Shown here: positions 1 through 64,000 of the stretch, piece after piece
Layout: each line of letters opens with the position of its first letter
Numbering within the stretch: the stretch's first letter is position 1
Virus record (IMG/VR): IMGVR_UViG_3300045988_132434
Location: 1-64,000 of that record
Direction: 5' to 3' (one strand)
Source of the DNA: a virus
Length of the DNA stretch: 64,000 nucleotides
Notes under the pieces: model-generated
Database searches by the model: none
Seen by the model: only the letters and a program-made list of their open reading frames with translations
What the model was told of the DNA's origin: nothing
Program-made: the position numbers and the translations under genes

Positions 1-810
1 AGCATCAATATATGCGCCACCAGACTCGGTGCGCTTGATAAATGCCTGTGCCAGATGTTCGTCTATGCCGAATATCATATTGACAGCCTTGACCATTTCA
101 TCAATAGAGAAGACTCTCGGTCTTGGGTGTATTTTTCGATACTTCTCGCTGTAAGTTTTCAACCGCTTGGCCATGTACTCGCTGATGCTGTCAGAATATT
201 GCCAGTAAAGATCTGCTTCTGGAGTCTTGTCGTTATTACTGCGAGAGGTGCGGAAGAATCCCTTGAGCTGCTTCAATGACTGCTGCACGCCATCAAACTG
301 CTGAAACTCTATTGTATCGCCAAACACCAGACGCATGCCTTGAGCAACCTCTACCAGTTCGGCTTCGAGAAATTCCGACAGGAACGTTATCTTATCAAGA
401 TGGGCGGTCAGTTCGTCAACCTTCTGCATGATGTCGGTCTTGGAGTAATCGACATAATACTTCAGCAGCGTGGTAAACGACAGAAAGTCATAAGTCACGT
501 CAGACCGTCTGTTGGTCTGCACCAATGTGGAAAACAGTACGTCAGCCAACTTATGATCACGCTGTTGTATCTGTTTGATGAGCGACAGAATCTCCTGTGA
601 GTTTTGCTTCATGCGACCGGCACATTTCACCAGCGCATTACGCTTCTCTACCGCTTCAACAAAATTGGGATCATGGAAAAGCAGTTTGATAGTCTCTGCA
701 TACCTCTCCATGGGCACATCCTTGAAGTTGAACGTATAGATGGTCGGTTCTGCACAGACTTTCTCCATGCGCTTCTCGTTCACCTTTGCTGCTTTTTTAT
801 TTTTGACCAT
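1..810 (-). CDS. hypothetical protein, 3' end off window (MVKNKKAAKVNEKRMEKVCAEPTIYTF...)
   Basis: Manual translation: ATG at 808-810 (minus), then an open frame to position 1. It is absent from the ORF track because there is no stop in the window. The + ORFs at 55-837 are antisense shadows. Confidence 0.55.
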   Translation of the reverse strand, partial: MVKNKKAAKVNEKRMEKVCAEPTIYTFNFKDVPMERYAETIKLLFHDPNFVEAVEKRNALVKCAGRMKQNSQEILSLIKQIQQRDHKLADVLFSTLVQTNRRSDVTYDFLSFTTLLKYYVDYSKTDIMQKVDELTAHLDKITFLSEFLEAELVEVAQGMRLVFGDTIEFQQFDGVQQSLKQLKGFFRTSRSNNDKTPEADLYWQYSDSISEYMAKRLKTYSEKYRKIHPRPRVFSIDEMVKAVNMIFGIDEHLAQAFIKRTESGGAYIDA

Positions 811-858
811 GCTCTATATTTCCTTTATTTATCATAAGACTGATTGTTGCTCGAAATA

Positions 859-1248
859 TCAACGCTCGTCACCATCACCATCTATAAGGTTTCGTTGTTT
901 GCGCGAAGCCAGTTTGGCAAGGTTTTCTTCTGCCACTTCCTCAAGCGTAACGCCCATCACCTTGGCAAGTCCGGCTGTCTGCCAGAGTATATCGCCGATT
1001 TCGGAGAGCATAAGGTGGCGTTCCTCATCACTGACGTTCCACATCTGCGTATGCAGGATTCTGCCTTCCTCGTCGCGCTCTGTAGTGGTGATATGCAGTT
1101 TGCCTTTGCGCATGTGCTTGGCTGCCTTACTGGAAAACTCGCCAACTTCACCTATGAGATTGGCAAGCATATAGAACAGGTTATCACTCTCAGGCATACA
1201 AGTGCTCATAGCCTTGTCCTGGTATTCGTTTAGTGTCAATTCTTCCAT
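859..1248 (-). CDS. MazG-like nucleoside triphosphate pyrophosphohydrolase
   Basis: All-helical 129 aa protein. It has NEYQ..A, LIGEVGEF and EIGDILWQ..LA motifs typical of the MazG/NTP-PPase family. Confidence 0.75.
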   Translation of the reverse strand: MEELTLNEYQDKAMSTCMPESDNLFYMLANLIGEVGEFSSKAAKHMRKGKLHITTTERDEEGRILHTQMWNVSDEERHLMLSEIGDILWQTAGLAKVMGVTLEEVAEENLAKLASRKQRNLIDGDGDER

Positions 1249-1266
1249 AATGTTTTATGTAATTGG

Positions 1267-2163
1267 TTAAATATCAAAATCGTCAATATAGAGTTTCATA
1301 CGGTTCAGGATGATGTTGCGTATCATGCTTGCAATGATATGCGCATTAGGATGCGGTTTACCGGTCTTACCATGATAGCGAAGGTCGATAATGTTCTTCC
1401 ATTCGGCTATGGTATAGGTGTATGCCACTACGGTATAGGTATCAAGAGGCAGCGCACCACGTGCATCTTGCGGTTTCATACCAGACCGCAGGAGTCTGTT
1501 ATATCCCCATTCACACACTCGGCATACCAAACGATAAACAAACCGTTGCCATCGTGTACCGTCATCATACCAATGCGGACGTGCTATCTGCACACCACCC
1601 TTCTTCTCAAGGTTGCAGTAGCGAGTACTCTGCTCGGCAATGTTGTTGGGCGAAGTACGGTTCAGTTCGCGCGACGAACTGATCTGTGTTGTCACTACCA
1701 AGGTCATACGAAGATTGAGAAACGCATCATCACAATAGTATTTCTCTGCTTTTTTGATATAGTCATCTTCCGTAACAGCGTATGGTTTCAAGGCATCAAA
1801 GAGATTGCCGTTTTCAAGCAGGAACTGCATGTTCGTACTGATCCATACCTTATGGTCTTTAGTGGCATAGTCGATGTAAGGTGAAGCATTCAGATACGCC
1901 CAAATGTAGTTAGGAAGACCCTTTTCGTTGGGCATAAAAAAATACATGGTGCCGTGTCGGTACATCGAACGATGTCCGCTTTCCCAGAATCCTTTGCAGC
2001 GATCTTCATCACGCTTTTCGATAAAGGTTTCTTTCTCATCTTCCGACATACTATCGTCGGGCTGTTTACCCTTTGCCTTATAACATATTCGCCCCACTTG
2101 TGCAATATGTTGCACCAGACTTGTTTGGGGCCACCACTCAACTTTGGGTTCTGTGAAAATCAT
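1267..2163 (-). CDS. thyX: divergent ThyX-like (FAD-dependent thymidylate synthase fold) protein
   Basis: SGHRSMYRHG, SRELNRTSPNNIAEQSTRY and ARGALPLDTYT..W..IIDLR align by eye to the ThyX GHxSxxEH, RQxxRHRxxSxxxxSxRY and ARxxLPxxxxT blocks. The RHR triplet reads RTS here. Confidence 0.6.
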   Translation of the reverse strand: MIFTEPKVEWWPQTSLVQHIAQVGRICYKAKGKQPDDSMSEDEKETFIEKRDEDRCKGFWESGHRSMYRHGTMYFFMPNEKGLPNYIWAYLNASPYIDYATKDHKVWISTNMQFLLENGNLFDALKPYAVTEDDYIKKAEKYYCDDAFLNLRMTLVVTTQISSSRELNRTSPNNIAEQSTRYCNLEKKGGVQIARPHWYDDGTRWQRFVYRLVCRVCEWGYNRLLRSGMKPQDARGALPLDTYTVVAYTYTIAEWKNIIDLRYHGKTGKPHPNAHIIASMIRNIILNRMKLYIDDFDI

Positions 2164-2181
2164 TTTTTCTATTCTTAAAAC

Positions 2182-2679
2182 TTACTTGATACTATAATTT
2201 ACTGCAAGCACCTTGTTGTAAAGTTCTCGCATAGAACCGCTATTGAAGATGACAGCATCATAAAATGCCAACGGCAACTTCTTTCTGTTCTTGTCGCGGT
2301 CGATACGCTCCAGACTTACGCCACGGCGAATACGCGACGATATATTGGCAGCCACACAAATTTTGAACAGTTCTATATTGGGGAACTTCTCGCAGAGCGA
2401 CTTCAGACCGTCCTCGTCGATTACATAGATAGCCTTGTCGCCCACCTGCTCTACGGTGGTCCAATACTCATAGCCGCCATATTGCGTATAAGCCAGCATC
2501 TTGTCGTGCGACACATCACACTTCTCCACAAAGTGATGCTCCACACCGTCAATCTCACCTTCACGCTTCGGACGGGTGGTATAAGAGCATATCACTTGAT
2601 AGCCACCCATTTCAGACAGAATCCTTGCTACGGTGTCTTTTCCCGCACCACTCGGACCGGTAATTGTTATTAGTTTCAT
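2182..2679 (-). CDS. gmk: guanylate kinase-like nucleoside monophosphate kinase
   Basis: P-loop ITGPSGAGKD followed by YTTRPKREGEIDGVEHHFV (Gmk signature). I take the start at the internal ATG 2679, because the upstream MAITIAITIT extension is just a translation of a DNA repeat. Confidence 0.8.
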   Translation of the reverse strand: MKLITITGPSGAGKDTVARILSEMGGYQVICSYTTRPKREGEIDGVEHHFVEKCDVSHDKMLAYTQYGGYEYWTTVEQVGDKAIYVIDEDGLKSLCEKFPNIELFKICVAANISSRIRRGVSLERIDRDKNRKKLPLAFYDAVIFNSGSMRELYNKVLAVNYSIK

Positions 2680-2725
2680 AGAGTATAGAAAATGAGGTGA
2701 GCCACGTCCTTCATACGGCACTTCA

Positions 2726-2800
2726 GTGATAGTGATGGCGATAGTGATAGCCACCGCAGTCGGGTGATAGTGATAGCGAAATAGAAGATGTTGACTGCGG
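2726..2800. repeat. GTGATAG direct-repeat cluster plus 8-bp inverted repeat CCGCAGTC/GACTGCGG
   Basis: gtgatagtgatggcgatagtgatagcc at 2726-2752 and gtgatagtgatagcg at 2764-2778. The IR lies at 2754-2761 and 2793-2800. The cluster sits 50-120 nt upstream of the kinase start. Confidence 0.5.
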
Positions 2801-2805
2801 AGTGA

Positions 2806-2905
2806 TTTTTGCGCAAAACTTGCTCTAACCAGCTGAGCTACTTTTCTTCCGAAAAGAAAAGAAAGGATTCGAACCTATGACCTCGTGAGGCGCGTTTTTG
2901 CAAAC
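2806..2905 (-). ncRNA. circularly permuted tRNA-like element (3' half - 7 nt linker - 5' half)
   Basis: Minus strand reads AGGTC-ATAGG-TTCGAAT-CCTTT-CTTTTCT, then TTTCGGA, then AGAAAAG-TA-GCTC-AGCTGGTTA-GAGC-A. The T loop and D loop are canonical and the acceptor strands are perfectly complementary. There is no normally placed anticodon arm and no CCA. Confidence 0.5.
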
Positions 2906-3013
2906 GACCGCACTAAAAGAAAACTCCGTATGCTATCCGTGTGAGGGTCAGTTTCACGGTGCAAGACCTTCAGTCTGACCTTACCCACCTCGTATTATTT
3001 ATTATTTTATGTT

Positions 3014-3907
3014 TTACAAACCGTTGACCTCTGCATATATTCCCTGGAGGTCGTTAGGGATAATAATGCGTAGAGACGTTATCTCTTTGATTTCCTGCTG
3101 TTGCCACTCAACGAACATCGTCTGTAATCTCGACATTTCGGTATCGAAATAATTACTCTTTTCCTGACATTCTGCATATTTTTTCTTGTATTCAGCCAAT
3201 CGCTTGCTGTACTCCTTTTCGGCTTCTATCCGGAAACGATGCTCGATGCCATTAAACTCAGCTTGCAATGCCCGATATTCATCCTGAAGCTGGAAGAAGG
3301 TCTTATTCAGTCGGTTGATGGTATTGGATTCAACATTATAAGAGAACACAACCATATCACGGCCTTCTCCCTCTATCTCCGTAGGATTAGCCAGACGGTA
3401 TAACACTCTCTTCAATGCCATAGGCAACAGACCGTCGGGATGAATATATTTGCCATACACCGCCATTTTGGTTTTCAACTCAATATAGCGGTTGCGATCC
3501 TTTACATTCAGAATCTCATTGCCCACCTTGTCAATATCGGAAACCGGGTCAGGAGCCACTGGCCTTTCAGGCAGAGTAATATTATGATCGTCAGCCCACA
3601 CCATGAAGTTGCAGTCTTGCACTGACTTCAATCCTTTCTCACGTTCGTTGATAGCCTCACGCAGCCAACCGATAAGGGCGTTGCACTGAGCTACGCGACG
3701 TATTACATCGGGAATAGCATCAAGGGTGTCAAGAGGAGCTTCCACAATCGACGGTTGTGCATCGCCAAGCAGACGTGCACTCTTGGTGTAAAGACGCAAG
3801 GTGTCAGCCTGCGCAGAGATTCGCTGCGCATACTCCTTTGCCATGTTTGCAACATGGTTGGCAGATGTGGCTGTTAAGCCTTCTTTTGCAAAAAATACAT
3901 TATTCAT
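3014..3907 (-). CDS. hypothetical protein with C-terminal coiled coil
   Basis: 297 aa ORF with no recognisable motifs. Confidence 0.6.
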   Translation of the reverse strand: MNNVFFAKEGLTATSANHVANMAKEYAQRISAQADTLRLYTKSARLLGDAQPSIVEAPLDTLDAIPDVIRRVAQCNALIGWLREAINEREKGLKSVQDCNFMVWADDHNITLPERPVAPDPVSDIDKVGNEILNVKDRNRYIELKTKMAVYGKYIHPDGLLPMALKRVLYRLANPTEIEGEGRDMVVFSYNVESNTINRLNKTFFQLQDEYRALQAEFNGIEHRFRIEAEKEYSKRLAEYKKKYAECQEKSNYFDTEMSRLQTMFVEWQQQEIKEITSLRIIIPNDLQGIYAEVNGL

Positions 3908-3965
3908 ACATATCGTTTTTATTTGAATTTTAACATTTTAGTAATCAGTATAGAAGCGTAGTACA

Positions 3966-4002
3966 ATCGTAATACTTTCATAGTACTTTCGTAGTACTTG
4001 CT
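3966..4002 (-). promoter_or_regulatory. 3 x 11-bp AGTACTAYGAA array (partner copy at 57688-57723)
   Basis: The reverse complement of 3966-4002 matches 57688-57723 at 35 of 36 positions. It lies about 60-95 nt upstream of the ATG at 3907. Confidence 0.5.
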
Positions 4003-4089
4003 TTTTGCGAAAATCGGGGCTTTTTTGCCGTTTTCCGAGATTTTGATTTAACACTTGTAAAAAATGTTTACGCTGAATTTTTAGGTTCT

Positions 4090-5190
4090 TCATCCGTATA
4101 TCTCCAACAAATCATCCCTCGCCAATGTGATGTTTTTATCCTTACACTGCTTGAAGAAGAAATTTTTTGTATTAGAGTATTGAGCAAACGACGGCCACCT
4201 CTTAGCGAAGTCGCTCTCATGGTGTCCGCAAGTAGAATCTGCCGGACGGAATCGCGATACACGCTTCCAGAAGTCGTAACCATCCTGCCCTACCAGATGA
4301 TAGAGAGACATACCACAATACACCCACTCTATATATCCACCTTCGGTTCCTGCCATCAAATCTACATGCTGCTGCTCTACCTTTTCAACAAGTCGTTTTA
4401 CCTTACGGTAAACTATTTCGGGGGTATCGTTGTGCCAATCACCAATGATAACACCATTCTTCGCTGAAGATCCATGGTGAGTTTCCGCATAAGAAGAATG
4501 ATATTGGCGAGACAAAGGCAGGGGCATTACCATTTGGTCGTTCAGTCCCGTATAGGCAGTTGCCTTCTCATTGATATATATATGCTCAGGATCATCCCAT
4601 GACGCAAAACGTACACGACCGATATTGCCACACGACCTATCGAGCGTAATGCCACAAGCAGCATAATCCTTCAACAGGGCTTTGAACTGGTCTTTATGCC
4701 TATCTGGATAAGCCAAGCGCACAAGACCGAAATAGCCGCTACCAGAGCACGACCGCATGAGCAAGGCTATCTCAGGGCGATATTGACATACAAAACGCAC
4801 ATTATCGAACTGAGTAAGGTGTTTATTGTCGTCAAGGTCGATGTCGATGGCGAGCCAGCCAGTATGCTGTTGTAGGTGACTCTCCCGTCGGCTCACCATG
4901 ACGCGCTGCCCTGGATGGGTAAGGCTGTCGTCCTCGTAAAGCGCGAACAACCCACTGAGCGTAGCACCAGGCAACATCTTCTTTGTCTCGATGTACTCCG
5001 GCATCTTCTTTGCCTTACTACCCAGTTCCTGCCGCATGGCACGCAGACGCTGCACATACGGCTTCCATCTGTCCGTCAAGCAGAACTCACGGATAGACAT
5101 CTGCTGAATACACTCGCCCGTCTCGCGGTCAACGAAACGACCTTCAGCATCCTGTGCAGACTCATACACCGAACAGATTTCATCAAACAT
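4090..5190 (-). CDS. BT4734/VirE_N-like (primase-related N-terminal domain) protein
   Basis: KKMLPGATLSGLF, LAIDIDLD, SCSGSGYFGLV and DRSCGNIGRVRFASWDDPEHIYIN match the pattern I recall for the VirE_N/BT4734 family. Confidence 0.5.
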   Translation of the reverse strand: MFDEICSVYESAQDAEGRFVDRETGECIQQMSIREFCLTDRWKPYVQRLRAMRQELGSKAKKMPEYIETKKMLPGATLSGLFALYEDDSLTHPGQRVMVSRRESHLQQHTGWLAIDIDLDDNKHLTQFDNVRFVCQYRPEIALLMRSCSGSGYFGLVRLAYPDRHKDQFKALLKDYAACGITLDRSCGNIGRVRFASWDDPEHIYINEKATAYTGLNDQMVMPLPLSRQYHSSYAETHHGSSAKNGVIIGDWHNDTPEIVYRKVKRLVEKVEQQHVDLMAGTEGGYIEWVYCGMSLYHLVGQDGYDFWKRVSRFRPADSTCGHHESDFAKRWPSFAQYSNTKNFFFKQCKDKNITLARDDLLEIYG

Positions 5191-5228
5191 TGCGCTCTAT
5201 AATTAGTAGGTCATTATTGTTTTTTTTT

Positions 5229-5247
5229 GTTGCAAATTTAAGAATTA
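5229..5247 (-). promoter_or_regulatory. Bacteroidota-type promoter TAATTCTTAAATTTGCAAC (-7 box TAAATTTG)
   Basis: CAAATTTA at 5233-5240 on the plus strand. The identical 19-mer recurs upstream of parA at 42274-42292. Confidence 0.55.
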
Positions 5248-5432
5248 AAAGTCATTCTGCCAAATGTTACCTATTCTTTTTCACATGTCACATTCGTTTT
5301 TAACATTTTATGTCTTTTCTAAAGTTAAATTTTCACATTCGGATATTTAATGCTCACATTATGTTTTTTAATGACTTATCAAATAAAAAGTATAAATCAT
5401 AAACATGGCTTTCACCCGTACATTTATATATA

Positions 5433-5440
5433 TACCTTTG
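5433..5440 (+). promoter_or_regulatory. -7 box TACCTTTG
   Basis: Matches TAnnTTTG and lies 15 nt upstream of the ATG at 5455. Confidence 0.55.
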
Positions 5441-5454
5441 CGACAAGTTCAATA

Positions 5455-5991
5455 ATGAGCGAAACACAAAAACACACAAACACTATGCAAATTAGAACAA
5501 ACGACGGCAACTATGACGTTGCCAGCAAGGGACTTGGCAATACAGCCTTGGGTCTCGGCATCGCAGGCTTGGCAACAAGTCTGTTGGGAGGCAGTGCCTC
5601 ACTGTTAGGTTTCGGTAAAAACGGCATGACCGCAAATCCATCTGATCCTGACGCACGCTTTGTCACCAAAAGCGAGACAAACCTGATTCAGGAGAACAGT
5701 ACGCTGAAAACGGAACTCGCCATTCAGAAAAGCGAGAACTACACCGACAAGAAACTCGTAGAGGTGACGACCTACCTCGATGCCAAAATGCGCAAACTGG
5801 AGGATAAGGTTGATGGCAACAAAGACGCACAGCAGGCTATCAATGCACAGCAGATGGCATACAATGCCGCCGCAAATGCAAACATTGATGTTTTGAAGTC
5901 GCAGGTGGCATCACTGACCAGCGTGACCAAACTGTTCATACCATCAAGCAACGTCTGCCAGACAGGATGCGGATGTGGCTGCAACGCTTAA
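5455..5991 (+). CDS. hypothetical Gly-rich hydrophobic plus coiled-coil protein ending CQTGCGCGCNA
   Basis: Internal ATG chosen just downstream of the promoter. Contains GLGNTALGLGIAGLATSLLGG, then heptad-like repeats, then a Cys-rich tail. Confidence 0.55.
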   Translation: MSETQKHTNTMQIRTNDGNYDVASKGLGNTALGLGIAGLATSLLGGSASLLGFGKNGMTANPSDPDARFVTKSETNLIQENSTLKTELAIQKSENYTDKKLVEVTTYLDAKMRKLEDKVDGNKDAQQAINAQQMAYNAAANANIDVLKSQVASLTSVTKLFIPSSNVCQTGCGCGCNA

Positions 5992-6003
5992 CGCTCAAAC
6001 GGT

Positions 6004-6426
6004 ATGGAATATTCCAACTCACAGATATTGGCAGCAGTCGTGTCAGAATGGGCACGACCTGCCATTTCTCAGATAGCTGCCGGCAATCTGATGAAACTGC
6101 CCATGCTGCAATCACTGCAGGCTACTATCAGTTCGATGGGGTTGGTCAGTGGAAACTATGCCTTGCAAAAAGACATAGAACCGCTCATTCAACCCGTGGT
6201 CAATTCGCTGGTCACACCTATGCTTGCCCGATATTTCGGTCAGATACCCGAAGAAAGCATACCTCAGATGGCACACGATGTGGTAGATAAGATCCGCTAC
6301 AACGGACCTCTGTCTATTCTTGAAGGTTTAGTAACCTTTGATGAAGACGACCTCGACGAACTGGCAGACCTTTTACAGAAAAATCTGCCCATTGAGAAAA
6401 CGGAAGGCTATCTCGTGAAGAAATAA
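6004..6426 (+). CDS. hypothetical protein
   Basis: 140 aa ORF, tightly packed in the operon. Confidence 0.55.
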   Translation: MEYSNSQILAAVVSEWARPAISQIAAGNLMKLPMLQSLQATISSMGLVSGNYALQKDIEPLIQPVVNSLVTPMLARYFGQIPEESIPQMAHDVVDKIRYNGPLSILEGLVTFDEDDLDELADLLQKNLPIEKTEGYLVKK

Positions 6427-6477
6427 AAACTATCCAGCGGCGGCTCGCTTCGTCGCTATAATAAAACAGAAACAACT

Positions 6478-6909
6478 ATGAACAAACGAACAACTCCGGC
6501 TTATATCACAGCCACCCTCGCAGTGGGTGCATCAGCAACAGCACCCTACTATGATGTCAACATCACCCAACAGCTATGCACACCGGCTTGCGTTGACGAA
6601 ACACCTGTGTTTAACCCCACATTCACGGTAAAGAATGTCGTCAACGTCGGTGCTTCACAATACCTTGTGGTTATCCACGTTGAAGGTGCAATAAACTACA
6701 TCCCATGCAACTGTGGATCATGTTGCACCAGGACACAGGTCATCAGTCAAGACTTCACTATCCCCGTCTTTAGCACAACAGCCATTCAGTCCGTTACCTC
6801 GTCTGTAGGTACCGTTCAGAATGGAATTGCAAAAATTGCCTGTTGCTCATGCTCCAGAACTTTCGTTTCTGACGCACCTCTGACGCTCACCATTACTGCA
6901 ACAGCATAA
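6478..6909 (+). CDS. hypothetical Cys-rich small protein
   Basis: 143 aa with PCNCGSCCTRT and ACCSCSRT clusters; otherwise rich in T, V and S. Confidence 0.55.
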   Translation: MNKRTTPAYITATLAVGASATAPYYDVNITQQLCTPACVDETPVFNPTFTVKNVVNVGASQYLVVIHVEGAINYIPCNCGSCCTRTQVISQDFTIPVFSTTAIQSVTSSVGTVQNGIAKIACCSCSRTFVSDAPLTLTITATA

Positions 6910-6910
6910 G

Positions 6911-7213
6911 ATGTTACTAATAGCACTTGCCATCATGGTGACAGCAACAATGAGTCAGCACCTCGGACTGGCACAGGCCATTACAGAGGTGCTGACTAAG
7001 ATTGCATCGTGTGCGCAATGCGCTACATTCTGGTCTGTTCTGTTGGGTCTGCTCTATATCGACGGAAACATCATATTGGATATGCTCTTAGCCATAATCA
7101 TGGCTTATCTGTCTAATTGGTGTCTATTAGTATTGTTACACTTACAACTCTATTTTAACATATTATATGACAAAGAAAACAAAAAACACCACAGCAACCG
7201 AAACAGCCAATGA
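6911..7213 (+). CDS. hypothetical multi-pass small membrane protein
   Basis: 100 aa with about 3 hydrophobic segments and a basic C-terminus. Its start lies 2 nt after the preceding stop. Confidence 0.55.
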   Translation: MLLIALAIMVTATMSQHLGLAQAITEVLTKIASCAQCATFWSVLLGLLYIDGNIILDMLLAIIMAYLSNWCLLVLLHLQLYFNILYDKENKKHHSNRNSQ

Positions 7214-7310
7214 GCCTTCCGGTTTCTTTCAGGTCAACAGTTCTGAAACATTCGTTCCTGCAATACCTCAATTCAAAGGTATATGCCCAAATTGCTAAAA
7301 ACTAAAGAAA

Positions 7311-7811
7311 ATGAAATATATTCAACTAATCGAACAGGCTCGCACAAACGGCGTTGCCTCAGAGGAAAAAATGTGGGCTGCCATTGAGCAAATGTCCCAC
7401 GACCTGTCTGCCATTAAAAATGAACATCCAGACATCTTCTGGCGCATCATGCGCCATCAGCACGCCTCACTTTACGACAGACATTACAGCGAGAAATTTG
7501 CAAACCACGATGTGAACAGTCTCGAATACGGCCAGCGCGATGACAATGGCGAACCGATGTGCCATGGTGCACACTGGACGAAGGCGCAAGTGGTAGAAGC
7601 CACCAAGGATATGCGATTCCACAAAAAGGTGAACGACTGGGATAAATACGTAGCCTTCAACTCGATGTATGCCGATCTGTGTGCAAACATGGATGAAGAA
7701 GATATTATCAACGCTGCCTATCTTTTCTACTTTTGCGATGAAGACTGGCAGACGGATGACGACTGCACTAAGATATGGGACTACACCTCCATGCACGCCA
7801 ACATGGAGTGA
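7311..7811 (+). CDS. hypothetical protein
   Basis: 166 aa ORF, the last gene before the terminator. Confidence 0.55.
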   Translation: MKYIQLIEQARTNGVASEEKMWAAIEQMSHDLSAIKNEHPDIFWRIMRHQHASLYDRHYSEKFANHDVNSLEYGQRDDNGEPMCHGAHWTKAQVVEATKDMRFHKKVNDWDKYVAFNSMYADLCANMDEEDIINAAYLFYFCDEDWQTDDDCTKIWDYTSMHANME

Positions 7812-7844
7812 ATATCATATCAACATTAACCTTACTATATAGCG

Positions 7845-7892
7845 AAAACCTCTTTGCATGATAAGAGAGCGTGCAACAGAGGTTTTCTTTTC
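7845..7892 (+). terminator. rho-independent terminator
   Basis: AAAACCTCT (7845-7853) pairs with AGAGGTTTT (7878-7886), followed by CTTTTC. Confidence 0.6.
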
Positions 7893-7966
7893 GGTTGCCA
7901 CAAACATTTTATTTTATGATTAGATTTTTTAATATAACATCAACGTTGTATTAGATTACAATTTTA

Positions 7967-7974
7967 TAACTTTG
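7967..7974 (+). promoter_or_regulatory. -7 box TAACTTTG
   Basis: Matches TAnnTTTG and lies 22 nt upstream of the LysR ATG. Confidence 0.55.
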
Positions 7975-7995
7975 CATCAAATAAAACTATAAATT

Positions 7996-8901
7996 ATGGA
8001 ATTACGACACCTGAAATCATTTATCTACGTTGCGGAAAACTTATCGTTTACTCTTGCAGCAACGCGCTGCTTCATCACACAATCAGCCATCAGCCAGCAC
8101 ATTAAAGCACTCGAAAACGAACTGAAGTGTAAACTGCTGATAAGAACATCACACGACATAACACTCACTGAAAGCGGAGAAGAACTGTACATTCGAGCGA
8201 AAGAAATTGTAAGACAAGCAGAAGACTGCAAAGAACATATCAGGTCATTAAACAACTGCATGACCGGAGAACTCCGCATTGGTGTAGGGTCTTTTATCGC
8301 ACCATACATCCGTGTCGCTGCATTGCTTTTCATGGAGCGCTACCCCAATGTGCGGATCAACGCTGAGTTTACCAAAGCCACCAGTCTGAATCGCTTACTT
8401 CGTGACCACACGATAGACCTGGCTTTCTCCATGAATACGGCATATCAAAACGAGGGAATAAAAACCAAACCTTGTATTCCATTTCATATCTACACCATTA
8501 TGCGTAAAACACACCCACTGGCCAATCTTGATAAGGTGTCGTATAAAGATCTGCTGCGACATGGTGTTATCATACCCGATGTAGGCGACCGCGTGTTCAA
8601 CACCCTGCAGCAATACATCACTTATGACCTTAACAAACTCAACGTGAAATGTATCGTCAGTGATCCTGACGAAGACCTGGCCATTATAGAAGAAACACCC
8701 TGGGTTACTTTCATGCCAAAGCTATATATGAAGAATCACCCGACACTTATAGCAAAGCCTATTGTTAACCTCGAAAACGAGCTGATGAGCAATGCCCACT
8801 GGATGAAGGATGTGCCGATGAAACTGTCTGCACAGACCTTCCTCGACATCATCCAGCAAGAGGCGATACCCTACATCAACGAACTCGAAAAAACATATTA
8901 A
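7996..8901 (+). CDS. LysR-family transcriptional regulator
   Basis: N-terminal MELRHLKSFIYVAENLSFTLAATRCFITQSAISQHIKALE is a classic LysR wHTH. Length of 301 aa fits, with a substrate-binding-type C-terminal region. Confidence 0.85.
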   Translation: MELRHLKSFIYVAENLSFTLAATRCFITQSAISQHIKALENELKCKLLIRTSHDITLTESGEELYIRAKEIVRQAEDCKEHIRSLNNCMTGELRIGVGSFIAPYIRVAALLFMERYPNVRINAEFTKATSLNRLLRDHTIDLAFSMNTAYQNEGIKTKPCIPFHIYTIMRKTHPLANLDKVSYKDLLRHGVIIPDVGDRVFNTLQQYITYDLNKLNVKCIVSDPDEDLAIIEETPWVTFMPKLYMKNHPTLIAKPIVNLENELMSNAHWMKDVPMKLSAQTFLDIIQQEAIPYINELEKTY

Positions 8902-9548
8902 AATCACCCTGTTTGAACACTGAAGTTTATTTTTGAACTTTGGTACCGCGAAAGGTCCAAAAATAGCGGTGTGAGTCTGCATTTTCGATTTTATTACAAA
9001 ATCAAAAATTCATAAACTGAGAAAAGCAGTCAAGAGTCCATGAGAAATCCACCTCGTGACCCCCCAATGAATTTTTCAAAAAGCAACTTAAACTCCTATA
9101 TTTCTGCTATTTATCTATTAAAAGTTTATAAATTACTATTTTTTCTAAAACCTATAGCGAGCGTAAAGAACAAAAAATAGATAGATGAAGATATAAAATC
9201 ACCGAAATATACCTGTTTTCTGTCACAGTTGTGCCATTTTCTCCCCTATTATCATTCTGTAAGTCAATAGTTTACACTACTTCCGTAGATGCTACCTACC
9301 ATAAGATTAGGGTTCGGGAGTTTTGAAATTAGGGGAGAAAAGAAATTGGCGAAATTTCTATATAGTAATAGCCCGTTATGGGAGATTTTTGGATTTTTGA
9401 CCTTAAACTTTAGACAAAAGTCCAAGAAATCAACGAGTTATAAATGTTCATGGCTTTTGGACTCTGTTTGAGGTCGATAAACAGGAAAATGGACTTGTGT
9501 ACGGATATTCAACGATTGCAGTCTGTCGCCGAATGACGCACAGGAGAA

Positions 9549-9584
9549 TAAAAAAAACCGCCACGTTATCACAACGGAGCGGCT
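9549..9584 (-). terminator. rho-independent terminator after the tape measure gene
   Basis: Minus strand reads CCGCTCCGTT-GTGAT-AACGTGGCGG followed by T8. Confidence 0.6.
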
Positions 9585-9616
9585 AAAAAATGAAACATCT
9601 TTATTCAAGGTACAAA

Positions 9617-12600
9617 TTATTTTCCTTTCATAAACCGATTCGCTTTGTTCATACTGTCGTAGAGCTTATCACGCCCAAACATATCTATCTTGGCTTCAAT
9701 CGGCTGTTCTAAGCGTTGCAAGAGTGTGTTTACGGCTTGCAGGAGCGCAATGTTGCTTGCAGTGTTTGTAGTCAGCAGACCGTCAGTCGCTGACGCGCCA
9801 GACGGAAGATTACCGAAAGTCGCTCCGACATTCCCTTCATCAAATGCTCGGCGGGACGCGCTGCGTCCCGAATAGTTGCTATCATAGTTAACAAGAGCCT
9901 TGAGCAACTGGGGATTGTTCATCATCATGGCATGAGTTGTTTCGCGTCCGATGACCAGTTCTGGACCATTCTCGGCTACAAGAGACGGTTGGCCGTTGAT
10001 GGTGGTGGCAGTGGGCTGCGTGAGGAGAGACACACCGCTATGCGGTTTGTTATCCTCGGTTGCCCAATAGAGGCTACCGTCGTTGCCGACAAACGGTTTC
10101 AGATCCTGTACGTTGCCACTGTCATAAGTGAGCATACCAGATACGAGTTTGGTGTTTTTACCTTTAGAAGCATCATTCGTGGATTTGTCGCTTCCTCCAA
10201 TCTTGCTGATAGCAAAGTTGAGCAAACCCATAAGGATTGCCATCATTGCGCTATAGGCGATTGGTCCGGCGATAGGACCGAGAGTACTAACACACCAACC
10301 AAAGATACCCGCTGAACGAAGTGCTGCCATTACTTGCTGGTGAACACCTTCAAGTTGTTCTTCGGTCTGATTATTGACCGTCTTTACAGCAAGCAAAGCC
10401 GTACCTGTAGCCACTTCGCCTTGTACCTTTGCCGTGCCAAATGCCTGCTGCATGAGGAGCAACTGCGTATAGTGAGCCGTGGTCTGCGCACGGTCTATCT
10501 GCTGTTGACTAATCATCTGCAAAGTGTTGGTGGCAAACGCTTTTATCATCTGCTTTAAGGCTGTCTTCAATGCCTTGCGTCCTTCGGCTGCGTTCTCGGT
10601 CATAGTGGCAAAGGCATCGCCTACCGACTCGCCAAAGGTTTGCAGCGGACCCATGAAGGTAAGGAGTGAGTTGTATTGCTCAAACATATCTCCAGTGAGT
10701 TTCTTGGCGTAGTTAGCCTGTTCTGCCATGATTGACTTTCGGGCATCAGCAAGATGCTGCTCGGTAGCGTTGTGTTCTTCGAGGAACGTGTAATACCGCT
10801 GGGCAAACTCCATACGAGCCTTCATTAGTTCAAGTTCAGGGTCAGAAGCCGACACCGACTCCATACCCATGCGCTGACCGGCATTGCGATAACTACCCTT
10901 GACAATCGCTTCCTGCTCAGCACCAGGCAGAGCTTCCTGATAATCCTTATAATAGTCAGTCTTAGTCCAACCGTAATCATTCAACTTTTTGCGCTCGTCG
11001 TCGCCCTTCTTACTGGCTGATTCGTATTCGTCGTTATACTTTAACAGCTCAAGATAAAGAGCCTTGAGGTTTTGCGCCTTGAGTTGAGAGAAATCAAAAC
11101 CCTCGTTTGCCACAGACAAAAACTGAAGGAACTGATTTTGAAAATTCTCGCTTTCGGGATTAAGACTATATAATACGGTGATAGATTCACGTGCCTTAGT
11201 AGTCAGTTTATCAAAAGCAGCATTCATCTTTTCAAGACCTTCGGGAGAGTCGGTGCGAATATCCTCGGCAGGTTGAAGAAATCCTAATCGGTCGAAATTG
11301 CTACGAGTGTTACGGTTTACTGCACCCGTATAGTCATGCTCATTCAATATCTTCTGTATTTCACGTTGGCGAGCAAGCAACTTCTCTGCTGCCTCGCGCA
11401 ATTCCTTAGAACCATTGGCAAATATCTGGTCGAGCAATGCACCGAGATTTTCGGCAAGTGTCTTATTGTTCTCACGAGAGAGGTCGCCCGACAATTTAGT
11501 GAACAATTTATGAAGTCCACTTATATCCGCTTTACCAATAGACTCAAGCAGTTGCTTAGAAGTTTCGTCATCGAACACCATCACGTCCTCGTCCATATTG
11601 GAATAAAACTGTTTCCAACCATCGCCAAGAGTAGTGATAGACTGACGGGCCGTACCGAGAGCACGATCCATCTGCGATTGCAGATAGTCCATCTGCTCTT
11701 TTTGCTGTCCCTCGCTAATTTTTTCTCCGTCGGCGTTCATTTGCGCAACCCACTCCAAATATTTGCGCATCTGTTCCTCATAGAAAGCCTTAATATTGGC
11801 GATAAGCGCATTCGCACGGTCTTTTGCGATATTTTTCTCATCGTGGTTTTGATTACCACCGGAACCAGTATTACCACCACCTCCATCATCAGCAACAGTT
11901 TTTCCACCGTTGCCAACAGGCTTGCCGTCCACAAAAAGTTTTGAGCCAAACTTCTTATGCAAGGCTTCCTCTTGTGCAACAATATCGTTGTATTCTCGCT
12001 GAGCTTTGTCACGTTCTCGCTTCGCAGCTGCACGTTGTCCTGCCTGTCCGATTGCGCCCTGGGCTTGACCACCCATCACGGCACCACCCGATGTGACTGG
12101 TCTGGTAGGAATATCTACATTAGTATTGGCATACGCATCCTCTTTCTGTTGGAGTTTAAGGATGGCATCCACTTTTTTACGTCCAAGTTCAGAAAGTTTT
12201 GCACGCGCACCTTCCAGCTCGAAGTAATCCTGCAAACGCTTGAAATTATCATCCCAAGCCTTTGTGTTCTCCTTGACAGCTCCGGTCTCGGTATTGATTT
12301 GAGCATTGAGATTAGGAATGGCACCGTTCAACTTCTTCATGGCCTCAAGACGAAGATCCATCGAGGCAGATGTGTCATTCATTACACGATGCAGACGCTT
12401 CAACGACTCCTGTTCTTCCAACGCCTTACGCTTTCCTTCTTCTTGTACCTCATTTAGCACTCGCTGTCCTGCTGATACTTGATAGAGTGAAGCCGACCAT
12501 TGGGCGAGTTTTACAACAAGAACACCAGCGAGGCCGATAAGACCGCCCATCACACTCATTTGCCCTACGAAAGACAACTTTTTGAAAGATGTTGCCATTA

Positions 12601-15013
12601 CGTTCCAGGCATTAGAAAGTGATAGGGTTTTACCAGTTAATCCTGTTGTAAGTTCTGCCAACTTAGCAAATGCGCCGGCTACTCCTGCCGTGCTCAACAT
12701 GGTGATAAGTGTTGGCAGCATACTAAGGAACATCTTCATCGAAGCCATAAGCAACGTGATAAGTATGCGTACTTCGGTCATAAACGAAATGTTATGAACG
12801 AGCGCATCCACCATCTCGTACCACGCCTTAGCCAAATCGCGCACTGGTCCGCTTGCCATGTCTGCCGAAACAAACTGCTTCTCAAAAAGGTTAGCAGCTC
12901 GTTCCATATATGCCGCAGCGGTCTCCTGCTGCATTTCGTACTCCGTAGTGACCGCAGTACCTTCTTGGAAAGCTTTGTTAGACTCGGCAACGGCCTTGTC
13001 GAGCATACCCACCTTCTCTGCCATTGTAACCATGACCTTAGTAAGACGGGCACCGTCCGCAGAACCCATATCTTTGAAGAGAGAGTTTAGGGCAAACACG
13101 TTTTCGCTTTCGTGCATCTTATGGAATATAGTCTGAATAGCCTCCATACCCTTTCCCTCTTCAATCATCTTCTTCAAAGAACCTTGTGCAATGCCGAGGT
13201 CTTTTTCTATTGAAGACGTTCCTTTACGCAGCTCTACCACAAGTTTTCCAAACGCAGTAGCTGCTACTTCGGGTTCAAGGGCCATTGAATCAACAGCAGA
13301 ACCAATAGCAAGAATATCCGGCGTTGTAAGAGTGGCTGCATCACCAAGCGCAAGCATACGGTTGGAGAAGTCCACGATTTTGCCAGAGCAAGCCGTAGAT
13401 GTAGATGCCAGTCGGAAGATAGCAGATCCCGTCTTCAACATAGCATCCTCTACGCCATACTTATCAATAAGCCCCATTACCTCGGTAATCTTAGCGAGAG
13501 CTGTCAACGCTTCATCACCCAAATCCTCTTTCAATGCGACGTTTACCTGATCGGCGGCACGAACAAAACCTGCTAAGTTTTGAGTCTGAATACCAAGCTT
13601 AGCTCCCGCATAGGCCAAGTTGTTTAGCTCTTCTATGCTTGTACGAGTCTCAATTTTAGAGAGATCCTTCGACAACTGAGCCACATCTTCCGTTGTACTT
13701 AGCGCAACCTTACGGATGTTAGTAAGCTGTTCGGCAAACTTAGCGTTCAAACGAAACACATCAAAGAGATAGGTTTTGAGCTGATTGAATACCGCAAACA
13801 GACCAACATAAGCCGTAAGGTTCTTTAATGCGGTTCTCCATGCCCCACCCTGCTTATTTGCCGCGCCAGTCGCATCATCGATATACTTTTTCAGTTGTTT
13901 CATCGACTTCTGCCGGTCGGCAAACTCCTTGCTCTTAGTGTTAAGCTGGTTCAGTTCCTCCTCCAGTTGCTTGTAGGCGCGGCGTAGCTCGTCGAGGGAA
14001 GCCTTGCCTTGCTTGCTACGAGTGAGAATGTCGTTAAGAGCACTCTGTGACATACGGGTGCCTTTGAGTGTCTGTTCGAGCATAGCGTATTGACGACGGA
14101 GCGTAGCTACATACTTGCTGCCAGCAGGGAGTTGCTGTATCTTCTGGGCGATTACTTCCATCGTGCGTTTGATGTCTTCACCAGAAGCCCTATTTGGTTC
14201 AGCCAACACCTGTTTCATCTGCTTCCAACTCATAGAAGCCTTCTGAGCCTTACCCGACACAGCCTCCAGTCGCTTCTCAATCTCCTGAAGATCACGATTG
14301 TAATCGCCAATACTATCAGAATATTTTGTAGGAGTATTGTCGCGAGCCTCAGTAAGTGTAGCCTTTGCTCGGCGCAAATCAGAGGCCGAAGCATTACCGT
14401 TGTTCACAGTCTGAAGTGCCTCCAACTTGCTCATTTTGCCCTTGCGCCTGTCCTCCTCGGCTTCAAGCTGCTTCAATGTAGCGAGATTCTGCTGATAGCT
14501 GGCATCCGACTTTTGCAGCGAGCCCACAAGGTCGCGCTGCTGCTTGATAGCCTTGTCGAGCCACTGGTCTGACTGATTGGAAACGTTCTTCAGTCCGTCG
14601 GCAATCTTGACGTACTGACCTTCGATAAGACGCATTTGATCGCCCACCTGCTTCATCTCGCTTCGTATCTGCTCTGCCTTCTTCAGATCGGCATCCGAGC
14701 CAGTGAGCTTAGCAAGAGCCGACTTGCCCGAACCGAACGCACGGCGAAGATCGCGGAGCTTGGTATTGGTGAGGTCTTGCACCACCTCGCCCAGTCGCTT
14801 CGTGTCCTCGATATTGTCACGCTGCACTTGCGAGAGAGCCTTTAGTGTGCTCTCTGCCTTCTTACACTCAGCCGTATTAGCCTGTCCTGCGGCTGTCATT
14901 TTCTGAATGTCGGCAGTATATTTTTGCACAAGAGCGTCAATCTCTTCCAATACCTTCTTGGCTGTAGAAGCATTGGCGGTGATTACTACTTTTGCTAATT
15001 TTTGTGTTGCCAT
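9617..15013 (-). CDS. tail tape measure protein
   Basis: 1798 aa with long coiled coils. A central hydrophobic block (ILITLLMASMKMFLSMLPTLITMLSTAGVAG...GGLIGLAGVLVV) is typical of TMPs. Confidence 0.85.
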   Translation of the reverse strand: MATQKLAKVVITANASTAKKVLEEIDALVQKYTADIQKMTAAGQANTAECKKAESTLKALSQVQRDNIEDTKRLGEVVQDLTNTKLRDLRRAFGSGKSALAKLTGSDADLKKAEQIRSEMKQVGDQMRLIEGQYVKIADGLKNVSNQSDQWLDKAIKQQRDLVGSLQKSDASYQQNLATLKQLEAEEDRRKGKMSKLEALQTVNNGNASASDLRRAKATLTEARDNTPTKYSDSIGDYNRDLQEIEKRLEAVSGKAQKASMSWKQMKQVLAEPNRASGEDIKRTMEVIAQKIQQLPAGSKYVATLRRQYAMLEQTLKGTRMSQSALNDILTRSKQGKASLDELRRAYKQLEEELNQLNTKSKEFADRQKSMKQLKKYIDDATGAANKQGGAWRTALKNLTAYVGLFAVFNQLKTYLFDVFRLNAKFAEQLTNIRKVALSTTEDVAQLSKDLSKIETRTSIEELNNLAYAGAKLGIQTQNLAGFVRAADQVNVALKEDLGDEALTALAKITEVMGLIDKYGVEDAMLKTGSAIFRLASTSTACSGKIVDFSNRMLALGDAATLTTPDILAIGSAVDSMALEPEVAATAFGKLVVELRKGTSSIEKDLGIAQGSLKKMIEEGKGMEAIQTIFHKMHESENVFALNSLFKDMGSADGARLTKVMVTMAEKVGMLDKAVAESNKAFQEGTAVTTEYEMQQETAAAYMERAANLFEKQFVSADMASGPVRDLAKAWYEMVDALVHNISFMTEVRILITLLMASMKMFLSMLPTLITMLSTAGVAGAFAKLAELTTGLTGKTLSLSNAWNVMATSFKKLSFVGQMSVMGGLIGLAGVLVVKLAQWSASLYQVSAGQRVLNEVQEEGKRKALEEQESLKRLHRVMNDTSASMDLRLEAMKKLNGAIPNLNAQINTETGAVKENTKAWDDNFKRLQDYFELEGARAKLSELGRKKVDAILKLQQKEDAYANTNVDIPTRPVTSGGAVMGGQAQGAIGQAGQRAAAKRERDKAQREYNDIVAQEEALHKKFGSKLFVDGKPVGNGGKTVADDGGGGNTGSGGNQNHDEKNIAKDRANALIANIKAFYEEQMRKYLEWVAQMNADGEKISEGQQKEQMDYLQSQMDRALGTARQSITTLGDGWKQFYSNMDEDVMVFDDETSKQLLESIGKADISGLHKLFTKLSGDLSRENNKTLAENLGALLDQIFANGSKELREAAEKLLARQREIQKILNEHDYTGAVNRNTRSNFDRLGFLQPAEDIRTDSPEGLEKMNAAFDKLTTKARESITVLYSLNPESENFQNQFLQFLSVANEGFDFSQLKAQNLKALYLELLKYNDEYESASKKGDDERKKLNDYGWTKTDYYKDYQEALPGAEQEAIVKGSYRNAGQRMGMESVSASDPELELMKARMEFAQRYYTFLEEHNATEQHLADARKSIMAEQANYAKKLTGDMFEQYNSLLTFMGPLQTFGESVGDAFATMTENAAEGRKALKTALKQMIKAFATNTLQMISQQQIDRAQTTAHYTQLLLMQQAFGTAKVQGEVATGTALLAVKTVNNQTEEQLEGVHQQVMAALRSAGIFGWCVSTLGPIAGPIAYSAMMAILMGLLNFAISKIGGSDKSTNDASKGKNTKLVSGMLTYDSGNVQDLKPFVGNDGSLYWATEDNKPHSGVSLLTQPTATTINGQPSLVAENGPELVIGRETTHAMMMNNPQLLKALVNYDSNYSGRSASRRAFDEGNVGATFGNLPSGASATDGLLTTNTASNIALLQAVNTLLQRLEQPIEAKIDMFGRDKLYDSMNKANRFMKGK

Positions 15014-15034
15014 TGTTTTGCCGTTTTTGTGTTG

Positions 15035-15562
15035 TTAGAGAGTGATATGGATGTCAGAATCCTCGAAAGCCTTAATTATCTGAGCCTCGCCCTGATAGCC
15101 GTAGAAGTCAACGAGATAGTTTTGCATACGCGATTTCAGATGTCGCAGCTCCATCATAATGGCAGGGCGCTGAGAGCGACCTGCGCCATAGCGTTTCCAT
15201 GAACGGACGTATCGACGGGCATAGTTGGCTTTTCGTGCGCTGTCAACGTCGTTGTACTTAGTGCCGAGACCTACACCCATATCCACAAAGCGCATATAGT
15301 CGTTGTAGGTAAACTCATAGGTCCAGCCTTCGGGGGTGTTGTTCACTATTCTGCCTTGGAACGAGTTCACGCCCACTCCCTCGGCGTGCCATTGTCCGCG
15401 TGCTCCACGGGCAGCGTTTATAGCCCGAAAGCCGCTGTAAATCTCCTTCGGGAAGATGCACTGCGTCTCGGTGTTTATCTTGAGCTGACGCAATACGTCG
15501 CCAAGATACCACCGTGCGGTGTCCTTGAAATCAAAGGCTGGAGCTTGTATTGGTTTTGGCAT
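15035..15562 (-). CDS. hypothetical protein immediately upstream of TMP (possible tail assembly/tail protein)
   Basis: Position only. Confidence 0.5.
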   Translation of the reverse strand: MPKPIQAPAFDFKDTARWYLGDVLRQLKINTETQCIFPKEIYSGFRAINAARGARGQWHAEGVGVNSFQGRIVNNTPEGWTYEFTYNDYMRFVDMGVGLGTKYNDVDSARKANYARRYVRSWKRYGAGRSQRPAIMMELRHLKSRMQNYLVDFYGYQGEAQIIKAFEDSDIHITL

Positions 15563-15568
15563 GATGTT

Positions 15569-16174
15569 TTACTTTTTATTATCATCCGAGTTTTCATCTT
15601 CCGGCACGATATACTTGCCGTTGCTGCCACACGCGAAGTTGTAAAGCGGTTGCAGGCTCTTCCAGTCCATGCCCACGACGAGCCATTGTCCGGCGTAGAT
15701 GTCACCCACCATGCCGAAGGAGATAGAACTGGTGTCGATGCTTTGCAGTTCCGCCATCACCATGGCATCGTCGGCAAAACTGCGCTTTGTGACGGGACAG
15801 CGGCCTGTGCGCTTCACCTCGATAAGCCAGGCTATGAGGTCCTTGCAGTAGTCGGTGAGGTCGTTGGCCGTGCGCTCTATCTTGTTGCCGTCGTAACGGC
15901 CAAGAGTCTGCGGTGTGTCCTTCACTTTGGCGAGAAACCACACCTGGTGAGAGACAGATGCCTTCTTTGCGTCAACGAGTTCGCCGGTGGTCAGTACGCT
16001 GTATAGCATACACGGCGAGTGAACGATGTTGGCGTTTCGGGAGAAGATGTTTTCGAGGTCGATGTAGCGGATGCGGAAGAAGCTCTGGTCTTCGAGGCGA
16101 TCGCTTTCGGGTTTGTGAGATAGGGGCTTGTAGATAGAAGCCCAATGCTCAAGGATATTGCTTATTGTCATCAT
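15569..16174 (-). CDS. hypothetical protein (tail module by position)
   Basis: Position only. Confidence 0.5.
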   Translation of the reverse strand: MMTISNILEHWASIYKPLSHKPESDRLEDQSFFRIRYIDLENIFSRNANIVHSPCMLYSVLTTGELVDAKKASVSHQVWFLAKVKDTPQTLGRYDGNKIERTANDLTDYCKDLIAWLIEVKRTGRCPVTKRSFADDAMVMAELQSIDTSSISFGMVGDIYAGQWLVVGMDWKSLQPLYNFACGSNGKYIVPEDENSDDNKK

Positions 16175-16220
16175 GCTATATTTTTTTTAACTACAGAACA
16201 CGCGGAATACGCAGAAACTC

Positions 16221-16793
16221 TTATTTTGCTGATTCTTCCTTTGCCGTTTCCTCCTTTGCAGGTTTCTCCTTTGCCATTTCTTCCGATGCCTCCGCTTCCT
16301 CCTTATCCTTCATCAGCTCTTTCAACTTGACATTAAAGTGTCGCTCGGTCTTGTCGGCCACTATCTTCTGCATCACTCTCGCCCATGCCGCACCATTGCA
16401 GGTACTCTCGTTTTCCAGTACGCTGACAAACTGCACACCGCAATAGAGGGCAGCGAGATAGTTGGCGAGGTGGAGCGGATTCATGTAGTCGAGTACAATA
16501 GTGTCGATGGCGGTGGCGAGGAAGATGGCGAGGATGAGGACGGAGAAGTCCTGCACCATCTTGGTCATCTTCTTGGATTTCAGTTTGCCGTCCATATTAC
16601 ATTTGGGGTTCTTCTTGATAGCCTCACGATACCGGCTGTAGATACGTCTGTTGAGTCGCCACGCCGTGTAGCAGTCGAGCAGGAGGGCGAAGAAGCATAC
16701 ACCGATATAGTTGAGGGACGGTTCGATGTAGCACCACAGCAGACCTATTGCGGCAGCTATGAATCGGGTAATGTTTGGTACAAGTGTTTGCAT
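16221..16793 (-). CDS. holin-like membrane protein (Phage_holin_4-like)
   Basis: Contains TM segments, LLLDCYTAWRL, a KSKKMTKMV..FSVLILAIFLATAID block, and the VSVLENESTCNG motif that resembles the (S)I(L)EN box of that holin family. Confidence 0.5.
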   Translation of the reverse strand: MQTLVPNITRFIAAAIGLLWCYIEPSLNYIGVCFFALLLDCYTAWRLNRRIYSRYREAIKKNPKCNMDGKLKSKKMTKMVQDFSVLILAIFLATAIDTIVLDYMNPLHLANYLAALYCGVQFVSVLENESTCNGAAWARVMQKIVADKTERHFNVKLKELMKDKEEAEASEEMAKEKPAKEETAKEESAK

Positions 16794-16931
16794 TGTTGTG
16801 TGTTGTTTTGTGTTTGTGTTGTTGTTATCCTGAATTTTATGTCACAAATTTACTGATAAGCTGCTACGCACAGCGGACATGGTGGGGTACGGGGAGGTTG
16901 AGCATGTCCGTATGGGGAAGAAAGTTTATCG

Positions 16932-16939
16932 TAACTTTG
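16932..16939 (+). promoter_or_regulatory. -7 box TAACTTTG
   Basis: Lies 21 nt upstream of the ATG at 16960. Confidence 0.5.
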
Positions 16940-16959
16940 GCTACATAAAACACAATACT

Positions 16960-17766
16960 ATGTCAGGAATCACACAAAACACATTGGCCCGCATCGACAA
17001 GTGGCTCTCCTATGGCACGAGTATGCAGACGGCATTCCCGAAACTGGAGCAACGCTACCGTATGCAGGTCTGCTCAGAGTTTTACAAACGATGGGTGCAA
17101 AACAAGGACATCGACCCTCGGACGGTGTGTCGCAACATTGCCCGACGCGACTATGAAATGTTCTTCAACCAGGCTGCGCAGGGCAACAAAGAGGCGCAGG
17201 AGTATGTGCTTGCGCTGAAGATTACACTCGATGATGAGGGCAATATCTGTCCGCGTACCGTTACGGAGCTCAACAACGACGTGTTGGTATGCAACCATCT
17301 TATCCGTTTCTTCCAGACCGACGAAAGTCCGCGCCACAAGGCTATGTTCCTCGGATCGGCAGAATGGCTTATCCGCACTGGCAAGCAAACGAACAACGAC
17401 CGTGCCGTGGCTAAGGGCATGGAGGCATTGGCTAAGGTGTATAAGGACTTTGACGAGGAGCGTGACGCTACGGACGAGATGCCGGATATGAGCCGCATTG
17501 CCATCACGCAGGATGTGAGCATCGTCAAGCGCGACCGCATCAACTACACCGACGAAGAGAAGCAGCGCATGGCCCGCAAATATGGTCTTACCACCAAGGA
17601 TCTCCAAGAGATTGAAGACGAGGAGCTGCTGAGTGGTGGAAAGCCGGAAGAGCCGGACTACTTCGAGTATATGGAAAAGAAGGACGAGGAGGATGTGATT
17701 AGACACGGGTACATGAAAGAAAGCAAATTGACAAATAATTCAGGGCCAACGGAGGATGCGGAATAA
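16960..17766 (+). CDS. hypothetical protein, possible small terminase subunit by position
   Basis: First gene of the rightward packaging block, with an acidic C-terminus. No motif recognised. Confidence 0.35.
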   Translation: MSGITQNTLARIDKWLSYGTSMQTAFPKLEQRYRMQVCSEFYKRWVQNKDIDPRTVCRNIARRDYEMFFNQAAQGNKEAQEYVLALKITLDDEGNICPRTVTELNNDVLVCNHLIRFFQTDESPRHKAMFLGSAEWLIRTGKQTNNDRAVAKGMEALAKVYKDFDEERDATDEMPDMSRIAITQDVSIVKRDRINYTDEEKQRMARKYGLTTKDLQEIEDEELLSGGKPEEPDYFEYMEKKDEEDVIRHGYMKESKLTNNSGPTEDAE

Positions 17767-17783
17767 ACAGAAAATATAAAGAC

Positions 17784-19049
17784 ATGAACATAGACATTAC
17801 GCTTGCTGAAGCATTGGAACGCGCTTCGGCTCGACTACGAGAAAAGATGCTTCACTCGGTGGAGCTGTTGCAGAAAGCAGAGAAGATTGCGCTCAACTAT
17901 GATGCCGAGCAAGGCTATTACTTGGCGTTTAGCGGAGGTAAGGATTCACAGGCACTTTACCACATGACACAGTTGGCCGGAGTGAGGTTTCAGGGTCACA
18001 TGAACCTTACGAGCGTTGACCCTCCCGAAGTGATACGCTTCGTGAAGAAGAACTATCCCGAAGTAGAACTAATCAAGCCTGGCAAATCCATCTTTCAGCA
18101 CGCCATCGAGAAACAGATTTTGCCAACGATGCGTGTGCGCTGGTGTTGTGCCGAGTACAAGGAAACGGCAGGCGCTGGCAAGGTTACGCTTATCGGCATA
18201 CGCAAGGCAGAGAGTTCGCGCCGAGCCAAGCGCAACGAGGTGGAGATAAACAACCGAAAGTTTAGTGGCGACCTCGACGGACAGGAGGAGTACCGACAGG
18301 AGCAGAAGGCTAAACGTGCTCGCCGTAAATCAAAAGAGCAAGGCGTAAACATCACAAACGCTGATGAGGAAAAGACGTTAGGCTGCATCCATGGCAAAGA
18401 GAGCTTGCTTATTTCACCAATTATCTACTGGACAGAGCAAGACGTGTGGGAGTTTCTTAACGATGTGGTAATGGTGCCGCACTGCTCACTCTACGACGAG
18501 GGCTGGCACCGCATAGGCTGCATAGGTTGCCCCATGAGTTCGCACAAGCAGAAGATGCTCGAAAACGAGCGTTATCCGCACATCAAGCGAGGTTGGATTA
18601 GGGCGATTAAGGCCATACGAAACGGGGGGGGTATTCAAAAGAGGATATATCTGGTGGAACGTCCGCAAGGACTGGATGCCTCTCAGAAACGTCAGAGGAT
18701 TGCTCAGGACGCAGGCGGTTACATCAAGCATCCCGACCCCGAACATTGGATGGGGGGGGAATTATCGGAAGTCCAAATCCAAGAGAATCATTGCAACGAA
18801 CTGGCTTCAAACACCATCTCAATTCCTACCAAAAGGATATTTGGAGAGCGATACCGCAAAAGCGAATGGAACGCGATGTGGACGCAAACCATCAAAACGG
18901 GGGGGGGCATTTCTGATAATCTGACAGATGAACAAGAAAACGAAATAGCGGAGAATATCTACGACTGGTGGATTTCTGGCAAATCATACAAACAATGGTA
19001 TGCCGAGAAGTTCCAACAGATGAAACTCGACTTTGGGGAGGAATTATAA
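17784..19049 (+). CDS. PAPS-reductase-like (adenine nucleotide alpha-hydrolase) protein with long C-terminal domain
   Basis: YLAFSGGKDSQALYH PP-loop plus WCCAEYKE..GIRKAESSRR. The C-terminal third contains three G8-G9 tracts. Confidence 0.75.
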   Translation: MNIDITLAEALERASARLREKMLHSVELLQKAEKIALNYDAEQGYYLAFSGGKDSQALYHMTQLAGVRFQGHMNLTSVDPPEVIRFVKKNYPEVELIKPGKSIFQHAIEKQILPTMRVRWCCAEYKETAGAGKVTLIGIRKAESSRRAKRNEVEINNRKFSGDLDGQEEYRQEQKAKRARRKSKEQGVNITNADEEKTLGCIHGKESLLISPIIYWTEQDVWEFLNDVVMVPHCSLYDEGWHRIGCIGCPMSSHKQKMLENERYPHIKRGWIRAIKAIRNGGGIQKRIYLVERPQGLDASQKRQRIAQDAGGYIKHPDPEHWMGGELSEVQIQENHCNELASNTISIPTKRIFGERYRKSEWNAMWTQTIKTGGGISDNLTDEQENEIAENIYDWWISGKSYKQWYAEKFQQMKLDFGEEL

Positions 19050-19110
19050 ACAACGCAAAACAACACAAACAATATGAACAACAAAAATCTAAACGGAAAG
19101 GAGGCTGACA

Positions 19111-19704
19111 ATGGCTAAGGACTGGGTGGGTGGCTCGGCTGCTGTGTTCAAGACATTAGGAGCGAGTAATCATGCTGACGGAGAACGACAGCGTGAGGAC
19201 TATTACGCTACGGAGCCAAAAGCTACGGAATGGCTCTGCAAGCTGGAGCAGTTTGAGGGCAGGATATTAGAGCCGTCGTGTGGCGAGGGACACATGAGCG
19301 AGGTACTGAAGGCAGCAGGATATGAGGTGGTGAGCCGCGACCTTGTGGATAGAGGCTACGGCGAGGTGGCTGACTTCCTCGCTATTGACAACTTGGAGTG
19401 GGACGGCAACATCGTTACCAACCCACCCTACAAATTCGCGCAGCAGTTTGTGGAGAAGGCTCTGAGCATCATTCCCGAAGGAAAGAAGGTGGCGATGTTC
19501 CTGAAGCTGACTTTCCTCGAAGGCAAGGCTCGACGCGCTCTCTTCCGTTCTACCCCCCCCATTCGTGTTTGGGTAAGCTCGTCAAGACTGAAATGCGCTA
19601 TGAATGGCGACTTCGACAAGTACGGCGGCAGCGCTGCGGCTTACGCCTGGTTCGTGTGGGAGAAAGGATATAAGGGCGAGACAACCGTAAAATGGTTTAA
19701 CTGA
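19111..19704 (+). CDS. DNA methyltransferase (amino-MTase, NPPY)
   Basis: Motif I ILEPSCGEGH and motif IV IVTNPPY. A C8 tract lies at 19553-19560. Confidence 0.7.
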   Translation: MAKDWVGGSAAVFKTLGASNHADGERQREDYYATEPKATEWLCKLEQFEGRILEPSCGEGHMSEVLKAAGYEVVSRDLVDRGYGEVADFLAIDNLEWDGNIVTNPPYKFAQQFVEKALSIIPEGKKVAMFLKLTFLEGKARRALFRSTPPIRVWVSSSRLKCAMNGDFDKYGGSAAAYAWFVWEKGYKGETTVKWFN

Positions 19705-19722
19705 TAAAAAAAACAATAGAGA

Positions 19723-20508
19723 ATGATAGAACTGAATAAGATATATAATGAAGACTGCCTGGAAGGGATGAAACGGATTCCTGACGGGAGCGTGGATTGC
19801 ATCGTGTGCGATTTGCCGTACGGTACTACTGCTTGTGCTTGGGATAGCGTAATTCCATTTGACAAGTTGTGGGAGCAATACAAGAGAATCATAAAGAATA
19901 CTGGTGCTATAGTCTTGTTTAGTCAGCAACCTTTTACGTCTGCGCTTATCATGTCGAACATAGATATGTATAAGTATAATTGGATATGGAAAAAGGAGAG
20001 TGGTACTAATTACTTAAATTCCCATCATCAACCATTGAAGATTACAGAAGATATATGTGTTTTTGGAATGGCTGCAACAACTGAAAGCAAGAAAAAAAAG
20101 TATATGGAGTATCATCCTCAAATGATTAAGGGGTACAAGCCTTATGCCTGCAAAAATGGCATTCAACGAAAAGACTCTGCAATGGTACGAGGAAAATGTC
20201 AAGCGCAGACTGGAGGAGCTGTGACGGTAAGTGATGGTTCTCGTTTCCCTATAAATTTACTCGAATTTATTCGGGATAAGGAGAAGATCCATCCCACCCA
20301 AAAGCCCGTAGCTCTTATTCAGTATCTCATCCGTACCTACTCCAACGAGGGCGACACCATATTAGACAACTGCATGGGCAGCGGCACCACCGCCATTGCA
20401 GCCATCCGCGAGAAGCGCAACTTCATCGGCTTTGAGCTCAACAAGGAGTATTACGACAAGGCTTGTAAGCGCATCAAAATGGAGCTGGCGCAGCCTACTC
20501 TCTTCTGA
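19723..20508 (+). CDS. DNA methyltransferase (beta-class N4-C/N6-A, DPPY-type)
   Basis: VDCIVCDLPYG, HPTQKPVAL and ILDNCMGSGTTAIAA. Confidence 0.8.
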   Translation: MIELNKIYNEDCLEGMKRIPDGSVDCIVCDLPYGTTACAWDSVIPFDKLWEQYKRIIKNTGAIVLFSQQPFTSALIMSNIDMYKYNWIWKKESGTNYLNSHHQPLKITEDICVFGMAATTESKKKKYMEYHPQMIKGYKPYACKNGIQRKDSAMVRGKCQAQTGGAVTVSDGSRFPINLLEFIRDKEKIHPTQKPVALIQYLIRTYSNEGDTILDNCMGSGTTAIAAIREKRNFIGFELNKEYYDKACKRIKMELAQPTLF

Positions 20509-20540
20509 CAACACAACTAACAACAACACAAAAACAATAC

Positions 20541-20771
20541 ATGAGTAACAACCGACACAAATACTTCAACAAGGTGCCGCCGTTCAAGCCGGACCCTGAA
20601 CACTACACACGCAAGCAACGCTCATGGAAGGCAAAGGAGACCTACGAGACCGAGGATGATGCTTGGGAATATCTCAATCAGAACCCGAAGCTACTGGCGC
20701 AGGGCATGACGGTGTACCGATGCAGGACGTGCAACAAATGGCATGTAGGGCATAAGACGCACAGCGAATAA
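20541..20771 (+). CDS. small hypothetical protein with C-terminal CxxC..H motif
   Basis: 76 aa containing YRCRTCNKWHVGHK. Confidence 0.45.
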   Translation: MSNNRHKYFNKVPPFKPDPEHYTRKQRSWKAKETYETEDDAWEYLNQNPKLLAQGMTVYRCRTCNKWHVGHKTHSE

Positions 20772-20801
20772 GGAACACAACACAAAATCAGGATAACAAC
20801 A

Positions 20802-22796
20802 ATGCAGCAAGCACATAACATTTACTTAACCAAATTCCAGCAGCAGTCGCTATACATGGGAGCCAAGGACGAGCGAGTGATTGCTGCCCGCCGTGTGGGT
20901 AAGACCGACGGACTGGTGGCTCCCTATGTCTGGACGGCATCAAACTCCATGCCTGGTATGCTCGGCGCATGGGTGGCGGTGTCGCGACAACAGGGCTTTG
21001 GTAAGACCATACCGGGCACCATGGCTGCCATGGAACGTATGTTCGGTTTTACGCAAGGCATACACTTCGGTTGGGGCCGCCCACCGAAACACGCTCGCGA
21101 GAGTATCTTCAAACCTAAGAACTACGACAACTACATTTGGTTTGCCAATGGTTCTGGTTGGGTGCTTATCTCGCTCTCGCAGACTGCCTCTGCCAACTCT
21201 TACACGTTCTCGGCCATGGTGGGCGACGAGGCGAGGTTCTTTCCCTATAAGAAAGTAACGGACGAGTTGATGCCGGCGCTTTCAGGACAGACGCATCCCT
21301 TGGGCGACATCAACTTCTCCGACTACAACCCGATGTATAAAAGTACGCGCTTCCTCTCGGATGCCTCACTCACGGCCAAAGGGTCGTGGTTAGAGAAGGA
21401 GGAAGAGAAACTGGACTTGCAAATCGAGGCAGGCCCGTTCAAAGGTAAGACGTATCGGTGGGTGCAGGAGCAGTTGGAGGAATATGCCAATAAGGTGATA
21501 CGCTACAACGACCTGCTGTATAACGCCAAAAAGACTGGCCACTCGGTTCATGTGGCGCCGAAGGAGCTGCGCACGATGATCCGTGCCATGGCTCTGAAGA
21601 TGATGAAGCATGAGGGACAGTTCAAGATAATGCCCAACCATGGCCTACACGTCACAAAGGGCATGGTGGATATGGCTGTCAACTATAAACTCATTCCTGC
21701 GAATGATGCTGAACTGATTTACGACTACGAGTATCTGATTACGCCCGAAGAGGATTTCGAGATGCAGATGTTTCTGCGCTCAAAAAAGTTTGCGGACGGC
21801 TACCTGAGAGAGCTGCGCCGAGTGGCTTTCTGCGTGCGTCGAGCTTCATCCCTCGACAATGTGGACATTTTGAGTGAGGATTACATAAGGCAGATGCGCC
21901 GCGATTTGCCTCCGATGACCTTCGCAATTTCAATCCTCAACATCAAAGTAAAGAAGACAAACGATGGCTTTTACTCCAACCTCGACATCGATCATGTTCA
22001 CGGATATATCCCCGACGAAATAGACCCTTTGTCGTCAGCCAATTTTACTACGCAAAAAGTGTCGGGCATCATCGGCGGCAAGCGCATCATAAGCGAGAAC
22101 TACCAACCCGACTTCCAGGAGCTCGCCGAGCGCAACGACTCGCGCATGGATGCCGACTGCATCAACTCTCTACCTTTATATATAGCCCTCGACTACAACG
22201 CCAACATCAATACGCTTGTGGTGGGTCAGATGTACGAGCGTGACGGAATGGAATGTCTGAACGTCATCAAGAGCTTCTATGTGAAGAACGAGCGCAAGTT
22301 GCGTGAGCTGATAGCCGACTTCTCTGATTATTACGCACCCAAGCGAGCCATCAACCGTGACGTGACGTATTTCTATGATGCCACAGCAAAGCAGGGAGCT
22401 TCCTACGCTTCGTCAGACGAGCGATTCTATATGACCGTGATTGCTGAACTGGAGAAGCGAGGGTGGAACGTGACAGCCATAGATATGGGTGCTCCCGAGA
22501 AGCACGAGGTGAAGCACAAGATTATCAACGATGGCTTGGCTCACCTCTCCTACCCTGCCATCCGTATCAACCAGGTGAACAATCCCGACCTTATCATTGC
22601 CATGCAACTCTGCGAGGTGCAGATTTCGTACAAGGGATTCCACAAAGACAAAAGCCAAGAGAAGAAACCGGAGAGCGAGGACACACTGCCCCTGCAGCAA
22701 CGTACCGACTTCACGGATGGCTTCGATACGCTGTACTTAGGTTGCAAGCTGTTCCGTAGTGGTGGCGGTTGGTTTGTATTACCAAGCGGACGATAA
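20802..22796 (+). CDS. terL: terminase large subunit
   Basis: Walker A-like AARRVGKTDG, Walker B AMVGDEARFF, and a size of 664 aa. Confidence 0.75.
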   Translation: MQQAHNIYLTKFQQQSLYMGAKDERVIAARRVGKTDGLVAPYVWTASNSMPGMLGAWVAVSRQQGFGKTIPGTMAAMERMFGFTQGIHFGWGRPPKHARESIFKPKNYDNYIWFANGSGWVLISLSQTASANSYTFSAMVGDEARFFPYKKVTDELMPALSGQTHPLGDINFSDYNPMYKSTRFLSDASLTAKGSWLEKEEEKLDLQIEAGPFKGKTYRWVQEQLEEYANKVIRYNDLLYNAKKTGHSVHVAPKELRTMIRAMALKMMKHEGQFKIMPNHGLHVTKGMVDMAVNYKLIPANDAELIYDYEYLITPEEDFEMQMFLRSKKFADGYLRELRRVAFCVRRASSLDNVDILSEDYIRQMRRDLPPMTFAISILNIKVKKTNDGFYSNLDIDHVHGYIPDEIDPLSSANFTTQKVSGIIGGKRIISENYQPDFQELAERNDSRMDADCINSLPLYIALDYNANINTLVVGQMYERDGMECLNVIKSFYVKNERKLRELIADFSDYYAPKRAINRDVTYFYDATAKQGASYASSDERFYMTVIAELEKRGWNVTAIDMGAPEKHEVKHKIINDGLAHLSYPAIRINQVNNPDLIIAMQLCEVQISYKGFHKDKSQEKKPESEDTLPLQQRTDFTDGFDTLYLGCKLFRSGGGWFVLPSGR

Positions 22797-22821
22797 ATAT
22801 ATCACCATCGTGGGTATCAAA

Positions 22822-22851
22822 AGAGGCAGGCGCTTCGCAGCGACTGCCTCT
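22822..22851. terminator. bidirectional hairpin between convergent genes
   Basis: AGAGGCAG (22822-22829) pairs with CTGCCTCT (22844-22851). Confidence 0.5.
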
Positions 22852-22944
22852 CTGCGTCTCTACTCCAAGAGACGGACAAAAGAAATTCCAGATCGTAACT
22901 TAAACAAAATCTAACATTATAACACTCTTTTATATTGTAGAACT

Positions 22945-23289
22945 TTACTCTCCTTTCATAAACTTATTGTATTGCTCGTCAGACATTTTGCCGTGATCAC
23001 GCAGAGTCTTGACATAAAAATATGCCACCTGCCCAAAGACAACCTTCAAACCTTCATAGGCCATATTAAGGAATCTCTCATCCAAGAGTTTTAGTTCGCT
23101 GACCTCATCATCTTTCTTGCTTGATATAGTCACGCTGTAAGAATCATCCTCCTTTACCTTATAGTCAAGGATAATGGAAAACAGTTCCTTATCTTTCAAC
23201 TCTTTCTGTGCCTCTTCATTTTTCTTTTCTTCTTCCATAGTTTTAATTGTTTTATATAGTTTATATTTCAGCTTCCACAAATTCATCAT
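22945..23289 (-). CDS. hypothetical protein
   Basis: 114 aa ORF. Confidence 0.5.
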   Translation of the reverse strand: MMNLWKLKYKLYKTIKTMEEEKKNEEAQKELKDKELFSIILDYKVKEDDSYSVTISSKKDDEVSELKLLDERFLNMAYEGLKVVFGQVAYFYVKTLRDHGKMSDEQYNKFMKGE

Positions 23290-24160
23290 CCTTTACCGTG
23301 TACCAAGTATCGGCCTTGATTAACTCACCATCCACACACCTTGTATGGGTATATGGGACGCTACGATGTTCTTCCTTGCTCCGTTTCCATTCTGTCAACG
23401 TAATCCACGTGCCGACACTTGCTTTGACCCTGGAATTGAAACCGGAGCATACCACAACAGAATTCTCTCCACCACAGCACACCTTGACATTAGCACCCGA
23501 TGTACTGATCTTGGCAGCTTTGCCGAACGATGCGATGTCGGCAAAGTCGCCAGACGAAGCAATCTGAGCGTTCTTACCTATCGAACATATCCGAGCACTG
23601 AAACCTGACGAAGCAATATAGCTGTTGGCACCAGACAAAGCGAGAACGGCATAATCGCCTATTGATCCTATATTAGAAAATTCATTCAGTGCGACAACCT
23701 GGGTGTAACGGCCGTAAGAAACGAGATGAGCTCCTTGTTGAAACGCAACGATGCTGTTACCATCGTAGTGGTTATCGCTATACGTCCCACCCTTTGCAAT
23801 GACAATGGGATCCGCATGATGTTTGACCCATTCAAATCCTGCGTTCAGAATATCGCGCAACGTCAACTCGGCATCAATCTTAATGAACGACGCACACAGC
23901 AATGTGGCACGGTTCCGGTCGATATTACCCGACATTTCTACCTCTGCAAAGCGAGACCCGAACATATCATAGTAAGAGAAAAGTTCAAGCGGAGACTCGC
24001 AAGCGTGAAAGCCTCTGGTACTACATTTGATCAATCCATCCATCTCATACTCCTTGCCCACCTCATACTGAAAGTCACGGCAGGTCATATCCTTATCGAA
24101 AGCCTTATAGGCCTTTATCTTCATTTCTTCCATCGTTTTCTTTTTCTTCGTTGACTTCAT
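23261..24160 (-). CDS. hypothetical protein: KAYKAF..DMTCRDFQYEVGKEYE..GFHACESPLELFSYY N-domain plus SxG-rich beta-helix-like repeats
   Basis: The N-terminal motif resembles a phage DUF I recall as DUF7666. The repeated I(A/G)S(S/I)G units suggest a solenoid. The start is uncertain (24160, 24133 or 24124). Confidence 0.5.
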   Translation of the reverse strand: MKSTKKKKTMEEMKIKAYKAFDKDMTCRDFQYEVGKEYEMDGLIKCSTRGFHACESPLELFSYYDMFGSRFAEVEMSGNIDRNRATLLCASFIKIDAELTLRDILNAGFEWVKHHADPIVIAKGGTYSDNHYDGNSIVAFQQGAHLVSYGRYTQVVALNEFSNIGSIGDYAVLALSGANSYIASSGFSARICSIGKNAQIASSGDFADIASFGKAAKISTSGANVKVCCGGENSVVVCSGFNSRVKASVGTWITLTEWKRSKEEHRSVPYTHTRCVDGELIKADTWYTVKDDEFVEAEI

Positions 24161-24410
24161 CTTTAATCTCTTGGAGCAACACACCAGAGGCTTTAAGTTC
24201 CAACATAGGACCTCCATTCTCCGTGATATACATCGTATCGGTATTGTTTCTGACACAAAATTCTTTTACCATACTTCTAATAAAATCGAAGACTTCGTTA
24301 TAAGTTAATACCTTGATGTCTGATGTCGTTTGGTTGGGTTTTCTTTTCGACATCTTCGCAATATACGCACCGAAAATGCCATAACACAATTTATAATCTT
24401 TTGCAGCCAT
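24105..24410 (-). CDS. hypothetical protein (in the -1 frame relative to the upstream ORF)
   Basis: Its ATG lies directly after an A7 run. Confidence 0.45.
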   Translation of the reverse strand: MAAKDYKLCYGIFGAYIAKMSKRKPNQTTSDIKVLTYNEVFDFIRSMVKEFCVRNNTDTMYITENGGPMLELKASGVLLQEIKDEVNEEKENDGRNEDKGL

Positions 24411-24790
24411 GTTTCTTTTTTTACATTAGTTACTTTACCTTTCTCATCCAACGTGATAACCTCATCGTCAACTTTCGGACGCAGAACCAGGTGATCCATA
24501 TACGGATATACAACAGCGTCAGAGAAGAAGCGTTTATATTCATTCTTATAAAGTTCTTCGCCATTGAAAAGTAGTCTAAATTCAGTAGATTTATCAGTTG
24601 TCGCTATCTCAACAGCTTCGTCATCCCAAGTCAGATCTCTGCCGATGAGCTTTTTAATAGAACCCTTGGGGAGTCTTATGGCACTATCGCAAAGATAATC
24701 GGGAAACCAATCTCCCCTCGTAAGACTCCTTATAGGCATGCTGGGGAAAACTCTTTCCGTGCCCGATTTGCTAACAGCTAACCATGCCAT
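24305..24790 (-). CDS. hypothetical protein
   Basis: 161 aa ORF. The last ~35 codons overlap the next ORF and look non-protein-like. Confidence 0.5.
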   Translation of the reverse strand: MAWLAVSKSGTERVFPSMPIRSLTRGDWFPDYLCDSAIRLPKGSIKKLIGRDLTWDDEAVEIATTDKSTEFRLLFNGEELYKNEYKRFFSDAVVYPYMDHLVLRPKVDDEVITLDEKGKVTNVKKETWLQKIINCVMAFSVRILRRCRKENPTKRHQTSRY

Positions 24791-24793
24791 GCG

Positions 24794-25453
24794 CTAATCC
24801 TCCTCGTCTTCTACTTTAATACCGAAGGGCGTGCCATCGAGGAAAGTGTAAAACTCAAAATAATATCCGAAATTCTGATACCCTCCGCTTTCGGTTCTCA
24901 CGTTGCACGCTCCTTTTACAATGTTACCGTCTTCATCCGTTTCGTCATTAACAAACAGAATATTATCATACACTTCATTATCCGCATCTTTCACCCACCC
25001 AAACGGCTCGTGCTTCTTCAATTCCTCGATACACTCTTGCGCGTTGTCAAATGGCCGGTAGGTTGCTTCTGGCTTGATGCGATACCTCAACTTGTCACTC
25101 CACGAAGGATTGAAAATAAGATTCCACTTGTCATTCTGCTCATCGTAGTACTCCACATTCTTTCCGTCCAGATACGCCTGCATCACCTTGATGCGCTCTT
25201 TAGTTTCTTCTCTTGTCATAATAATTTTGTTTTTAGTTTTTATAGAAATTGACAGTTTCCATAGCGCCACGGGACAGAATACCATGATAACGGTAGCCAG
25301 TCCCCACTTGGCACTAAAGGGAGTAAGTCGTATATGACCATACAATGCCAACACGGAGATAAATATCAGATAGCAAACACGCAGGGTGTTCAATCTGTAA
25401 TCCACATCTTTCATGCTGTTCATCACACTTCTGTAGTCCGCTCCATGCGCCAT
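24794..25453 (-). CDS. hypothetical membrane-anchored protein
   Basis: Two N-terminal hydrophobic segments followed by an acidic soluble domain. Confidence 0.5.
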   Translation of the reverse strand: MAHGADYRSVMNSMKDVDYRLNTLRVCYLIFISVLALYGHIRLTPFSAKWGLATVIMVFCPVALWKLSISIKTKNKIIMTREETKERIKVMQAYLDGKNVEYYDEQNDKWNLIFNPSWSDKLRYRIKPEATYRPFDNAQECIEELKKHEPFGWVKDADNEVYDNILFVNDETDEDGNIVKGACNVRTESGGYQNFGYYFEFYTFLDGTPFGIKVEDEED

Positions 25454-25653
25454 ATCTGGTCACTGATATGGTCGTACATCCGCTTACACCACTCGTCTGC
25501 CGGTTTGCCGTTCATCTTATCAGCAAATCTCCGCAGCGACACCAGCGTCACGTAAGTGCCTGTAGAGAGATTATCGCGCTTGACATTACATGCCTCTGTG
25601 CGGGTTATGCCACCGAGCTGATGGATCAACCATGCTTTTATTCTTTGTTTCAT
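25423..25653 (-). CDS. hypothetical protein
   Basis: 76 aa ORF. Confidence 0.4.
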   Translation of the reverse strand: MKQRIKAWLIHQLGGITRTEACNVKRDNLSTGTYVTLVSLRRFADKMNGKPADEWCKRMYDHISDQIWRMERTTEV

Positions 25654-25655
25654 TA

Positions 25656-26213
25656 TTATTCTTCGTTTTTAAGATTATGCTTAATATCATCGTACATGGC
25701 CATCTCAAACTTCTCTCCGTCATAGTGGCCGACAGCGAGCAACTGACCGTTTGCCTCTGTAGCCTGATTGACAGACGGCGCATTGGCACGGATGATGAAG
25801 ATGTCAAACTCCTTGATGCAGTCGAGCTGTTCAGGAGGTATCATCTCCATGTTCTCGCGAGCCTCCTGACGGATGCGATGGATGTCGGCTTTAGTCAGGT
25901 TGGCGTAATCTTTCTGAGCCTTGCGCACAGCATCGGTCTCTACCTTGATGCGGCGTGCCTCGTAGGCCTCACTGATGATGCGCTCATTCTGCCAAAGTGC
26001 TGCTTGGTTGAGGAAGTTCTGAAAACCTTTTTTCCCCTCTGCCAATTTCATTACCGCAAGGGCTTCCTCGATGATGAGTATCTTGTCTTTCTGTCGCCAG
26101 GTAATCAGTCCTCTTCGCTCAAACTTATCAAAGACGGAGATAACGAAAGCTATCTCTTTCAATTCTTTGAACATCTGCTTATTTTTGCCAAATCTCTTAA
26201 ATGGATTCCACAT
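25656..26213 (-). CDS. hypothetical protein
   Basis: 185 aa ORF. Confidence 0.5.
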   Translation of the reverse strand: MWNPFKRFGKNKQMFKELKEIAFVISVFDKFERRGLITWRQKDKILIIEEALAVMKLAEGKKGFQNFLNQAALWQNERIISEAYEARRIKVETDAVRKAQKDYANLTKADIHRIRQEARENMEMIPPEQLDCIKEFDIFIIRANAPSVNQATEANGQLLAVGHYDGEKFEMAMYDDIKHNLKNEE

Positions 26214-26280
26214 AGTTTTGCTGTTTTATGACCAACCAACACAGCCCATTGACAGGAGTCTGTGTCGGTTGGCAGTTGTT

Positions 26281-26595
26281 TTAATGGGTAATAAATCTCG
26301 TGCCATCTACTTCCAACACCAAGATGTCGTTGACCACGCGTATCTCGCCACTCTCCACAAACTGCACCTTACGCTGATGCTTTAGGATGTCAACCGATAG
26401 ACAGACACAGTTACCTTCATCAACATGACCTGTCTTGGTCAGAAAACGGATGAAGAACGGTTTGCGCTTTACGTTTCTGGCAGTCTGTGGATGCACATAG
26501 CCAGTCACCTGTTGACCCGTTCTTGGGTCGGTCCACTGCCACTTCTCACAATAGGCACGTAGGTTCTGATAGGATTGTCGGGGTCTGCTGTTCAT
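26281..26595 (-). CDS. hypothetical protein
   Basis: 104 aa ORF. Confidence 0.5.
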   Translation of the reverse strand: MNSRPRQSYQNLRAYCEKWQWTDPRTGQQVTGYVHPQTARNVKRKPFFIRFLTKTGHVDEGNCVCLSVDILKHQRKVQFVESGEIRVVNDILVLEVDGTRFITH

Positions 26596-27218
26596 TTGTA
26601 CGGTGGAAATTCAAAATGAAGGAAGTGATCTAACGTAGGCGACTGCACCTTGTTAAGGCTCGCATGGGCCTGTTGGCGATGTCGCAGGATGTCTGGAAAC
26701 AACACGTTGCGGATAGGATGCGACCAGTCGCTCTTCGTGGAAAACAGACTGAAGTTCGGATAGAACGTCATCGTGTATGACACCAGATTTGCCGTGTAGG
26801 GTCTGTCGGTCATCAAGCCGGTCAGCACCACGGCACGCTCGTAGTTATACAACACCATGTGCGAAGCCACGTCGGTAACGTCTTTGCTATGAGTGTATAG
26901 CACCTTATCCTTATAGTCGGAAAGATACTTAGCCACCATCTTACTACAGTCGTTGGCTGTCGTCAAGACCAGGTGGGTAATCCATCTGCGCTCAAAACAT
27001 TGTTGCAGGAACACAAAGCTGTCGCTGTTGGCGGTAGGCATAGACAGTGCCATCACATGAGCATCTATCACAAGGAAACTGATGGCACGATAGAATTTCT
27101 CCATCGTCACGTCACCATGTGTGTAAAACACCAACATCCTTTGTGGTGCCTGAGTTACTGCCTGTGGCAACTTTTTATCCACACAGCAGGGAGGAATGAA
27201 AAGAAGTGTATCGTCCAT
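26592..27218 (-). CDS. hypothetical protein
   Basis: 208 aa ORF with a 4-nt overlap with the next gene. Confidence 0.5.
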   Translation of the reverse strand: MDDTLLFIPPCCVDKKLPQAVTQAPQRMLVFYTHGDVTMEKFYRAISFLVIDAHVMALSMPTANSDSFVFLQQCFERRWITHLVLTTANDCSKMVAKYLSDYKDKVLYTHSKDVTDVASHMVLYNYERAVVLTGLMTDRPYTANLVSYTMTFYPNFSLFSTKSDWSHPIRNVLFPDILRHRQQAHASLNKVQSPTLDHFLHFEFPPYK

Positions 27219-27232
27219 CGTTGTACTATGAA

Positions 27233-28420
27233 TTATTCGTCGAGCAACATAGGCATTTCAAGCGCCAACACCTTGGGTGCGGGTTCGTCAGCAGTAAATA
27301 CTACGGCATGTGAGTTGTCAAGCAGACGCATGCGGATGGTGTTTGACGGTATGGCAGAGATACACGTTCTGAACGAATCAGATTTCAGTCCGATCTTGAA
27401 ACCATCTGTGCACGCAGCTTCTGACAGGAATACCTGGTCCTCGCCCGACTTGGCAAAGTCTGAGTCGCTGGCCGATACGGTAAGAAACATACCATTCTTC
27501 TCAACCTCGATAAGATTGCTGACACTGCTTGAGAAGAGACTGACACGACGCAGGATGCCCAGCATCTCCTTCTTGTCAAACACGACGTAATAAGGACTCG
27601 ATTTTGGTATGACGCTGTTGTAGTTTGGATATTTACCCTCGATATGCTTACAGATCAGTTCGGTGTCACCCGACGAAAAACGGATGACGTGACCGTCATT
27701 TTCGATGTCAACCGTCTCACATCCGTCGAAAGCCGACAGGATTTTGAGGTAGTTGCGATGAACTAACGTCTTGCGAGATTCTCCGCTCCGGAAGAAATCA
27801 CTGCCGCCTTTCTGTTCGTCGTTGCTGTGGTTGCGCTTGTATAGTATATTGCCGTCTGATCCGACAAATACGACCTCTGATTTATCTTCTGCTACGTCAA
27901 CACATAACACCGACATAACGGGACGCAACAAATCTTCGGCTAAGAAGTTTTGTGCCTGCGACAATACCTCGTCCACCACCACCATAGGCAACTGGATGTG
28001 GGTGCAGGCTGCATCAACGGACTTCATGAAGGTGAATGCTTTTCCGTCTTCACAGGGCACCGATACCTTACCGGTCTTGACATGATCAACGTCACCGGTG
28101 CAATAGGTCATTTCTACCGACTGATTGTTTTTAGCAAAGTCGAAGGTAATGGTACAGTCGGGCAGCGTTGACAGAAAAGGAATGACGACATTTACCGACA
28201 AGGCAATGGGCGAGGTAAACTCTCCTTCTACGATAGTCAATGGTGCAGGTACGGTCAACTGCGACTCAACTGTTGACGAGGTGAAGAAAAACTTGTCGCG
28301 CTCCTTCATCGTCAGCAATACGTTGTTGAATATGGCAACAACATTCTTGGTAGTCATACACTTTGCCGACTTCTGCAATGCCTCTCTCAGGAGTTTGGAT
28401 GATTGTGCTTGTAATTTCAT
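27233..28420 (-). CDS. dnaN: DNA polymerase III beta sliding clamp-like protein
   Basis: The N-terminus has the DnaN pattern (L..AL......K....I..NVLL). Also VGSDGNILYK and the hallmark GKYPNYNSVIP. Length is 395 aa. Confidence 0.75.
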   Translation of the reverse strand: MKLQAQSSKLLREALQKSAKCMTTKNVVAIFNNVLLTMKERDKFFFTSSTVESQLTVPAPLTIVEGEFTSPIALSVNVVIPFLSTLPDCTITFDFAKNNQSVEMTYCTGDVDHVKTGKVSVPCEDGKAFTFMKSVDAACTHIQLPMVVVDEVLSQAQNFLAEDLLRPVMSVLCVDVAEDKSEVVFVGSDGNILYKRNHSNDEQKGGSDFFRSGESRKTLVHRNYLKILSAFDGCETVDIENDGHVIRFSSGDTELICKHIEGKYPNYNSVIPKSSPYYVVFDKKEMLGILRRVSLFSSSVSNLIEVEKNGMFLTVSASDSDFAKSGEDQVFLSEAACTDGFKIGLKSDSFRTCISAIPSNTIRMRLLDNSHAVVFTADEPAPKVLALEMPMLLDE

Positions 28421-28451
28421 TATGTTTTTATTTTTTTGTTAGGTTATGATT

Positions 28452-29063
28452 TTAGAATGGCAGCGCATCATCATCTGCGCCGTAGGTGTTGCCGGCAAAC
28501 GGATCATTACTTGCCTCTGCAGGGGCTACATAATTGGTGGCTGCTCCTGCGGTACCTACATTCGATGTAGCGTATGGTGATGGCTGTTGGGTAGCCTGTG
28601 GCTGGTAGAGCATGGCCAGACGTTTGCTCACGCGCTGACGGATAGCCTTGAAGAGGTGGGTAGTCTCATCGGTAGCACTTTGATTCACAATATCGGGGTC
28701 GGTATCCTTAAACTGCTCCTTGACCTGTTCTACGAGCTTGGGAAATCTCTGTGCAAAAAGTTTGATGTAATCATTAGAGAATGATAACTGCATTTCGTGT
28801 GTCGGTACCGTGACGTTGGTATCACCACGTTCCTGTGCCGATCGGCGTACCGCATTTTTGTAGTTCTCATTCAGAGGCCAGATGTTCACGCGCATCTTAG
28901 CCAGTGTGCGGTCTTGTTTCTGTGGATGTTGTTCCACTTTGATTTCGTTCAGATCTGCGGGTATGCAGACGTACACTCTCTCTGGGTTATTTTTGTCAAT
29001 ACCCTTAAACACCTGCGCTCCATTGAGCGAGAGCAGGTCGATGTTGCCATTGTAACTTGCCAT
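28452..29063 (-). CDS. ssb: ssDNA-binding protein (non-canonical N-domain, acidic ...DDDALPF tail)
   Basis: The C-terminal tip DDDALPF equals the SSB protein-interaction tail. A Gln/Pro-rich linker precedes it, and the gene sits between the clamp and the primase-helicase. Confidence 0.6.
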   Translation of the reverse strand: MASYNGNIDLLSLNGAQVFKGIDKNNPERVYVCIPADLNEIKVEQHPQKQDRTLAKMRVNIWPLNENYKNAVRRSAQERGDTNVTVPTHEMQLSFSNDYIKLFAQRFPKLVEQVKEQFKDTDPDIVNQSATDETTHLFKAIRQRVSKRLAMLYQPQATQQPSPYATSNVGTAGAATNYVAPAEASNDPFAGNTYGADDDALPF

Positions 29064-29099
29064 TTGTTTGTTGTTTTTATTGTTAGTTAAATTTACGTA

Positions 29100-29714
29100 T
29101 TATTTCACAAGTCTAAATTCGTACACAAACACAAACGGGTTCTTCTCCCATGTGCCTTTGCCGCATATCTTGTCTATCATCTTGGCATAAGCCTCGCGTG
29201 GAGTAGTCGATAACTCGAAACTTAACGCTCCGCGTCTGATATAGGAGAATCCCCACATGTGGCTATGCACATCGGGATATTTCTGTATGCCTTCTGCCAA
29301 GCAGTCGTTGTCGCTAATGTCCTGCAAACGCTCAAAACGAATATCGGTAATGCGGATGCGATGGGGCATTTTGGAAGCAAAGACAAACATCTTATTATTG
29401 TAAGCCTTAAAACTACGCAAGCAAGACCGTTTCAATAAAACCATTTCATCAGATGTTTCCGAAGTAAAATCGAAAACGTCCTTGTATGGCTGTGCCACGG
29501 CAATATTATGTCCTATCCTAAACGCAGCTTCTTTGTGTATAACCTTTTTCAGGTGACAAAAACAACTACCAAAATCGCCTTTATAAAGCGATACATCCTT
29601 AGCAGTAATGTCGGGAGAATCGCAATATCCTGCTATACGTCTGGTCTGCGTCTTGCGTCCTTCAAGTACGGCTTTTGTCAGTCCGTACATGTCGTTAAAC
29701 ATTATTTTTTGCAT
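29100..29714 (-). CDS. ASCH-domain-like protein
   Basis: MQKIMFNDMYGLTKAVLEGRKTQTRRI matches the recurrent phage ASCH N-terminus (..AIL.GRKTQTRR). The internal ATG 29714 is used as the start. Confidence 0.55.
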   Translation of the reverse strand: MQKIMFNDMYGLTKAVLEGRKTQTRRIAGYCDSPDITAKDVSLYKGDFGSCFCHLKKVIHKEAAFRIGHNIAVAQPYKDVFDFTSETSDEMVLLKRSCLRSFKAYNNKMFVFASKMPHRIRITDIRFERLQDISDNDCLAEGIQKYPDVHSHMWGFSYIRRGALSFELSTTPREAYAKMIDKICGKGTWEKNPFVFVYEFRLVK

Positions 29715-29734
29715 ACACTTGTTGTCTTTACTGT

Positions 29735-29974
29735 TTAATATAATCTCGCCCTGCTGTCGCTCATATCGTCCATCGTGCGCACCTTGCGCCATTTCTTGAT
29801 TCTATTTTTTTGCGCATATACCGTTGACAGGCTGAGATACTTACTGCAGGCGAGGTGCATCGGACTGATACTGCCGCCAAACAGCGACGAACTCTGTTCT
29901 CTGCAACTACACTTCGCAAGGTCGAAAGAGATGCAGTTCTCGCACTTGTGGGGGGGGTAGGAAAATATTTGCAT
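29735..29974 (-). CDS. small Cys-rich hypothetical protein with a C8 tract at codons 6-9
   Basis: HKCENC..AKCSC..ACSKY. The alternative overlapping ORF 29761-29982 is less protein-like. Confidence 0.35.
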   Translation of the reverse strand: MQIFSYPPHKCENCISFDLAKCSCREQSSSLFGGSISPMHLACSKYLSLSTVYAQKNRIKKWRKVRTMDDMSDSRARLY

Positions 29975-30003
29975 AACATCATAGCTTTATATTAAATGAC
30001 CAA

Positions 30004-30411
30004 TTATAAAGATAGCGGATTGCCGTAATAATCTATCTCTTCAATATCATCCACCGAATAACTCTCGATGCAATACTCATCGAAGTATTTATAAGGACAG
30101 CAACCGATGCGATAGTCTTTAGAGGTTTTTCCCTCTGCCTCCATCTTGTCGTAATCAACATAGCGTCCTTTGCAGGGCGTGAACTTGTCGATATTTCTGG
30201 GAGTGAAGACCAATAGTATCTGTGTATTGACAATGCCTCGCAACCGACGCAAGGCTTTTCTTGCCTGTTTCACGTCGCCAATGCCGAAGCAGAATCCTTT
30301 TGCCGTGCTTGCTTTACCACGGATTTCCCCGTGGTCAGTTGTGTTGTGTAATGTCTTGCCTGCAAAAAACTTTATCAATTCGTCCACAGACATGTAGCGG
30401 AATAGTTTCAT
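30004..30411 (-). CDS. hypothetical protein
   Basis: 135 aa ORF. Confidence 0.5.
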   Translation of the reverse strand: MKLFRYMSVDELIKFFAGKTLHNTTDHGEIRGKASTAKGFCFGIGDVKQARKALRRLRGIVNTQILLVFTPRNIDKFTPCKGRYVDYDKMEAEGKTSKDYRIGCCPYKYFDEYCIESYSVDDIEEIDYYGNPLSL

Positions 30412-30449
30412 ACGCTATAAATATATTAGTTAAACATTGATTTTCTTAA

Positions 30450-33400
30450 TCAGAACGGCAAATCTTCCTCGTGGATATTAGGAAGCGTTGGAGCCGTTGC
30501 AGCAGGTGGTGCCATGCGCCTACCCTGCTTTCTGATTTTGTTGTTCTCCCACCGTTCTTTTTCCTCTACTGTAAGCGTAATGATATGACCATCATCATCG
30601 CGGTATGGTAACGGATCGGGACGCTCTGCATATTCTTTGGCTATGCGCTTGAGCTCGCGGTAGTCCTTCGGTATCGCGTCCTTACCTGGGCGGTAAAAGA
30701 AAAAAACGTGCTTGGAGGTCTGCATATAGCGGATAAACTTCGGCTCAATGGTGTTGTCATTCTCCCATTCACGACCAGTAAAGTATTCCTGCGTAACCCA
30801 CGCCTGTAGCTTGAAGCACTTGCGCTGTTTGTCGCTCTCGTTCTCGAAGAGGTGTTTGGGGTTACACGTTATCGACATATTCTCGCAATAGTCGTATATC
30901 TTCTTCTTGAAGGTAGCTCGGCTATACTCCTTCGACTTGCCCTCGGAAGCATCCGCCCAGTCGCGCATAAACTCGTTGAACATGTCGTCAGTGCATATTG
31001 GCACTCCGTAAACCTCGTTGCGAGAGAAGAACCACTCGAAGTAGCGGACAATGCTCTCCGTGAGCTTCTGAACCATCTGACGGCGACGCACATTGCCTTG
31101 CGGTGCAATGGCAAAGGTATGGTAGCGCATCAGGAACTGCACTGCCAAAGCGCAAAGGTAGATGGTCTGATTGCGGTCGGTGTCGGTGAGCTTTGCAGGG
31201 TCTGTATCAAAACGCTTCATAATGTCGGATGGTGATCGTGCCGGCTGTCGCTTTTGAGGATTCTCGCGAGCAAAGCGGTCGGAGAAACTAACCAGTGGAA
31301 AACGACCAATAGTAGAGGGGTCGTCGTCGCTCAACGGACTGTTGCTTGTTATGACGTGCATCGGTGAGTCTTCCATCTTCAAACTGACGGGGTCGCCAAA
31401 TTTCTTTTCAACCTTCGTACCTTTGGTAATCTTGTTGTAGAAGTATTTGAGCGGAAAGCTCTTCTGCTTGTCCTCCCAGTGTACAACACGATACTTGCCG
31501 GGATATATGAGCAAGTCGGAAAGACAGAACTTTGCATCGACAATGGTAAGAAAGTCTTTCATATCCACACAGAACACATTGACTGCCGAACCAACTACGA
31601 GGTTTACCAATACCGATTTACCACTACCACCAGAGGCTTGCTTCTCGTCGGCAATATTATCCTCAAGAAGATAAGGGCAGACGTTCTGCATCCCTTCCCA
31701 TGAACGATAACAAAGTCTGCCAATGCCCGAAAGCATATTGGCGAAATGGGCGTTCATTACGGCTCGCTCGTCATCAGTAAGTTTCTCTTTGCTACGCAGC
31801 ACGTCTCGCTCTCGCTCCCAGAGGGTGTTTGAGAATCCACGCACAATACGCAGGATAGGCCAAAGATCTTTTTCTTGCTGTCCTTGCCAGTTGACATCCC
31901 AACGATAGGTCTGTGCCCATTCCATAAGGTCGCCACGCATCTGCTTTATCTCGTCGTAGCTGAACACTGGCGACCCGTCCTCGTTCTGCATCTTCTCCTT
32001 TTTGTCTATCGCTTCCAGTCGGTCGCGATATTCCTGACGCTCGGTAATTGTAAAAGGAGTCTTGAACGCTCTCATCGTGAAGTCATACGGCTTCTTGGCG
32101 AGCGAGGGGATGAAGAAGTTGATGTCGTCATACGACACCGTGCGGATGCTGTCGGGTGTTATCTTCAATGCCACATTATTGAAGTAGAAATACTCTGTAT
32201 TGGCATCAAAAGCATCGGCAAAGTTTATCACCATGCTCTGCAAACCTCCAGCAGACTTTTCTGTGAAGGCCTTATCCACCATATTGGCGCAGTCGGACAT
32301 CAAGCGTCGCTCGTTGTCGCTATGCCACCATGTCTGTTCTATATATTCCAAAAGCATTGTCTTTGCTGCCTGAATGATACTCTTTGCGTCGATATACTCT
32401 ACGAAGCATTTGTTCAGGTGGATATACTGTCCCACGAGGTCGGTGCTCTCGGGGTCTATCATGCGGTAATATCCGTGTGCGGTCATAAAGAGCCACAATC
32501 GCGTAGGCGATACCTTGCAGGTAGGCAGTTTGGGCTTTCCACTTCGAGGGTCACGCGGATATTCTATCTCGAATGGCTCCGTGTTCCTGGCTCCACGCAA
32601 TCGGGAGTAAAGCGGCAGACGAACATCATGGTCGAACTGGAAGTTCTCTTCTGCGTTCATGGTATATGTCAGCATATAGTCGCGCACACTTCGGGGTGAG
32701 CAGCCATATAGCCATTGCCAGCGTCGGCAATAACGTGAGCGGAAACCTTCGGGCAGCATGGCATAATACAATGAACTGAACTTGCTGCATATCGCTCCGC
32801 AGTCGCGCTGTGAGGCAATGTCGTTGGGATAGAGGATAATGACACGCTCGGCAAAACGGTTCATCTTCTGATATTGCACAGCACTGAAATCAAGATTTTC
32901 CCGTTTCCACTCGCCACGCTCTATGTACCAGAAGTTTCTCCGTCCGATGGAGAACGCCACATGATACCAACAGAAGTCTTGAAAATGCTGGTCTTCTGCC
33001 TTGTCAAGGCGCAAGGAACGCATAGCATAATACACGCTCAATGCGTCTTCGGGTGTACGACAAAAAACGATATTACGGGCTTTTATCTCGGCGGTGGGGA
33101 TTGTGTATTTCTCCTCTTTGAAAGTTCCTTTCCCGTTACCTTCTTTATCTTCTCTCTCTACCCAAATCTTCTTATCTTCAGTGTATTTCTCTTCGGGATC
33201 GTACTTAGCGATGGCAGCATGAACGGCAGTATTATCGCTCTTGCGATTATCCATTGCATGAACAAACACGTTGTCGCCCATGAGCCACTTGCTCACCTTC
33301 CTCACACTGTGCTCCTCGGCGGTAGAGAACACTATCGGTTCGCTCCCTGCCATGGCCGGACGGAAGAAGCAACCGTAGGAGTTCTGCGGTCCTACCTCTT

Positions 33401-34109
33401 GCGAGGCGAAGCACACAAACAGCGGATTCCACGGCGTACCGTGGATAATCTCGCTCACATGCTGACCGTCACGTATTACGTCGGGCAGAGTGACACTCAG
33501 CAGGGAGTAGATGCGGAAGTCCTTGTTGAGCATGTCGGGGGTAAACGTACTGCCAAAGCCGAAACGAGGCAATCCTTTGTCGAGCGTCACCTCGCACCCA
33601 AGGGCTGCAAGCTCTTGTGGCGAGAAATCGGTCTTCGGCATAAAAGAGAACGTCTCGATGGTCTGCTGTGCCTGAGTACGGTAGTCCATCTTGGCAAACA
33701 CCTCTGGGAAGGCACGGCGCACCTCGTCGGAGTCACCATACACGTCCTTCACCAATCGCTGACAGATGCGCTGAAGACTATATCCGTGCATCGGGAGGTT
33801 CATCTTTGCTGCATATAGCTCGATGGCTCCGTAGCCTGTCTTACCCGTGCGAGTGCATTTCCATTTTACGGCTCCATGTTCTGCCATGCGATTGCCGTCA
33901 ACGCCGTTGCCGTCGTACATGCCACCGCGCTCATTCTTGTAGATGATGAAGTGGGGTGTCTGCTTGGCATCGACATCCACGTCCTGCCCCTTCTTGCAGA
34001 TCGGACAGAAACACGCGGTCTGGCCCTCGATGTGCTGCTCCGATGCAGGCTTCACGAGAAGGTGCAAGTCGATGTTTGCAAGACGGTTTAATATCGGGTG
34101 ATAGAACAT
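30450..34109 (-). CDS. primase-helicase (Zn-finger N-terminus, D5/P4-type NTPase)
   Basis: CFCPICKK zinc motif near the N-terminus and Walker A ASGGSGKSVL at about residue 815. Size is 1219 aa and the protein ends EEDLPF. Confidence 0.65.
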   Translation of the reverse strand: MFYHPILNRLANIDLHLLVKPASEQHIEGQTACFCPICKKGQDVDVDAKQTPHFIIYKNERGGMYDGNGVDGNRMAEHGAVKWKCTRTGKTGYGAIELYAAKMNLPMHGYSLQRICQRLVKDVYGDSDEVRRAFPEVFAKMDYRTQAQQTIETFSFMPKTDFSPQELAALGCEVTLDKGLPRFGFGSTFTPDMLNKDFRIYSLLSVTLPDVIRDGQHVSEIIHGTPWNPLFVCFASQEVGPQNSYGCFFRPAMAGSEPIVFSTAEEHSVRKVSKWLMGDNVFVHAMDNRKSDNTAVHAAIAKYDPEEKYTEDKKIWVEREDKEGNGKGTFKEEKYTIPTAEIKARNIVFCRTPEDALSVYYAMRSLRLDKAEDQHFQDFCWYHVAFSIGRRNFWYIERGEWKRENLDFSAVQYQKMNRFAERVIILYPNDIASQRDCGAICSKFSSLYYAMLPEGFRSRYCRRWQWLYGCSPRSVRDYMLTYTMNAEENFQFDHDVRLPLYSRLRGARNTEPFEIEYPRDPRSGKPKLPTCKVSPTRLWLFMTAHGYYRMIDPESTDLVGQYIHLNKCFVEYIDAKSIIQAAKTMLLEYIEQTWWHSDNERRLMSDCANMVDKAFTEKSAGGLQSMVINFADAFDANTEYFYFNNVALKITPDSIRTVSYDDINFFIPSLAKKPYDFTMRAFKTPFTITERQEYRDRLEAIDKKEKMQNEDGSPVFSYDEIKQMRGDLMEWAQTYRWDVNWQGQQEKDLWPILRIVRGFSNTLWERERDVLRSKEKLTDDERAVMNAHFANMLSGIGRLCYRSWEGMQNVCPYLLEDNIADEKQASGGSGKSVLVNLVVGSAVNVFCVDMKDFLTIVDAKFCLSDLLIYPGKYRVVHWEDKQKSFPLKYFYNKITKGTKVEKKFGDPVSLKMEDSPMHVITSNSPLSDDDPSTIGRFPLVSFSDRFARENPQKRQPARSPSDIMKRFDTDPAKLTDTDRNQTIYLCALAVQFLMRYHTFAIAPQGNVRRRQMVQKLTESIVRYFEWFFSRNEVYGVPICTDDMFNEFMRDWADASEGKSKEYSRATFKKKIYDYCENMSITCNPKHLFENESDKQRKCFKLQAWVTQEYFTGREWENDNTIEPKFIRYMQTSKHVFFFYRPGKDAIPKDYRELKRIAKEYAERPDPLPYRDDDGHIITLTVEEKERWENNKIRKQGRRMAPPAATAPTLPNIHEEDLPF

Positions 34110-34134
34110 GATTGCTGTTATTTTTTTAAGAGAA

Positions 34135-34256
34135 AGATAGACGACGATACGCCAAACTTTTTTCAGCGTGACCAGATTCCGAGGCTCTTACGTTCATTCT
34201 TAGTCAGCCTACTTATAGGAGGGCGTTACCGCTACCTCTATCGTCGTACTATCTTT
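34135..34256. repeat. long inverted repeat in the primase-helicase upstream region
   Basis: AGATAGACGACGATACGCC ... GGCGTTACCGCTACCTCTATCGTCGTACTATCT. Confidence 0.5.
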
Positions 34257-34396
34257 TTATGTCGTAAAAAGACCGGTGGTGATGTCCCAGATATTCAAGA
34301 GATGGTTGTCCTACGCTTTACTCGTCACAACCACACACCATATTTTAGAGGGCATTGCTGCGAACCTCCATCGCCACACGGTCTTTTGTTGCTTTA

Positions 34397-34819
34397 TTAA
34401 AGATTGACAAAAGTTTCTAATCGGTAGTATCTCACCGTACAGTTGCAGATCTTTTTCATCATTGCGACAATCAGGACGAAGAACTCTTTGATGCCGATAA
34501 ACGCTTCATCGAGTCCGTGCACCATAATCATCGTGCGACGATAACATTTTCCATTCTTCCACCGGCAGGAGTTCTCGCGGTCTATAACAAGATTCTTAAC
34601 CTTGCCGGCCATCATCTTAAAGAGTGACGTACAGACATCTTTGAGCAATTCAAAAGATGCACCATAGAAAAGCAGGGTGGGTATATCGTCGTTGATGCCA
34701 CGCCTATCCTCTGCATAAGCAATGCGGTGCACGTAGTTGTGTGTGACAAGCCACGGCATCTTACGCTTGTTGGCCCTGTTGGGCACGTAGGGCAATGATA
34801 AAAGACCAAAGTACGGCAT
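34397..34819 (-). CDS. hypothetical protein
   Basis: 140 aa ORF. Confidence 0.45.
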   Translation of the reverse strand: MPYFGLLSLPYVPNRANKRKMPWLVTHNYVHRIAYAEDRRGINDDIPTLLFYGASFELLKDVCTSLFKMMAGKVKNLVIDRENSCRWKNGKCYRRTMIMVHGLDEAFIGIKEFFVLIVAMMKKICNCTVRYYRLETFVNL

Positions 34820-34830
34820 GATGACCAGTT

Positions 34831-35478
34831 TTATTTTTCAATATTCAGACATTTCAGATGTTTCATCATCTGCCATGTTGAGTAAATACTGCGCTTGCAG
34901 TCAAATATAGGATCGTGAGCGACACCCTCGCCTTCGTAAGGCTCTACCAGCGAGTAGGCTCTGTTGGAATCATACGGCTGTTGTGCCGCATCAAGTATGA
35001 TCTTCGCACCTTCCAGGAAAAAAGTACGGTGGTCACGGAAATTCTTATAAGAGACTGGCAGGTCTATCTGGAATTTCTGACAGATATTTCTCAGAATGGC
35101 AATATCGAAGTCTGACCCCTGTGACCATAGACAAATCTCATCACCATTGGCCATCTCTTTTATCCACTGGAAAAAATCAACGACCACGTTTTCAATGCTG
35201 TCGCAAGGTTGGCAGTCTGGTGCTGTTACAGCCACCTTTGCCTCTTTACTGCGAGTAGCCCACCAGTATGCCGTGTTCTGGTCAAAGGTGAATCCATTGA
35301 CAAACTGCGATCGCAAATCAACATGGCGCAGGTACAGGTAGTCTGCATTGTGCATGTTGCCTTCTTCGTAAAAAGGAGTATCTACTTGATTTCTGTCCCA
35401 TGCCACGGCACCGATACTCATCACGGCTGCCGTAGGGCATAAGGCGCACGTCTCTAAATCAAAAGTAATGTCTATCAT
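34831..35478 (-). CDS. DnaQ-like 3'-5' exonuclease (Rv2179c-like)
   Basis: ExoI IDITFDLET, ExoII WSQGSDFDIAIL and ExoIII VAHDPIFDC. Confidence 0.75.
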   Translation of the reverse strand: MIDITFDLETCALCPTAAVMSIGAVAWDRNQVDTPFYEEGNMHNADYLYLRHVDLRSQFVNGFTFDQNTAYWWATRSKEAKVAVTAPDCQPCDSIENVVVDFFQWIKEMANGDEICLWSQGSDFDIAILRNICQKFQIDLPVSYKNFRDHRTFFLEGAKIILDAAQQPYDSNRAYSLVEPYEGEGVAHDPIFDCKRSIYSTWQMMKHLKCLNIEK

Positions 35479-35963
35479 TGTTTATCGTAAAAATTCTGTA
35501 ATAGGTTTTTAATGCCAATAAACTCCCAAGGCTTCCATTGGTCTGAGGTGAAACGCTTGACAACGGTTGCCGGACTCATGCCTCGCTCATTCATAAAGTC
35601 GAAGAAGCGCACACATAATCCTGCATTTGCCAGGCGAAGACTGTTGTAGAAGCTGCCATCCTGATCACTCGTCGCCAAGGTGTAGAGGTAGCCTCTGTCG
35701 CCCTCGTCACCACTTTCCGGCACACTTTGCAATAGAATCTCTGACACCTCCTTGGTATCTAAAAATTGCTTTTTACATTTGTTTATACCGTCCAATTCCC
35801 ACTGCTCGAAACCTTTTTGGCAGAAACGAAGATAAAAAGTAGAAAGAGTGAAGCCATAATGCTGAGTAAAAACAGCCAGTTTCTTCTTCTCCTCGACCGT
35901 AATATCATCTGCTCCTAAAAAAGAGTGGGGCTTTGAAAAAATACCAGTTACTTTCTTCGTCAT
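35475..35963 (-). CDS. hypothetical protein, first gene of the leftward replication operon
   Basis: 162 aa ORF. Confidence 0.5.
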   Translation of the reverse strand: MTKKVTGIFSKPHSFLGADDITVEEKKKLAVFTQHYGFTLSTFYLRFCQKGFEQWELDGINKCKKQFLDTKEVSEILLQSVPESGDEGDRGYLYTLATSDQDGSFYNSLRLANAGLCVRFFDFMNERGMSPATVVKRFTSDQWKPWEFIGIKNLLQNFYDKQ

Positions 35964-35973
35964 TTACAGTTTT

Positions 35974-35998
35974 AATTCTTAAATTTGTTACAAAGATA
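35974..35998. promoter_or_regulatory. interleaved divergent promoters
   Basis: Plus-strand TAAATTTG lies at 35980-35987 inside AATTCTTAAATTTG. Minus-strand TATCTTTG lies at 35991-35998. Each predicted start site falls in the other -7 box. Confidence 0.5.
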
Positions 35999-36088
35999 TA
36001 TCTTAAAATTGAAACAAACAATTTTTACCTTCATTTATTCGAGTTTTTAACATTCTTTTTATATTGTGACCTTTTAATTTTTTAATGT

Positions 36089-36745
36089 ATGAAGTATCAG
36101 TACAATTACGGTTTTCTCGCTAAGTGGTTGGAAAACAACAAGAAAAACTTACCCAAGGGTGCTATTCAGGAGGCTGTTGGTTCAAAGTCTAACAACGCTT
36201 TCAAGTCGTGGGTCAGAATGGACGGACCTATGCCAGTGATAACAATGGTCAGATTCTGCAACGCATTTCAAATCCCTATCTCATCATTTTTCCGTGATGC
36301 CGACGCTCAGGACGGTGCGGTACCGTCAAGACCAGAGCCTGACGATCAGTTAGAACCCAACGGTGGGTATGCTGACTTAGAGAGCAGAACACAGGGAGAG
36401 CGTACCGTGCTCGACCCGCTCGACGTGCCCATGATAAAGACAGTGATTCCCGGTTCGTCATTATCCGTCGCTGAAGTTACAGAGGATGATGCCCATGCCG
36501 ACACCAATCAGATTGTGGTGGGCAACATTACCGATGCCAATATGGCGGCATTGATAAAACTGCAAAGAGAGCATGCAGCAAATGAGCGTGAATTGATGGA
36601 ACAGAAAAGCAGACTGCTCGATATTATTGCCGAACAGCAAAAGCAGATTTCTGACTTGACAAATCAGTTGCTCAAACTAAGACAGCAACCAAGGGATGTC
36701 GGCTATACCTGTAGTCTGGTATCGGAGCAGACACCGGAGCGATAA
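36089..36745 (+). CDS. XRE-like HTH regulator with C-terminal coiled coil (repressor candidate)
   Basis: LPKGAIQEAVGSKSNNAFKSWVRMDGPMPVITMVRFCNAFQIPISSFF is HTH-like. It is the only rightward gene here and is divergent from the replication operon. Confidence 0.5.
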   Translation: MKYQYNYGFLAKWLENNKKNLPKGAIQEAVGSKSNNAFKSWVRMDGPMPVITMVRFCNAFQIPISSFFRDADAQDGAVPSRPEPDDQLEPNGGYADLESRTQGERTVLDPLDVPMIKTVIPGSSLSVAEVTEDDAHADTNQIVVGNITDANMAALIKLQREHAANERELMEQKSRLLDIIAEQQKQISDLTNQLLKLRQQPRDVGYTCSLVSEQTPER

Positions 36746-36790
36746 AAAAACAACCGCCTATTCCTCACGAACTGGCGGTTGGGGTTTAAT
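36744..36790. terminator. bidirectional terminator
   Basis: AACCGCC (36752-36758) pairs with GGCGGTT (36774-36780). It is flanked by A7 on the left and GGGGTTT on the right. Confidence 0.55.
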
Positions 36791-36846
36791 ATATTAGAAA
36801 CGAATACTAAACCTAAAAAATAAAATAAAACTAAAAAAACTAAATA

Positions 36847-37377
36847 CTACTTTTGTATATGATCAGAAATCGCCAAACGCTTTTGACGATTGAAATAGTG
36901 TTCGTCAATTAAAGCAACGTGACTGTCGTTGCTCTTGTATGGTGCATCGACGTACCAATAGTCTTTATGCTTGAAGATAATCGGTGTGGTATTGCCAAAG
37001 GTCATAGGCAGTGCCATACCTTTCTTGTTGCAGTTGGGTACCAAAGACAAAATGCCGAAAAGAGCTGCTTCATTGACAACGGGCAACTTCTTCATTTCCT
37101 TCTCTAACGCTGATCCGTCTGCCGGCACGAAATATACGTCTCCCGTTGGCGTGTCGATTCGTTCCCAGCCTTCTTTGGCTATCGTGTTGTCAAACTCAAC
37201 GGCAACAATTCCGCCTGCCATGCCTTTGGGAGATTCAATGTAGTGGTCTGCACCCTGTTTCTCTGCCCACTGACGGGCCTGTTCTGCTGCATCTGCACAC
37301 TGGTCCACAAACACCTGCAGTTGGTCAGCTGTGTCACTCGTTACGCTGATTTGGTAATAATAATGCGGTTTTTCCAT
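36847..37377 (-). CDS. hypothetical protein
   Basis: 176 aa ORF. Confidence 0.5.
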   Translation of the reverse strand: MEKPHYYYQISVTSDTADQLQVFVDQCADAAEQARQWAEKQGADHYIESPKGMAGGIVAVEFDNTIAKEGWERIDTPTGDVYFVPADGSALEKEMKKLPVVNEAALFGILSLVPNCNKKGMALPMTFGNTTPIIFKHKDYWYVDAPYKSNDSHVALIDEHYFNRQKRLAISDHIQK

Positions 37378-37398
37378 ATCTCTATAATTTGTTATCTA

Positions 37399-37692
37399 TT
37401 ATCTCAGTTTGCAATAAATCACAGGTTCTCCACACTCATCATCCTTCATCTTAAAGCCTCTCATAGCCAACTCCTGCAGGTACAATGCCAATGGATCACC
37501 CAGCGGACATACTACTGCCTTGAAGTAGGTACGAAGCTGATAGTCGGTAAACATGTCGCAGTCTTCACGCCAATGGTCGAGCGGTTTGTATTTCTCGCAG
37601 AAGGCTTCTATCTTGGCAGGGATTACAAAGTCTTGCAAGGTGACTTCTGGCTGCGAGGTGACTTCTATTAGGTCTTGTTTCTTTCTGCCCAT
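37399..37692 (-). CDS. hypothetical protein
   Basis: 97 aa ORF. Confidence 0.5.
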   Translation of the reverse strand: MGRKKQDLIEVTSQPEVTLQDFVIPAKIEAFCEKYKPLDHWREDCDMFTDYQLRTYFKAVVCPLGDPLALYLQELAMRGFKMKDDECGEPVIYCKLR

Positions 37693-37697
37693 ACCTT

Positions 37698-38279
37698 CTA
37701 TCGTCTATAGTAAAGCCATGTACAAATTCCAATAGCAGCTATCCAGAACAAAAAGATTGCGATTAGATCAGATGTTGATGTTGGCTTTATATCATCCGTA
37801 TTCTTCTCTTCCTCCGTATTCGTGCTGTCTTTCTTTGCCCAATGGGTACCAACGTCCAATTTATTGTGCAACATAAGGCTGTCTATGGTGTGCTGCATCC
37901 GTGATATGGTCTCTTCCTGGTGATTTAGGCGTGCCTCGTATGTGGCATTACGCTCATAGTCACCCTTGCGGTGTATGGTGCGGTCGGTGGTGGTGGTCTT
38001 GTTGCCCTGAGCATCTGTGCTCTCGGTCACTCGCTCTGTGATGGTCTCCTCGTTGCTGCCTTTGTCGGTCATGGTACCAGAGGTGTGATTATCGTCCATA
38101 ACTGTAACGGTGCTGCTGTCCGTCCTTGTCTCCGACTTCACCATGCTGTCCTTAACGCTGGCTACGACACTATCGCGCTGTTGCTCACTACTCCCCTGCT
38201 CCACCTTACGGGAGGCAGCGCAGCTCGCAAACGTGATTACAGCCAGAATCCATAATGTAATGATCTTGATTTTTCCCAT
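37698..38279 (-). CDS. lipoprotein with C-terminal transmembrane anchor (u-spanin-like architecture)
   Basis: Lipobox ITFASC at residues 15-20 and a C-terminal LIAIFLFWIAAIGICTWLYYRR. Confidence 0.4.
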   Translation of the reverse strand: MGKIKIITLWILAVITFASCAASRKVEQGSSEQQRDSVVASVKDSMVKSETRTDSSTVTVMDDNHTSGTMTDKGSNEETITERVTESTDAQGNKTTTTDRTIHRKGDYERNATYEARLNHQEETISRMQHTIDSLMLHNKLDVGTHWAKKDSTNTEEEKNTDDIKPTSTSDLIAIFLFWIAAIGICTWLYYRR

Positions 38280-38344
38280 GTTTTTATGTCTTGTTGGTTT
38301 CTGCGTACAAAAGTAAAAAAAGTCGCTGACACCAACAGGACATA

Positions 38345-38383
38345 CTAAAACACCGCCTACCCTTGGGAATGGGTAAGCGGTGT
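38345..38383 (-). terminator. rho-independent terminator after rep
   Basis: Minus strand reads CACCGCTTACCC-ATTCCCA-AGGGTAGGCGGTG followed by TTTTAGT. Confidence 0.6.
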
Positions 38384-38389
38384 GAAGGT

Positions 38390-39940
38390 TTATTGTTTTA
38401 CAATCTTATATTTCATGGTTATTATCTTGCCGAATACTTTTGCCAAACATTTTTCAATATGATTTTTGACGGCAATATCATTGAAGCGCTCCTCTATCAT
38501 TGTATATAGAGCTTTATTCGGTATTCCTAAAAGAAGGTACGTACCTTCATACGACAAGAATTGAGCTTTTCGCAAGTCGGCTGCAAGGTCTTTGTCTATC
38601 AAGCGCAACAACTGCTGCCACTCCTTTTCTCCTGGCTTCACCTCGTCATCGGCAAAGAGAGATGGCTGTTGTATTACCTGTTTTTCACTATGCTGTTTTA
38701 TCCACTGCTCCATAATGTAGAAAACGAAGTCTTCCATCGTGCCGTTCCATCTGTGCGGCTGTTCTACCGCCTTGGGCACGCCATTATAAGCATACGCTTT
38801 GAAGTCGTTCCAAAGGTCTTCTGGAACATCAGCAACAAACGCCTTGAGCCGTTCTTCATCAAGCGTAGGATATAAAGACATCAATTTAGAGCACAAACGC
38901 TTTTCTGACGAACCACGATGAATTTCCAATTCTCGCGCCACACCCAACGGTGTGCGCTTGATGTGAAACTTTATTTTATCTGGATTACCTCGTTTTGCAC
39001 CGCTCCTATAAATAGGCTCGTAGCCTTTTTTGTCGGGGTCGATGCACGCCAGCATGATTTCTATCTTGTTTTCCTCACATAGCCGTTCCATGTCACCACG
39101 CGCCACATCCAACACCTGTTTGCGGAACTGCGAGAATTTCTGATATTTCTCAGTAGTCGTAACCTTTGCCGGCTGTTCATCACTCTTTTCCACATCGACC
39201 TTAAACATGCCCAACGCTTCTTTCAGTTCGCGATAGTCTATGACTGGGTGCATCTGTCCCTTGCTCGCATACTTCATCAATAGGAGGTAAAGACGCGACG
39301 TGTAAGCCGAATTACAGAAATAGGCTATACGTTCAAGATGGTTGAAATATCCATCTGCCATATCAAACACGGCTTTTGCCACCTCGATATTGATTGTCAC
39401 CTCGATATATCCGTCACGACGAAACTTGCGCACTTCCTGTCCGTCTTCGTCTGTCTTTGTGTCACTGTCTCCCGAATAGTTGAAGTCTTCGCCTTCCCGT
39501 GAAGTGAAGTTTTTGGGGATAAATATCTTGCTGAAGATAGGCATATAGTCCTCACCTTTTCTAAGTCCTGTCTCTGGATCGAAACGTGGCAGATGAAACT
39601 CAATCTTCTTCATTTGATTGATGACCTTTGCCGACTCATCATAATGACTGCTTTCTATTCCGAAGTCAGCCAGACGCAAGCGTATAGGTCCCATCTTCAA
39701 CAGATCTTCTTTTGTAATACCACCATTAGGACGTTCCTTACTCAAATATCGGTGTTCATTCAGAAACTTAGCGAAATGGTCTTGCAAACGTCCGCTTACC
39801 AACAGCATAACATCCTGTTGTATGAGAGAATAGCTTTTTGCGTATGATGTGTAGTTGACGGGGGTATTTATCCAGCGCAGTTCATTCAAAGCAAGCTGGA
39901 GCTTTTCGTCATTATCTTCTTTTTTAGCCTTCTTTGCCAT
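38390..39940 (-). CDS. rep: replication initiator (Rep_3-like)
   Basis: The N-terminal pattern NELRWINTPVNYTSYAKSYSLIQQDVMLLVSGRL resembles plasmid initiator proteins. The gene directly abuts the iteron array. Confidence 0.55.
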   Translation of the reverse strand: MAKKAKKEDNDEKLQLALNELRWINTPVNYTSYAKSYSLIQQDVMLLVSGRLQDHFAKFLNEHRYLSKERPNGGITKEDLLKMGPIRLRLADFGIESSHYDESAKVINQMKKIEFHLPRFDPETGLRKGEDYMPIFSKIFIPKNFTSREGEDFNYSGDSDTKTDEDGQEVRKFRRDGYIEVTINIEVAKAVFDMADGYFNHLERIAYFCNSAYTSRLYLLLMKYASKGQMHPVIDYRELKEALGMFKVDVEKSDEQPAKVTTTEKYQKFSQFRKQVLDVARGDMERLCEENKIEIMLACIDPDKKGYEPIYRSGAKRGNPDKIKFHIKRTPLGVARELEIHRGSSEKRLCSKLMSLYPTLDEERLKAFVADVPEDLWNDFKAYAYNGVPKAVEQPHRWNGTMEDFVFYIMEQWIKQHSEKQVIQQPSLFADDEVKPGEKEWQQLLRLIDKDLAADLRKAQFLSYEGTYLLLGIPNKALYTMIEERFNDIAVKNHIEKCLAKVFGKIITMKYKIVKQ

Positions 39941-40270
39941 AACCTACGTTTTTATGTACTTAAACCTACGTTTTTATGCACCAAAACCTACGTTTTTGTT
40001 TACCAACTCCTACGTATTTGTTTACTTCATACACTCTAACTTACTGATTTCCAATCACTCCTATATTCCTTAATATAATATAATATAAATTATTGCTTTA
40101 TTATTACATAAAACCGATATTTTATAATTATATTATATTAAGAGGCTTCAGACATACTGATTATCAATCTGTTATCTACGGTGTGGTAAACAAAAACGTA
40201 GGAGTTGGTAAACAAATCCGTAGGTTTAAGTAAACAGATCCGTAGGTATTGGTAAACAAATCCGTAGGTG
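39941..40270. repeat. origin of replication: 4 + 4 inverted iterons at 22-bp phasing around an AT-rich palindrome
   Basis: CCTACGTTTTT at 39943, 39965 and 39987, and CCTACGTATTT at 40009. The reverse-orientation copies end in CGTAGG at 40192, 40214, 40236 and 40258. CTTAATATAATATAAT (40069-40084) pairs with ATTATATTATATTAAG (40127-40142). Confidence 0.75.
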
Positions 40271-40340
40271 CTTCAAATCTAAAACAGCACACCTTTGTAG
40301 TGACTTGGTAAAAAACTTTAGTAGGATTTTACCTTATATA

Positions 40341-40895
40341 TTACAAGTCTTCGTTGAATATCGCCTCACATTTCAAAAAAATATCCATATCGGTGTACGT
40401 CAGAAAGATAGAAACACCGTGGCCTGAGCTGGATGGTTTCAATTCTTGAAGGATGAAACCAATACTGTCACCTGTTTCATCAGGAATATTAAACGCCAGC
40501 CCAATGACGTCGCCGTCTGGACCTAAATTCTCCTCGGGTGTGGTGTTTGGATATTTCTTCTGCAAACTCTCAATTAAGTTCAAGAAAGGAATATGAGCTG
40601 ACTCTACAGTTGGATATTGTAATTCAACCTCAGCACTAAACACCATTTTGTTTTTAGGAATATAGGCTACTACAATTATAGCGTCTTCAGCCATAAACCT
40701 ACCGTTAAAGACCCTGACACCTGGTCCAGCGGCTTTTGATTGGGCTGCATCGTATGTCACACCCTTAGCCTTCAGCTTCAGAGCAAAGTTATCCACCGTT
40801 CCGTCCAATGGTATTCCCATGAACTTCATGTGCTGCTGTGCGCTCACTGCCATACACAGGCAGAGCACAAACAATACTGATATAATCTTCTTCAT
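40341..40895 (-). CDS. secreted hypothetical protein
   Basis: Signal peptide MKKIISVLFVLCLCMAVSAQQ. Confidence 0.55.
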   Translation of the reverse strand: MKKIISVLFVLCLCMAVSAQQHMKFMGIPLDGTVDNFALKLKAKGVTYDAAQSKAAGPGVRVFNGRFMAEDAIIVVAYIPKNKMVFSAEVELQYPTVESAHIPFLNLIESLQKKYPNTTPEENLGPDGDVIGLAFNIPDETGDSIGFILQELKPSSSGHGVSIFLTYTDMDIFLKCEAIFNEDL

Positions 40896-40914
40896 AATAG
40901 ATGAGTTTTGGATT

Positions 40915-41328
40915 TTACATTTTGTTTCTATCCAAAAACTCTATCACTGCCTGTAATGCCAGGTCCTTGATAGGCACACCAGTACGCATCTTCATCAAGG
41001 CGATACGCTCGTAATACTCCATAGGCACGTAGATAGTGATGCCGTTCTCGGTTTTCTTACCTTTTGGCTTGCGTATATTCATCGCAATGTCGTTGCTGAA
41101 TGATGGGGTTGCCGGCTGTTCTGTCCCAGGAATGGTGGAATTCAAAACTTCGGTGGTTGAAGTTTCGGCTGTCGCATCAGCGTTCATTGTATCTCCCCCA
41201 CTCTCCTTTTTCTCTCTGTTCTCCTGGCGCTGTTGTCTGCCAGCCTCCAATATACGCTCGTTCTCGTCTATAGCTTTTGATTTTTCCAAACCAAAATGCG
41301 CAACTCGTTTTTTCATTTCTCTTGCCAT
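40915..41328 (-). CDS. ribbon-helix-helix ParG/CopG-like centromere-binding protein candidate
   Basis: The C-terminal ITIYVPMEYYERIALMKMRTGVPIKDLALQAVIEFL is an RHH-like fold signature. The gene lies directly downstream of parA. Confidence 0.5.
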   Translation of the reverse strand: MAREMKKRVAHFGLEKSKAIDENERILEAGRQQRQENREKKESGGDTMNADATAETSTTEVLNSTIPGTEQPATPSFSNDIAMNIRKPKGKKTENGITIYVPMEYYERIALMKMRTGVPIKDLALQAVIEFLDRNKM

Positions 41329-41339
41329 AATCTTTAATA

Positions 41340-42248
41340 TTAAAAGGTGAAACTGTTGATTATCTCTTTAGTGAAGCGCTCGTAGTCTATTCCTACCCTG
41401 CTATATGGTGCATAAGAAAAAATATCTTCCTGCATAGCCTGGGCTTCCACCATCTTCGTATCGCGACGTGTGTATGCGTCAAACATATAGTCTTGGTACT
41501 TCTCTCCCAGGTATGCCTTAAATTCCTTGGTGGCGTTGGTCTGATCGTTGCTCATCACCATCAGCAAGCCTCGGATGTCAAGCTCTGGATTAAGATCTTC
41601 GCGCGTTTCTTCAATGGCGTTGATGATTTCAGCAATACCTTTTGTTGCCAACACCTCCAGTTGCACGGGCAATACCACACTTGTGGCTGCCGTGAGCGCA
41701 TTGTATGTGAGTAGCGACATAGCCGGAGGACAGTCTATAAGCACGTAGTCAAAGGCTTCTATGACGGTGTTCACTCCCTCGTCTGCCAGTTCGGTACCAG
41801 CCATTTCGTTCAGAGGCTTGGCAAGCAACTTGCAAAGGGCTTTGCGAGGCATGGCACGCTGATTAAGAAACGGTTCAATGGATATGAGCTGCTGCGCAGC
41901 CGGAGCGAGGTAAATGCCTTCGCGTACCTGATAGACGGGCAAATTGCTCTGTTGCACTAATGCGTCGTAAACGGTAGGCTTACCGACATTCTGAGTTTCG
42001 CTCCACCCAAAGAGAAACGAAGCACACGCTTGGGGGTCGAGGTCGATAATGAGTACACGGGGCAATCGGTGGTGCCCATCGGCATCCTCACCGAAACTGC
42101 CTTTGCCAAATCGACGTAAGCCTGCTGCCAGGCTCTGCACTGTTGTTGTTTTGCCTACACCGCCTTTGTGGTTGACAAAGGCAAGTACTTCTCGTAGTCT
42201 TTCCATATTATATAAAGTATTTAGTGTTAATAATGTCTGCTTGCGCAT
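41340..42248 (-). CDS. parA: ParA-family partition ATPase
   Basis: Deviant Walker A NHKGGVGKTTT. The true start may be the internal ATG at 42206. Confidence 0.85.
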   Translation of the reverse strand: MRKQTLLTLNTLYNMERLREVLAFVNHKGGVGKTTTVQSLAAGLRRFGKGSFGEDADGHHRLPRVLIIDLDPQACASFLFGWSETQNVGKPTVYDALVQQSNLPVYQVREGIYLAPAAQQLISIEPFLNQRAMPRKALCKLLAKPLNEMAGTELADEGVNTVIEAFDYVLIDCPPAMSLLTYNALTAATSVVLPVQLEVLATKGIAEIINAIEETREDLNPELDIRGLLMVMSNDQTNATKEFKAYLGEKYQDYMFDAYTRRDTKMVEAQAMQEDIFSYAPYSRVGIDYERFTKEIINSFTF

Positions 42249-42273
42249 AGAGAAAACATTGTTTTCGTATCAC

Positions 42274-42292
42274 GTTGCAAATTTAAGAATTA
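42274..42292 (-). promoter_or_regulatory. promoter TAATTCTTAAATTTGCAAC (identical to 5229-5247)
   Basis: CAAATTTA at 42278-42285 on the plus strand. Confidence 0.55.
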
Positions 42293-42299
42293 TAATTGA

Positions 42300-42650
42300 T
42301 ATAACCAAACATTCACACATATTTATTTGTTTATTTATTGATTTATTTGTTTATTGTTTCGTTTATGGCTTGGTTACTTTCTTTCTTTCTTTCTTTGTGT
42401 ATTTATATATGTATTGATTACTTTGTTTATAAGTATATTTATGTATATGTTTGTGTGTTTATTTATTGATTGATAAAAACGTTGATTTATTTATATGTTA
42501 GTTAATTTGTTTGTGTATTTGTGTATTTATGTGTGGATGTATTTGTGTTAACGTGGAATTTATTATTCGTGTTAATATGGATTTATGGTTATGTGGATTT
42601 GTGGAAATGTGGAATTGTGGATTTATTGAAATGTGGATTTGTGCGAATTT
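42300..42650. repeat. T/G-rich short-repeat field upstream of parA (centromere-like) including a (TTCT)5 microsatellite
   Basis: Repeats of TTTATTTGTTTATT, GTGTATTTGTG and at least 6 copies of TGTGGA(A/T)TT (42585-42645). (TTCT)5 lies at about 42377-42397. Confidence 0.55.
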
Positions 42651-42656
42651 TATAGT

Positions 42657-42702
42657 CAACAAAAAAACGAAGAACACGGATATTATCTTCGTGTTCTTCG
42701 TG
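42657..42702 (-). terminator. strong rho-independent terminator
   Basis: Minus strand reads CGAAGAACACG-AAGATAATATC-CGTGTTCTTCG followed by T7-8. Confidence 0.8.
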
Positions 42703-42726
42703 TCACACGTTGGTTTCTTACTATAA

Positions 42727-43629
42727 TCAAATGGTGATGTCGGTAGTTTCGCTGTTCCACTCATCGTTGACGGTCATCGCCATGCGCTGTTGGTGATTAT
42801 AGAGTGACCCTGTAATAGTGGTGATTCTGTTGCGCTCAAAGGGTACGTCGGGGATGGTGATAGTGGCATAAGGACTGCTTGTGCTATTCATAGTAAACAC
42901 AAGGTCGGTCTTATATCCTGCTTTTGGTACCAACAGGATGTAGGCGAGGGTATTGTCTGTTGTGCCTCGGAGATTCTTTACGTCAGAGGTGCGCTGATTT
43001 TTCACCGCTTCAATAACGTCCATCGTTGCCCATGACAGCGCCTTGTGCTCTTGGAAGTCGAGCGTGATGGTGGTGCAATCATCTGGGAAAACGTCTGTGC
43101 TGTTGACTGAGAGTTTCGCCACCAAGCGGTCCAATGTCATATTTACCGTTGCCGTTCCTGCACCTACGCTCACGTCTTTCTCAGCTCCGAAGGTGTCCGA
43201 TGTCTTGGTGGCTGTCAGTGCTACAGGCTGTGATGCTGTAATGGGAGTGAGGATGTTGGGTTCTACAGGCCAAGTGATATTTCCTGCATCCCATAACGTA
43301 GGTTCTTGGCTACGTGTTGCTACCACCTTCAATGTGTGATTACCATAGTCGAGTGTCAGGTCAGGCTCGGCAAAGTCCTTTGCCGTACTCGTTTGGTGGA
43401 GCACCTGCAGGAGTTTGCCCGTTGCCTTGTCGTAGTCCAGAATATAAAAATCCGTCAGTGCCTTGCTGTTGGCAGTGAGTGCAGCGCGTGTCTCTACCTG
43501 CATGCCACAAACGAGTTTGACGTGTGCCTTCTCCGTCGGCTGTTCCTGGATGGCTTCTTCATTGTTACACGCTGTAGTCAGGACGGTTGCCAGCATCGTT
43601 GCCAGCATCATAAAATTGGTTTTCTTCAT
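42727..43629 (-). CDS. FimB/Mfa2-like fimbrillin-family lipoprotein
   Basis: Lipobox LTTAC. VETRA.., TLDRLVAKLSV and ERNRITTITGSLY match patterns I recall from Bacteroidales Mfa2/FimB-type proteins. Internal start taken at 43629. Confidence 0.5.
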   Translation of the reverse strand: MKKTNFMMLATMLATVLTTACNNEEAIQEQPTEKAHVKLVCGMQVETRAALTANSKALTDFYILDYDKATGKLLQVLHQTSTAKDFAEPDLTLDYGNHTLKVVATRSQEPTLWDAGNITWPVEPNILTPITASQPVALTATKTSDTFGAEKDVSVGAGTATVNMTLDRLVAKLSVNSTDVFPDDCTTITLDFQEHKALSWATMDVIEAVKNQRTSDVKNLRGTTDNTLAYILLVPKAGYKTDLVFTMNSTSSPYATITIPDVPFERNRITTITGSLYNHQQRMAMTVNDEWNSETTDITI

Positions 43630-43661
43630 TGTTTCTGGGGGTAGTTCGTGATAGTTCTTCT

Positions 43662-44120
43662 TTACTCTCCAGGCACCGTGAAATCTATCCACTTCACGTT
43701 AGGAAAAAACTGCTGATAGTTGTCCTTGGTAATGTCCTGCTCCCAGTCTGTACCATCCATGTACTCGATGGTAACGCTGACAGGAAGGGCACGCACTTTT
43801 TCCACACCGATATAGCCGGTCGTTGTCATGCGCTTATATTTCTTTCCTGGGTCAAACGGTCCTGTGCCCGACACGTTGCGCAGTTGTAAGTTGGGTGTCA
43901 TGCCAGACGACACGTCGCCAACCTCATTCACGGCACACCATTCCACTTTTACGTACTTTACCTGCTTTTCACCGTCACACGTAAAACCGACATGTAATGC
44001 CTTGGTGGTATAGAGCAGCGTCGGTTTGAGTTTGAAGGTAGAAAAGACTACCTGTGCTTGTGCTGCATGGGCAACGGTCAACATTGCCAACAGCGATAAA
44101 CATCTACAAAATTTCTTCAT
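43662..44120 (-). CDS. secreted hypothetical protein
   Basis: Signal peptide MKKFCRCLSLLAMLTVAHAAQAQ. Confidence 0.55.
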   Translation of the reverse strand: MKKFCRCLSLLAMLTVAHAAQAQVVFSTFKLKPTLLYTTKALHVGFTCDGEKQVKYVKVEWCAVNEVGDVSSGMTPNLQLRNVSGTGPFDPGKKYKRMTTTGYIGVEKVRALPVSVTIEYMDGTDWEQDITKDNYQQFFPNVKWIDFTVPGE

Positions 44121-44153
44121 GTTTTTAATATTTTAATGCGTTAATAATTTATT

Positions 44154-45692
44154 TTATTCATTCAGCCCACCGAGCATCGGCATGAAGAGGATGGCAGCAC
44201 CTATGAGTGCAAAACCTACCACACCCATGGCCATTGCCATTAGCACAGCCAGTCCGCCAGCCACTATCTTCTTCACGGCAGTTCCATTGCCGTGGTCTTC
44301 CTCCGCGTCTTCCTCTCGCAGCGTCGGTTCACCTACCTGGGGATAGTGGCGCACCTGTTGGGGTTCTATACTGTGATTGTCTTCAGAGGCTATAATAGGC
44401 TCGCTATCAACGGCCGGTCTGTTCTCGATGGTCGGCTTATTATCGATGGTCGGCTTATTATCGATGGTCGGCTTATTATCGATGGTCGGCTTATTCTCAG
44501 TAGTCGGTTCGTCCTCTACCTTACCATCCACACACACGATAACGTCACCATGCAGACTAACCTCAATCTTGCAGCCCGGCACAAGGTCCTTCTGATTGAA
44601 GGTTTTCTCGCTTCCGCAGTTGGCATGGGCAAAAAGGTGTCCGTTCATCTCCACCTCGTCAAAGTCGGCGACATACGTCACCTTACCCGTCTTCTCGCCT
44701 ACCGTGGTATGATGACCGCGATACGTGGTAATAGCCTTAAACACGGGGCGAAACTTAAACGCGCAGTTATACTTTGCGTCATGGTCTGTCTGTCCTATGC
44801 GGTCGTAATAGTCGTAGTTGTCAAACTTGAATACAAGGCCGTCGGTAGGGTAGGGCAGTGTCTCTCTCTCCACCTCGGCAGAGCACACAATGTTCTCGAT
44901 GTCCTGCTCCAGTTCGGCATCCGGCTTATCCAGTTCTATCTGCTCTATGAAACCGCAAGAGAGAAAGCCCCAATATCCCAGGTCGTCCATAGCGTAATAA
45001 TGCGACGTAACATCGTTAGCAATTACGCGGAACGGATGAAACTCCAGACGCTTGCACTCGTCAGCCACAGCCTCCTTTTTCGCCATGATACCGTTGCTTG
45101 TAGATCTTGGTGATTTGCCAGCCTTGCTATAACTGGCAAACTCATCGAGTGAGATAATCACCTCACCACGCACCTCCACGCGATCATCATCTTTCCATTG
45201 CTCCACATATTCCTCCACGCCATCCACATACTTCATGTGTTCCAGGCAGTCGATACCATACAGCTCTTTGCCATGTCCGTAAGTGGCCTCCGAGAGTGTT
45301 CCGCGACGATAAACAAGGCTCACGGTCTCTCCATCGAATTTCCATTCTACATCCACCTTCGCACCCTTGCTGCTAATATTGGCAGCACGCTGCTGTGCTC
45401 TCAGATACTTCACCACCGCCTTGGCATCGTGCAACTTCTTCATCGAGAGGCAAGCCGCGCGACGTGCCACCGTGCGCTTTCCGTTGCCGTTCTCGCTGTA
45501 GCACTGCTGCGTTGGCGAGTCTTTCAGCACCTCGTCTGGGTGCTCTTCCTCATACGCTTGCAAAGCAAAGTACAGTGCGTCATATTCCTCGTCGCTGATA
45601 GTGGGAGCATTCAGGGCGAAATATCTGTAATCATGCACCTTCACCTCGTCCACCATAGTGCGGTAGTCGTCGAAATTCTCAATTTGTTTCAT
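44154..45692 (-). CDS. NAD-dependent DNA ligase core (Ia-NTase-OB) fused to a hexapeptide repeat and a C-terminal membrane anchor
   Basis: Ia domain: HDYRYF..ISDEEYDALY..HPDEVLKDSPTQQ. Ligase motifs: KFDGE (KxDG), EVRGEV, DGLVFKFD and AFKFRP. OB-like domain: VGEKTGKVTYVA..GDVIV. These are followed by 3x KPTIDN + 1x KPTIEN, and the protein ends in about 34 hydrophobic residues. No Zn-finger, HhH or BRCT domain is seen. Confidence 0.7.
   Translation of the reverse strand: MKQIENFDDYRTMVDEVKVHDYRYFALNAPTISDEEYDALYFALQAYEEEHPDEVLKDSPTQQCYSENGNGKRTVARRAACLSMKKLHDAKAVVKYLRAQQRAANISSKGAKVDVEWKFDGETVSLVYRRGTLSEATYGHGKELYGIDCLEHMKYVDGVEEYVEQWKDDDRVEVRGEVIISLDEFASYSKAGKSPRSTSNGIMAKKEAVADECKRLEFHPFRVIANDVTSHYYAMDDLGYWGFLSCGFIEQIELDKPDAELEQDIENIVCSAEVERETLPYPTDGLVFKFDNYDYYDRIGQTDHDAKYNCAFKFRPVFKAITTYRGHHTTVGEKTGKVTYVADFDEVEMNGHLFAHANCGSEKTFNQKDLVPGCKIEVSLHGDVIVCVDGKVEDEPTTENKPTIDNKPTIDNKPTIDNKPTIENRPAVDSEPIIASEDNHSIEPQQVRHYPQVGEPTLREEDAEEDHGNGTAVKKIVAGGLAVLMAMAMGVVGFALIGAAILFMPMLGGLNE
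44409..44516. repeat. 18-bp tandem repeat (4 near-perfect plus 2 degenerate units) inside the ligase-like gene
   Basis: gatggtcggcttattatc at 44427, 44445, 44463 and 44481. Confidence 0.85.
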
Positions 45693-45732
45693 TGTCTATA
45701 AAGTATTAAAAATGGTCATGTTGTTGTGCTGT

Positions 45733-46008
45733 TTATTCTTTGTTGTCGTGCCAGAAGTGGGAGTACTGCACCATATCGATGGCTGTTCTCAGGTTGTCGT
45801 CAGGATAACATTCGGCATCCAGTTCGAGATACATGGGAATCTCCTTGCCAGATTTGAATCCGACCGTTACCACGTTCTCATCTTTCTCGTGGTAGTGGTA
45901 ATAGGCCACTTCACGGGCGTCAAACGTGATGACATGATCCTCAAGTGCTTCGTTCTTGCCTTCAAAAATTCTCGCTACGATAAATGGATAAACTTTCTTT
46001 GTCTTCAT
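45733..46008 (-). CDS. hypothetical protein
   Basis: Internal ATG giving MKTKKVYPF. Confidence 0.45.
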   Translation of the reverse strand: MKTKKVYPFIVARIFEGKNEALEDHVITFDAREVAYYHYHEKDENVVTVGFKSGKEIPMYLELDAECYPDDNLRTAIDMVQYSHFWHDNKE

Positions 46009-46030
46009 AATGATTCTGTTTTTATAGTTA

Positions 46031-46210
46031 TTACTGTTGTTTCTGTTCCTGTGCCACTGCCATGATAGTGTGGATGGTGTCTGTGAGGTATTTGCCGCCA
46101 CCGTGTGCCATAATCCACTCGTGTGCGTCGTCCGTCACTACGTATTGTCGTCTATTACCTCCGATGGCAGGTCTGCCTGCCGATCGTGTCGTTTTCCTGC
46201 TCTTTTCCAT
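46031..46210 (-). CDS. small (59 aa) DNA-binding-like protein MEKSRKTTRSAGRPAIGGNRRQYVVTDDAHEWIMAHGG...
   Basis: Manual translation; it falls below the ORF-track cutoff. The GRPxxGG plus beta-strand-helix pattern resembles RHH/MobC-type proteins. Confidence 0.4.
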   Translation of the reverse strand: MEKSRKTTRSAGRPAIGGNRRQYVVTDDAHEWIMAHGGGKYLTDTIHTIMAVAQEQKQQ

Positions 46211-46221
46211 AGTCTATAATG

Positions 46222-46992
46222 TTAATATTTGCTATATCTATAGTAATCACTAACGTCTTCAATGTATTTTTCTATAACGTCAAACGGCTGTTCCCAGGAC
46301 ATTCGGCGCATGATGTCTTTCAGGTCTTTGCACAAGGTTTCTTTGTCGCACGCTTCTTCCGCTTCTTCGGCAGACATAAGCATCTCGTGGAGTATTTGGT
46401 GAGGATAGTAATCCGCCATCTGGTCAGCCGGTACCAACATACTCTCATCGTGGCAATCTGCTGTTGCTGTCACTTCGTACAGGTCCAGGAAGTCCATAGT
46501 GCCTCCGATACCGTTTCCGTTGTAGCGGAACTCCACAACAATCGCACCTGTTATATCCTTATACGTATAGTCCACGTCTATGCAATCGTCCCAGTCGAAG
46601 TCCTTGACGTTGATAATGTCCTTGATGCTGTCGTCAACGCTGTTACAGATCAGTGTGCCAGTCGGCAGACATAGTGATACCCGTGCGTTGAAGTCGTCCT
46701 CGTCGATTTTGTTCTGAAGGTGCGCAGTCTGTTCTTCGAGGTCTTTTTTTGCTGTCGTTTCGTCAAGGTAAAAGAACTGTGCATCTTCCAGTCGCTCCGT
46801 GACATTATAATCTGCGTCCAAATAGTCGCCTTCTAACTCGTTGTCGTCTGTGATGAAGCATGTTGTTGCGTGGATATAGTAAGCATCAAATGTCTTCCCC
46901 TGATTGGCTTTCAGAAACTCGCAAAGTTCTTTCGCGCTGAAACGCTTATGCAGTATATCGCTCGATAATGTGTGATTATATGTAGCTGTCAT
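46222..46992 (-). CDS. hypothetical acidic protein
   Basis: Internal ATG directly after the 38-nt element. Confidence 0.5.
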   Translation of the reverse strand: MTATYNHTLSSDILHKRFSAKELCEFLKANQGKTFDAYYIHATTCFITDDNELEGDYLDADYNVTERLEDAQFFYLDETTAKKDLEEQTAHLQNKIDEDDFNARVSLCLPTGTLICNSVDDSIKDIINVKDFDWDDCIDVDYTYKDITGAIVVEFRYNGNGIGGTMDFLDLYEVTATADCHDESMLVPADQMADYYPHQILHEMLMSAEEAEEACDKETLCKDLKDIMRRMSWEQPFDVIEKYIEDVSDYYRYSKY

Positions 46993-47030
46993 AACGTAGT
47001 GACTTGACCGTGGTGTCGAGGGCTGAATGA
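46993..47030 (-). promoter_or_regulatory. conserved 38-nt intergenic element, copy A
   Basis: Minus strand reads TCATTCAGCCCTCGACACCACGGTCAAGTCACTACGTT followed by ATG. Confidence 0.6.
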
Positions 47031-47032
47031 TT

Positions 47033-47350
47033 TTACAATTCAAACAAAATTCTTGGGATTCCATTGAATAAAACAGGCGACTCCTTCCAGTCTATTGTGA
47101 CCCAGTTGTTATAGTCCGCAATCTCTATCTCGTTGGTGGGAAAACCACCCTGCCAGTCGTTGAGGAAATATGCCGTGCCGTCTTCATAGCAAACAAATGA
47201 TGTTCTGCAAGACTCAGATGATACCAGGACGAGATAAGCACCTTCTTCGCTGAGTGACTGTATGTCGTCAATGGTGTACTCTACATGCTCTCCTGAGCAA
47301 TTATATTCTGCCTGCTCTATGAGCCGCTTTGCCAGTTCTTTCGTAATCAT
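47033..47350 (-). CDS. hypothetical protein
   Basis: 105 aa ORF. Confidence 0.5.
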   Translation of the reverse strand: MITKELAKRLIEQAEYNCSGEHVEYTIDDIQSLSEEGAYLVLVSSESCRTSFVCYEDGTAYFLNDWQGGFPTNEIEIADYNNWVTIDWKESPVLFNGIPRILFEL

Positions 47351-47362
47351 AGTTGTTCCAGT

Positions 47363-47779
47363 TTATTTTCCAAAAATATCTTTCATATACTCATCGTTCT
47401 GTAAACTCACCTGCTCTGATGTAAGTTCTATATCAGATTCCGCACTAAACGGATCAATGCCTTCAACGACCTTATATAAAGGTCCAACAAAAACCCTAAA
47501 GGCGTCTTCGTCGCTACTTGCTGTTATGTGGCATATCACATAATAGGTTCCGTTCTTGTCGGTACATTCCAACCTTACAGACCTCAGAACCCTTCCGTCT
47601 GGATTTTCTCTAACCGATATACCAATATTCTCAAGTGTCTCTATCACCTTGTATCTTATCTCGATGGGGTATCGCAGGAGATTGGGCGCATGATGCACTA
47701 TGCTGTCGAAGTCCACATATCCCTTTATCAGTTTCGCAAGCTGATCATCTGTCAGCGTAAGAACACAGCGTTTTTTCAT
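47363..47779 (-). CDS. hypothetical protein
   Basis: 138 aa ORF. Confidence 0.5.
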   Translation of the reverse strand: MKKRCVLTLTDDQLAKLIKGYVDFDSIVHHAPNLLRYPIEIRYKVIETLENIGISVRENPDGRVLRSVRLECTDKNGTYYVICHITASSDEDAFRVFVGPLYKVVEGIDPFSAESDIELTSEQVSLQNDEYMKDIFGK

Positions 47780-47817
47780 AACATAGTGACTTGACCGTGG
47801 TGTCGAGGGCTGAATAG
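47780..47817 (-). promoter_or_regulatory. conserved 38-nt intergenic element, copy B
   Basis: CTATTCAGCCCTCGACACCACGGTCAAGTCACTATGTT followed by ATG. Confidence 0.6.
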
Positions 47818-47820
47818 GTT

Positions 47821-48057
47821 TTACTCAGGTAGATAGTTATAATTGTCGTTCAGATAATTCTTCAACTCGTCAATTTGCTCTGTTGAAGGTTCATCGCCAT
47901 CAAGTTCTGAATCATCGAACATATCAAACCAACCACAATCCGCATTCTCGGATATTGTAATGATGTAGTCTGCGATAGACTTATATCCACCATCCTTTAT
48001 ATACTGAGCGTTGTCATGCGCAATGCTCTGTACGTATGTATCAATAGATTTCCTCAT
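47821..48057 (-). CDS. hypothetical acidic protein
   Basis: 78 aa ORF. Confidence 0.5.
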   Translation of the reverse strand: MRKSIDTYVQSIAHDNAQYIKDGGYKSIADYIITISENADCGWFDMFDDSELDGDEPSTEQIDELKNYLNDNYNYLPE

Positions 48058-48120
48058 AATTTTAATTTGTTAATTTTGTTAAATGTTGTTATTGAATTAT
48101 TGTTCAAGCGGAAAATCCAC

Positions 48121-48300
48121 TATCTTTGCACTTGTCTTCGGAGAACTTTTAATCGTACCATTATGGAATTGAAAGAAAAAACAACTTCCGTTGACCGTCA
48201 ATTCTTCGGAATTGTGGATTCAAACGCTCACAAGAGCAAATTTCTACTATCGTAGATTCGAACCAGATGGCTCGCGTAGCCCGGCTTAGGTCGGGCTTTT
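48121..48300 (+). ncRNA. antisense-oriented promoter / short transcript (30-aa sORF or sRNA) / terminator module
   Basis: TATCTTTG at 48121-48128. sORF at 48164-48255 (MELKEKTTSVDRQFFGIVDSNAHKSKFLLS). UUCG-capped hairpin CAATTC-TTCG-GAATTG. Terminator AGCCCG-GCTTAGGT-CGGGCT followed by TTTTTATT. Confidence 0.4.
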
Positions 48301-48878
48301 TATTCCTCCTCTTCCATATCTTCCTCCTCGTTATCCAGGTTCTGATAATCGTCACTGTGATCAATCAAATCATCAAGAGCTGCCTTGAAGCTATATTCTT
48401 TCATCGCATAATATGCATCATCAAAATTTAAGTCGTCATATTCATCAAAAGAACGCCAAATGTCGGGCGATTTTAAAATACCACCATCAGGGTCAATTTT
48501 GAAATTAAACCAATAACTATCTTTCTTGGCACCCATAAAGCTTATCTCATAGTCGCGATAATCTAATGCTATATAGCTTATCTCGTTTAAGAACTTAATA
48601 CCTTCAGAATCGCCTGCTACTGCATAAATTTTACCATCCTCGCCTAAGCGTAAGTCAAACCATGCTTTTTCTTCATTAGGTTTATACCATGCAGCAAAAT
48701 CATCAGAAGAGTACCTAAAATAATCGAAATATGCCAAGACTTTATCATTTATCCAATCTTCATCAAAAAAGTCCTTTCCGAACTTTGAATATTTAGAGTC
48801 AGCTAATGGCAATCTTACGCTTAACAAACATTGAAGGTTATGATTTAGCCCATCCATAATCATATCGAATTTATTCAT
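48300..48878 (-). CDS. hypothetical very acidic protein (ends NEEEDMEEEE)
   Basis: ATG at 48878. Confidence 0.5.
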   Translation of the reverse strand: MNKFDMIMDGLNHNLQCLLSVRLPLADSKYSKFGKDFFDEDWINDKVLAYFDYFRYSSDDFAAWYKPNEEKAWFDLRLGEDGKIYAVAGDSEGIKFLNEISYIALDYRDYEISFMGAKKDSYWFNFKIDPDGGILKSPDIWRSFDEYDDLNFDDAYYAMKEYSFKAALDDLIDHSDDYQNLDNEEEDMEEEE

Positions 48879-48916
48879 ACTCAATGACTTGACCGTGATG
48901 TCGAGGGCTGAATGAT
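48879..48916 (-). promoter_or_regulatory. conserved 38-nt intergenic element, copy C
   Basis: TCATTCAGCCCTCGACATCACGGTCAAGTCATTGAGT followed by ATG. Confidence 0.6.
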
Positions 48917-48958
48917 TATTATATAGATTCTGTAGTTTTTCAGAGGCTCTATAAGTGA

Positions 48959-49600
48959 TTATTTTTCATCTTCCTCTTCCTCTTCATCGCTGAACCACTG
49001 ATATATCTTCATGTTATCAATGATCTCGTCGATAGACTCTGAGATAAAGCCTTTTTCCTCCAGCCGCACACGCACCTCGTCCTCTTCATCCTCAGTGTAT
49101 TCATCGAAGTTGCCGCGCATTAAGGTGGTGCAGCCTTCCTGGGTAAACACCTCCATGTTGGAAGGATATACCTTTATATTGGTTGCCATCAACTTGCCGA
49201 GTGCGTGGCAAGCGTATGCCAGTACAGGCTTCTCTACATGCCCACCACGCTCCGCGGTGTCAAGTATCAGCTGATACTCATCATCGTCACAATCTTCAAG
49301 ATAGCGCACGATGTCGGTGTCATATTCTGAATCCCAATCAAGTGTTCCGGTCTCCGCTTCTATCTGGTCGCGTCCAGACAGGATAACATTACCACCGCTA
49401 TCCACCAACTGCCAATCGCTATCCGGCAGTGGATTGCCGTTCTCGTCCTCACTAAAGACAATGGAGTCGCCGAAGCAATCCGACAAGTCGTTCACTGTGC
49501 CGACATAAATTTTGTTACCTGCATTGTGGAATTGTCCGCCACGTCCAATGTGGAAACGTACCTTCATGCTCTGAGCTTCTTCTAAGATTGTTGTATTCAT
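48959..49600 (-). CDS. hypothetical very acidic protein (ends SDEEEEEDEK)
   Basis: ATG at 49600. Confidence 0.5.
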   Translation of the reverse strand: MNTTILEEAQSMKVRFHIGRGGQFHNAGNKIYVGTVNDLSDCFGDSIVFSEDENGNPLPDSDWQLVDSGGNVILSGRDQIEAETGTLDWDSEYDTDIVRYLEDCDDDEYQLILDTAERGGHVEKPVLAYACHALGKLMATNIKVYPSNMEVFTQEGCTTLMRGNFDEYTEDEEDEVRVRLEEKGFISESIDEIIDNMKIYQWFSDEEEEEDEK

Positions 49601-49669
49601 AATTATTTGCCGCTTATAGGTTGCCGCCCTGTTCTGAATGGTTCTACTATTCGTTTCTTTTATCTGACG

Positions 49670-49677
49670 CAAAGGTA
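49670..49677 (-). promoter_or_regulatory. -7 box TACCTTTG (minus strand)
   Basis: CAAAGGTA on the plus strand, 70 nt upstream of the ATG at 49600. Confidence 0.5.
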
Positions 49678-49950
49678 GTACTTTTATTTGAAACTATCAA
49701 ATAAATGACGCATTATTTCATGATTATTGCGTATTTTATTATTTTCTTTACATTCTTCTGTCATATTCCACAGGTTCACGGATTTCTCTGTCTGTCTTCC
49801 GTGTCGTCCGTGGTTTTTCACGTTGTCACTCCTTCGGGTGTCGATCCCTCGCAAGCCAGCCGTGGGGAGTGGTGGCGGCTGTTCGCTATCCTCACGGACG
49901 GCAAATCAGCCTAAAAACAAAATACAAAATACTTTAGATTATCAAAAATA

Positions 49951-49981
49951 GTTCCCGTCGGCGGAGTCGAACCACCGTTTG
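49951..49981 (-). other. tRNA 3'-end-like fragment (T arm plus acceptor strand only)
   Basis: Minus strand reads CAAAC-GGTGG-TTCGACT-CCGCC-GACGGGA-A. No matching 5' acceptor strand, D arm or anticodon arm lies upstream. Confidence 0.35.
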
Positions 49982-50207
49982 AGCCGTGCCGAGCGCGGGA
50001 TGGGGTGGGGGTGTCAGTTGGCAGAGTCACCATCTGACTTGTCGTTGTCTGGTGCGCTGCGCAGCTTCTCCAAGGCCATTTGTCGCAAGATGTGTGCGTA
50101 CATCCTCGCACAGGTTGACACGAGTCCTGGAACTTCTGAACCAGCTCCTGAATCTTCAGCGTTTTTTCTTTGTTCATAGTCTTCTGTTTTTTTATATGGT
50201 TCAATAA

Positions 50208-50834
50208 TTAAGCCATTACAACCTCCTTCATGTAGGCTGTGATGTCTATGCCGTCGCAGATACACCCGTATGCCTCGTGTTCAATATTCACGTTTGCTCC
50301 TATCCTGATAAACTCTGCCTTGACTATATAATAGAGCATATAGAACAGATAGGCGGGTTGGCGGATTTCTTGATCGTCGAACAATCGGCTGGGCCACTGG
50401 TCGATGTCATTTGATAAATACGAGATGAAGCCATCGCGGCTCGTGTGATTCTCCTTGATCCATTTAGCCAACAGTTCACGGTGTTTTTCTATCTTCGCTA
50501 TAATAGCATCTTCCGCAGCCTGTGTCAGTTGGATTTTCACACGGCATCGGTCGGTTTCCCACGCTGTGTAATATTGTGGTCTCACAACTTCCAGGAACTC
50601 CAGTTGTATGTCGTCACTGATGAACTCCCGCAGCCAGAGCTCCCACACCTGCGTATAGTTCTTGCAAATATCGTGCCGATATTCCTGGTAGTCAAAGGTA
50701 AAGTCAATATCTTCCTCCTGTCCCGTCCGCTCACATTCGTAGTATATTTCCGCGTCTGGCTCCCAGATCGAATCGTAAAATCCCGCAAAGCTCTGCAAGC
50801 AGCCTATTGTTTCATTTTTGAATATATTTGCCAT
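50208..50834 (-). CDS. hypothetical acidic protein
   Basis: 208 aa ORF. Confidence 0.5.
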   Translation of the reverse strand: MANIFKNETIGCLQSFAGFYDSIWEPDAEIYYECERTGQEEDIDFTFDYQEYRHDICKNYTQVWELWLREFISDDIQLEFLEVVRPQYYTAWETDRCRVKIQLTQAAEDAIIAKIEKHRELLAKWIKENHTSRDGFISYLSNDIDQWPSRLFDDQEIRQPAYLFYMLYYIVKAEFIRIGANVNIEHEAYGCICDGIDITAYMKEVVMA

Positions 50835-50870
50835 AATTCAGTCGTTTTTTTTAGGCAGTATAATATAGTA

Positions 50871-51158
50871 TTATCTAAGCTCGGACAATTCCAGGTGCCC
50901 ATATATTAGCTTGTCCTGCAGATCACGCAAGAAGGTTGTGGCACATTCTCTCTTTTCATCCTCCTTGAACGTCAGAATCTGTTCCTCGCGCGACATACTT
51001 TCATCTTCATACGCGAATGTGCCGTCTTTAATGCCTTCTATAATGGTCTTATATAGTCGGCGGCAACTGGCCTTTATTGTCGCCCATGTGCCGTAAAGCT
51101 GAAAGGAGGCGTAAGACTTCCATTCGTCGCAGGTGTTTAGTATTATAATTCTTGCCAT
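50871..51158 (-). CDS. hypothetical protein, paralog of 51511-51795
   Basis: Shares ILNTCDE.KS..SF.LYG.WA..KA..RRL...II.GI....F.YED and KLIYG..EL.E.R. Confidence 0.55.
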   Translation of the reverse strand: MARIIILNTCDEWKSYASFQLYGTWATIKASCRRLYKTIIEGIKDGTFAYEDESMSREEQILTFKEDEKRECATTFLRDLQDKLIYGHLELSELR

Positions 51159-51194
51159 AATTTTTTGTCGTTTTTTATAGGTTCTATAATATAT

Positions 51195-51464
51195 TTAATA
51201 TAATATCTCGTTGTCCGCTGTAAGGATGATCTCTCGCGGATAAGAGTCGGGGCGTACCTCGCAACGTTCTGCAAACTTCCAGAGGTCGCCGCACTGTCGC
51301 TCATAGACCAACACACCCGCCGACTTTCTGAATGTGCGTGCCGCGGTCGTCATACCGCATTTCGCTGCCGTCATTTCCTGCGGAGTGCTCCACCATTTAG
51401 CTATAATCTTCAAGATCTTGCCACCGACACAAAGCAGGTAGGTGTATTCTTTTCTATTGTCCAT
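51195..51464 (-). CDS. hypothetical protein
   Basis: ATG at 51464. Confidence 0.45.
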   Translation of the reverse strand: MDNRKEYTYLLCVGGKILKIIAKWWSTPQEMTAAKCGMTTAARTFRKSAGVLVYERQCGDLWKFAERCEVRPDSYPREIILTADNEILY

Positions 51465-51510
51465 AACTCCAAACAATTCTATAAAGTATTAAAATGTCAA
51501 TTCTTCGTTA

Positions 51511-51795
51511 TTACCGAATCTCCACCAACTCGATTGATCCGTAAATCAATTTACTCTGCAAAAGAGAATAAAAGGTGTTGCAATCTGTTTTTGCGTCTTC
51601 ACGCAAACTTTCTATTTGTTTCGCTATATCCATATACTTGTCTTCATACGAAAAATAGTATTTTTCAATGCCTGCAATAATAGCATTAACAAGGCGACGA
51701 GTTCCGGCCTTGGAAGATGCCCAGATGCCGTAAAGATGAAATGAACTCCACGATTTCCGTTCGTCGCAAGTGTTTAATATATATACTCGTTTCAT
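51511..51795 (-). CDS. hypothetical protein, paralog of 50871-51158
   Basis: See the paralog entry. Confidence 0.55.
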   Translation of the reverse strand: MKRVYILNTCDERKSWSSFHLYGIWASSKAGTRRLVNAIIAGIEKYYFSYEDKYMDIAKQIESLREDAKTDCNTFYSLLQSKLIYGSIELVEIR

Positions 51796-51801
51796 AATTC
51801 C

Positions 51802-52155
51802 TCAATATTTTATAGGGTCTATAATATTCGTCTTATACCACACCGCCGCCTGTGCCATCGTGTCCTTCAATGCCTCGATGAACTGCATGTAGTTGTTCTG
51901 GTTGATGGTGATATATCGTTCCGGGTGTTGTCCGTCATGGTCGCCGCTTGTCAGGTGGATGACGCAGAATGTACGGTCGGTGTCGTGATAGGCTACAAAA
52001 CCTCGTTGCTCCAAAACTGCCACTGTGCGGTCGAAGCCTGCCGGAGTGGTAGGTATTACCTGCAACACGCTCCAGGGGTATTCCTGAGCCGTGAGGAGCG
52101 TGTGTCCTTCCTGCTGACTGAGCAGGAAGGAATGAATTGTTCTTGATGCTATCAT
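51802..52155 (-). CDS. hypothetical protein
   Basis: 117 aa ORF. Confidence 0.5.
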   Translation of the reverse strand: MIASRTIHSFLLSQQEGHTLLTAQEYPWSVLQVIPTTPAGFDRTVAVLEQRGFVAYHDTDRTFCVIHLTSGDHDGQHPERYITINQNNYMQFIEALKDTMAQAAVWYKTNIIDPIKY

Positions 52156-52574
52156 ACTGCAAAGTTAAGCAAAAGTTGACGGGTATCTACTTCTTGACGA
52201 CGATATTTTTTTCTGCTCGCCTTCATGCGATCTTCTCGCATAATAGCATCCAGACGCTGCTGTTCTGCCTCGATGTGCTGTTCCTCTTCCTTGGTAAGCG
52301 GGGGGAAAACAAAAGACTCAAGGGCTTTTTTGAAGCGGTACTCGCTTACTTGCTCGTCGCCAATAAAGCAGTCCACACTCTGGTATGATCCATGACGAAG
52401 ACGCACCTTGCCGCCTTTCCATGTCATATTGCCTATAGTGTAGCTCTTGTAATACCACAACAGACTATGATTAGTCAAGCCCCATGTTTTATCCCAATGT
52501 GCAGCGGCACTGGCGCTGTTATCGTAATAATTTTCTCTTCTTTGCGCTTCGCGCTTAAATTCTTGTAAAGTCAT
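52152..52574 (-). CDS. hypothetical protein
   Basis: 140 aa ORF. Confidence 0.5.
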   Translation of the reverse strand: MTLQEFKREAQRRENYYDNSASAAAHWDKTWGLTNHSLLWYYKSYTIGNMTWKGGKVRLRHGSYQSVDCFIGDEQVSEYRFKKALESFVFPPLTKEEEQHIEAEQQRLDAIMREDRMKASRKKYRRQEVDTRQLLLNFAV

Positions 52575-52629
52575 AATCCTTAGTATTTTAGATGTTCGAT
52601 AATAGGGGATGTCTAATTCCCGTGATGCC

Positions 52630-53307
52630 TTATTTCTCCTCCTTCGCTAATATTTTTCTCACGCTATAATAAGGCGTGTTAAACGGATATTTCACTTCGT
52701 TGACGACGTACACCACGGACGGCTCCGTCATGCGCAATGTGTCTCGACACTCCACGCGGCCATACATGCCATGTGCCATGAAGTTCAGGGCGCACATCTT
52801 GCAGACAATAGAATCGCTGTCTTGTGCCACATACTCGAAGCGACGGCCGGCTGAATGGTCCAGTCTGCTCTTCTCCATATAGTGAGCCAGGAGCAAACGT
52901 CCGCTACCTGCTGCGCAGTCATTCACCTTGCCGTGGTCGCCGGCTCCCAGACCGCTGATCTGTGCCATAAGGTCCGATACGCTCTGAGGCGTGAAGAACT
53001 GGCCCGTCTTCGATGCCTTGCCACGGCTCAGATACATTTCTTCATACAGGATGCCGAACACGTCCAGCCACTGGCCATGCTCCATCGCCGTTTTTACGTC
53101 GTTGAGCCACAGAAGAGCAAGATCGGCAAAGGTGGGATTCTTTTGTGTGCAGTTTAAGAAATGCTGACCGGTTGTACCAGTCTTAAAAGCATCAATATTG
53201 AAAAACTCTATAAGATAGTCGCAGAAGTCGCTCAGGGCCATTTCCTGCGGTCTGCTGTGCTTGTTTGCCTGTTCGGTCAATACGTCGATATATTTCTTTT
53301 TATCCAT
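52630..53307 (-). CDS. HsdM/N6_Mtase-like SAM-binding protein lacking the NPPF/Y catalytic motif
   Basis: GQFFTPQSVSDLMAQI, VNDCAAGSGRLLL and YVAQDSDSIVCKMCALNFMAHG. The ORF stops before where NPPF/Y would lie. Confidence 0.55.
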   Translation of the reverse strand: MDKKKYIDVLTEQANKHSRPQEMALSDFCDYLIEFFNIDAFKTGTTGQHFLNCTQKNPTFADLALLWLNDVKTAMEHGQWLDVFGILYEEMYLSRGKASKTGQFFTPQSVSDLMAQISGLGAGDHGKVNDCAAGSGRLLLAHYMEKSRLDHSAGRRFEYVAQDSDSIVCKMCALNFMAHGMYGRVECRDTLRMTEPSVVYVVNEVKYPFNTPYYSVRKILAKEEK

Positions 53308-53379
53308 GATTTTCTCAATTTTTAATGTGTTCTATAATAGGGGCTGCCCTGCTGCCAGGTGCAGCCCGTGAATGTTGAT

Positions 53380-54195
53380 TTAATAGCCCTTCCAAAAGTA
53401 GGAGTGATGGCTATACTGGCTTAACGCCTTTTCTTTTGCGAACTCGCGGATCTCGTAGTCGTAGCCTTCCATTTCTTTCATTATCGCCTCCGCCTTACGT
53501 GCCAGTCGCAAATAGGCTGCGTACTTCTTCTTTGAAGCCTTCAGGCTCTCGATTTGGGCAAGTCGGCCGTTTTTGTAAAACTCTATAACTGCAACCGCTT
53601 TTCCTGCCTCCAGACGGTCGCCCGTGTTCCACTGCCAGTCGTTAGGATTCACTTCCTTCTTCTTGCCGGTGTAGCGGTTGATGCCGTGGCTCCAGTCGGC
53701 GGATATTGAGACGTTAGGACAATATTCTGTAATACGGTAATAGTCGCTGCAATTCAGCTTGAAACGGTATTCACCGAACGTGCTATAAAAGCCCGTAGCT
53801 TCATGTATGGCATCATGGAAGCGTTTATTCAGCACCTTGCCATCGAACTGTCTGCACACCTGAATAAGTCCGTCCAGGGCTTTAATTTCGAGCTGTCTGC
53901 GCTCGATCAATGCGTCAACGTGCTTTCCGTACTCCTTCACCTCGTTGGCCTTCTTATCGGCTTCATGCTTTTTAGCAGCCGCCATAAAGTCGTCCTTCGT
54001 GCCGATACTGTAGGCTTCTTCCTCTCTGCCTTGCTCACGGCAAAACTGGTGGTGCAAATCTATATACTTCTGCGCATCGTCCTTGGTGGCAAAGTATCGC
54101 AAACCGTCCAGGCTTTCATACTTCCATACACATACGTTGCCGTCGTTGCAAATCAATTTCGTTGCTTCAAAAAGAATCTGATTCATATTTCTCAT
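53380..54195 (-). CDS. hypothetical protein
   Basis: ATG at 54195, just after the promoter-like motif. Confidence 0.5.
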   Translation of the reverse strand: MRNMNQILFEATKLICNDGNVCVWKYESLDGLRYFATKDDAQKYIDLHHQFCREQGREEEAYSIGTKDDFMAAAKKHEADKKANEVKEYGKHVDALIERRQLEIKALDGLIQVCRQFDGKVLNKRFHDAIHEATGFYSTFGEYRFKLNCSDYYRITEYCPNVSISADWSHGINRYTGKKKEVNPNDWQWNTGDRLEAGKAVAVIEFYKNGRLAQIESLKASKKKYAAYLRLARKAEAIMKEMEGYDYEIREFAKEKALSQYSHHSYFWKGY

Positions 54196-54256
54196 TTTTT
54201 TACGTGTTCTATAATAGTGGGGCACCTGCTGCCAGGTGCAGCCCCGTGATTGATGA

Positions 54257-54652
54257 TTAGTAAGACAATACCGCTATACGGTAGTACTCCGTATCTCCGT
54301 CGTTGTCTGGTATGTTGGCAATACACAGATCGCCCGTGGGTGCCTCGTAGATATACGAGCTACCTATAATATCATGCACCGTAAACTCGCCCCGTTGCTG
54401 GCTGTGTTCGCCACTGTTGGCAATACACGTGATACCGTTGTGATAGCCTCCAGCCGGTGCAGGGAAGTCCCCACCTACCATCCTATCCTGAAGGAAGCGC
54501 AACGAATAGCGGCCCGCCTCCTTGCTGTGCTGTTTGAGTACCTGAGCCAGGAGTCGCTTCGCCTCCTTCCATCGTGCCTCGTTGAACATGTCTCGACGTT
54601 GTGGGAGATACTGTGTATCATTCGTCACATTAAACAAAACTATCTGTGCCAT
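54257..54652 (-). CDS. hypothetical protein
   Basis: 131 aa ORF. Confidence 0.5.
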   Translation of the reverse strand: MAQIVLFNVTNDTQYLPQRRDMFNEARWKEAKRLLAQVLKQHSKEAGRYSLRFLQDRMVGGDFPAPAGGYHNGITCIANSGEHSQQRGEFTVHDIIGSSYIYEAPTGDLCIANIPDNDGDTEYYRIAVLSY

Positions 54653-54709
54653 ATCTGTAAAAATTAAAAAATTGGTGATGTTTATATCTGCCTATAATAG
54701 GCGTTTTTG

Positions 54710-54967
54710 TTAGTATTCGATGCAAAGTAATAGGGCTATTACCACTGCAATAATGTTGTAACCGACGAACTGCCAGCCGGTGCACTTGATGGGATCGCCA
54801 TCCTGGGCGTAAAAGCTATGCCGTGTGTGGAGCCACTGGCAGACCGTTTTCAGGACCGCCAGGGCGTTCTTGACCATACGAGTGACGAGTAACACGATAA
54901 CGGTAATTAAAGCCGCCAGAAGGGCACGGGTGCCCGTTGTGCGTGATATTGTGATGTTCTGTACCAT
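54710..54967 (-). CDS. small two-TM membrane protein
   Basis: Internal ATG at 54967. Hydrophobic segments LLAALITVIVLLV and IIAVVIALLLCI. Confidence 0.4.
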   Translation of the reverse strand: MVQNITISRTTGTRALLAALITVIVLLVTRMVKNALAVLKTVCQWLHTRHSFYAQDGDPIKCTGWQFVGYNIIAVVIALLLCIEY

Positions 54968-54978
54968 GTTGATATGAT

Positions 54979-55254
54979 TTAAGCGGTGTACATAAAATCG
55001 TCCAGATAATAACGCGTTCCGTATATGGTAAAATACGGACGGCATTCAGCTTCAGGATCACGCGGGCAAGTGTATTTTATGCGCTGCCAGCGTTGTGCCG
55101 TGTGTTCATTTCTGCTGGTGCAGTCACGCCATAATACCCCTTCCCCGCCATCGTCTATAACGATGCAATAACCGCCATAATTGTTTGTCTGAAGGAAAGC
55201 GCAACCGAACTTTGAGAGCTCGTCGAACTCCTGTTTTTTCGTGATTCTTGCCAT
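54979..55254 (-). CDS. hypothetical protein
   Basis: 91 aa ORF. Confidence 0.5.
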   Translation of the reverse strand: MARITKKQEFDELSKFGCAFLQTNNYGGYCIVIDDGGEGVLWRDCTSRNEHTAQRWQRIKYTCPRDPEAECRPYFTIYGTRYYLDDFMYTA

Positions 55255-55314
55255 AATCTATAAAGTATTTAATATTGTTTGATGTAAGGACCGGCGGTAC
55301 CGGTCTAACACCTT

Positions 55315-55692
55315 CTATTTTTGCAAGTTCTTTATAAATTCACTTTCAACGTCCCAAGTGTTTTTTTTGGGATGATTCAGCAAAAAAGATTCTGCAAAAT
55401 TTTTGTAATTTTCCAAACAGTCTTTTTTTACAGCTCCCTGCAAAAAAACGCGTTCACCACACGCGCCGCCGCGGGGGGCTACATTCTTTGCACCACAAGC
55501 AATACCCAGACGATCCAACACGTGCACAACATCCCATGTGTCAACGTGTTTTGTGTTTTTGTCACTGTAGCCTGTTGTAACTATACCAAAAACAGCCAAA
55601 CGACATAAAACTTTATATACGCGTGTATTTTTTCGGATTCCATAAAGACGCGGATCTTTTATAAAGCTATATAATTTATTTATTTGTTTCAT
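55315..55692 (-). CDS. hypothetical protein
   Basis: 125 aa ORF. Confidence 0.5.
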   Translation of the reverse strand: MKQINKLYSFIKDPRLYGIRKNTRVYKVLCRLAVFGIVTTGYSDKNTKHVDTWDVVHVLDRLGIACGAKNVAPRGGACGERVFLQGAVKKDCLENYKNFAESFLLNHPKKNTWDVESEFIKNLQK

Positions 55693-55764
55693 AATTTTAT
55701 TTTATTAAAAGTTGTTAAAAGTTGTTAGATAAAGGACCGGCGGGCGCCGGTCCCAGGTTGTTAA

Positions 55765-56118
55765 TTATAGGTTAATAGTTTCACCATTTGCCAAATCGAA
55801 TATTGCTAATTGTTTGTTTGCACGTCCAAGTTCTATAGCCGTTTTCAAATCATTTACAATTATGGTGGCATCAAAATAAAACTGTCTATTATCAGGATTT
55901 AGCCATCCGCCGAAAGCGTTGATTTCCGGATGTTCACTAACGCATTCTATAACTTTTTTCAAGCCGGCAAAACCGAATGAGTCTTGAGTATCAGCGACGG
56001 CAACAGCGTAACCAATAGTAATAGGCTGCAAGGTGGCAGCGGAAACGGTAAAACCTTCCTTGTTGTTTAATGCAATGGTTGCAAGTGCAACCAAGACAGA
56101 TGTTTGTTTTTTGTTCAT
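55765..56118 (-). CDS. hypothetical protein, first gene of the leftward accessory array
   Basis: ATG at 56118. Confidence 0.5.
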   Translation of the reverse strand: MNKKQTSVLVALATIALNNKEGFTVSAATLQPITIGYAVAVADTQDSFGFAGLKKVIECVSEHPEINAFGGWLNPDNRQFYFDATIIVNDLKTAIELGRANKQLAIFDLANGETINL

Positions 56119-56154
56119 AATGCTAAAGTATTTAATTTGTTTTTGTTTACGATG

Positions 56155-56162
56155 CAAAGGTA
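56155..56162 (-). promoter_or_regulatory. -7 box TACCTTTG (leftward early-type promoter)
   Basis: CAAAGGTA on the plus strand, 37 nt upstream of the ATG at 56118. Confidence 0.55.
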
Positions 56163-56301
56163 ATAACTTTATTTGTTTTTACCAAATAAAATTATTAAAA
56201 AGTTTATATTTATATTTGTTTTTAACCTTTTCTAAACAAATAAACCTATTTATTAAATATAATTTCACAAATAAACTTATTACTATACCTTATTATATAT
56301 A

Positions 56302-56600
56302 ATACCGTTTTTCGGTGGAGTGGTCCTCGGTGGCTGATGGTGTCCTCCGTGGTGTCCTCCCTGGTGTGCGGCCGCATATTCACAGCCGGACACGCTGGCG
56401 GGGGCACGCAAGGCGCATCAGTGCGGCGGCGCTCTCGCCTGTGAATCGAAGTTGCAAGGAAAGTTTGCTGGATGCGATTGCTCTAATTATCAATTATTTA
56501 GATTTCTACACCGGATGGCTTTTTACAGGTAGATATGTAGGCTAAAATGCTGGCTATTAGCCATTTATAGGGGTAAAAGAATAATTCAGATATACCGTTT
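56302..56600. other. GC-rich ~290-bp insert bounded by the 9-bp direct repeat ATACCGTTT
   Basis: DR copies at 56302-56310 and 56592-56600. The interior has three GGTGTCCTCC-like direct repeats (56320-56364) and the 8-bp IR ATTCACAG/CTGTGAAT (56378-56385 and 56439-56446). Confidence 0.45.
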
Positions 56601-56709
56601 AACGCCCAAATATTTCCTCAAAACACACAAAAATCAACAGAAAACGCTTTTTTTTACTGAAAACAAATATATTTATCACTAAAACTTTGGTATTATTAAA
56701 TAAAAACAT

Positions 56710-56736
56710 TACCTTTGCAAATAAATAGCAAATAAA
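56710..56736 (+). promoter_or_regulatory. promoter TACCTTTG followed by two GCAAATAAATA operator-like repeats
   Basis: TACCTTTG at 56710-56717. CAAATAAA at 56718-56725 and 56729-56736. Three more CAAATAAA copies lie at 56183, 56237 and 56268. Confidence 0.5.
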
Positions 56737-56755
56737 TATATATAGTTGTTTGATT

Positions 56756-57124
56756 ATGGAAACAGAAAAAAGACCAAAATCAGAGGTTAATCTTCGCAAA
56801 CTCATGCAGAAAATGGGGTTAGGCACAAACGCATTTGCCGAAGCCTGCGGCATGAGTTCGCAGTCGATGGCACAATTCTTACGCAATAAATCGCTAACAA
56901 CAGCGTCTATATATCGCATAGCAATGGCCCTCGATATAGACCCTCGCGACATGTTCTTCCCAACCGACGAGGAAGAAACGACATTATCTTTTTCCGACAA
57001 AGAAAAAGAGGAGAAAAAAGAAAATACACAAGAGGACACACAACCGATAGTCAACACCACCGCCTTCTGTCCTCATTGTGGTGCAAAAGTCCGCGTGGGC
57101 GTGGTGCTGTTGCCCGAAGCGTAA
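56756..57124 (+). CDS. XRE-family HTH regulator with C-terminal CPHCG zinc-ribbon-like tail
   Basis: LRKLMQKMGLGTNAFAEACGMSSQSMAQFLRNKSLTTASIYRIAMALDIDPRDMF is a classic HTH_XRE. Confidence 0.75.
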   Translation: METEKRPKSEVNLRKLMQKMGLGTNAFAEACGMSSQSMAQFLRNKSLTTASIYRIAMALDIDPRDMFFPTDEEETTLSFSDKEKEEKKENTQEDTQPIVNTTAFCPHCGAKVRVGVVLLPEA

Positions 57125-57192
57125 AAATCCCACGGCAAGCGTGTGCCTACCGTGGGAAAACAGACAAAAAGCCTCCGTACCCCTGTCTGCCG

Positions 57193-57630
57193 TTACATCT
57201 CCAAGTCGCTGCCGCCGCCAGGCTTCTGACCACCGCCGGAGCCTCCGTCAGCCGATACGCCACCTGTGAGGTCGTTGCAGGAGAGCATGACCTTGAAGTC
57301 GTCGGTGACGAGGGAGCGCATGAAGCTGTACGGGTTGCCGATCTTGTGCTGCGCCTTGTACGCCTTCATCACAGCAAGGTAAGCCTCCGTGCCCTTCGCC
57401 GACGTAGCGGACGGGCGGTTCTGCTTCCACCAAGAGGCCGCAAACTGCGCCTTCTTCGTGAAGTCGGCCTTTGCCACTTGCTGTTTCTCACTGTTCGGCT
57501 GTGTGCATCCATGATACCCTGCCGAATACATCTTACCCGTGCGCTTGTTGACACCAATGTAAGTAGTGTCCTTTTTGCACAGTTTGCCACTAATGGAACT
57601 AACCAAGTGGCTTGGAACAATCTTTGCCAT
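57193..57630 (-). CDS. hypothetical basic protein with Gly-rich C-terminus
   Basis: ATG at 57630. Locally GC-rich. The overlapping + ORF 57076-57639 is judged spurious. Confidence 0.5.
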   Translation of the reverse strand: MAKIVPSHLVSSISGKLCKKDTTYIGVNKRTGKMYSAGYHGCTQPNSEKQQVAKADFTKKAQFAASWWKQNRPSATSAKGTEAYLAVMKAYKAQHKIGNPYSFMRSLVTDDFKVMLSCNDLTGGVSADGGSGGGQKPGGGSDLEM

Positions 57631-57687
57631 ACGCAATAAATTTTTCCGTGAAACATTGTCCCTAAAAAGGAACGAGAACTATCACAG

Positions 57688-57723
57688 AGCAAGTACTACG
57701 AAAGTACTATGAAAGTACTACGA
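57688..57723 (+). promoter_or_regulatory. 3 x 11-bp AGTACTAYGAA array (partner of 3966-4002)
   Basis: AGCAAGTACTACGAAAGTACTATGAAAGTACTACGA. Confidence 0.5.
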
Positions 57724-57842
57724 CTTTGCTCATGGTATAAAGGTACAAAAAACGTGCGTGAAACATCGGACACAGTGAGAGGGTCGGACACGTCGGATAG
57801 AAAAATATTCGGAGAAATGACGGGGATATGAAATAATTGTTG

Positions 57843-57968
57843 TACCTTTGCACAAGATACTTCATAGCTAAACGGATCTTTGCGACAAAAGATCTTAAAA
57901 AAATTCATATTACATAAAGTATTAAATTTGGTTGATGTCTGTTGCCTGAGAAGGTAGCAGGCATTTTT
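57843..57968 (+). ncRNA. candidate ~110-nt sRNA: promoter, two hairpins, terminator
   Basis: TACCTTTG at 57843-57850. Hairpin GATCTTT-GCGACA-AAAGATC. Terminator TGCCTG (57943-57948) pairs with CAGGCA (57958-57963), followed by T5. Confidence 0.4.
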
Positions 57969-57985
57969 CGTTTCCGTATGCCCAC

Positions 57986-58016
57986 AAAAAAGCGGCTATT
58001 CTCACGAACCGCCGCC
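57986..58016 (-). terminator. rho-independent terminator after the tail/lysis block
   Basis: Minus strand reads GCGGC-GGTTCGTGAGAATA-GCCGC followed by T6. Confidence 0.5.
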
Positions 58017-58136
58017 ACGAAAAATCAATAACTTCAGAAAAAAAAAGATATGTAGCATTACATAATCGTTATGGTTTATCGTCAGACAGACCTGACGAAC
58101 CGACGTGCCTGTCTGACTCTTTCCGCTACCATACCT

Positions 58137-58418
58137 CTATGTCATTAAAACAGTTAGCACTAAAGCCGACACTACCGAGGCAACAGCGTCATAGGGGAAA
58201 TTAGTATTATCTATTTCCCCCTTGACCTTATCCTCTGCTATCTGACTGCCAATATACAGGAAGAATGACAGCATCCATCCAAACACCACACATGGCAGAC
58301 CATCCCATCCTGCAATATGGAATCCTGCCACACACAGCATGGTAACAACCATGATAATTAACATTCTCATCCACTTCTCTGCTGGCACTTTACCCAGCCA
58401 CTTCATAATCTTTTTCAT
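58137..58418 (-). CDS. small 3-TM membrane protein (holin-like by size and position)
   Basis: 93 aa with three hydrophobic segments. It is the last gene of the tail block. Confidence 0.4.
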   Translation of the reverse strand: MKKIMKWLGKVPAEKWMRMLIIMVVTMLCVAGFHIAGWDGLPCVVFGWMLSFFLYIGSQIAEDKVKGEIDNTNFPYDAVASVVSALVLTVLMT

Positions 58419-58861
58419 ACCTTAATGATTACATCTGAAATAACCTCAATCTGTTTCATCTCCCAATCAGGGTTGCTGGCGAGCAATCTGCCAAAAGCAT
58501 CCTCGCTGATACCTTCTACATCGAGAGTAACATCGGCATCTCCAAGCTCCTTGACAGCACTGTCAACAAGCTTTCTTACTCGGTCATACTCCGCAACAAA
58601 GGCTTTGTACTCCTCAGCCTTCATCTCGCAGTTTTCACCTTTCTTGCTTTCATACTCCAGTGCTTTCTGCATTTTGCTCTCATAGTCCTCAATGTCATTG
58701 AGCTTTGATGTTGCATCCTTGCAAGCCTCCTGATAGTCCTCTGCTTTCTTCTTCACAGCATGACATACCTTCCAGACAGCAACCTTCTCACCATCCTCAC
58801 ATTTGCTAATCTTGGCATTTACAAGCACATTGTATGCCTCTGCAATCTTTCTTACTTTCAT
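58415..58861 (-). CDS. hypothetical protein
   Basis: 148 aa ORF. Confidence 0.5.
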   Translation of the reverse strand: MKVRKIAEAYNVLVNAKISKCEDGEKVAVWKVCHAVKKKAEDYQEACKDATSKLNDIEDYESKMQKALEYESKKGENCEMKAEEYKAFVAEYDRVRKLVDSAVKELGDADVTLDVEGISEDAFGRLLASNPDWEMKQIEVISDVIIKV

Positions 58862-58899
58862 ATTTCTCTTCTCCTTTTTATTTAAGTTAATTAAGTTAA

Positions 58900-59232
58900 T
58901 TACTCTGCCACAGCCTTTTCCTCAGAGGTTTCCTCCAGAGTGGTTTCCTCTGTCTTAAACACAATTTTCTCAATCTCTCTTGCAACAGCAACCACAGCCT
59001 CAGTTTCATCTGACTTAGCCACATCAAGATTGTATCTCAATGCACCGTCAGCCTCTACTCGGATGTTCACGTTGGCAATATAGCCATTGTCCTTTGAGTC
59101 AAGGAATGTTTCATGGACAGACTCCACTTTTCCGCCATTGGCAGACTGGATAGTGACGTTCACATTGTACTTCTCTGTCAGATACTCTGCCTGTGTCTGC
59201 TCTGACTTAGACTTGATAATCAATTCGTTCAT
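58900..59232 (-). CDS. hypothetical protein
   Basis: 110 aa ORF. Confidence 0.5.
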   Translation of the reverse strand: MNELIIKSKSEQTQAEYLTEKYNVNVTIQSANGGKVESVHETFLDSKDNGYIANVNIRVEADGALRYNLDVAKSDETEAVVAVAREIEKIVFKTEETTLEETSEEKAVAE

Positions 59233-59266
59233 AATCTTATTATTTATTTAGTTAAACATTATTTTG

Positions 59267-60571
59267 TTAGTTGTGTGGGGTTATGTTTATAGTCTTCAAT
59301 ATTTTCGTATCAGTTTCCTGATTCTTTTTTATCAGGACTACTTTAACAGGTGTTACACCTGTTCTGTTAGTCAGATAATAATAATCCACGTTCTTTATCT
59401 CACCAGCAGCAAGTGTCACAGAACCAATCTTTAGAGTCCCTACAAGACTACCACTTATATATATTGCAAGACCTAAACCTGTTAGTGTCTGATCAATATC
59501 ACCTCCTTTATATTTTACTTTTATGATGATAGAATAATCACCAAAACCCAGTACAGGAACATCACCGTCCACAGGTAATCCCCACATCCAGTCAATATCA
59601 GTAAAGCTAACACTTGCTACATAATAACTTGATTTTGCTACCACATTACTACATGGCATTGGGATTCCACATCTTGAATTATCAGAAGGGGAAGCCCATA
59701 TAGGAGACACTGTTTCTGTAATAGGCTGATCATCACCCCCAATATTCTGTGTCACCTTATAGGCTATCAACATTCCTATGAATACATAGTCAGTCAAAGG
59801 AGAGGCTACCTCACCTGTTATCTTATATGATGAGTCTTTATCACCTATTGTACCTAAGAAGCCATTACTGTATAGATACTGATTTTGTTTTGTTGCATCT
59901 TCATCCTTCATGTAGTACAAACTAAAACTCTCACTACCTTTCCTGGCTACAGCAACAGCAAGTCGCCATATAACATTTTTGTAGATATTGTAATCAAATG
60001 TCTTAGCACGTACTCCTTCATCATTAACATTGAGACCAACATTGACATTAAAAGTACGACCACCAAATCTAACATCATCTATATTAAAGGGTATAGGTGC
60101 ATAATGATTATATCCATCAAAATCCTGCAACCTCGATGCATAGTAGTACTTACCATCCCATCCCGTAGGATAGTCATGTCTATACTCAGCTGCACTCTGG
60201 TCTTTAAGTCCACTGACAGATAATCCTGCCCTTAACTTTGCAGCATCGCTCCACATCATCATTGTGGGGAAAATAATACCCGTAGTACCATTAGTGATAG
60301 GAGTCAATGTCTGACTACCCAATATGATATTCTCCTTGTTAGGGTCGCTTGGATCTGCTACAGCTGTATATTCATGTGACTGCATCTTGACCAAACTATC
60401 ATACCTACATGGCTTTATCTTCGACCATATATTGATATTGGGACTTCCGCACAAATCATACTCCACACCATTATTTCTCTTGGGTGCAAGCACACCAATA
60501 CTCTCGCCCAACGTCAGTTGTACATCTCTGATGCTCACAGGAGCTGTTATCTTACCATTATCATGTGCCAT
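59267..60571 (-). CDS. hypothetical tail-associated protein (by position)
   Basis: 434 aa, directly downstream of the tail fibre gene. Confidence 0.45.
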   Translation of the reverse strand: MAHDNGKITAPVSIRDVQLTLGESIGVLAPKRNNGVEYDLCGSPNINIWSKIKPCRYDSLVKMQSHEYTAVADPSDPNKENIILGSQTLTPITNGTTGIIFPTMMMWSDAAKLRAGLSVSGLKDQSAAEYRHDYPTGWDGKYYYASRLQDFDGYNHYAPIPFNIDDVRFGGRTFNVNVGLNVNDEGVRAKTFDYNIYKNVIWRLAVAVARKGSESFSLYYMKDEDATKQNQYLYSNGFLGTIGDKDSSYKITGEVASPLTDYVFIGMLIAYKVTQNIGGDDQPITETVSPIWASPSDNSRCGIPMPCSNVVAKSSYYVASVSFTDIDWMWGLPVDGDVPVLGFGDYSIIIKVKYKGGDIDQTLTGLGLAIYISGSLVGTLKIGSVTLAAGEIKNVDYYYLTNRTGVTPVKVVLIKKNQETDTKILKTINITPHN

Positions 60572-60580
60572 ATCTTAATC

Positions 60581-63500
60581 TTATTTATTAACCTTGTTTT
60601 CCAATGCGCTCACTCTCTGCTCCAAACTGGTACAGCGACCTTGTAAAGCACTCACTGATTGATTGAGTGATTGAGTAATTGATTTCTGATTAGAGTTTAT
60701 CAACCTATACAGATTGCCTATACTGTAGGCAGTAGCCAGTTCTGAATCACTCTCTTCCGTCAAGTCTATACTGTCAGCCCATTTCTTCACTGACAACGCA
60801 GTACTTGCATCTACTCCAAGGCTAGACAGATAGGAGTCAGTATATAAACCTCCTCCTGCTATCCTCAGACCCTTATTTGCTGCATCATAACTGATAGTGA
60901 TATTACCTATCTGTAAAGAATCGACAATAGCCCTGCCTGTAGTAGCCATATCACCATTTACATGGAGTTTATGGGTAGGAGAAGTTGTACCAATTCCGAC
61001 ATTGCCACTGCCTACATTACTACTGCTGGAAGCACAGATATATACATTTGCCCTTGACGAATTGCCATATTGAATAAAAAGTGCTGTATCACACCAGAGT
61101 TCATCTGTGTTACCTATATGTATTCTATCACAGGTAAATCTACCAGTTATATTATCTGTTCCGTCAAAACGCTGCCCCCAGATAGTCCTTGCTGTTTGTA
61201 ATTTTGTAGCTGTAGCAGCATTACCTGTGATTGATGCAGAAGATGTAATATAACCTGCGCCATTAGTCAGTTGATTAGTATTATTTGGAATACTAATGGA
61301 CTGTGCAGTAGATCCATTATAAGAACCGCTACTATAACCACTCCATGAAAGAGAGTTAGTTACTTGTGCTGCCGAATCAGCATATCCAGCACTAATTTTC
61401 TCCCAATCATCAGATGACCACTTACCACCTCTCTTTCTTAATATCCTAAGATAGGTGTCAGCATAGCCCATCTTCAGTATAGCACCATATTGCACCTGAC
61501 TATTATAATTTTCCATGCCTATTAAGTATGAATATTCTTCACCAGATGTATTATATATAAATGCGCGACGATGTGAGTTAGCAGCAGCTTTTATCCAATC
61601 AAGAGTAGTGTGTTGTACTGATACCTGTGAGCAATACAACCCATCAGTAATACCATATCCGCTAAGAGTTGTTGGTTTACCACTTACATTACTCCATGTA
61701 ACCGAATTGGCACTGCCAGCATTACCCGTAATATTGATTCCCCAGGTACCTGTAGCATTTGATCCATCATTTGCAGCAAGGGTTTTGCTACTGGTAGGAA
61801 ATGTATAAGTACATTCAGAAGTTCCATGCAGTTTGAAATACCAATGGGGAGAATCTTCGGATTCATTAGCTTGCCCACCGCCAAATGAAATTATGGGGTT
61901 ATAATAGTGACAATCTAATAGACCTTTAATATCCCCAGTCCCAAACACAATAGAAGATGAGTATCTTCCACTATTCCAAAGAGCCGGATTATTATTGTAA
62001 CTAACCTGAATGATGGAACCATTAGTTAAACCACCAGCAAGTTTCCATCCTGATGATGCTAAACTTCCTAAGTATTTTTTGACATTAGCACCTAAGGAAT
62101 AACTTATTGCCGTAGGCTTTCCTTCCTTAAAATATATTGGCAGGGTTTCTGATCCTGCTGAATTATCTAATTTATTCGCTGTAGTAGCATAACTCACACT
62201 CTTGTTTGCATCAGCAGTATTATCTACATTACCAAGACCAACATCTGATTTCGTCGGCTTGAAGCCTTCGTGATATACTCTCCACCAATCAGACCAACTA
62301 TTTCTATCACCAATATGACGGAAGTAAAGATACGGTAACTCTAAAGAACCATACGTTGCCAACTGAAAACCAGTATATCCTGTTATGGCAGATATTCCAG
62401 ACCAATATGTTCCTGGCGCTCCTATAGCTGTCTTATTAGTACAGTACAGAAACCTTAATCTATTATCCGCGTGATTGAAATTCCAGTTATCTGTCACATT
62501 GGTTAATGAAAGATTTTCAGCAAAAAGCGTATTACTGCCAAGGTTAAGACTGCCAGTAAGTGTTCCACCAGTCAATGGGAGATACCCTAACAGTTCACTT
62601 CTATCAGCCTTACCACTAATATCTTGGTGACTCGTCAAATACCCTTTGCCTTCTACCCAGTCTTCTGTTGCATACCCTGCCAGAGCATCCGCAAGGTGGC
62701 TTTTACTAATCTGCTCAGTACCACTATTGCCCAAAAGAGACCACAGCAGCTCTGCATCAAGTCCACCTCCACCAGAGCCTCCTGATGAAGCAGAGTTCCC
62801 TAATGCAGAAATTCCTCCGTCAGACCATAAACTCATCTTCGCACGGATAGATGCTCCCGAAGATATATTGCCATTCACGGGCAAATCTGATTTCTTATCA
62901 TCAACAACAGAGAATACCTTATTAAACCAGTCTATAGTTACAAAACGGTCTTTTAGCTCTTTCTGAGTGAGCACAACATCATTGTTGTCAAGGTCTTCTT
63001 GGCGCAAGCGTTCAATGAACAATTCGCCAAATATCTTCTGAGGTATAAGCAGAACCTCTGAACCTTTTACGGTCGTTGAGAACATACCACTTATACTTGC
63101 TAAGACGTTGAGCACATCGGTTTTGTCCGAGTTAATAAGTGCAGATAAATCTTTGATAGTGACATTACCTGTTGAACCCCAAGAAATGTTACCATTAGCG
63201 AGGTAGCCTGAGCCATCGAAGCGTAACAGAGATTTCGCCCAGTTCGTTACACCTGAGTAGTTGCTTTTATCCTCTATATCGCCCATTTCACCGCCATACC
63301 ATGCTGCAATACCGCCACCTTTGTACTTGGCATCTTGTACCGCTCCGTTTATGCCCGACTGGATGTTCTTGCTCTTGTCACGGAGTGCAATCAATGTGGA
63401 TAGGATAAGACCTCCATCTACTACGGTATCGTTCTTTAGCGCATCTTTAAGGTAATCGAGCTGCGCTACCTTTGTATTCGTAGCATAGTCAGAAGCAAGT

Positions 63501-64000
63501 GCCCAGTCGTCAATGGAGAATTTCTCTCCTGCTGACTTAGCGGTGATACAGCGTAATATATCCTTGTTATACTTGATTCCGTCAGATGAATATACAGCAT
63601 AAACCCATAAATCATTTACATCATAAGGTGGTGTAGGTGTTGTGCCGAATATGCGCTTCTTCTCTCCTGCAAGAGCAAGAGCCTTCGTAATATCCTCATC
63701 GGTAATTATTGCCCACGTATATGTATTCGTTGAGTCTTTCAAGAAACGATATGCCTTGCCACTCGCCTTGTCATAATAGAGGTCTCCGATGTGTTTGTTT
63801 TTCGTATCGTCGTCAGTCCAACCTTGCGCAGGGAGATTTTCAAGAGTAGGCTCTCCTTCATAATACCATGTCTCGATTGCGCCATCAATCTGGTTTTGCA
63901 GAGAGCCGATTATCTCGGAGTTATTGATGAGGTTCTTTACATCATCGCTCGATAGCGTATTGTCTTTGATATACGTATTTATATCCTTATCTCCAACGGT
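60581..64000 (-). CDS. tail fibre / receptor-binding protein, 5' end off window
   Basis: Over 1100 aa and rich in G, S, T and N, with a C-terminal coiled coil (LNQSVSALQGRCTSLEQRVSALENKV). The frame stays open upstream of the TTG at 63742 (…DLYYDKASGKAYRFLKDSTNTY) over the ~100 nt I translated. Confidence 0.65.
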   Translation of the reverse strand, partial: TVGDKDINTYIKDNTLSSDDVKNLINNSEIIGSLQNQIDGAIETWYYEGEPTLENLPAQGWTDDDTKNKHIGDLYYDKASGKAYRFLKDSTNTYTWAIITDEDITKALALAGEKKRIFGTTPTPPYDVNDLWVYAVYSSDGIKYNKDILRCITAKSAGEKFSIDDWALASDYATNTKVAQLDYLKDALKNDTVVDGGLILSTLIALRDKSKNIQSGINGAVQDAKYKGGGIAAWYGGEMGDIEDKSNYSGVTNWAKSLLRFDGSGYLANGNISWGSTGNVTIKDLSALINSDKTDVLNVLASISGMFSTTVKGSEVLLIPQKIFGELFIERLRQEDLDNNDVVLTQKELKDRFVTIDWFNKVFSVVDDKKSDLPVNGNISSGASIRAKMSLWSDGGISALGNSASSGGSGGGGLDAELLWSLLGNSGTEQISKSHLADALAGYATEDWVEGKGYLTSHQDISGKADRSELLGYLPLTGGTLTGSLNLGSNTLFAENLSLTNVTDNWNFNHADNRLRFLYCTNKTAIGAPGTYWSGISAITGYTGFQLATYGSLELPYLYFRHIGDRNSWSDWWRVYHEGFKPTKSDVGLGNVDNTADANKSVSYATTANKLDNSAGSETLPIYFKEGKPTAISYSLGANVKKYLGSLASSGWKLAGGLTNGSIIQVSYNNNPALWNSGRYSSSIVFGTGDIKGLLDCHYYNPIISFGGGQANESEDSPHWYFKLHGTSECTYTFPTSSKTLAANDGSNATGTWGINITGNAGSANSVTWSNVSGKPTTLSGYGITDGLYCSQVSVQHTTLDWIKAAANSHRRAFIYNTSGEEYSYLIGMENYNSQVQYGAILKMGYADTYLRILRKRGGKWSSDDWEKISAGYADSAAQVTNSLSWSGYSSGSYNGSTAQSISIPNNTNQLTNGAGYITSSASITGNAATATKLQTARTIWGQRFDGTDNITGRFTCDRIHIGNTDELWCDTALFIQYGNSSRANVYICASSSSNVGSGNVGIGTTSPTHKLHVNGDMATTGRAIVDSLQIGNITISYDAANKGLRIAGGGLYTDSYLSSLGVDASTALSVKKWADSIDLTEESDSELATAYSIGNLYRLINSNQKSITQSLNQSVSALQGRCTSLEQRVSALENKVNK

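What the first reader, a model, noticed from the sequence alone, without database searches (positions are those of the whole stretch)
2806..2905. Circularly permuted tRNA-like element in the 337-nt gap between two leftward genes
On the minus strand, 2883->2855 reads AGGTC (typical variable loop), ATAGG-TTCGAAT-CCTTT (T arm with T54-T55-C56) and CTTTTCT (3' acceptor strand). A 7-nt linker TTTCGGA follows at 2854->2848.

Then 2847->2821 reads AGAAAAG (exact complement of CTTTTCT), TA (U8/A9), GCTC-AGCTGGTTA-GAGC (D arm with G18G19) and A26.

Both halves of a single tRNA are therefore present on the same strand, but the 3' half sits upstream of the 5' half. The acceptor stem is closed by a loop. 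The free ends lie where the anticodon stem should be: leader GCAAAAAC (2901->2894) can pair with trailer GTTTTGC (2819->2813) with one bulged A. Each end can also fold into its own small hairpin (CGTTT-GCAA-AAACG and TTTT-GCGC-AAAA). No CCA and no normally placed anticodon arm exist.

This gene order is the hallmark of permuted tRNA genes, described in the red alga Cyanidioschyzon merolae and a few other lineages, where a BHB splicing endonuclease circularises the precursor. I know of no phage or bacterial example.

Alternatives are the inner relic of a tandem tRNA duplication, or a tRNA-elbow mimic embedded in an mRNA untranslated region.
Basis: partly seen in the sequence, partly recalled or inferred. 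Interest (0 to 1): 0.75.

Follow-up and report, generated by a model that had tools for sequence, protein, structure and literature searches.

The report
Phage RNA with built-in tRNA mimic
The "permuted tRNA" is real and conserved, but it is not a tRNA gene: it is a tRNA-shaped domain, of the kind known from bacterial Y RNA-like (YrlA) RNAs, inside a roughly 307-base structured RNA that Prevotella-type phages carry next to an uncharacterised protein instead of the usual Ro60 partner.

Summary
On the minus strand, 2883->2821 reads variable loop, T arm, a 7-bp acceptor stem closed by a 7-nt loop, U8-A9 and D arm, with the tRNA tertiary-contact bases present. ARAGORN finds no tRNA or tmRNA.

Across three phage clades, 12 of 16 base pairs of the T, acceptor and D stems show compensatory changes.

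The only Rfam family that matches is YrlA (Y RNA-like), below its curated threshold. The literature describes YrlA as "circularly permuted tRNAs with closed acceptor stems", found in bacteria and phages. The BHB-splicing route to a working tRNA is not supported.

The element is one domain of a 307-nt RNA (2996->2690). An 8-bp helix closes this RNA, and that helix and a conserved hairpin recur in all three clades.

The RNA always follows a 297-aa protein of unknown fold ("p297"). Gene and RNA together form one cassette that sister phages lack. No Ro60/TROVE gene is nearby, unlike in control phage YrlA loci.

Best reading: a new YrlA-like tRNA-mimic RNA family tied to p297. Its function is inferred, not shown.

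The parts
2690..2996 (-). Whole structured RNA (307 nt), running from the 5' strand of closing helix P0 to its 3' strand. It lies between the p297 stop codon (3016-3014) and the kinase-like gene's ATG (2679).
   Evidence: Boundaries come from alignment A5. The P0 helix is conserved at 7-8 of 8 pairs in all three clades and encloses 290-438 nt. Sister phages that lack p297 lack this entire stretch.
2984..2991 (-). P0 5' strand, GAGGTGGG. It pairs with 2701-2694.
   Evidence: 8 pairs, 100% paired, 3 with compensatory changes; the sequences are AAGACGAG/CTCGTCTT in the L304 clade and GACACAGG/CCTGTGTC in the long-protein clade.
2694..2701 (-). P0 3' strand, CTCACCTC. It ends 14 nt before the kinase ATG.
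2946..2980 (-). Hairpin H1: GGTCAG - ACTGAAGGTCTTGCACCGTGAAA - CTGACC. The stem covaries between clades and the ends of the loop are conserved (ACTGRA ... GNGAAA).
   Evidence: The stem is GCCGCAG/CTGCGGC in the long-protein clade, with the same loop ends.
2926..2932 (-). Long-range helix Pa, 5' strand CATACGG. It pairs with CCGTATG at 2718-2712.
   Evidence: 7 pairs, 97.6% paired, with one-sided changes only. It is also predicted by the MFE fold of the whole gap.
2712..2718 (-). Pa 3' strand, CCGTATG.
2893..2906 (-). 5' local hairpin, CGTTT-GCAA-AAACG.
   Evidence: Relatives have an 8-bp hairpin here (ATGCGTTT...AAACGTGT). The L304 clade has a different one (ATGCT...AGCAT).
2879..2893 (-). 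Long variable region, GCGCCTCACGAGGTC. The stretch TCACGAGGT is conserved in both near clades and the region ends in the AGGTC variable loop.
2862..2878 (-). T arm, ATAGG-TTCGAAT-CCTTT.
   Evidence: 3 of 5 pairs have compensatory changes, and T54, T55, C56 and A58 are invariant.
2841..2861 (-). Acceptor-like stem closed by a loop, CTTTTCT-TTTCGGA-AGAAAAG.
   Evidence: all 7 pairs change on both sides across clades, and the stem always occupies 7 positions.
2822..2840 (-). U8-A9 followed by the D arm, GCTC-AGCTGGTTA-GAGC.
   Evidence: the D stem is 100% paired and 2 pairs are compensatory. U8, A14, G18, G19 and A21 are invariant.
2806..2819 (-). Post-D hairpin, GTTTTGCGCAAAAA, in the position of an anticodon arm but with no anticodon loop.
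   Evidence: The sister clade has covarying local hairpins here: ACACATT-GCT-AATGTGT and AATACA-TTGCTG-TGTATT.
2754..2800 (-). Helix P7, CCGCAGTC ... GACTGCGG, with a 31-nt loop that carries CTATCAC repeats.
   Evidence: 8 pairs, 99% paired, 2 compensatory pairs.
2736..2753 (-). Small hairpin, TGGC-TATCACTATC-GCCA. The pairing register is uncertain.
   Evidence: By inspection only.
3014..3907 (-). p297: a 297-aa protein of unknown function whose gene always lies immediately upstream of the RNA.
   Evidence: homologues. (gene and RNA form one cassette). (no known family or fold).

Best explanation
The element is the tRNA-like domain of a roughly 307-nt structured RNA (window 2996->2690, minus strand) in a Prevotella-type phage.

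The domain is a circular permutation of the tRNA cloverleaf. The order is variable region, T arm, a 7-bp acceptor stem closed by a loop, U8-A9, D arm, then an anticodon-arm-like helix with no anticodon. It keeps the bases that build the tRNA elbow, so it most likely folds into the tRNA L-shape with no free CCA end. This is the architecture of the tRNA-like module of bacterial Y RNA-like (YrlA) RNAs.

Here the module belongs to a different and larger RNA, and the neighbouring gene is the uncharacterised p297 rather than Ro60/Rsr.

Proposed mechanism (inferred): the RNA is transcribed with p297 and folds into a compact domain closed by helix P0. It displays the tRNA elbow and a 12-bp acceptor/T minihelix as a handle for host factors that recognise tRNA shape, such as RNase P and the T- and D-loop modifying enzymes. 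It probably acts as a ribonucleoprotein with p297. RNase P may also cut in the acceptor loop, or at the genuine tRNA that follows the RNA in other clades, and so define the RNA's ends.

Shown here: sequence, conservation, covariation, strand, synteny, and absence of Ro60.
Inferred: expression, the 3D fold, the protein partner, any processing, and the biological role.
For: The sequence is as described and is unique in the window.

Rfam: YrlA is the only family to hit the module besides tRNA. It scores 32.2 bits (E=3.4e-5) over the full model in the window and 28-40 bits in all other clades.

Covariation in 11 diverse copies:
- 95.5% of cells are paired.
- 12 of 16 pairs have changes on both sides.
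- 0 of 500 shuffles reach this value.
- Slid controls reach at most 53% paired.
- The acceptor stem changes completely in sequence (CTTTTCT/AGAAAAG, CTCGCGC/GCGCGAG, ATCACG/CGTGAT, TTTGTGA/TCACAAA) but always occupies 7 positions.

The tertiary-contact bases U8, A14, G18, G19, A21, G53, T54, T55, C56, A58 and C61 are invariant.

A covariance model separates true copies (at least 68 bits) from tandem-tRNA junctions (at most 54 bits).

The larger RNA is supported by compensatory pairs in P0 and P7. P0 and H1 are conserved in three clades and enclose 290-438 nt. G.U pairs in P0, H1, Pa, P7 and the T and acceptor stems fit only this strand.

Link to p297: module-1 copies scoring at least 68 bits among the p297 loci lie downstream of a p297 homologue of 94%, 57% or about 30% identity, on the same strand. 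In 63 of 80 sister-phage loci, p297 and the RNA are both missing between the same two flanking genes.

Precedent: YrlA is a crystallographically confirmed tRNA mimic. It is modified by TruB and DusA, and the 7-bp-stem version from M. smegmatis is cut by RNase P (PMC4201824; 10.1101/312249).
Against: There are no expression data. No promoter or terminator was found around the RNA, although the scan models sigma-70 sites, which is the wrong type for Bacteroidota.

Thermodynamic folding of the 146-nt element is no better than that of shuffled sequence (z = 0.14).

How the module is closed in the window's own clade is unresolved. Local hairpins and leader/trailer pairing compete, and predictions differ between close relatives.

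The whole-RNA helices rest on few independent events, because only two or three clades are available.

p297 has no recognisable RNA-binding domain or known fold. Adjacency alone does not prove a complex.

Most p297 homologues (30-40% identity) lack this permuted module.
Confidence: 0.55

Rival explanations
1. It is a genuine Y RNA (YrlA family member). It would work with a Ro60/Rsr protein supplied by the host, or by a part of the phage genome outside the window, tethering or gating Rsr as in Salmonella and Deinococcus.
For: It has the same module order as YrlA, and YrlA is the only Rfam family that hits besides tRNA. Phage elements that do sit beside TROVE genes also fall below the Rfam YrlA threshold, so the low score does not exclude membership.
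Against: No ORF of 297 aa or more that was scanned in the window has a TROVE domain. tblastn with three phage TROVE proteins finds nothing in the window or in about 250 related loci.

In control phage contigs the permuted element lies beside the TROVE gene: directly adjacent in two and about 1 kb away in the third. YrlA was defined as lying within 4 kb of Ro60 on the same strand (PMC4201824).

The Ro-binding motif GNCGAAN0-1G is absent. The module is internal to a larger fold and has no long terminal stem.
Confidence: 0.15
2. It is mainly an RNA-processing and stability signal, like the mascRNA element of MALAT1 or mitochondrial tRNA punctuation. RNase P or RNase Z would recognise the tRNA shape and cut the p297-RNA-kinase transcript. 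The RNA would have no function of its own after cutting.
For: The acceptor stem is kept at 7 positions, giving the 12-bp acceptor/T minihelix. Genuine tRNA-Arg genes start about 8 nt after the RNA in the long-protein clade. An aberrant tRNA-like gene follows p297 in another clade. RNase P cuts the 7-bp-stem YrlA of M. smegmatis (PMC4201824).
Against: A cleavage signal does not need about 240 further nucleotides of conserved, covarying structure (P0, H1, Pa, P7). It also does not need a second tRNA-like module.
Confidence: 0.15
3. It is a decaying junction of a tandem tRNA duplication, or a dead tRNA array, with no present function.
For: In the long-protein clade the RNA reads like three fused tRNA pieces. 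The middle unit of L264 still scores 41 bits with the Rfam tRNA model. p297 homologues often sit in tRNA-rich regions. This is a plausible origin.
Against: The closed acceptor hairpins are formed (6-7 of 7 positions paired) in every clade and have completely different sequences. The would-be acceptor stem of the middle 'tRNA' is not maintained: 3-5 of 7 pairs in L366, L282 and L364.

Conservation holds across p297 divergence down to about 30% identity. No colinear tRNA occupies this site in sister phages; their tRNA-Met lies about 4 kb away.
Confidence: 0.05
4. It is a true circularly permuted tRNA gene. It would be matured, by circularisation and opening of the acceptor loop, into a functional tRNA.
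For: The gene order is that of permuted tRNA genes. The YrlA authors themselves raised the possibility of such processing (10.1101/312249).
Against: There is no 7-nt anticodon loop. The post-D hairpin loops are GCGC or GCT, or the strands lead on into other domains. There is no CCA, and ARAGORN calls no tRNA. Bacteria are not known to have the BHB splicing endonuclease (established knowledge, also stated in 10.1101/312249). The module is enclosed by P0 and Pa within a larger RNA.
Confidence: 0.03
5. The region is chiefly a DNA-level element: a replication origin with iterons, or an attachment site that copies part of a host tRNA. The RNA-like features would be incidental.
For: There are short direct repeats (CTATCAC) in 2700-2790. 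The region sits inside the replication and nucleotide-metabolism gene block.
Against: G.U pairs that would be A.C on the other strand occur in six helices. T-loop and D-loop identity bases are RNA-level features. An attachment site would copy only the 3' part of a tRNA.
Confidence: 0.05

Closest known systems
YrlA (Y RNA-like A; Rfam RF02553), the tRNA-like module of bacterial and phage Y RNAs
   Same: The order is V region, T arm, loop-closed acceptor stem, D arm. The tRNA elbow bases are conserved and there is no CCA end. It is found in phages as well as bacteria. In the long-protein clade the anticodon-like stem is formed by the two flanks, exactly as in YrlA.
   Different: No Ro60/Rsr gene is nearby, whereas that adjacency is part of YrlA's definition. 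There is no Ro-binding stem or motif. The module is internal to a 300-440-nt RNA with further conserved helices, and some clades carry two modules. It is linked to an unrelated protein family. Scores are 28-40 bits against a threshold of 69.
Circularly permuted tRNA genes of Cyanidioschyzon merolae and some other algae and archaea
   Same: The 3' half lies upstream of the 5' half on one strand, and the acceptor ends are joined by a short linker.
   Different: Those genes yield real tRNAs through a BHB motif, a circular intermediate and CCA addition. Here there is no anticodon loop, no BHB junction, a bacterial host, and a larger enclosing fold.
tRNA-like 3' elements of long RNAs (MALAT1 mascRNA, MEN-beta)
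   Same: A tRNA-shaped element embedded in a longer transcript. It may be used by RNase P to define RNA ends.
   Different: Those elements are colinear cloverleaves with an open acceptor stem, and they are eukaryotic.
tmRNA tRNA-like domain, including two-piece permuted tmRNA genes
   Same: A tRNA mimic inside a larger RNA. Permuted gene order occurs in some lineages.
   Different: tmRNA has a free CCA end, a G3.U70 pair for AlaRS, a degenerate D arm and a tag reading frame. None of these is present here. ARAGORN reported no tmRNA gene in the window.
Large phage-associated structured RNAs found near tRNA genes (ROOL, GOLLD)
   Same: A large, multi-helix RNA of unknown function, carried by phages and often next to tRNA genes.
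   Different: No Rfam match to either family at gathering or permissive thresholds. This RNA is smaller and has a different architecture.

Membership tests
YrlA / bacterial Y RNA (RF02553) | T arm, loop-closed acceptor-like stem and D arm in that order, with the tRNA tertiary-contact bases. | tested here: met
YrlA / bacterial Y RNA (RF02553) | Reaches the Rfam curated gathering score (69 bits). | tested here: not met
   32.2 bits in the window and 28-40 bits in relatives. Caveat: phage elements that lie beside TROVE genes also fail this cut-off.
YrlA / bacterial Y RNA (RF02553) | Encoded within about 4 kb of a Ro60/Rsr (TROVE-domain) gene on the same strand (PMC4201824). | tested here: not met
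   Pfam on 20 window ORFs, including every ORF of 297 aa or more. tblastn of three phage TROVE proteins against the window and about 250 related loci gives only noise. The part of the phage genome outside the window was not seen.
YrlA / bacterial Y RNA (RF02553) | The 5' and 3' ends form a stem carrying the Ro-binding motif GNCGAAN0-1G. | tested here: not met
   The motif is absent in all clades. Relatives have TCCGAAAC, the window copy has none. The test has low power, because the motif was also not found in the three TROVE-adjacent controls.
YrlA / bacterial Y RNA (RF02553) | Bound by Rsr/Ro60 in vivo. | not testable with these tools
   Needs immunoprecipitation.
Circularly permuted tRNA gene | The 3' half lies upstream of the 5' half on the same strand. 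| tested here: met
Circularly permuted tRNA gene | Leader and trailer form a BHB motif whose excision rebuilds a 7-nt anticodon loop. | tested here: not met
   By inspection: the loops are GCGC or GCT, or the strands continue into other domains. The leader/trailer pairing is not conserved in the sister clade.
Circularly permuted tRNA gene | Host has a tRNA splicing endonuclease, and a circular intermediate is formed. | not testable with these tools
   Established knowledge: no BHB endonuclease has been reported in bacteria (also stated in 10.1101/312249).
Canonical tRNA | Colinear cloverleaf with an anticodon, detected by tRNA finders. | tested here: not met
   ARAGORN finds 0 genes in the window. 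Rfam tRNA scores 14.6 bits against a threshold of 29.
tmRNA (including permuted two-piece forms) | tRNA-like domain with CCA and G3.U70, plus a tag reading frame. | tested here: not met
   ARAGORN finds no tmRNA. The 3:70 pair is A-U.

The most novel reading that the evidence does not exclude
This would be a previously undescribed family of 300-440-nt phage RNAs, found in Bacteroidales phages (Prevotella, Muribaculaceae and others).

Its core would be one or two 'domain-swapped' tRNA units: the acceptor strands of neighbouring tRNA-derived pieces pair with each other instead of within one tRNA.

The RNA would form a ribonucleoprotein with the p297 protein family, a Ro60-independent counterpart of Y RNPs. 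It would use tRNA mimicry to capture, divert or decoy host machinery that recognises tRNA shape, for example RNase P, modification enzymes or tRNA-targeting defence nucleases.
Probability: 0.3. Interest if true: 0.8.

Novelty: new variant of a known kind. Interest (0 to 1): 0.62.

Why it matters
tRNA mimicry by YrlA-type RNAs has so far been tied to Ro60. The factor that reads the tRNA-like domain is still unknown.

Here the same permuted tRNA fold is conserved with strong covariation and no Ro60 gene nearby. It sits inside a larger RNA and is genetically locked to a different, uncharacterised protein. This suggests the tRNA-like module is a portable unit that phages reuse in other ribonucleoproteins.

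It also provides a compact two-part system, p297 plus RNA, in which to look for the module's partner. It adds a candidate structured RNA class for gut Bacteroidales phages. Finally, it shows how tRNA gene arrays can be remodelled into new RNAs.

Tried and rejected
- **ARAGORN** for tRNA and tmRNA in the window: nothing.
- **Rfam at gathering thresholds** on the whole window: nothing.
- **Megablast of the locus against GenBank phages:** no match. A p297 protein search there found only two distant, unannotated hits.
- **RNAalifold on the nine close relatives:** it proposed a CGGAGT/ACTCCG terminal stem. I dropped this because the sister clade lacks the complement.
- **MFE folds:** they disagree between close relatives on how the module is closed. 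My second constrained fold was mis-specified and is not used.
- **Function of p297:** Pfam, PHROGs and NCBIfam scans, a PDB sequence profile search, and Foldseek against PDB and BFVD gave no function.
- **Pfam on neighbours of distant loci:** no consistent functional context.
- **Counting short repeat motifs downstream of all p297 genes:** uninformative.
- **Derivation from the phage's own tRNA-Met:** checked by eye, no special similarity.
- **Supplementary tables of the YrlA paper:** not held as text, so I could not check whether Bacteroidota hosts carry Rsr.
- **Literature searches** for a prior description of such an RNA in Bacteroidales phages: nothing found. This does not prove absence.

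Full report
**1. The observation.**
- AGGTC (2883-2879)
- ATAGG-TTCGAAT-CCTTT (2878-2862)
- CTTTTCT (2861-2855)
- loop TTTCGGA (2854-2848)
- AGAAAAG (2847-2841)
- TA (2840-2839)
- GCTC-AGCTGGTTA-GAGC (2838-2822)
- A (2821)

The joint T-loop and D-arm pattern occurs once in 64 kb and never in 100 shuffles. ARAGORN finds no tRNA or tmRNA anywhere in the window. Rfam at curated thresholds finds nothing.

Small corrections: the T stem of this copy has one U.U mismatch that all 11 relatives in alignment A5 lack. The gap is 334 nt if the downstream gene starts at ATG 2679.

**2. What it resembles.**
A permissive Rfam scan of 2600-3100 gives one meaningful hit: YrlA (RF02553, 'Y RNA-like'). It covers the full model at 2914->2791, with 32.2 bits and E=3.4e-5, against a gathering score of 69. 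The tRNA model scores 14.6 bits.

YrlA RNAs were described in more than 250 bacteria and 22 phages. They contain a T arm, an 'acceptor' stem-loop and a D arm in exactly this order (PMC4201824).

**3. Genomic setting.**
The window is phage DNA. It encodes ThyX, MazG, a guanylate-kinase-like protein, a primase-like protein, NAD-dependent ligase, a beta clamp and a tape-measure protein. A 94%-identical copy of the upstream protein sits in a contig binned with a Prevotella MAG.

The element lies between a 297-aa protein with no Pfam or PHROG family (p297, 3907->3014) and the kinase-like gene (2679->2182).

Twelve IMG/VR contigs carry p297 at 90% identity or more, and all have the element at 84-90% nucleotide identity.

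In 63 of 80 loci from sister phages, the kinase gene is preceded directly by the homologue of the window's 366-aa primase-like protein. None of the noncoding stretch is present there. p297 and the RNA are thus gained or lost together as one cassette.

**4. Conservation and covariation of the tRNA-like core.**
I searched loci of distant p297 homologues (alignment A2). The same permuted arrangement lies 130-220 nt downstream of the gene, on the same strand, in two further clades:
- one with p297 at 57% identity (L214, L304, L305, L365)
- one with longer proteins (about 384 aa) at about 30% identity (L264, L271, L282, L291, L364, L366, L371, L386)

On 11 diverse copies:
- 95.5% of cells are paired.
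- 12 of 16 pairs change on both sides.
- No shuffle out of 500 reaches this.
- Shifting partners by 1-3 columns drops pairing to 37-53%.

The acceptor-like stem is completely different in sequence between clades but always spans seven positions. U8, A14, G18, G19, A21, G53, T54, T55, C56, A58 and C61 never vary.

A covariance model built from these copies scores true copies at 68-80 bits. Tandem-tRNA junctions and everything else score 54 bits or less. This rules out chance and a decaying relic.

**5. The element is one domain of a larger RNA.**
I aligned the whole gap of the window clade and the 57% clade (A5).
- A closing helix P0 (2991-2984 with 2701-2694; GAGGTGGG/CTCACCTC against AAGACGAG/CTCGTCTT).
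- A hairpin H1 (2980-2946).
- A long-range helix Pa (2932-2926 with 2718-2712).
- Helix P7 (2800-2793 with 2761-2754).

Overall 98% of cells pair. P0 has three compensatory pairs and P7 has two.

P0 and H1 recur in the long-protein clade with different stem sequences and the same H1 loop ends. They enclose 390-438 nt there. Several helices contain G.U pairs, which fit only this strand.

In the long-protein clade a second permuted module follows the first: a T arm, a closed hairpin and a Leu-type D arm. A genuine tRNA-Arg often starts about 8 nt after the RNA.

The middle stretch of L264 (first D arm to second T arm) still scores 41 bits as a tRNA. Its would-be acceptor stem is not maintained in the other members. 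This suggests the RNA arose from a tRNA array whose neighbouring acceptor strands came to pair with each other.

**6. How the module is closed.**
In the long-protein clade, five bases just before the variable loop pair with five bases just after the D arm. The pairs are TCTGA/TCAGA, CTTAT/ATAAG, ACCGA/TTGGT, TTCAGA/TTTGAA and ACTTG/CAAGT. This gives a YrlA-like anticodon stem.

In the 57% clade the flanks instead form their own covarying hairpins, for example ACACATT-GCT-AATGTGT against AATACA-TTGCTG-TGTATT.

The window copy can do either. MFE predictions switch with context. I leave this unresolved. Neither solution rebuilds an anticodon loop.

**7. Is it a Y RNA?**
As a control, I examined other loop-closed permuted elements picked up by a pattern scan of viral contigs. 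They lie beside TROVE/Ro60 genes in L011, L087 and L107. Those RNAs also miss the Rfam YrlA threshold.

By contrast, none of the 20 window ORFs scanned, which include every ORF of 297 aa or more, has a TROVE domain. tblastn with the three phage TROVE proteins finds nothing in the window or in about 250 related loci. The Ro-binding motif is absent.

The element therefore works like, and probably descends from the same source as, the YrlA tRNA-like module. It fails the genomic and Ro-binding criteria for membership. A host Rsr, or one encoded outside the window, cannot be excluded.

**8. The partner protein.**
p297 belongs to a family of at least 365 proteins in Bacteroidales phages and prophages. 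Its AlphaFold model (pLDDT 80) is mostly long helices.

It has no significant PDB match and one uncharacterised phage match in BFVD. NCBIfam and a PDB sequence profile give nothing.

Many homologues sit among tRNA genes. In another clade (about 32% identity), an H1-like hairpin follows the stop codon and an aberrant colinear tRNA-like gene lies about 267 nt downstream. A link between this protein family and tRNA-like RNA therefore seems general. Its nature is unknown.

**9. Mechanism and verdict.**
*Shown:* a conserved, covarying, strand-specific, tRNA-shaped domain inside a closed RNA of about 307 nt, inherited together with p297 and without Ro60.

*Inferred:* the RNA is made from the p297 transcript. 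It folds into an L-shaped tRNA mimic with a 12-bp acceptor/T minihelix. It uses that shape to engage host tRNA-recognising factors, probably as a complex with p297. RNase P may define its ends.

Rivals, in order of credibility:
- a true Y RNA using an unseen Rsr
- a pure processing signal
- a dead tRNA array
- a DNA-level element
- a genuine permuted tRNA gene

I found no prior description in Rfam 15 or in the searchable literature.

Noticed in passing
window 2946-2980 (minus strand); L264 4200-4237; L364 4176-4213: Hairpin H1 directly after the P0 strand has a covarying stem (GGTCAG/CTGACC against GCCGCAG/CTGCGGC). Its loop ends are strongly conserved (ACTGRA ... GNGAAA) across all three clades. 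It looks like a specific binding site.
   Followed up: partly
window 2700-2790 (minus strand): Several copies of CTATCAC(T) lie in and around helices P7 and P8. The long-protein clade has a different repeat (TCTTGCT) at the equivalent place. These could be protein-binding repeats, or alternative partners for the AGTG(A) segment at 2914-2911.
   Followed up: partly
L264 4364-4430, L271 4364-4424, L282 4338-4394, L364 4369-4425, L366 4349-4409; L215 1462-1514 and L308 4008-4060: A second type of permuted module: T arm, short closed hairpin, then a Leu-type D arm (TGGCGGAATGGGTAAACGCG) followed by a short hairpin. It sits after module 1, before it in L371 and L291, or alone after p297 homologues of 37% identity.
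   Followed up: partly
L264 4329-4399: The stretch from the first module's acceptor 3' strand to the second module's acceptor 5' strand scores 41 bits with the Rfam tRNA model (threshold 29). This hints that the RNA derives from a fused tRNA array.
   Followed up: partly
L324 4143-4213 and about 15 similar loci (L327, L333, L335-L339, L343-L351): In roughly 95-100-kb contigs with p297 homologues of about 32% identity, an H1-like hairpin starts at the stop codon. An aberrant colinear tRNA-like gene (ARAGORN 'tRNA-?(tt)', with a 6-nt anticodon loop) lies about 267 nt downstream.
   Followed up: partly
L011 11303-11355, L087 about 2540-2600, L107 3393-3445: Loop-closed permuted tRNA-like elements lie beside TROVE/Ro60 genes in other viral contigs, so they are evidently phage YrlA RNAs. 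None reaches the Rfam YrlA gathering score, so that model under-detects phage members.
   Followed up: partly
L071 5122-5175 and ORF 5641-7113: A similar permuted element lies next to a DUF2828/DUF7788 protein rather than a protein Pfam calls TROVE. It is near tRNA genes and a glutathionylspermidine synthase gene.
   Followed up: no
window 7996-8901 (plus strand): A full-length LysR-type transcriptional regulator (HTH_1 plus LysR_substrate) is encoded in what otherwise looks like phage DNA.
   Followed up: no
window 1-64000; L202 8003-8077: The 64-kb window has no tRNA gene at all. Related phages carry a tRNA-Met about 4 kb beyond the kinase gene start, which would fall just outside the window's left edge.
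   Followed up: partly
window 2893-2915 compared with relatives (alignment A1, columns 17-45): The window copy differs from all 12 close relatives by a short deletion and several substitutions. These convert an 8-bp hairpin with a TTCCG loop into a 5-bp hairpin with a GCAA tetraloop, and remove the TCCGAA sequence.
   Followed up: partly

Follow-up and report, generated by a model that had tools for sequence, protein, structure and literature searches.

What does a Prevotella-associated gut phage do with a bacterial-type NAD-dependent DNA ligase that is cut down to its catalytic core, ends in a hydrophobic tail, and is followed by genes for a secreted protein and a lipoprotein? This question is raised by a locus in the IMG/VR virus record IMGVR_UViG_3300045988_132434, of which we analysed positions 1 to 64,000 (64,000 nucleotides; the window). 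A sequence-only reading had suggested that the three genes form a functional unit, not explained by replication. Instead, the architecture of the ligase and its place in the gene order are conserved, and the cargo genes beside it are mobile. The features of the locus are listed in Table 1.

Table 1. Features of the tailed ligase locus (positions in the window).
Feature	Position	Strand	Evidence
Tail-anchored LigA-core CDS (512 aa; Ia-NTase-OB, spacer, predicted C-terminal hydrophobic anchor)	44154..45692	-	Pfam, PDB, PHROG, NCBIfam
Domain Ia, NMN/NAD+-binding helices (aa 1-70)	45483..45692	-	Pfam Nlig-Ia and residue mapping
Nucleotidyltransferase (adenylation) domain (aa 74-316)	44745..45473	-	Pfam PF01653 and conserved residues
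OB-fold domain (aa 332-397)	44502..44699	-	Pfam PF03120
E/P-rich disordered spacer of variable length (aa 398-475), including clade-conserved motif RHYPQVGEPTLREE	44268..44501	-	Homologue lengths, alignment
Exact 18-bp tandem repeat, 3.9 copies, 100% matches	44425..44495	-	Repeat scan
C-terminal hydrophobic tail (aa 476-509 of 512), predicted transmembrane anchor, then 3 residues	44166..44267	-	Hydropathy, conservation
152-aa protein with a signal peptide; cargo of this lineage, derived from or shared with the host	43662..44120	-	In 0/63 related loci
Lipoprotein of 300 aa (lipobox LTTAC, Cys followed by acidic residues), variable cargo	42727..43629	-	In 17/63 loci
Intrinsic terminator, 12-bp stem (42667-42701) and U7, ends ligase/cargo transcript	42660..42701	-	Folding
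AT-rich block (76%) with short iterated repeats, candidate parS/iteron origin	42250..42659	.	Repeat scan
ParA-type ATPase	41340..42248	-	Pfam AAA_31 1.5e-36, PHROG ParA 3e-47, synteny
137-aa protein after ParA, candidate centromere-binding partner (position only)	40915..41328	-	In 60/63 loci
516-aa protein, weak RepM (iteron-plasmid initiator) similarity, module-conserved	38390..39940	-	NCBIfam and synteny

The 512-residue protein, which has more than 700 close homologues, carries the motifs EWKFDGE, VEVRGEV, PTDGLVFKFD and CAFKFRP. Pfam recognises its adenylation domain (DNA_ligase_aden, E=3e-26) and its OB fold (DNA_ligase_OB, E=2.7e-9, 37.2 bits against a cut-off of 32.9), with domain Ia scoring below threshold (Nlig-Ia, E=7.9e-5, 23.7 bits against a 27-bit cut-off), in agreement with the LigA Ia, adenylation and OB motifs that the sequence-only reading had recognised. 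LigA chains of the PDB align with it over residues 9-402 alone (E about 1e-22), and it covers positions 3-388 of 652 in the NCBIfam LigA models, its TIGR00575 score (197 bits) lying under the full-length equivalog cut-off of 444. Zn-finger, HhH and BRCT modules, which had been read as missing, gave no Pfam match, and the CxxC...CxxC pattern is absent from this ligase and from every tail-anchored relative checked. The position of the HhH domain after OB, where the LigA alignments end, is occupied by repeats and low-complexity sequence.

This C-terminal region agrees closely with its earlier description as hexapeptide repeats, an acidic linker and about 34 hydrophobic residues. The 18-bp repeat encodes KPTIDN three times and KPTIEN once, with one or two copies of KPTI(D/E)N in the closest relatives. 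The spacer varies from 54 to 120 residues across 117 close homologues (23% Glu, 14% Pro) and is predicted as coil by AlphaFold, which places a single helix of low confidence (residues 470-502, pLDDT below 50) over the tail; the AlphaFold models of the ligase and of the lipoprotein have a mean pLDDT of 38-40, too low for use. The tail (IVAGG...MLGG) has a Kyte-Doolittle 19-mer mean of 1.91. At 34 residues, its hydrophobic stretch exceeds a typical single transmembrane helix, and a Pro near its end is conserved. The N-terminus is hydrophilic, and the protein has a single hydrophobic segment at its extreme C-terminus, a feature kept in 85 loci, with no hydrophobic N-terminal stretch or signal sequence. 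Judged by substitution rates, the tail is under purifying selection (dN/dS about 0.36, versus 0.06-0.07 in the ligase core).

We identified the tail in all of 63 related IMG/VR loci (61-75% ligase identity), in 25 clusters with 28-55% core identity, and in 22 further, distant IMG/VR loci. The sequence-only reading had allowed that the tail might come from a frameshift or an assembly error, and a read-through ORF could be added to these artefacts. Its recurrence at every one of the 63 related loci, and in many independent assemblies, shows that the tail is neither a chance feature nor a frameshift. Different studies have yielded the same architecture, in over 100 assemblies that are independent of one another, and the divergence of the tail shows a synonymous bias; this rules out an artefactual origin, to which we assign practically no probability. 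We conclude that the ORF is genuine, and that it belongs to the conserved core genes of a lineage of tailed phages associated with Prevotella, with genomes of roughly 85-105 kb. The truncated ligases form one clade, in a single neighbour-joining tree without support values, apart from canonical LigA, and the tail-anchored members are scattered through it. The tail-anchored ligases, apparently a large and undescribed clade, make up 25 or more clusters at 50% identity (hundreds at 90%) and lie on near-complete phage contigs of 85-140 kb; a limited literature search returned no description of a membrane-anchored short ligase of the LigA type.

The hydrophobic C-terminus might serve as something other than a stable inner-membrane anchor, either as an interaction or assembly element (for example, in a ligase packaged in virions, ejected, and acting at the DNA entry site) or in conditional, regulated membrane binding. 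Across members the hydrophobic stretch is 34-38 residues long and Gly-rich, and its best-conserved part, the terminal motif A-x-F-F/L-L-P-L/M-L-x-G-x-F-K, resembles a recognition motif more than a generic transmembrane helix. We nevertheless consider such a role improbable. The 19-residue hydropathy mean reaches 1.9-3.2 in every member, the basic residues just ahead of the hydrophobic stretch and the shortness of the C-terminal end suit tail-anchored proteins, and the NCBIfam C-terminal sorting models gave no match. The gene is moreover surrounded by early and replication genes, not by structural ones.

We investigated the gene order around the ligase, and identified a conserved succession of the tailed ligase, the AT-rich repeat block, ParA, the 137-residue protein and the 516-residue protein with its weak likeness to RepM. 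ParA lies directly downstream of the ligase in 61 of the 63 close loci, and in 20 of the 22 distant tail-anchored loci versus none of 10 with tail-less ligases; in one locus (L079) the ParA match starts 16 nt past the ligase stop. The ParA ORF, a Walker-type ATPase of the kind found in par modules, also matches CbiA. The 137-residue protein that follows has no Pfam or NCBIfam family match, and the RepM similarity of the 516-residue protein is weak (E=2.6e-6; 27 bits, cut-off 250). Within the AT-rich block, a conserved TAAATTTG box upstream of parA fits the Bacteroidetes -7 consensus, which we take to be TAnnTTTG. The phage additionally encodes a DnaN-like clamp and a 3'-5' exonuclease near the ligase. 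Linkage of the ligase to ParA and the RepM-like gene holds even at 30% ligase identity, which speaks against the earlier view that replication does not account for this enzyme.

The two genes between the ligase and the AT-rich block have a different distribution. The lipoprotein starts at the Met at 43629, where its homologues also begin (full-length homologues are about 285-315 aa among the matches listed), and its N-terminus (MKKTNFMMLATMLATVLTTAC) has the features of a lipoprotein signal peptide. The earlier proposal of a signal-peptide protein and a lipoprotein, probably co-transcribed with the ligase, is borne out. The likeness of the lipoprotein to Mfa2/FimB is not established, given a faint NCBIfam match to Mfa1 (E=9.4e-4; 18.5 bits, cut-off 130), no Pfam fimbrillin match (only DUF6562 at E=0.014), and no match in a profile search of the PDB at E up to 10; the AlphaFold model has a pLDDT of 40. 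Gaps within the trio are about 33 nt, and the terminator that had been proposed to close it is present (-21 kcal/mol, z=-4.5), having been missed by a consensus scan because its loop exceeds 8 nt.

The sequence-only reading had gone further, suggesting that the ligase and its two downstream neighbours might together form a lysogenic-conversion, exclusion or NAD-linked defence/anti-defence module. The same-strand arrangement, the tight spacing and the one closing terminator are compatible with such a module, as is the envelope targeting of the cargo, typical for conversion and exclusion genes. A survey of co-occurrence recovered the trio in relatives with 90-98% ligase identity, where it is retained in independent samples. 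However, the trio is confined to these relatives, being found neither at any of the 63 loci (61-75% ligase identity) nor at 33 others that are more distant, and the tailed ligase is much older than the cargo. Over the 63 loci the ligase and ParA are separated by 332 bp to 4 kb, and no fewer than six gene families occur in this gap. The contents of the slot are interchangeable, and roughly one gap in three measures less than 0.4 kb, which would seem to leave no room for a gene. Homologues of the 152-residue protein are encoded without any ligase, both in bacterial chromosomes, amid housekeeping genes (83% identity), and beside an amidase in an unrelated phage with a reverse transcriptase (RVT_1; 76% identity). 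PADLOC models, searched with the ligase and nine neighbours, gave no match other than a chance-level one to KwaB (E=0.0074) on the lipoprotein. We therefore regard a module of this kind as very unlikely; by their distribution, the two envelope genes are lineage-specific cargo inserted in a slot, and functionally independent of the ligase.

We compared the residues of the ligase with those of E. coli LigA. Residues Y24, D34, Y37 and D38 (Y22, D32, Y35 and D36 of E. coli LigA) are invariant in the close family, and motifs I (K118, D120, G121), III (E177), IV (D284/K289) and V (K313) are conserved. Across 25 tail-anchored and 11 tail-less ligases, Y22, D32, Y/F35 and D36 of domain Ia, together with K115, D117, G118, G172, E173, R200, R277, D285, K290 and K314 (E. 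coli numbering), are invariant or nearly so. R136 of motif Ia in E. coli LigA falls in an alignment gap in the sub-clade of the 512-aa ligase (MAFFT), or opposite Tyr138 (HMMER pairwise). We detected no latch-like insertion in the core that might compensate for the missing modules. Because several DNA-contact residues differ despite the intact catalytic and NAD-binding residues, we can only infer that the protein is active as a ligase.

These differences bear on a further alternative, that of a ligase-derived enzyme with a non-canonical job in the same replicon module, which self-adenylylates with NAD+ and does no ordinary nick sealing. It might adenylylate or join special DNA or RNA ends, or act solely on a protein-bound substrate at an origin or partition complex, or use its fold mainly for binding as a membrane tether. 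Throughout the truncated clade, R208 is changed to N/A, R379 to L (Leu in the 512-aa ligase), E143 to Q/N/I and R333 to K/A (Lys in the 512-aa ligase), at positions that we take to be essential DNA contacts in E. coli LigA. The truncated ligases additionally have an 8-residue deletion after motif III, the catalytic core is very acidic (net charge -27 versus -10 in E. coli), and the linkage is tight with ParA and the Rep-like gene, not with polymerase genes. All three DNA-binding and clamp-closing modules have been lost, including the HhH domain, described as providing essential DNA binding in E. coli LigA (PMC7470946). However, every scorable residue of the step 1-3 chemistry is conserved, and the OB domain is kept under strong purifying selection (dN/dS 0.07). 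In ATP-dependent minimal ligases NTase and OB can suffice for nick sealing (PMC7470946). Moreover, no ATP-dependent ligase family matched among the scanned ORFs, a set without many of the small ones, of a window that spans about two-thirds of the genome; the remainder may encode a second ligase. Overall, we consider a non-canonical job rather unlikely.

The reading that we find somewhat probable is that the phage replicon is plasmid-like and that this ligase seals its nicks while held at the inner membrane on a flexible leash. In place of the usual clamp modules, the bacterial-type NAD+ ligase core carries a fast-evolving acidic, Pro-rich spacer and a predicted transmembrane anchor. As it has no N-terminal signal, the ligase should remain cytoplasmic, presumably hung from the inner membrane by its spacer. 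It would form part of a plasmid-like replication and partition block (ligase, variable cargo slot, AT-rich repeats, ParA, small protein and RepM-like protein), and most likely seals nicks or Okazaki fragments in the DNA of the element itself, at a site of replication or partition that is attached to the membrane. The phage sliding clamp or other partners may help, substituting for the lost DNA-binding domains. In more general terms, we tentatively propose, as a possibility that falls somewhat short of probable, that active NAD+ ligases lacking HhH, Zn-finger and BRCT modules are permanently tethered to the inner membrane, and that a whole lineage of phage-plasmids from gut and other host-associated Bacteroidota carries out its last DNA joining, along with ParA partition, at one membrane site.

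If both active and tethered, this protein would be the first membrane-anchored DNA ligase. It would also be a natural case that contradicts the view of the C-terminal appendages as an intrinsic part of ligation by NAD-dependent ligases. If active, the tail-anchored ligases would also define a minimal NAD-ligase scaffold of biotechnological interest, and would give a direct handle on the old idea of replicons that replicate and segregate at the membrane. The conserved module of ligase, repeats, ParA and Rep-like protein can now be recognised in abundant, uncultured Prevotella-associated phages, and its cargo hot-spot with host-derived envelope genes helps gut virome annotation.

Finally, we compared the tailed ligase with known systems. 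E. coli LigA (PDB 2OWO/4GLX; TIGR00575) shares its domain Ia, nucleotidyltransferase and OB domains, motifs I, III, IV and V and NMN-binding residues. LigA has the Zn-finger, HhH and BRCT modules in its C-terminal 270 residues, whereas the 512-aa ligase lacks all three, adds a disordered spacer and a predicted C-terminal membrane anchor, and has several of the DNA contacts replaced. Short phage NAD-dependent ligases (PHROG 3359, a 325-position profile) likewise end at OB, as does a 339-residue "DNA ligase (NAD(+))" in the PDB (9HU3/9I5I), a chain that may represent either an enzyme minimal by nature or a construct that was shortened. Tail-less relatives that end at OB (P0126, P0129, P0134, P0138, P0147, P0157 and P0162; 364-418 aa) fall inside the truncated-ligase clade, with the same derived substitutions as the 512-aa ligase. 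Unlike the latter, the short phage ligases have no spacer or hydrophobic tail, and the tail-less versions in IMG/VR are not beside ParA.

In E. coli LigB, BRCT and two of the Zn cysteines are missing, and in the entomopoxvirus NAD+ ligase the Zn and BRCT modules; both retain HhH and are soluble. Both are LigA relatives missing some C-terminal modules, and the 512-aa ligase, which has the LigB model NF005987 among its NCBIfam matches, also lacks HhH and is tail-anchored.

Lig E, a bacterial, soluble, periplasm-targeted ATP-dependent ligase with an N-terminal signal peptide (PMC7470946), is similarly a minimal NTase-OB enzyme distinguished by compartment targeting and not by extra DNA-binding domains; the 512-aa ligase differs in that it is encoded by a phage, is of the NAD type, and has its anchor at the C-terminus, with a predicted cytoplasmic orientation. 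A precedent for phage replication at a membrane comes from phi29, whose membrane proteins p1 and p16.7 have been proposed to anchor its replication machinery (PMC4974454). These are small non-enzymatic organisers of a protein-primed Gram-positive phage, whereas here the anchored protein is a replication-type enzyme. Our limited literature search found no DNA ligase or replication-type enzyme with a tail-anchored topology. Tail-anchored proteins of the bacterial inner membrane are known, such as TssL/SciP and examples from E. coli (PMC6794478, PMC3426401), and are a further precedent: they lack an N-terminal signal, keep the N-terminal domain in the cytoplasm and have their one hydrophobic segment at the extreme C-terminus, as predicted for the 512-aa ligase. 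Compared with these, the hydrophobic stretch of the ligase is of unusual length, with a conserved FFLPLLxGxFK-like motif at its end.

Matches to the 512-aa ligase cover only its N-terminal part. PHROGs assigned it to NAD-dependent DNA ligase (E=1.9e-64), and Pfam identified an adenylation domain (aa 74-316, E=3e-26), an OB domain (aa 332-397, above cut-off) and a sub-threshold Nlig-Ia domain (aa 16-55), with no further Pfam domains. Solved LigA structures in the PDB aligned solely to aa 9-402, and the NCBIfam LigA equivalog matched over profile positions 3-388 of 652, with 197 bits against a cut-off of 444. As the Pfam, PDB and NCBIfam matches all stop at the OB domain, the Zn-finger, HhH and BRCT modules are truly absent. 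Directly C-terminal of the OB domain lies ENKPTIDNKPTIDNKPTIDNKPTIEN, and past these repeats come an acidic stretch, IVAGGLAVLMAMAMGVVGFALIGAAILFMPMLGG and the three last residues. The sequence-only reading had described this domain content, the missing modules, the repeats, the acidic linker and the hydrophobic tail accurately. No N-terminal signal was found and a hydrophobic segment lies at the extreme C-terminus; judging by sequence, this suits a bacterial tail-anchored protein (PMC6794478, PMC3426401). AlphaFold2 models of the ligase and of the nearby 300-aa lipoprotein had mean pLDDT values of 38 and 40, too low for the models to be usable, from shallow alignments of 31 (A2) and 24 (A1) close homologues, respectively.

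Features of the window discussed in the text
Feature	Position	Strand	Details
Metabolism or modification gene	1267-2754	-	nucleotide metabolism / DNA modification
LysR-family regulator	7996-8901	+	HTH_1 + LysR_substrate, complete
Metabolism or modification gene	17784-19049	+	nucleotide metabolism / DNA modification
Metabolism or modification gene	19723-20508	+	nucleotide metabolism / DNA modification
664-aa ORF	20802-22796	+	large; no Pfam or PHROGs match
1219-aa ORF	30450-34109	-	between exonuclease and sliding clamp
193-aa protein	37698-38279	-	lipoprotein signal and C-terminal transmembrane segment; in par/rep block
516-aa RepM-like protein	38390-39940	-	NCBIfam RepM, E=2.6e-6, 27 bits (weak)
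184-aa signal-peptide protein	40341-40895	-	in par/rep block; in 26/63 relatives
AT block of short iterated repeats	42250-42659		upstream of parA; 76% AT (72-76% including relatives)
Intrinsic terminator	42660-42701	-	12-bp stem + U7; -21 kcal/mol, z=-4.5
300-aa lipoprotein	start Met 43629	-	lipobox LTTAC; ~33 nt past 152-aa gene
152-aa signal-peptide protein	43662-44120	-	starts ~33 nt past ligase gene
Tail-anchored LigA-core protein, 512 aa	44154-45692	-	Pfam, PHROGs, PDB and NCBIfam matches
Spacer motif RHYPQVGEPTLREE	44268-44330	-	ligase aa 448-460; consensus [KR]x[YR]xQVGEP (also given as YPQVGEPTL); conserved in sub-clade
Exact 18-bp tandem repeat encoding ENKPTIDNKPTIDNKPTIDNKPTIEN	44425-44495	-	3.9 copies, 100% matches
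59-aa basic protein (…SAGRPAIGGNRRQYVVTDDAHEWI…)	46031-46210	-	two genes upstream of ligase; in 60/63 relatives

We investigated whether the hydrophobic tail could be a product of frameshift or assembly error, an origin that the sequence-only reading had itself raised. A hydrophobic C-terminus was present in all 63 IMG/VR loci with ligases 61-75% identical to that of the window, with 19-mer hydropathies of 2.0-2.9. Cluster representatives at 50% identity, searched exhaustively, additionally gave 25 full-length clusters, with core identities of just 28-55%, which share a common plan of Ia-NTase-OB, a low-complexity or charged spacer and a C-terminal hydrophobic stretch, frequently ending in ...FFLPLLxGAFK. 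A profile scan of IMG/VR (alignment A3) yielded 22 additional tail-anchored loci, on contigs of up to 135 kb; single-sequence IMG/VR scans with four distant tail-anchored relatives (P0140, P0125, P0137 and P0127) gave no matches. The dN/dS of the tail is 0.36 and that of the core 0.06-0.07, so that purifying selection acts on both but less strongly on the tail, as expected where hydrophobicity, and not the precise sequence, is what matters. The artefact explanation is thus rejected on the conservation of the tail, in close and distant relatives, and on the selection acting on it, and the tail is both real and old. We also considered a C-terminal sorting signal (PEP-CTERM, GlyGly-CTERM or type IX secretion), and rejected it on zero NCBIfam model matches.

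In a core tree (a single neighbour-joining tree without bootstrap support), the truncated ligases formed one clade separate from canonical LigA, with tail-anchored members scattered across it and tail-less forms of 364-418 aa in between. C-terminal modules are shuffled within this clade. Tail-less minimal LigA-type ligases of 373-384 aa, which end directly past the OB domain and have no ParA downstream, were seen in five loci (L080, L081, L089, L092 and L097, on IMG/VR contigs of 65-140 kb). The same scan found a 491-aa protein (L078) whose C-terminus resembles, by eye, the BRCT-type ends of canonical LigA, and P0146 combines the core with a putative BRCT-like segment (by eye) and a tail.

Across 117 close homologues, the spacer between core and tail is 54-120 residues long, contains 23% Glu and 14% Pro, and is composed of degenerate hexapeptides of the (E/D)EP(I/V)IE type. 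The KPTIDN unit occurs twice in a 98%-identical relative and once in relatives of 90-92% identity, and its array in the window is a recent local expansion. The RHYPQVGEPTLREE motif is retained within this hypervariable spacer down to relatives of ~38-55% identity (as YRMVGEP or YRMVGDAP), and could be a docking site for a partner. No beta-clamp-binding consensus was recognised by eye in the spacer, this motif included.

The sequence-only reading had held that a membrane-tethered ligase beside envelope genes is not explained by replication. The genomic context argues otherwise. We identified a conserved order of tail-anchored ligase, cargo slot, AT-rich repeats, ParA, a small protein and a protein of ~500 aa, which is kept down to 30% ligase identity (locus L069), with the ligase fixed beside ParA and the RepM-like gene. 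The ParA block order was found in 20 of the 22 distant tail-anchored loci, and ParA was near none of ten tail-less or canonical ligases; in one locus (L079) the ParA match starts 16 nt past the ligase stop. The 516-aa protein, whose similarity to RepM, the initiator of iteron plasmids, is weak yet not trivial, keeps its place after ParA in relatives both close and distant, and its sequence changes fast (23-88% identity); a PDB sequence search with it gave no match. The ligase thus belongs to a plasmid-like module for replication and partition, from which we infer a phage-plasmid lifestyle.

The AT block contains direct repeats of ATCCACA- and AAATAAA-type words in families of 24-45 nt, and the blocks of relatives are equally AT-rich and built of other repeat words. 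The region is a candidate parS/iteron origin. Just upstream of parA lies a conserved element, ATTATAATTCTTAAATTTGCAACGTGATAC, containing a TAAATTTG box that fits the Bacteroidetes -7 promoter consensus TAnnTTTG. The gene of the 59-aa basic protein overlaps the start of the ORF directly upstream of the ligase; this protein had no match in PADLOC, and its composition might suit a small regulator that binds DNA. The par/rep block encodes two further small proteins targeted to the envelope, of 193 and 184 aa, and the distant locus L069 has a 209-aa ORF in a position like that of the former, likewise hydrophobic at its N-terminus, which contains Cys, and along a stretch at its C-terminus.

The ligase does lead a three-gene unit with the signal-peptide and lipoprotein genes, closed by a terminator that was missed by a consensus scan and found with a repeat finder and folding; homologues of the lipoprotein are ~285-315 aa long, in line with a true start at Met 43629. 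The proposal that these three genes form a lysogenic-conversion, exclusion or defence module is disfavoured by their distribution. The exact trio recurs in independent samples among relatives with 90-98% ligase identity, and is limited to these, being absent from the 63 loci at 61-75%. In tblastn searches of these loci with the window proteins, ParA was matched in 61 (the two exceptions being contig-end cuts), a 137-aa protein in 60 and the 516-aa protein in 58, the lipoprotein in 17 and the 152-aa gene in none. The distance from ligase stop to ParA varies from 332 bp to 4 kb, and the slot between them holds at least six distinct small gene families; about one third of the gaps are below 0.4 kb, seemingly leaving no room for a gene. 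The trio therefore is not a conserved functional module.

Other copies of the 152-aa gene were identified in loci L070-L076. Those with 83% identity lie in bacterial contigs amid genes for topoisomerase (topA), arginine decarboxylase (speA), an ECF sigma factor and riboflavin kinase (ribF). Copies of 76% identity occur in an unrelated phage, where Amidase_2 is the neighbouring gene and a reverse transcriptase (RVT_1) is encoded nearby; no ligase gene was called in the flanks of ~6 kb. The 152-aa gene looks host-derived and independently acquired by different phages. Because the slot contents vary and the 152-aa gene occurs in unrelated contexts, both envelope genes are mobile cargo, inserted at a hot-spot that lies downstream of the ligase, and on their own they may still serve conversion or exclusion. 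The 'Mfa2/FimB-like' or fimbrillin-like label of the lipoprotein is backed by one NCBIfam Mfa1 match below cut-off (E=9e-4, 18.5 bits against 130), and Pfam, PDB profile search and AlphaFold gave no usable fimbrillin support. As for defence or anti-defence, PADLOC models had no match among the ten genes tested (the ligase and its neighbours), bar one at chance level.

We compared residues in an alignment of the window ligase, E. coli LigA (MG1655) and 48 relatives. In the truncated clade, K115, D117, G118, G172, E173, R200, R277, D285, K290 and K314 (E. coli numbering), which we take to be the LigA residues needed for chemistry, are invariant or near-invariant, as are the NMN-binding Ia residues Y22, D32, Y/F35 and D36. 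With these conserved, self-adenylylation with NAD+ would be expected. At positions that we assume to be DNA contacts of LigA, the clade departs systematically from canonical LigA: R208 is N or A, R379 is Leu, E143 is Q, N or I, and R333 is mostly K or A, and in the window sub-clade motif Ia R136 fell in an alignment gap with MAFFT and was paired with Tyr138 by HMMER. The clade has additional positive charge at aa 70-115, and the net charge of the window ligase core is -27. No latch-like insertion making up for the missing HhH was seen: apart from a deletion of 8 residues that follows motif III, segment lengths match those of canonical LigA. Nick sealing is plausible, since minimal ATP-dependent ligases work with NTase and OB alone (PMC7470946). 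It is not assured, and might depend on the phage clamp or other partners.

In the proposed mechanism the catalytic domain would remain cytoplasmic, in the compartment that contains NAD+ and DNA, and the spacer would link it to the membrane as a flexible leash of 54-120 residues. The most economical function would be to seal the element's own DNA, at nicks or between Okazaki fragments, at a site of replication or partition that is attached to the membrane. There is a precedent in phi29, whose replication machinery has been proposed to be membrane-anchored via p1 and p16.7 (PMC4974454). The main rival to this sealing role is a ligase-derived enzyme of altered substrate or role within the same replicon module.

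Short proteins of the LigA type that stop after the OB domain are already known (a PHROG family and a 339-residue PDB entry). According to a 2020 review (PMC7470946), the domains appended to NAD-dependent ligases are highly conserved and an intrinsic part of ligation, and NAD-ligases of viruses are scattered and few in number. Phage LigA and solo Ia domains are treated in a 2022 survey of viral NAD+ systems, in which the word 'transmembrane' is absent. Full-text literature searching turned up no account of an NAD ligase that is truncated or anchored in a membrane, and no relevant paper was found for PDB 9HU3. Within this limited search, the combination of truncated core, spacer and tail anchor, with ParA linkage, appears new, its activity and localisation being predicted.

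The window encodes tape-measure, tail-fibre-like and holin proteins, a DnaN-like sliding clamp (27233-28420), a 3'-5' exonuclease, ThyX, a DNA methylase and ParA, and is from a phage, probably one of Prevotella. Contigs of 85-105 kb carry the closest ligase homologues, which are annotated 'MAG TPA: DNA ligase [Caudoviricetes sp.]'. Only two species-representative genomes matched, both Prevotella metagenome-assembled, with one matching contig of 94.5 kb (CAAGPV010000014.1), the size of a whole phage genome. No close relatives of the ligase were found in the GenBank phage collection, where all matches were below 60% identity (23-29% among the matches listed). Most small neighbouring ORFs had no Pfam or PHROG match. 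Pfam and PDB sequence searches with the 1219-aa ORF were empty and PHROGs gave a weak match to a family of unknown function; it may be a very divergent replicative enzyme. The metabolism and modification set comprises a ThyX-like thymidylate synthase, a guanylate/cytidylate-kinase-like P-loop kinase, a PAPS-reductase-like protein (PHROG 424) and an N6/N4 DNA methyltransferase, and the LysR-family regulator is a seemingly unusual phage cargo.
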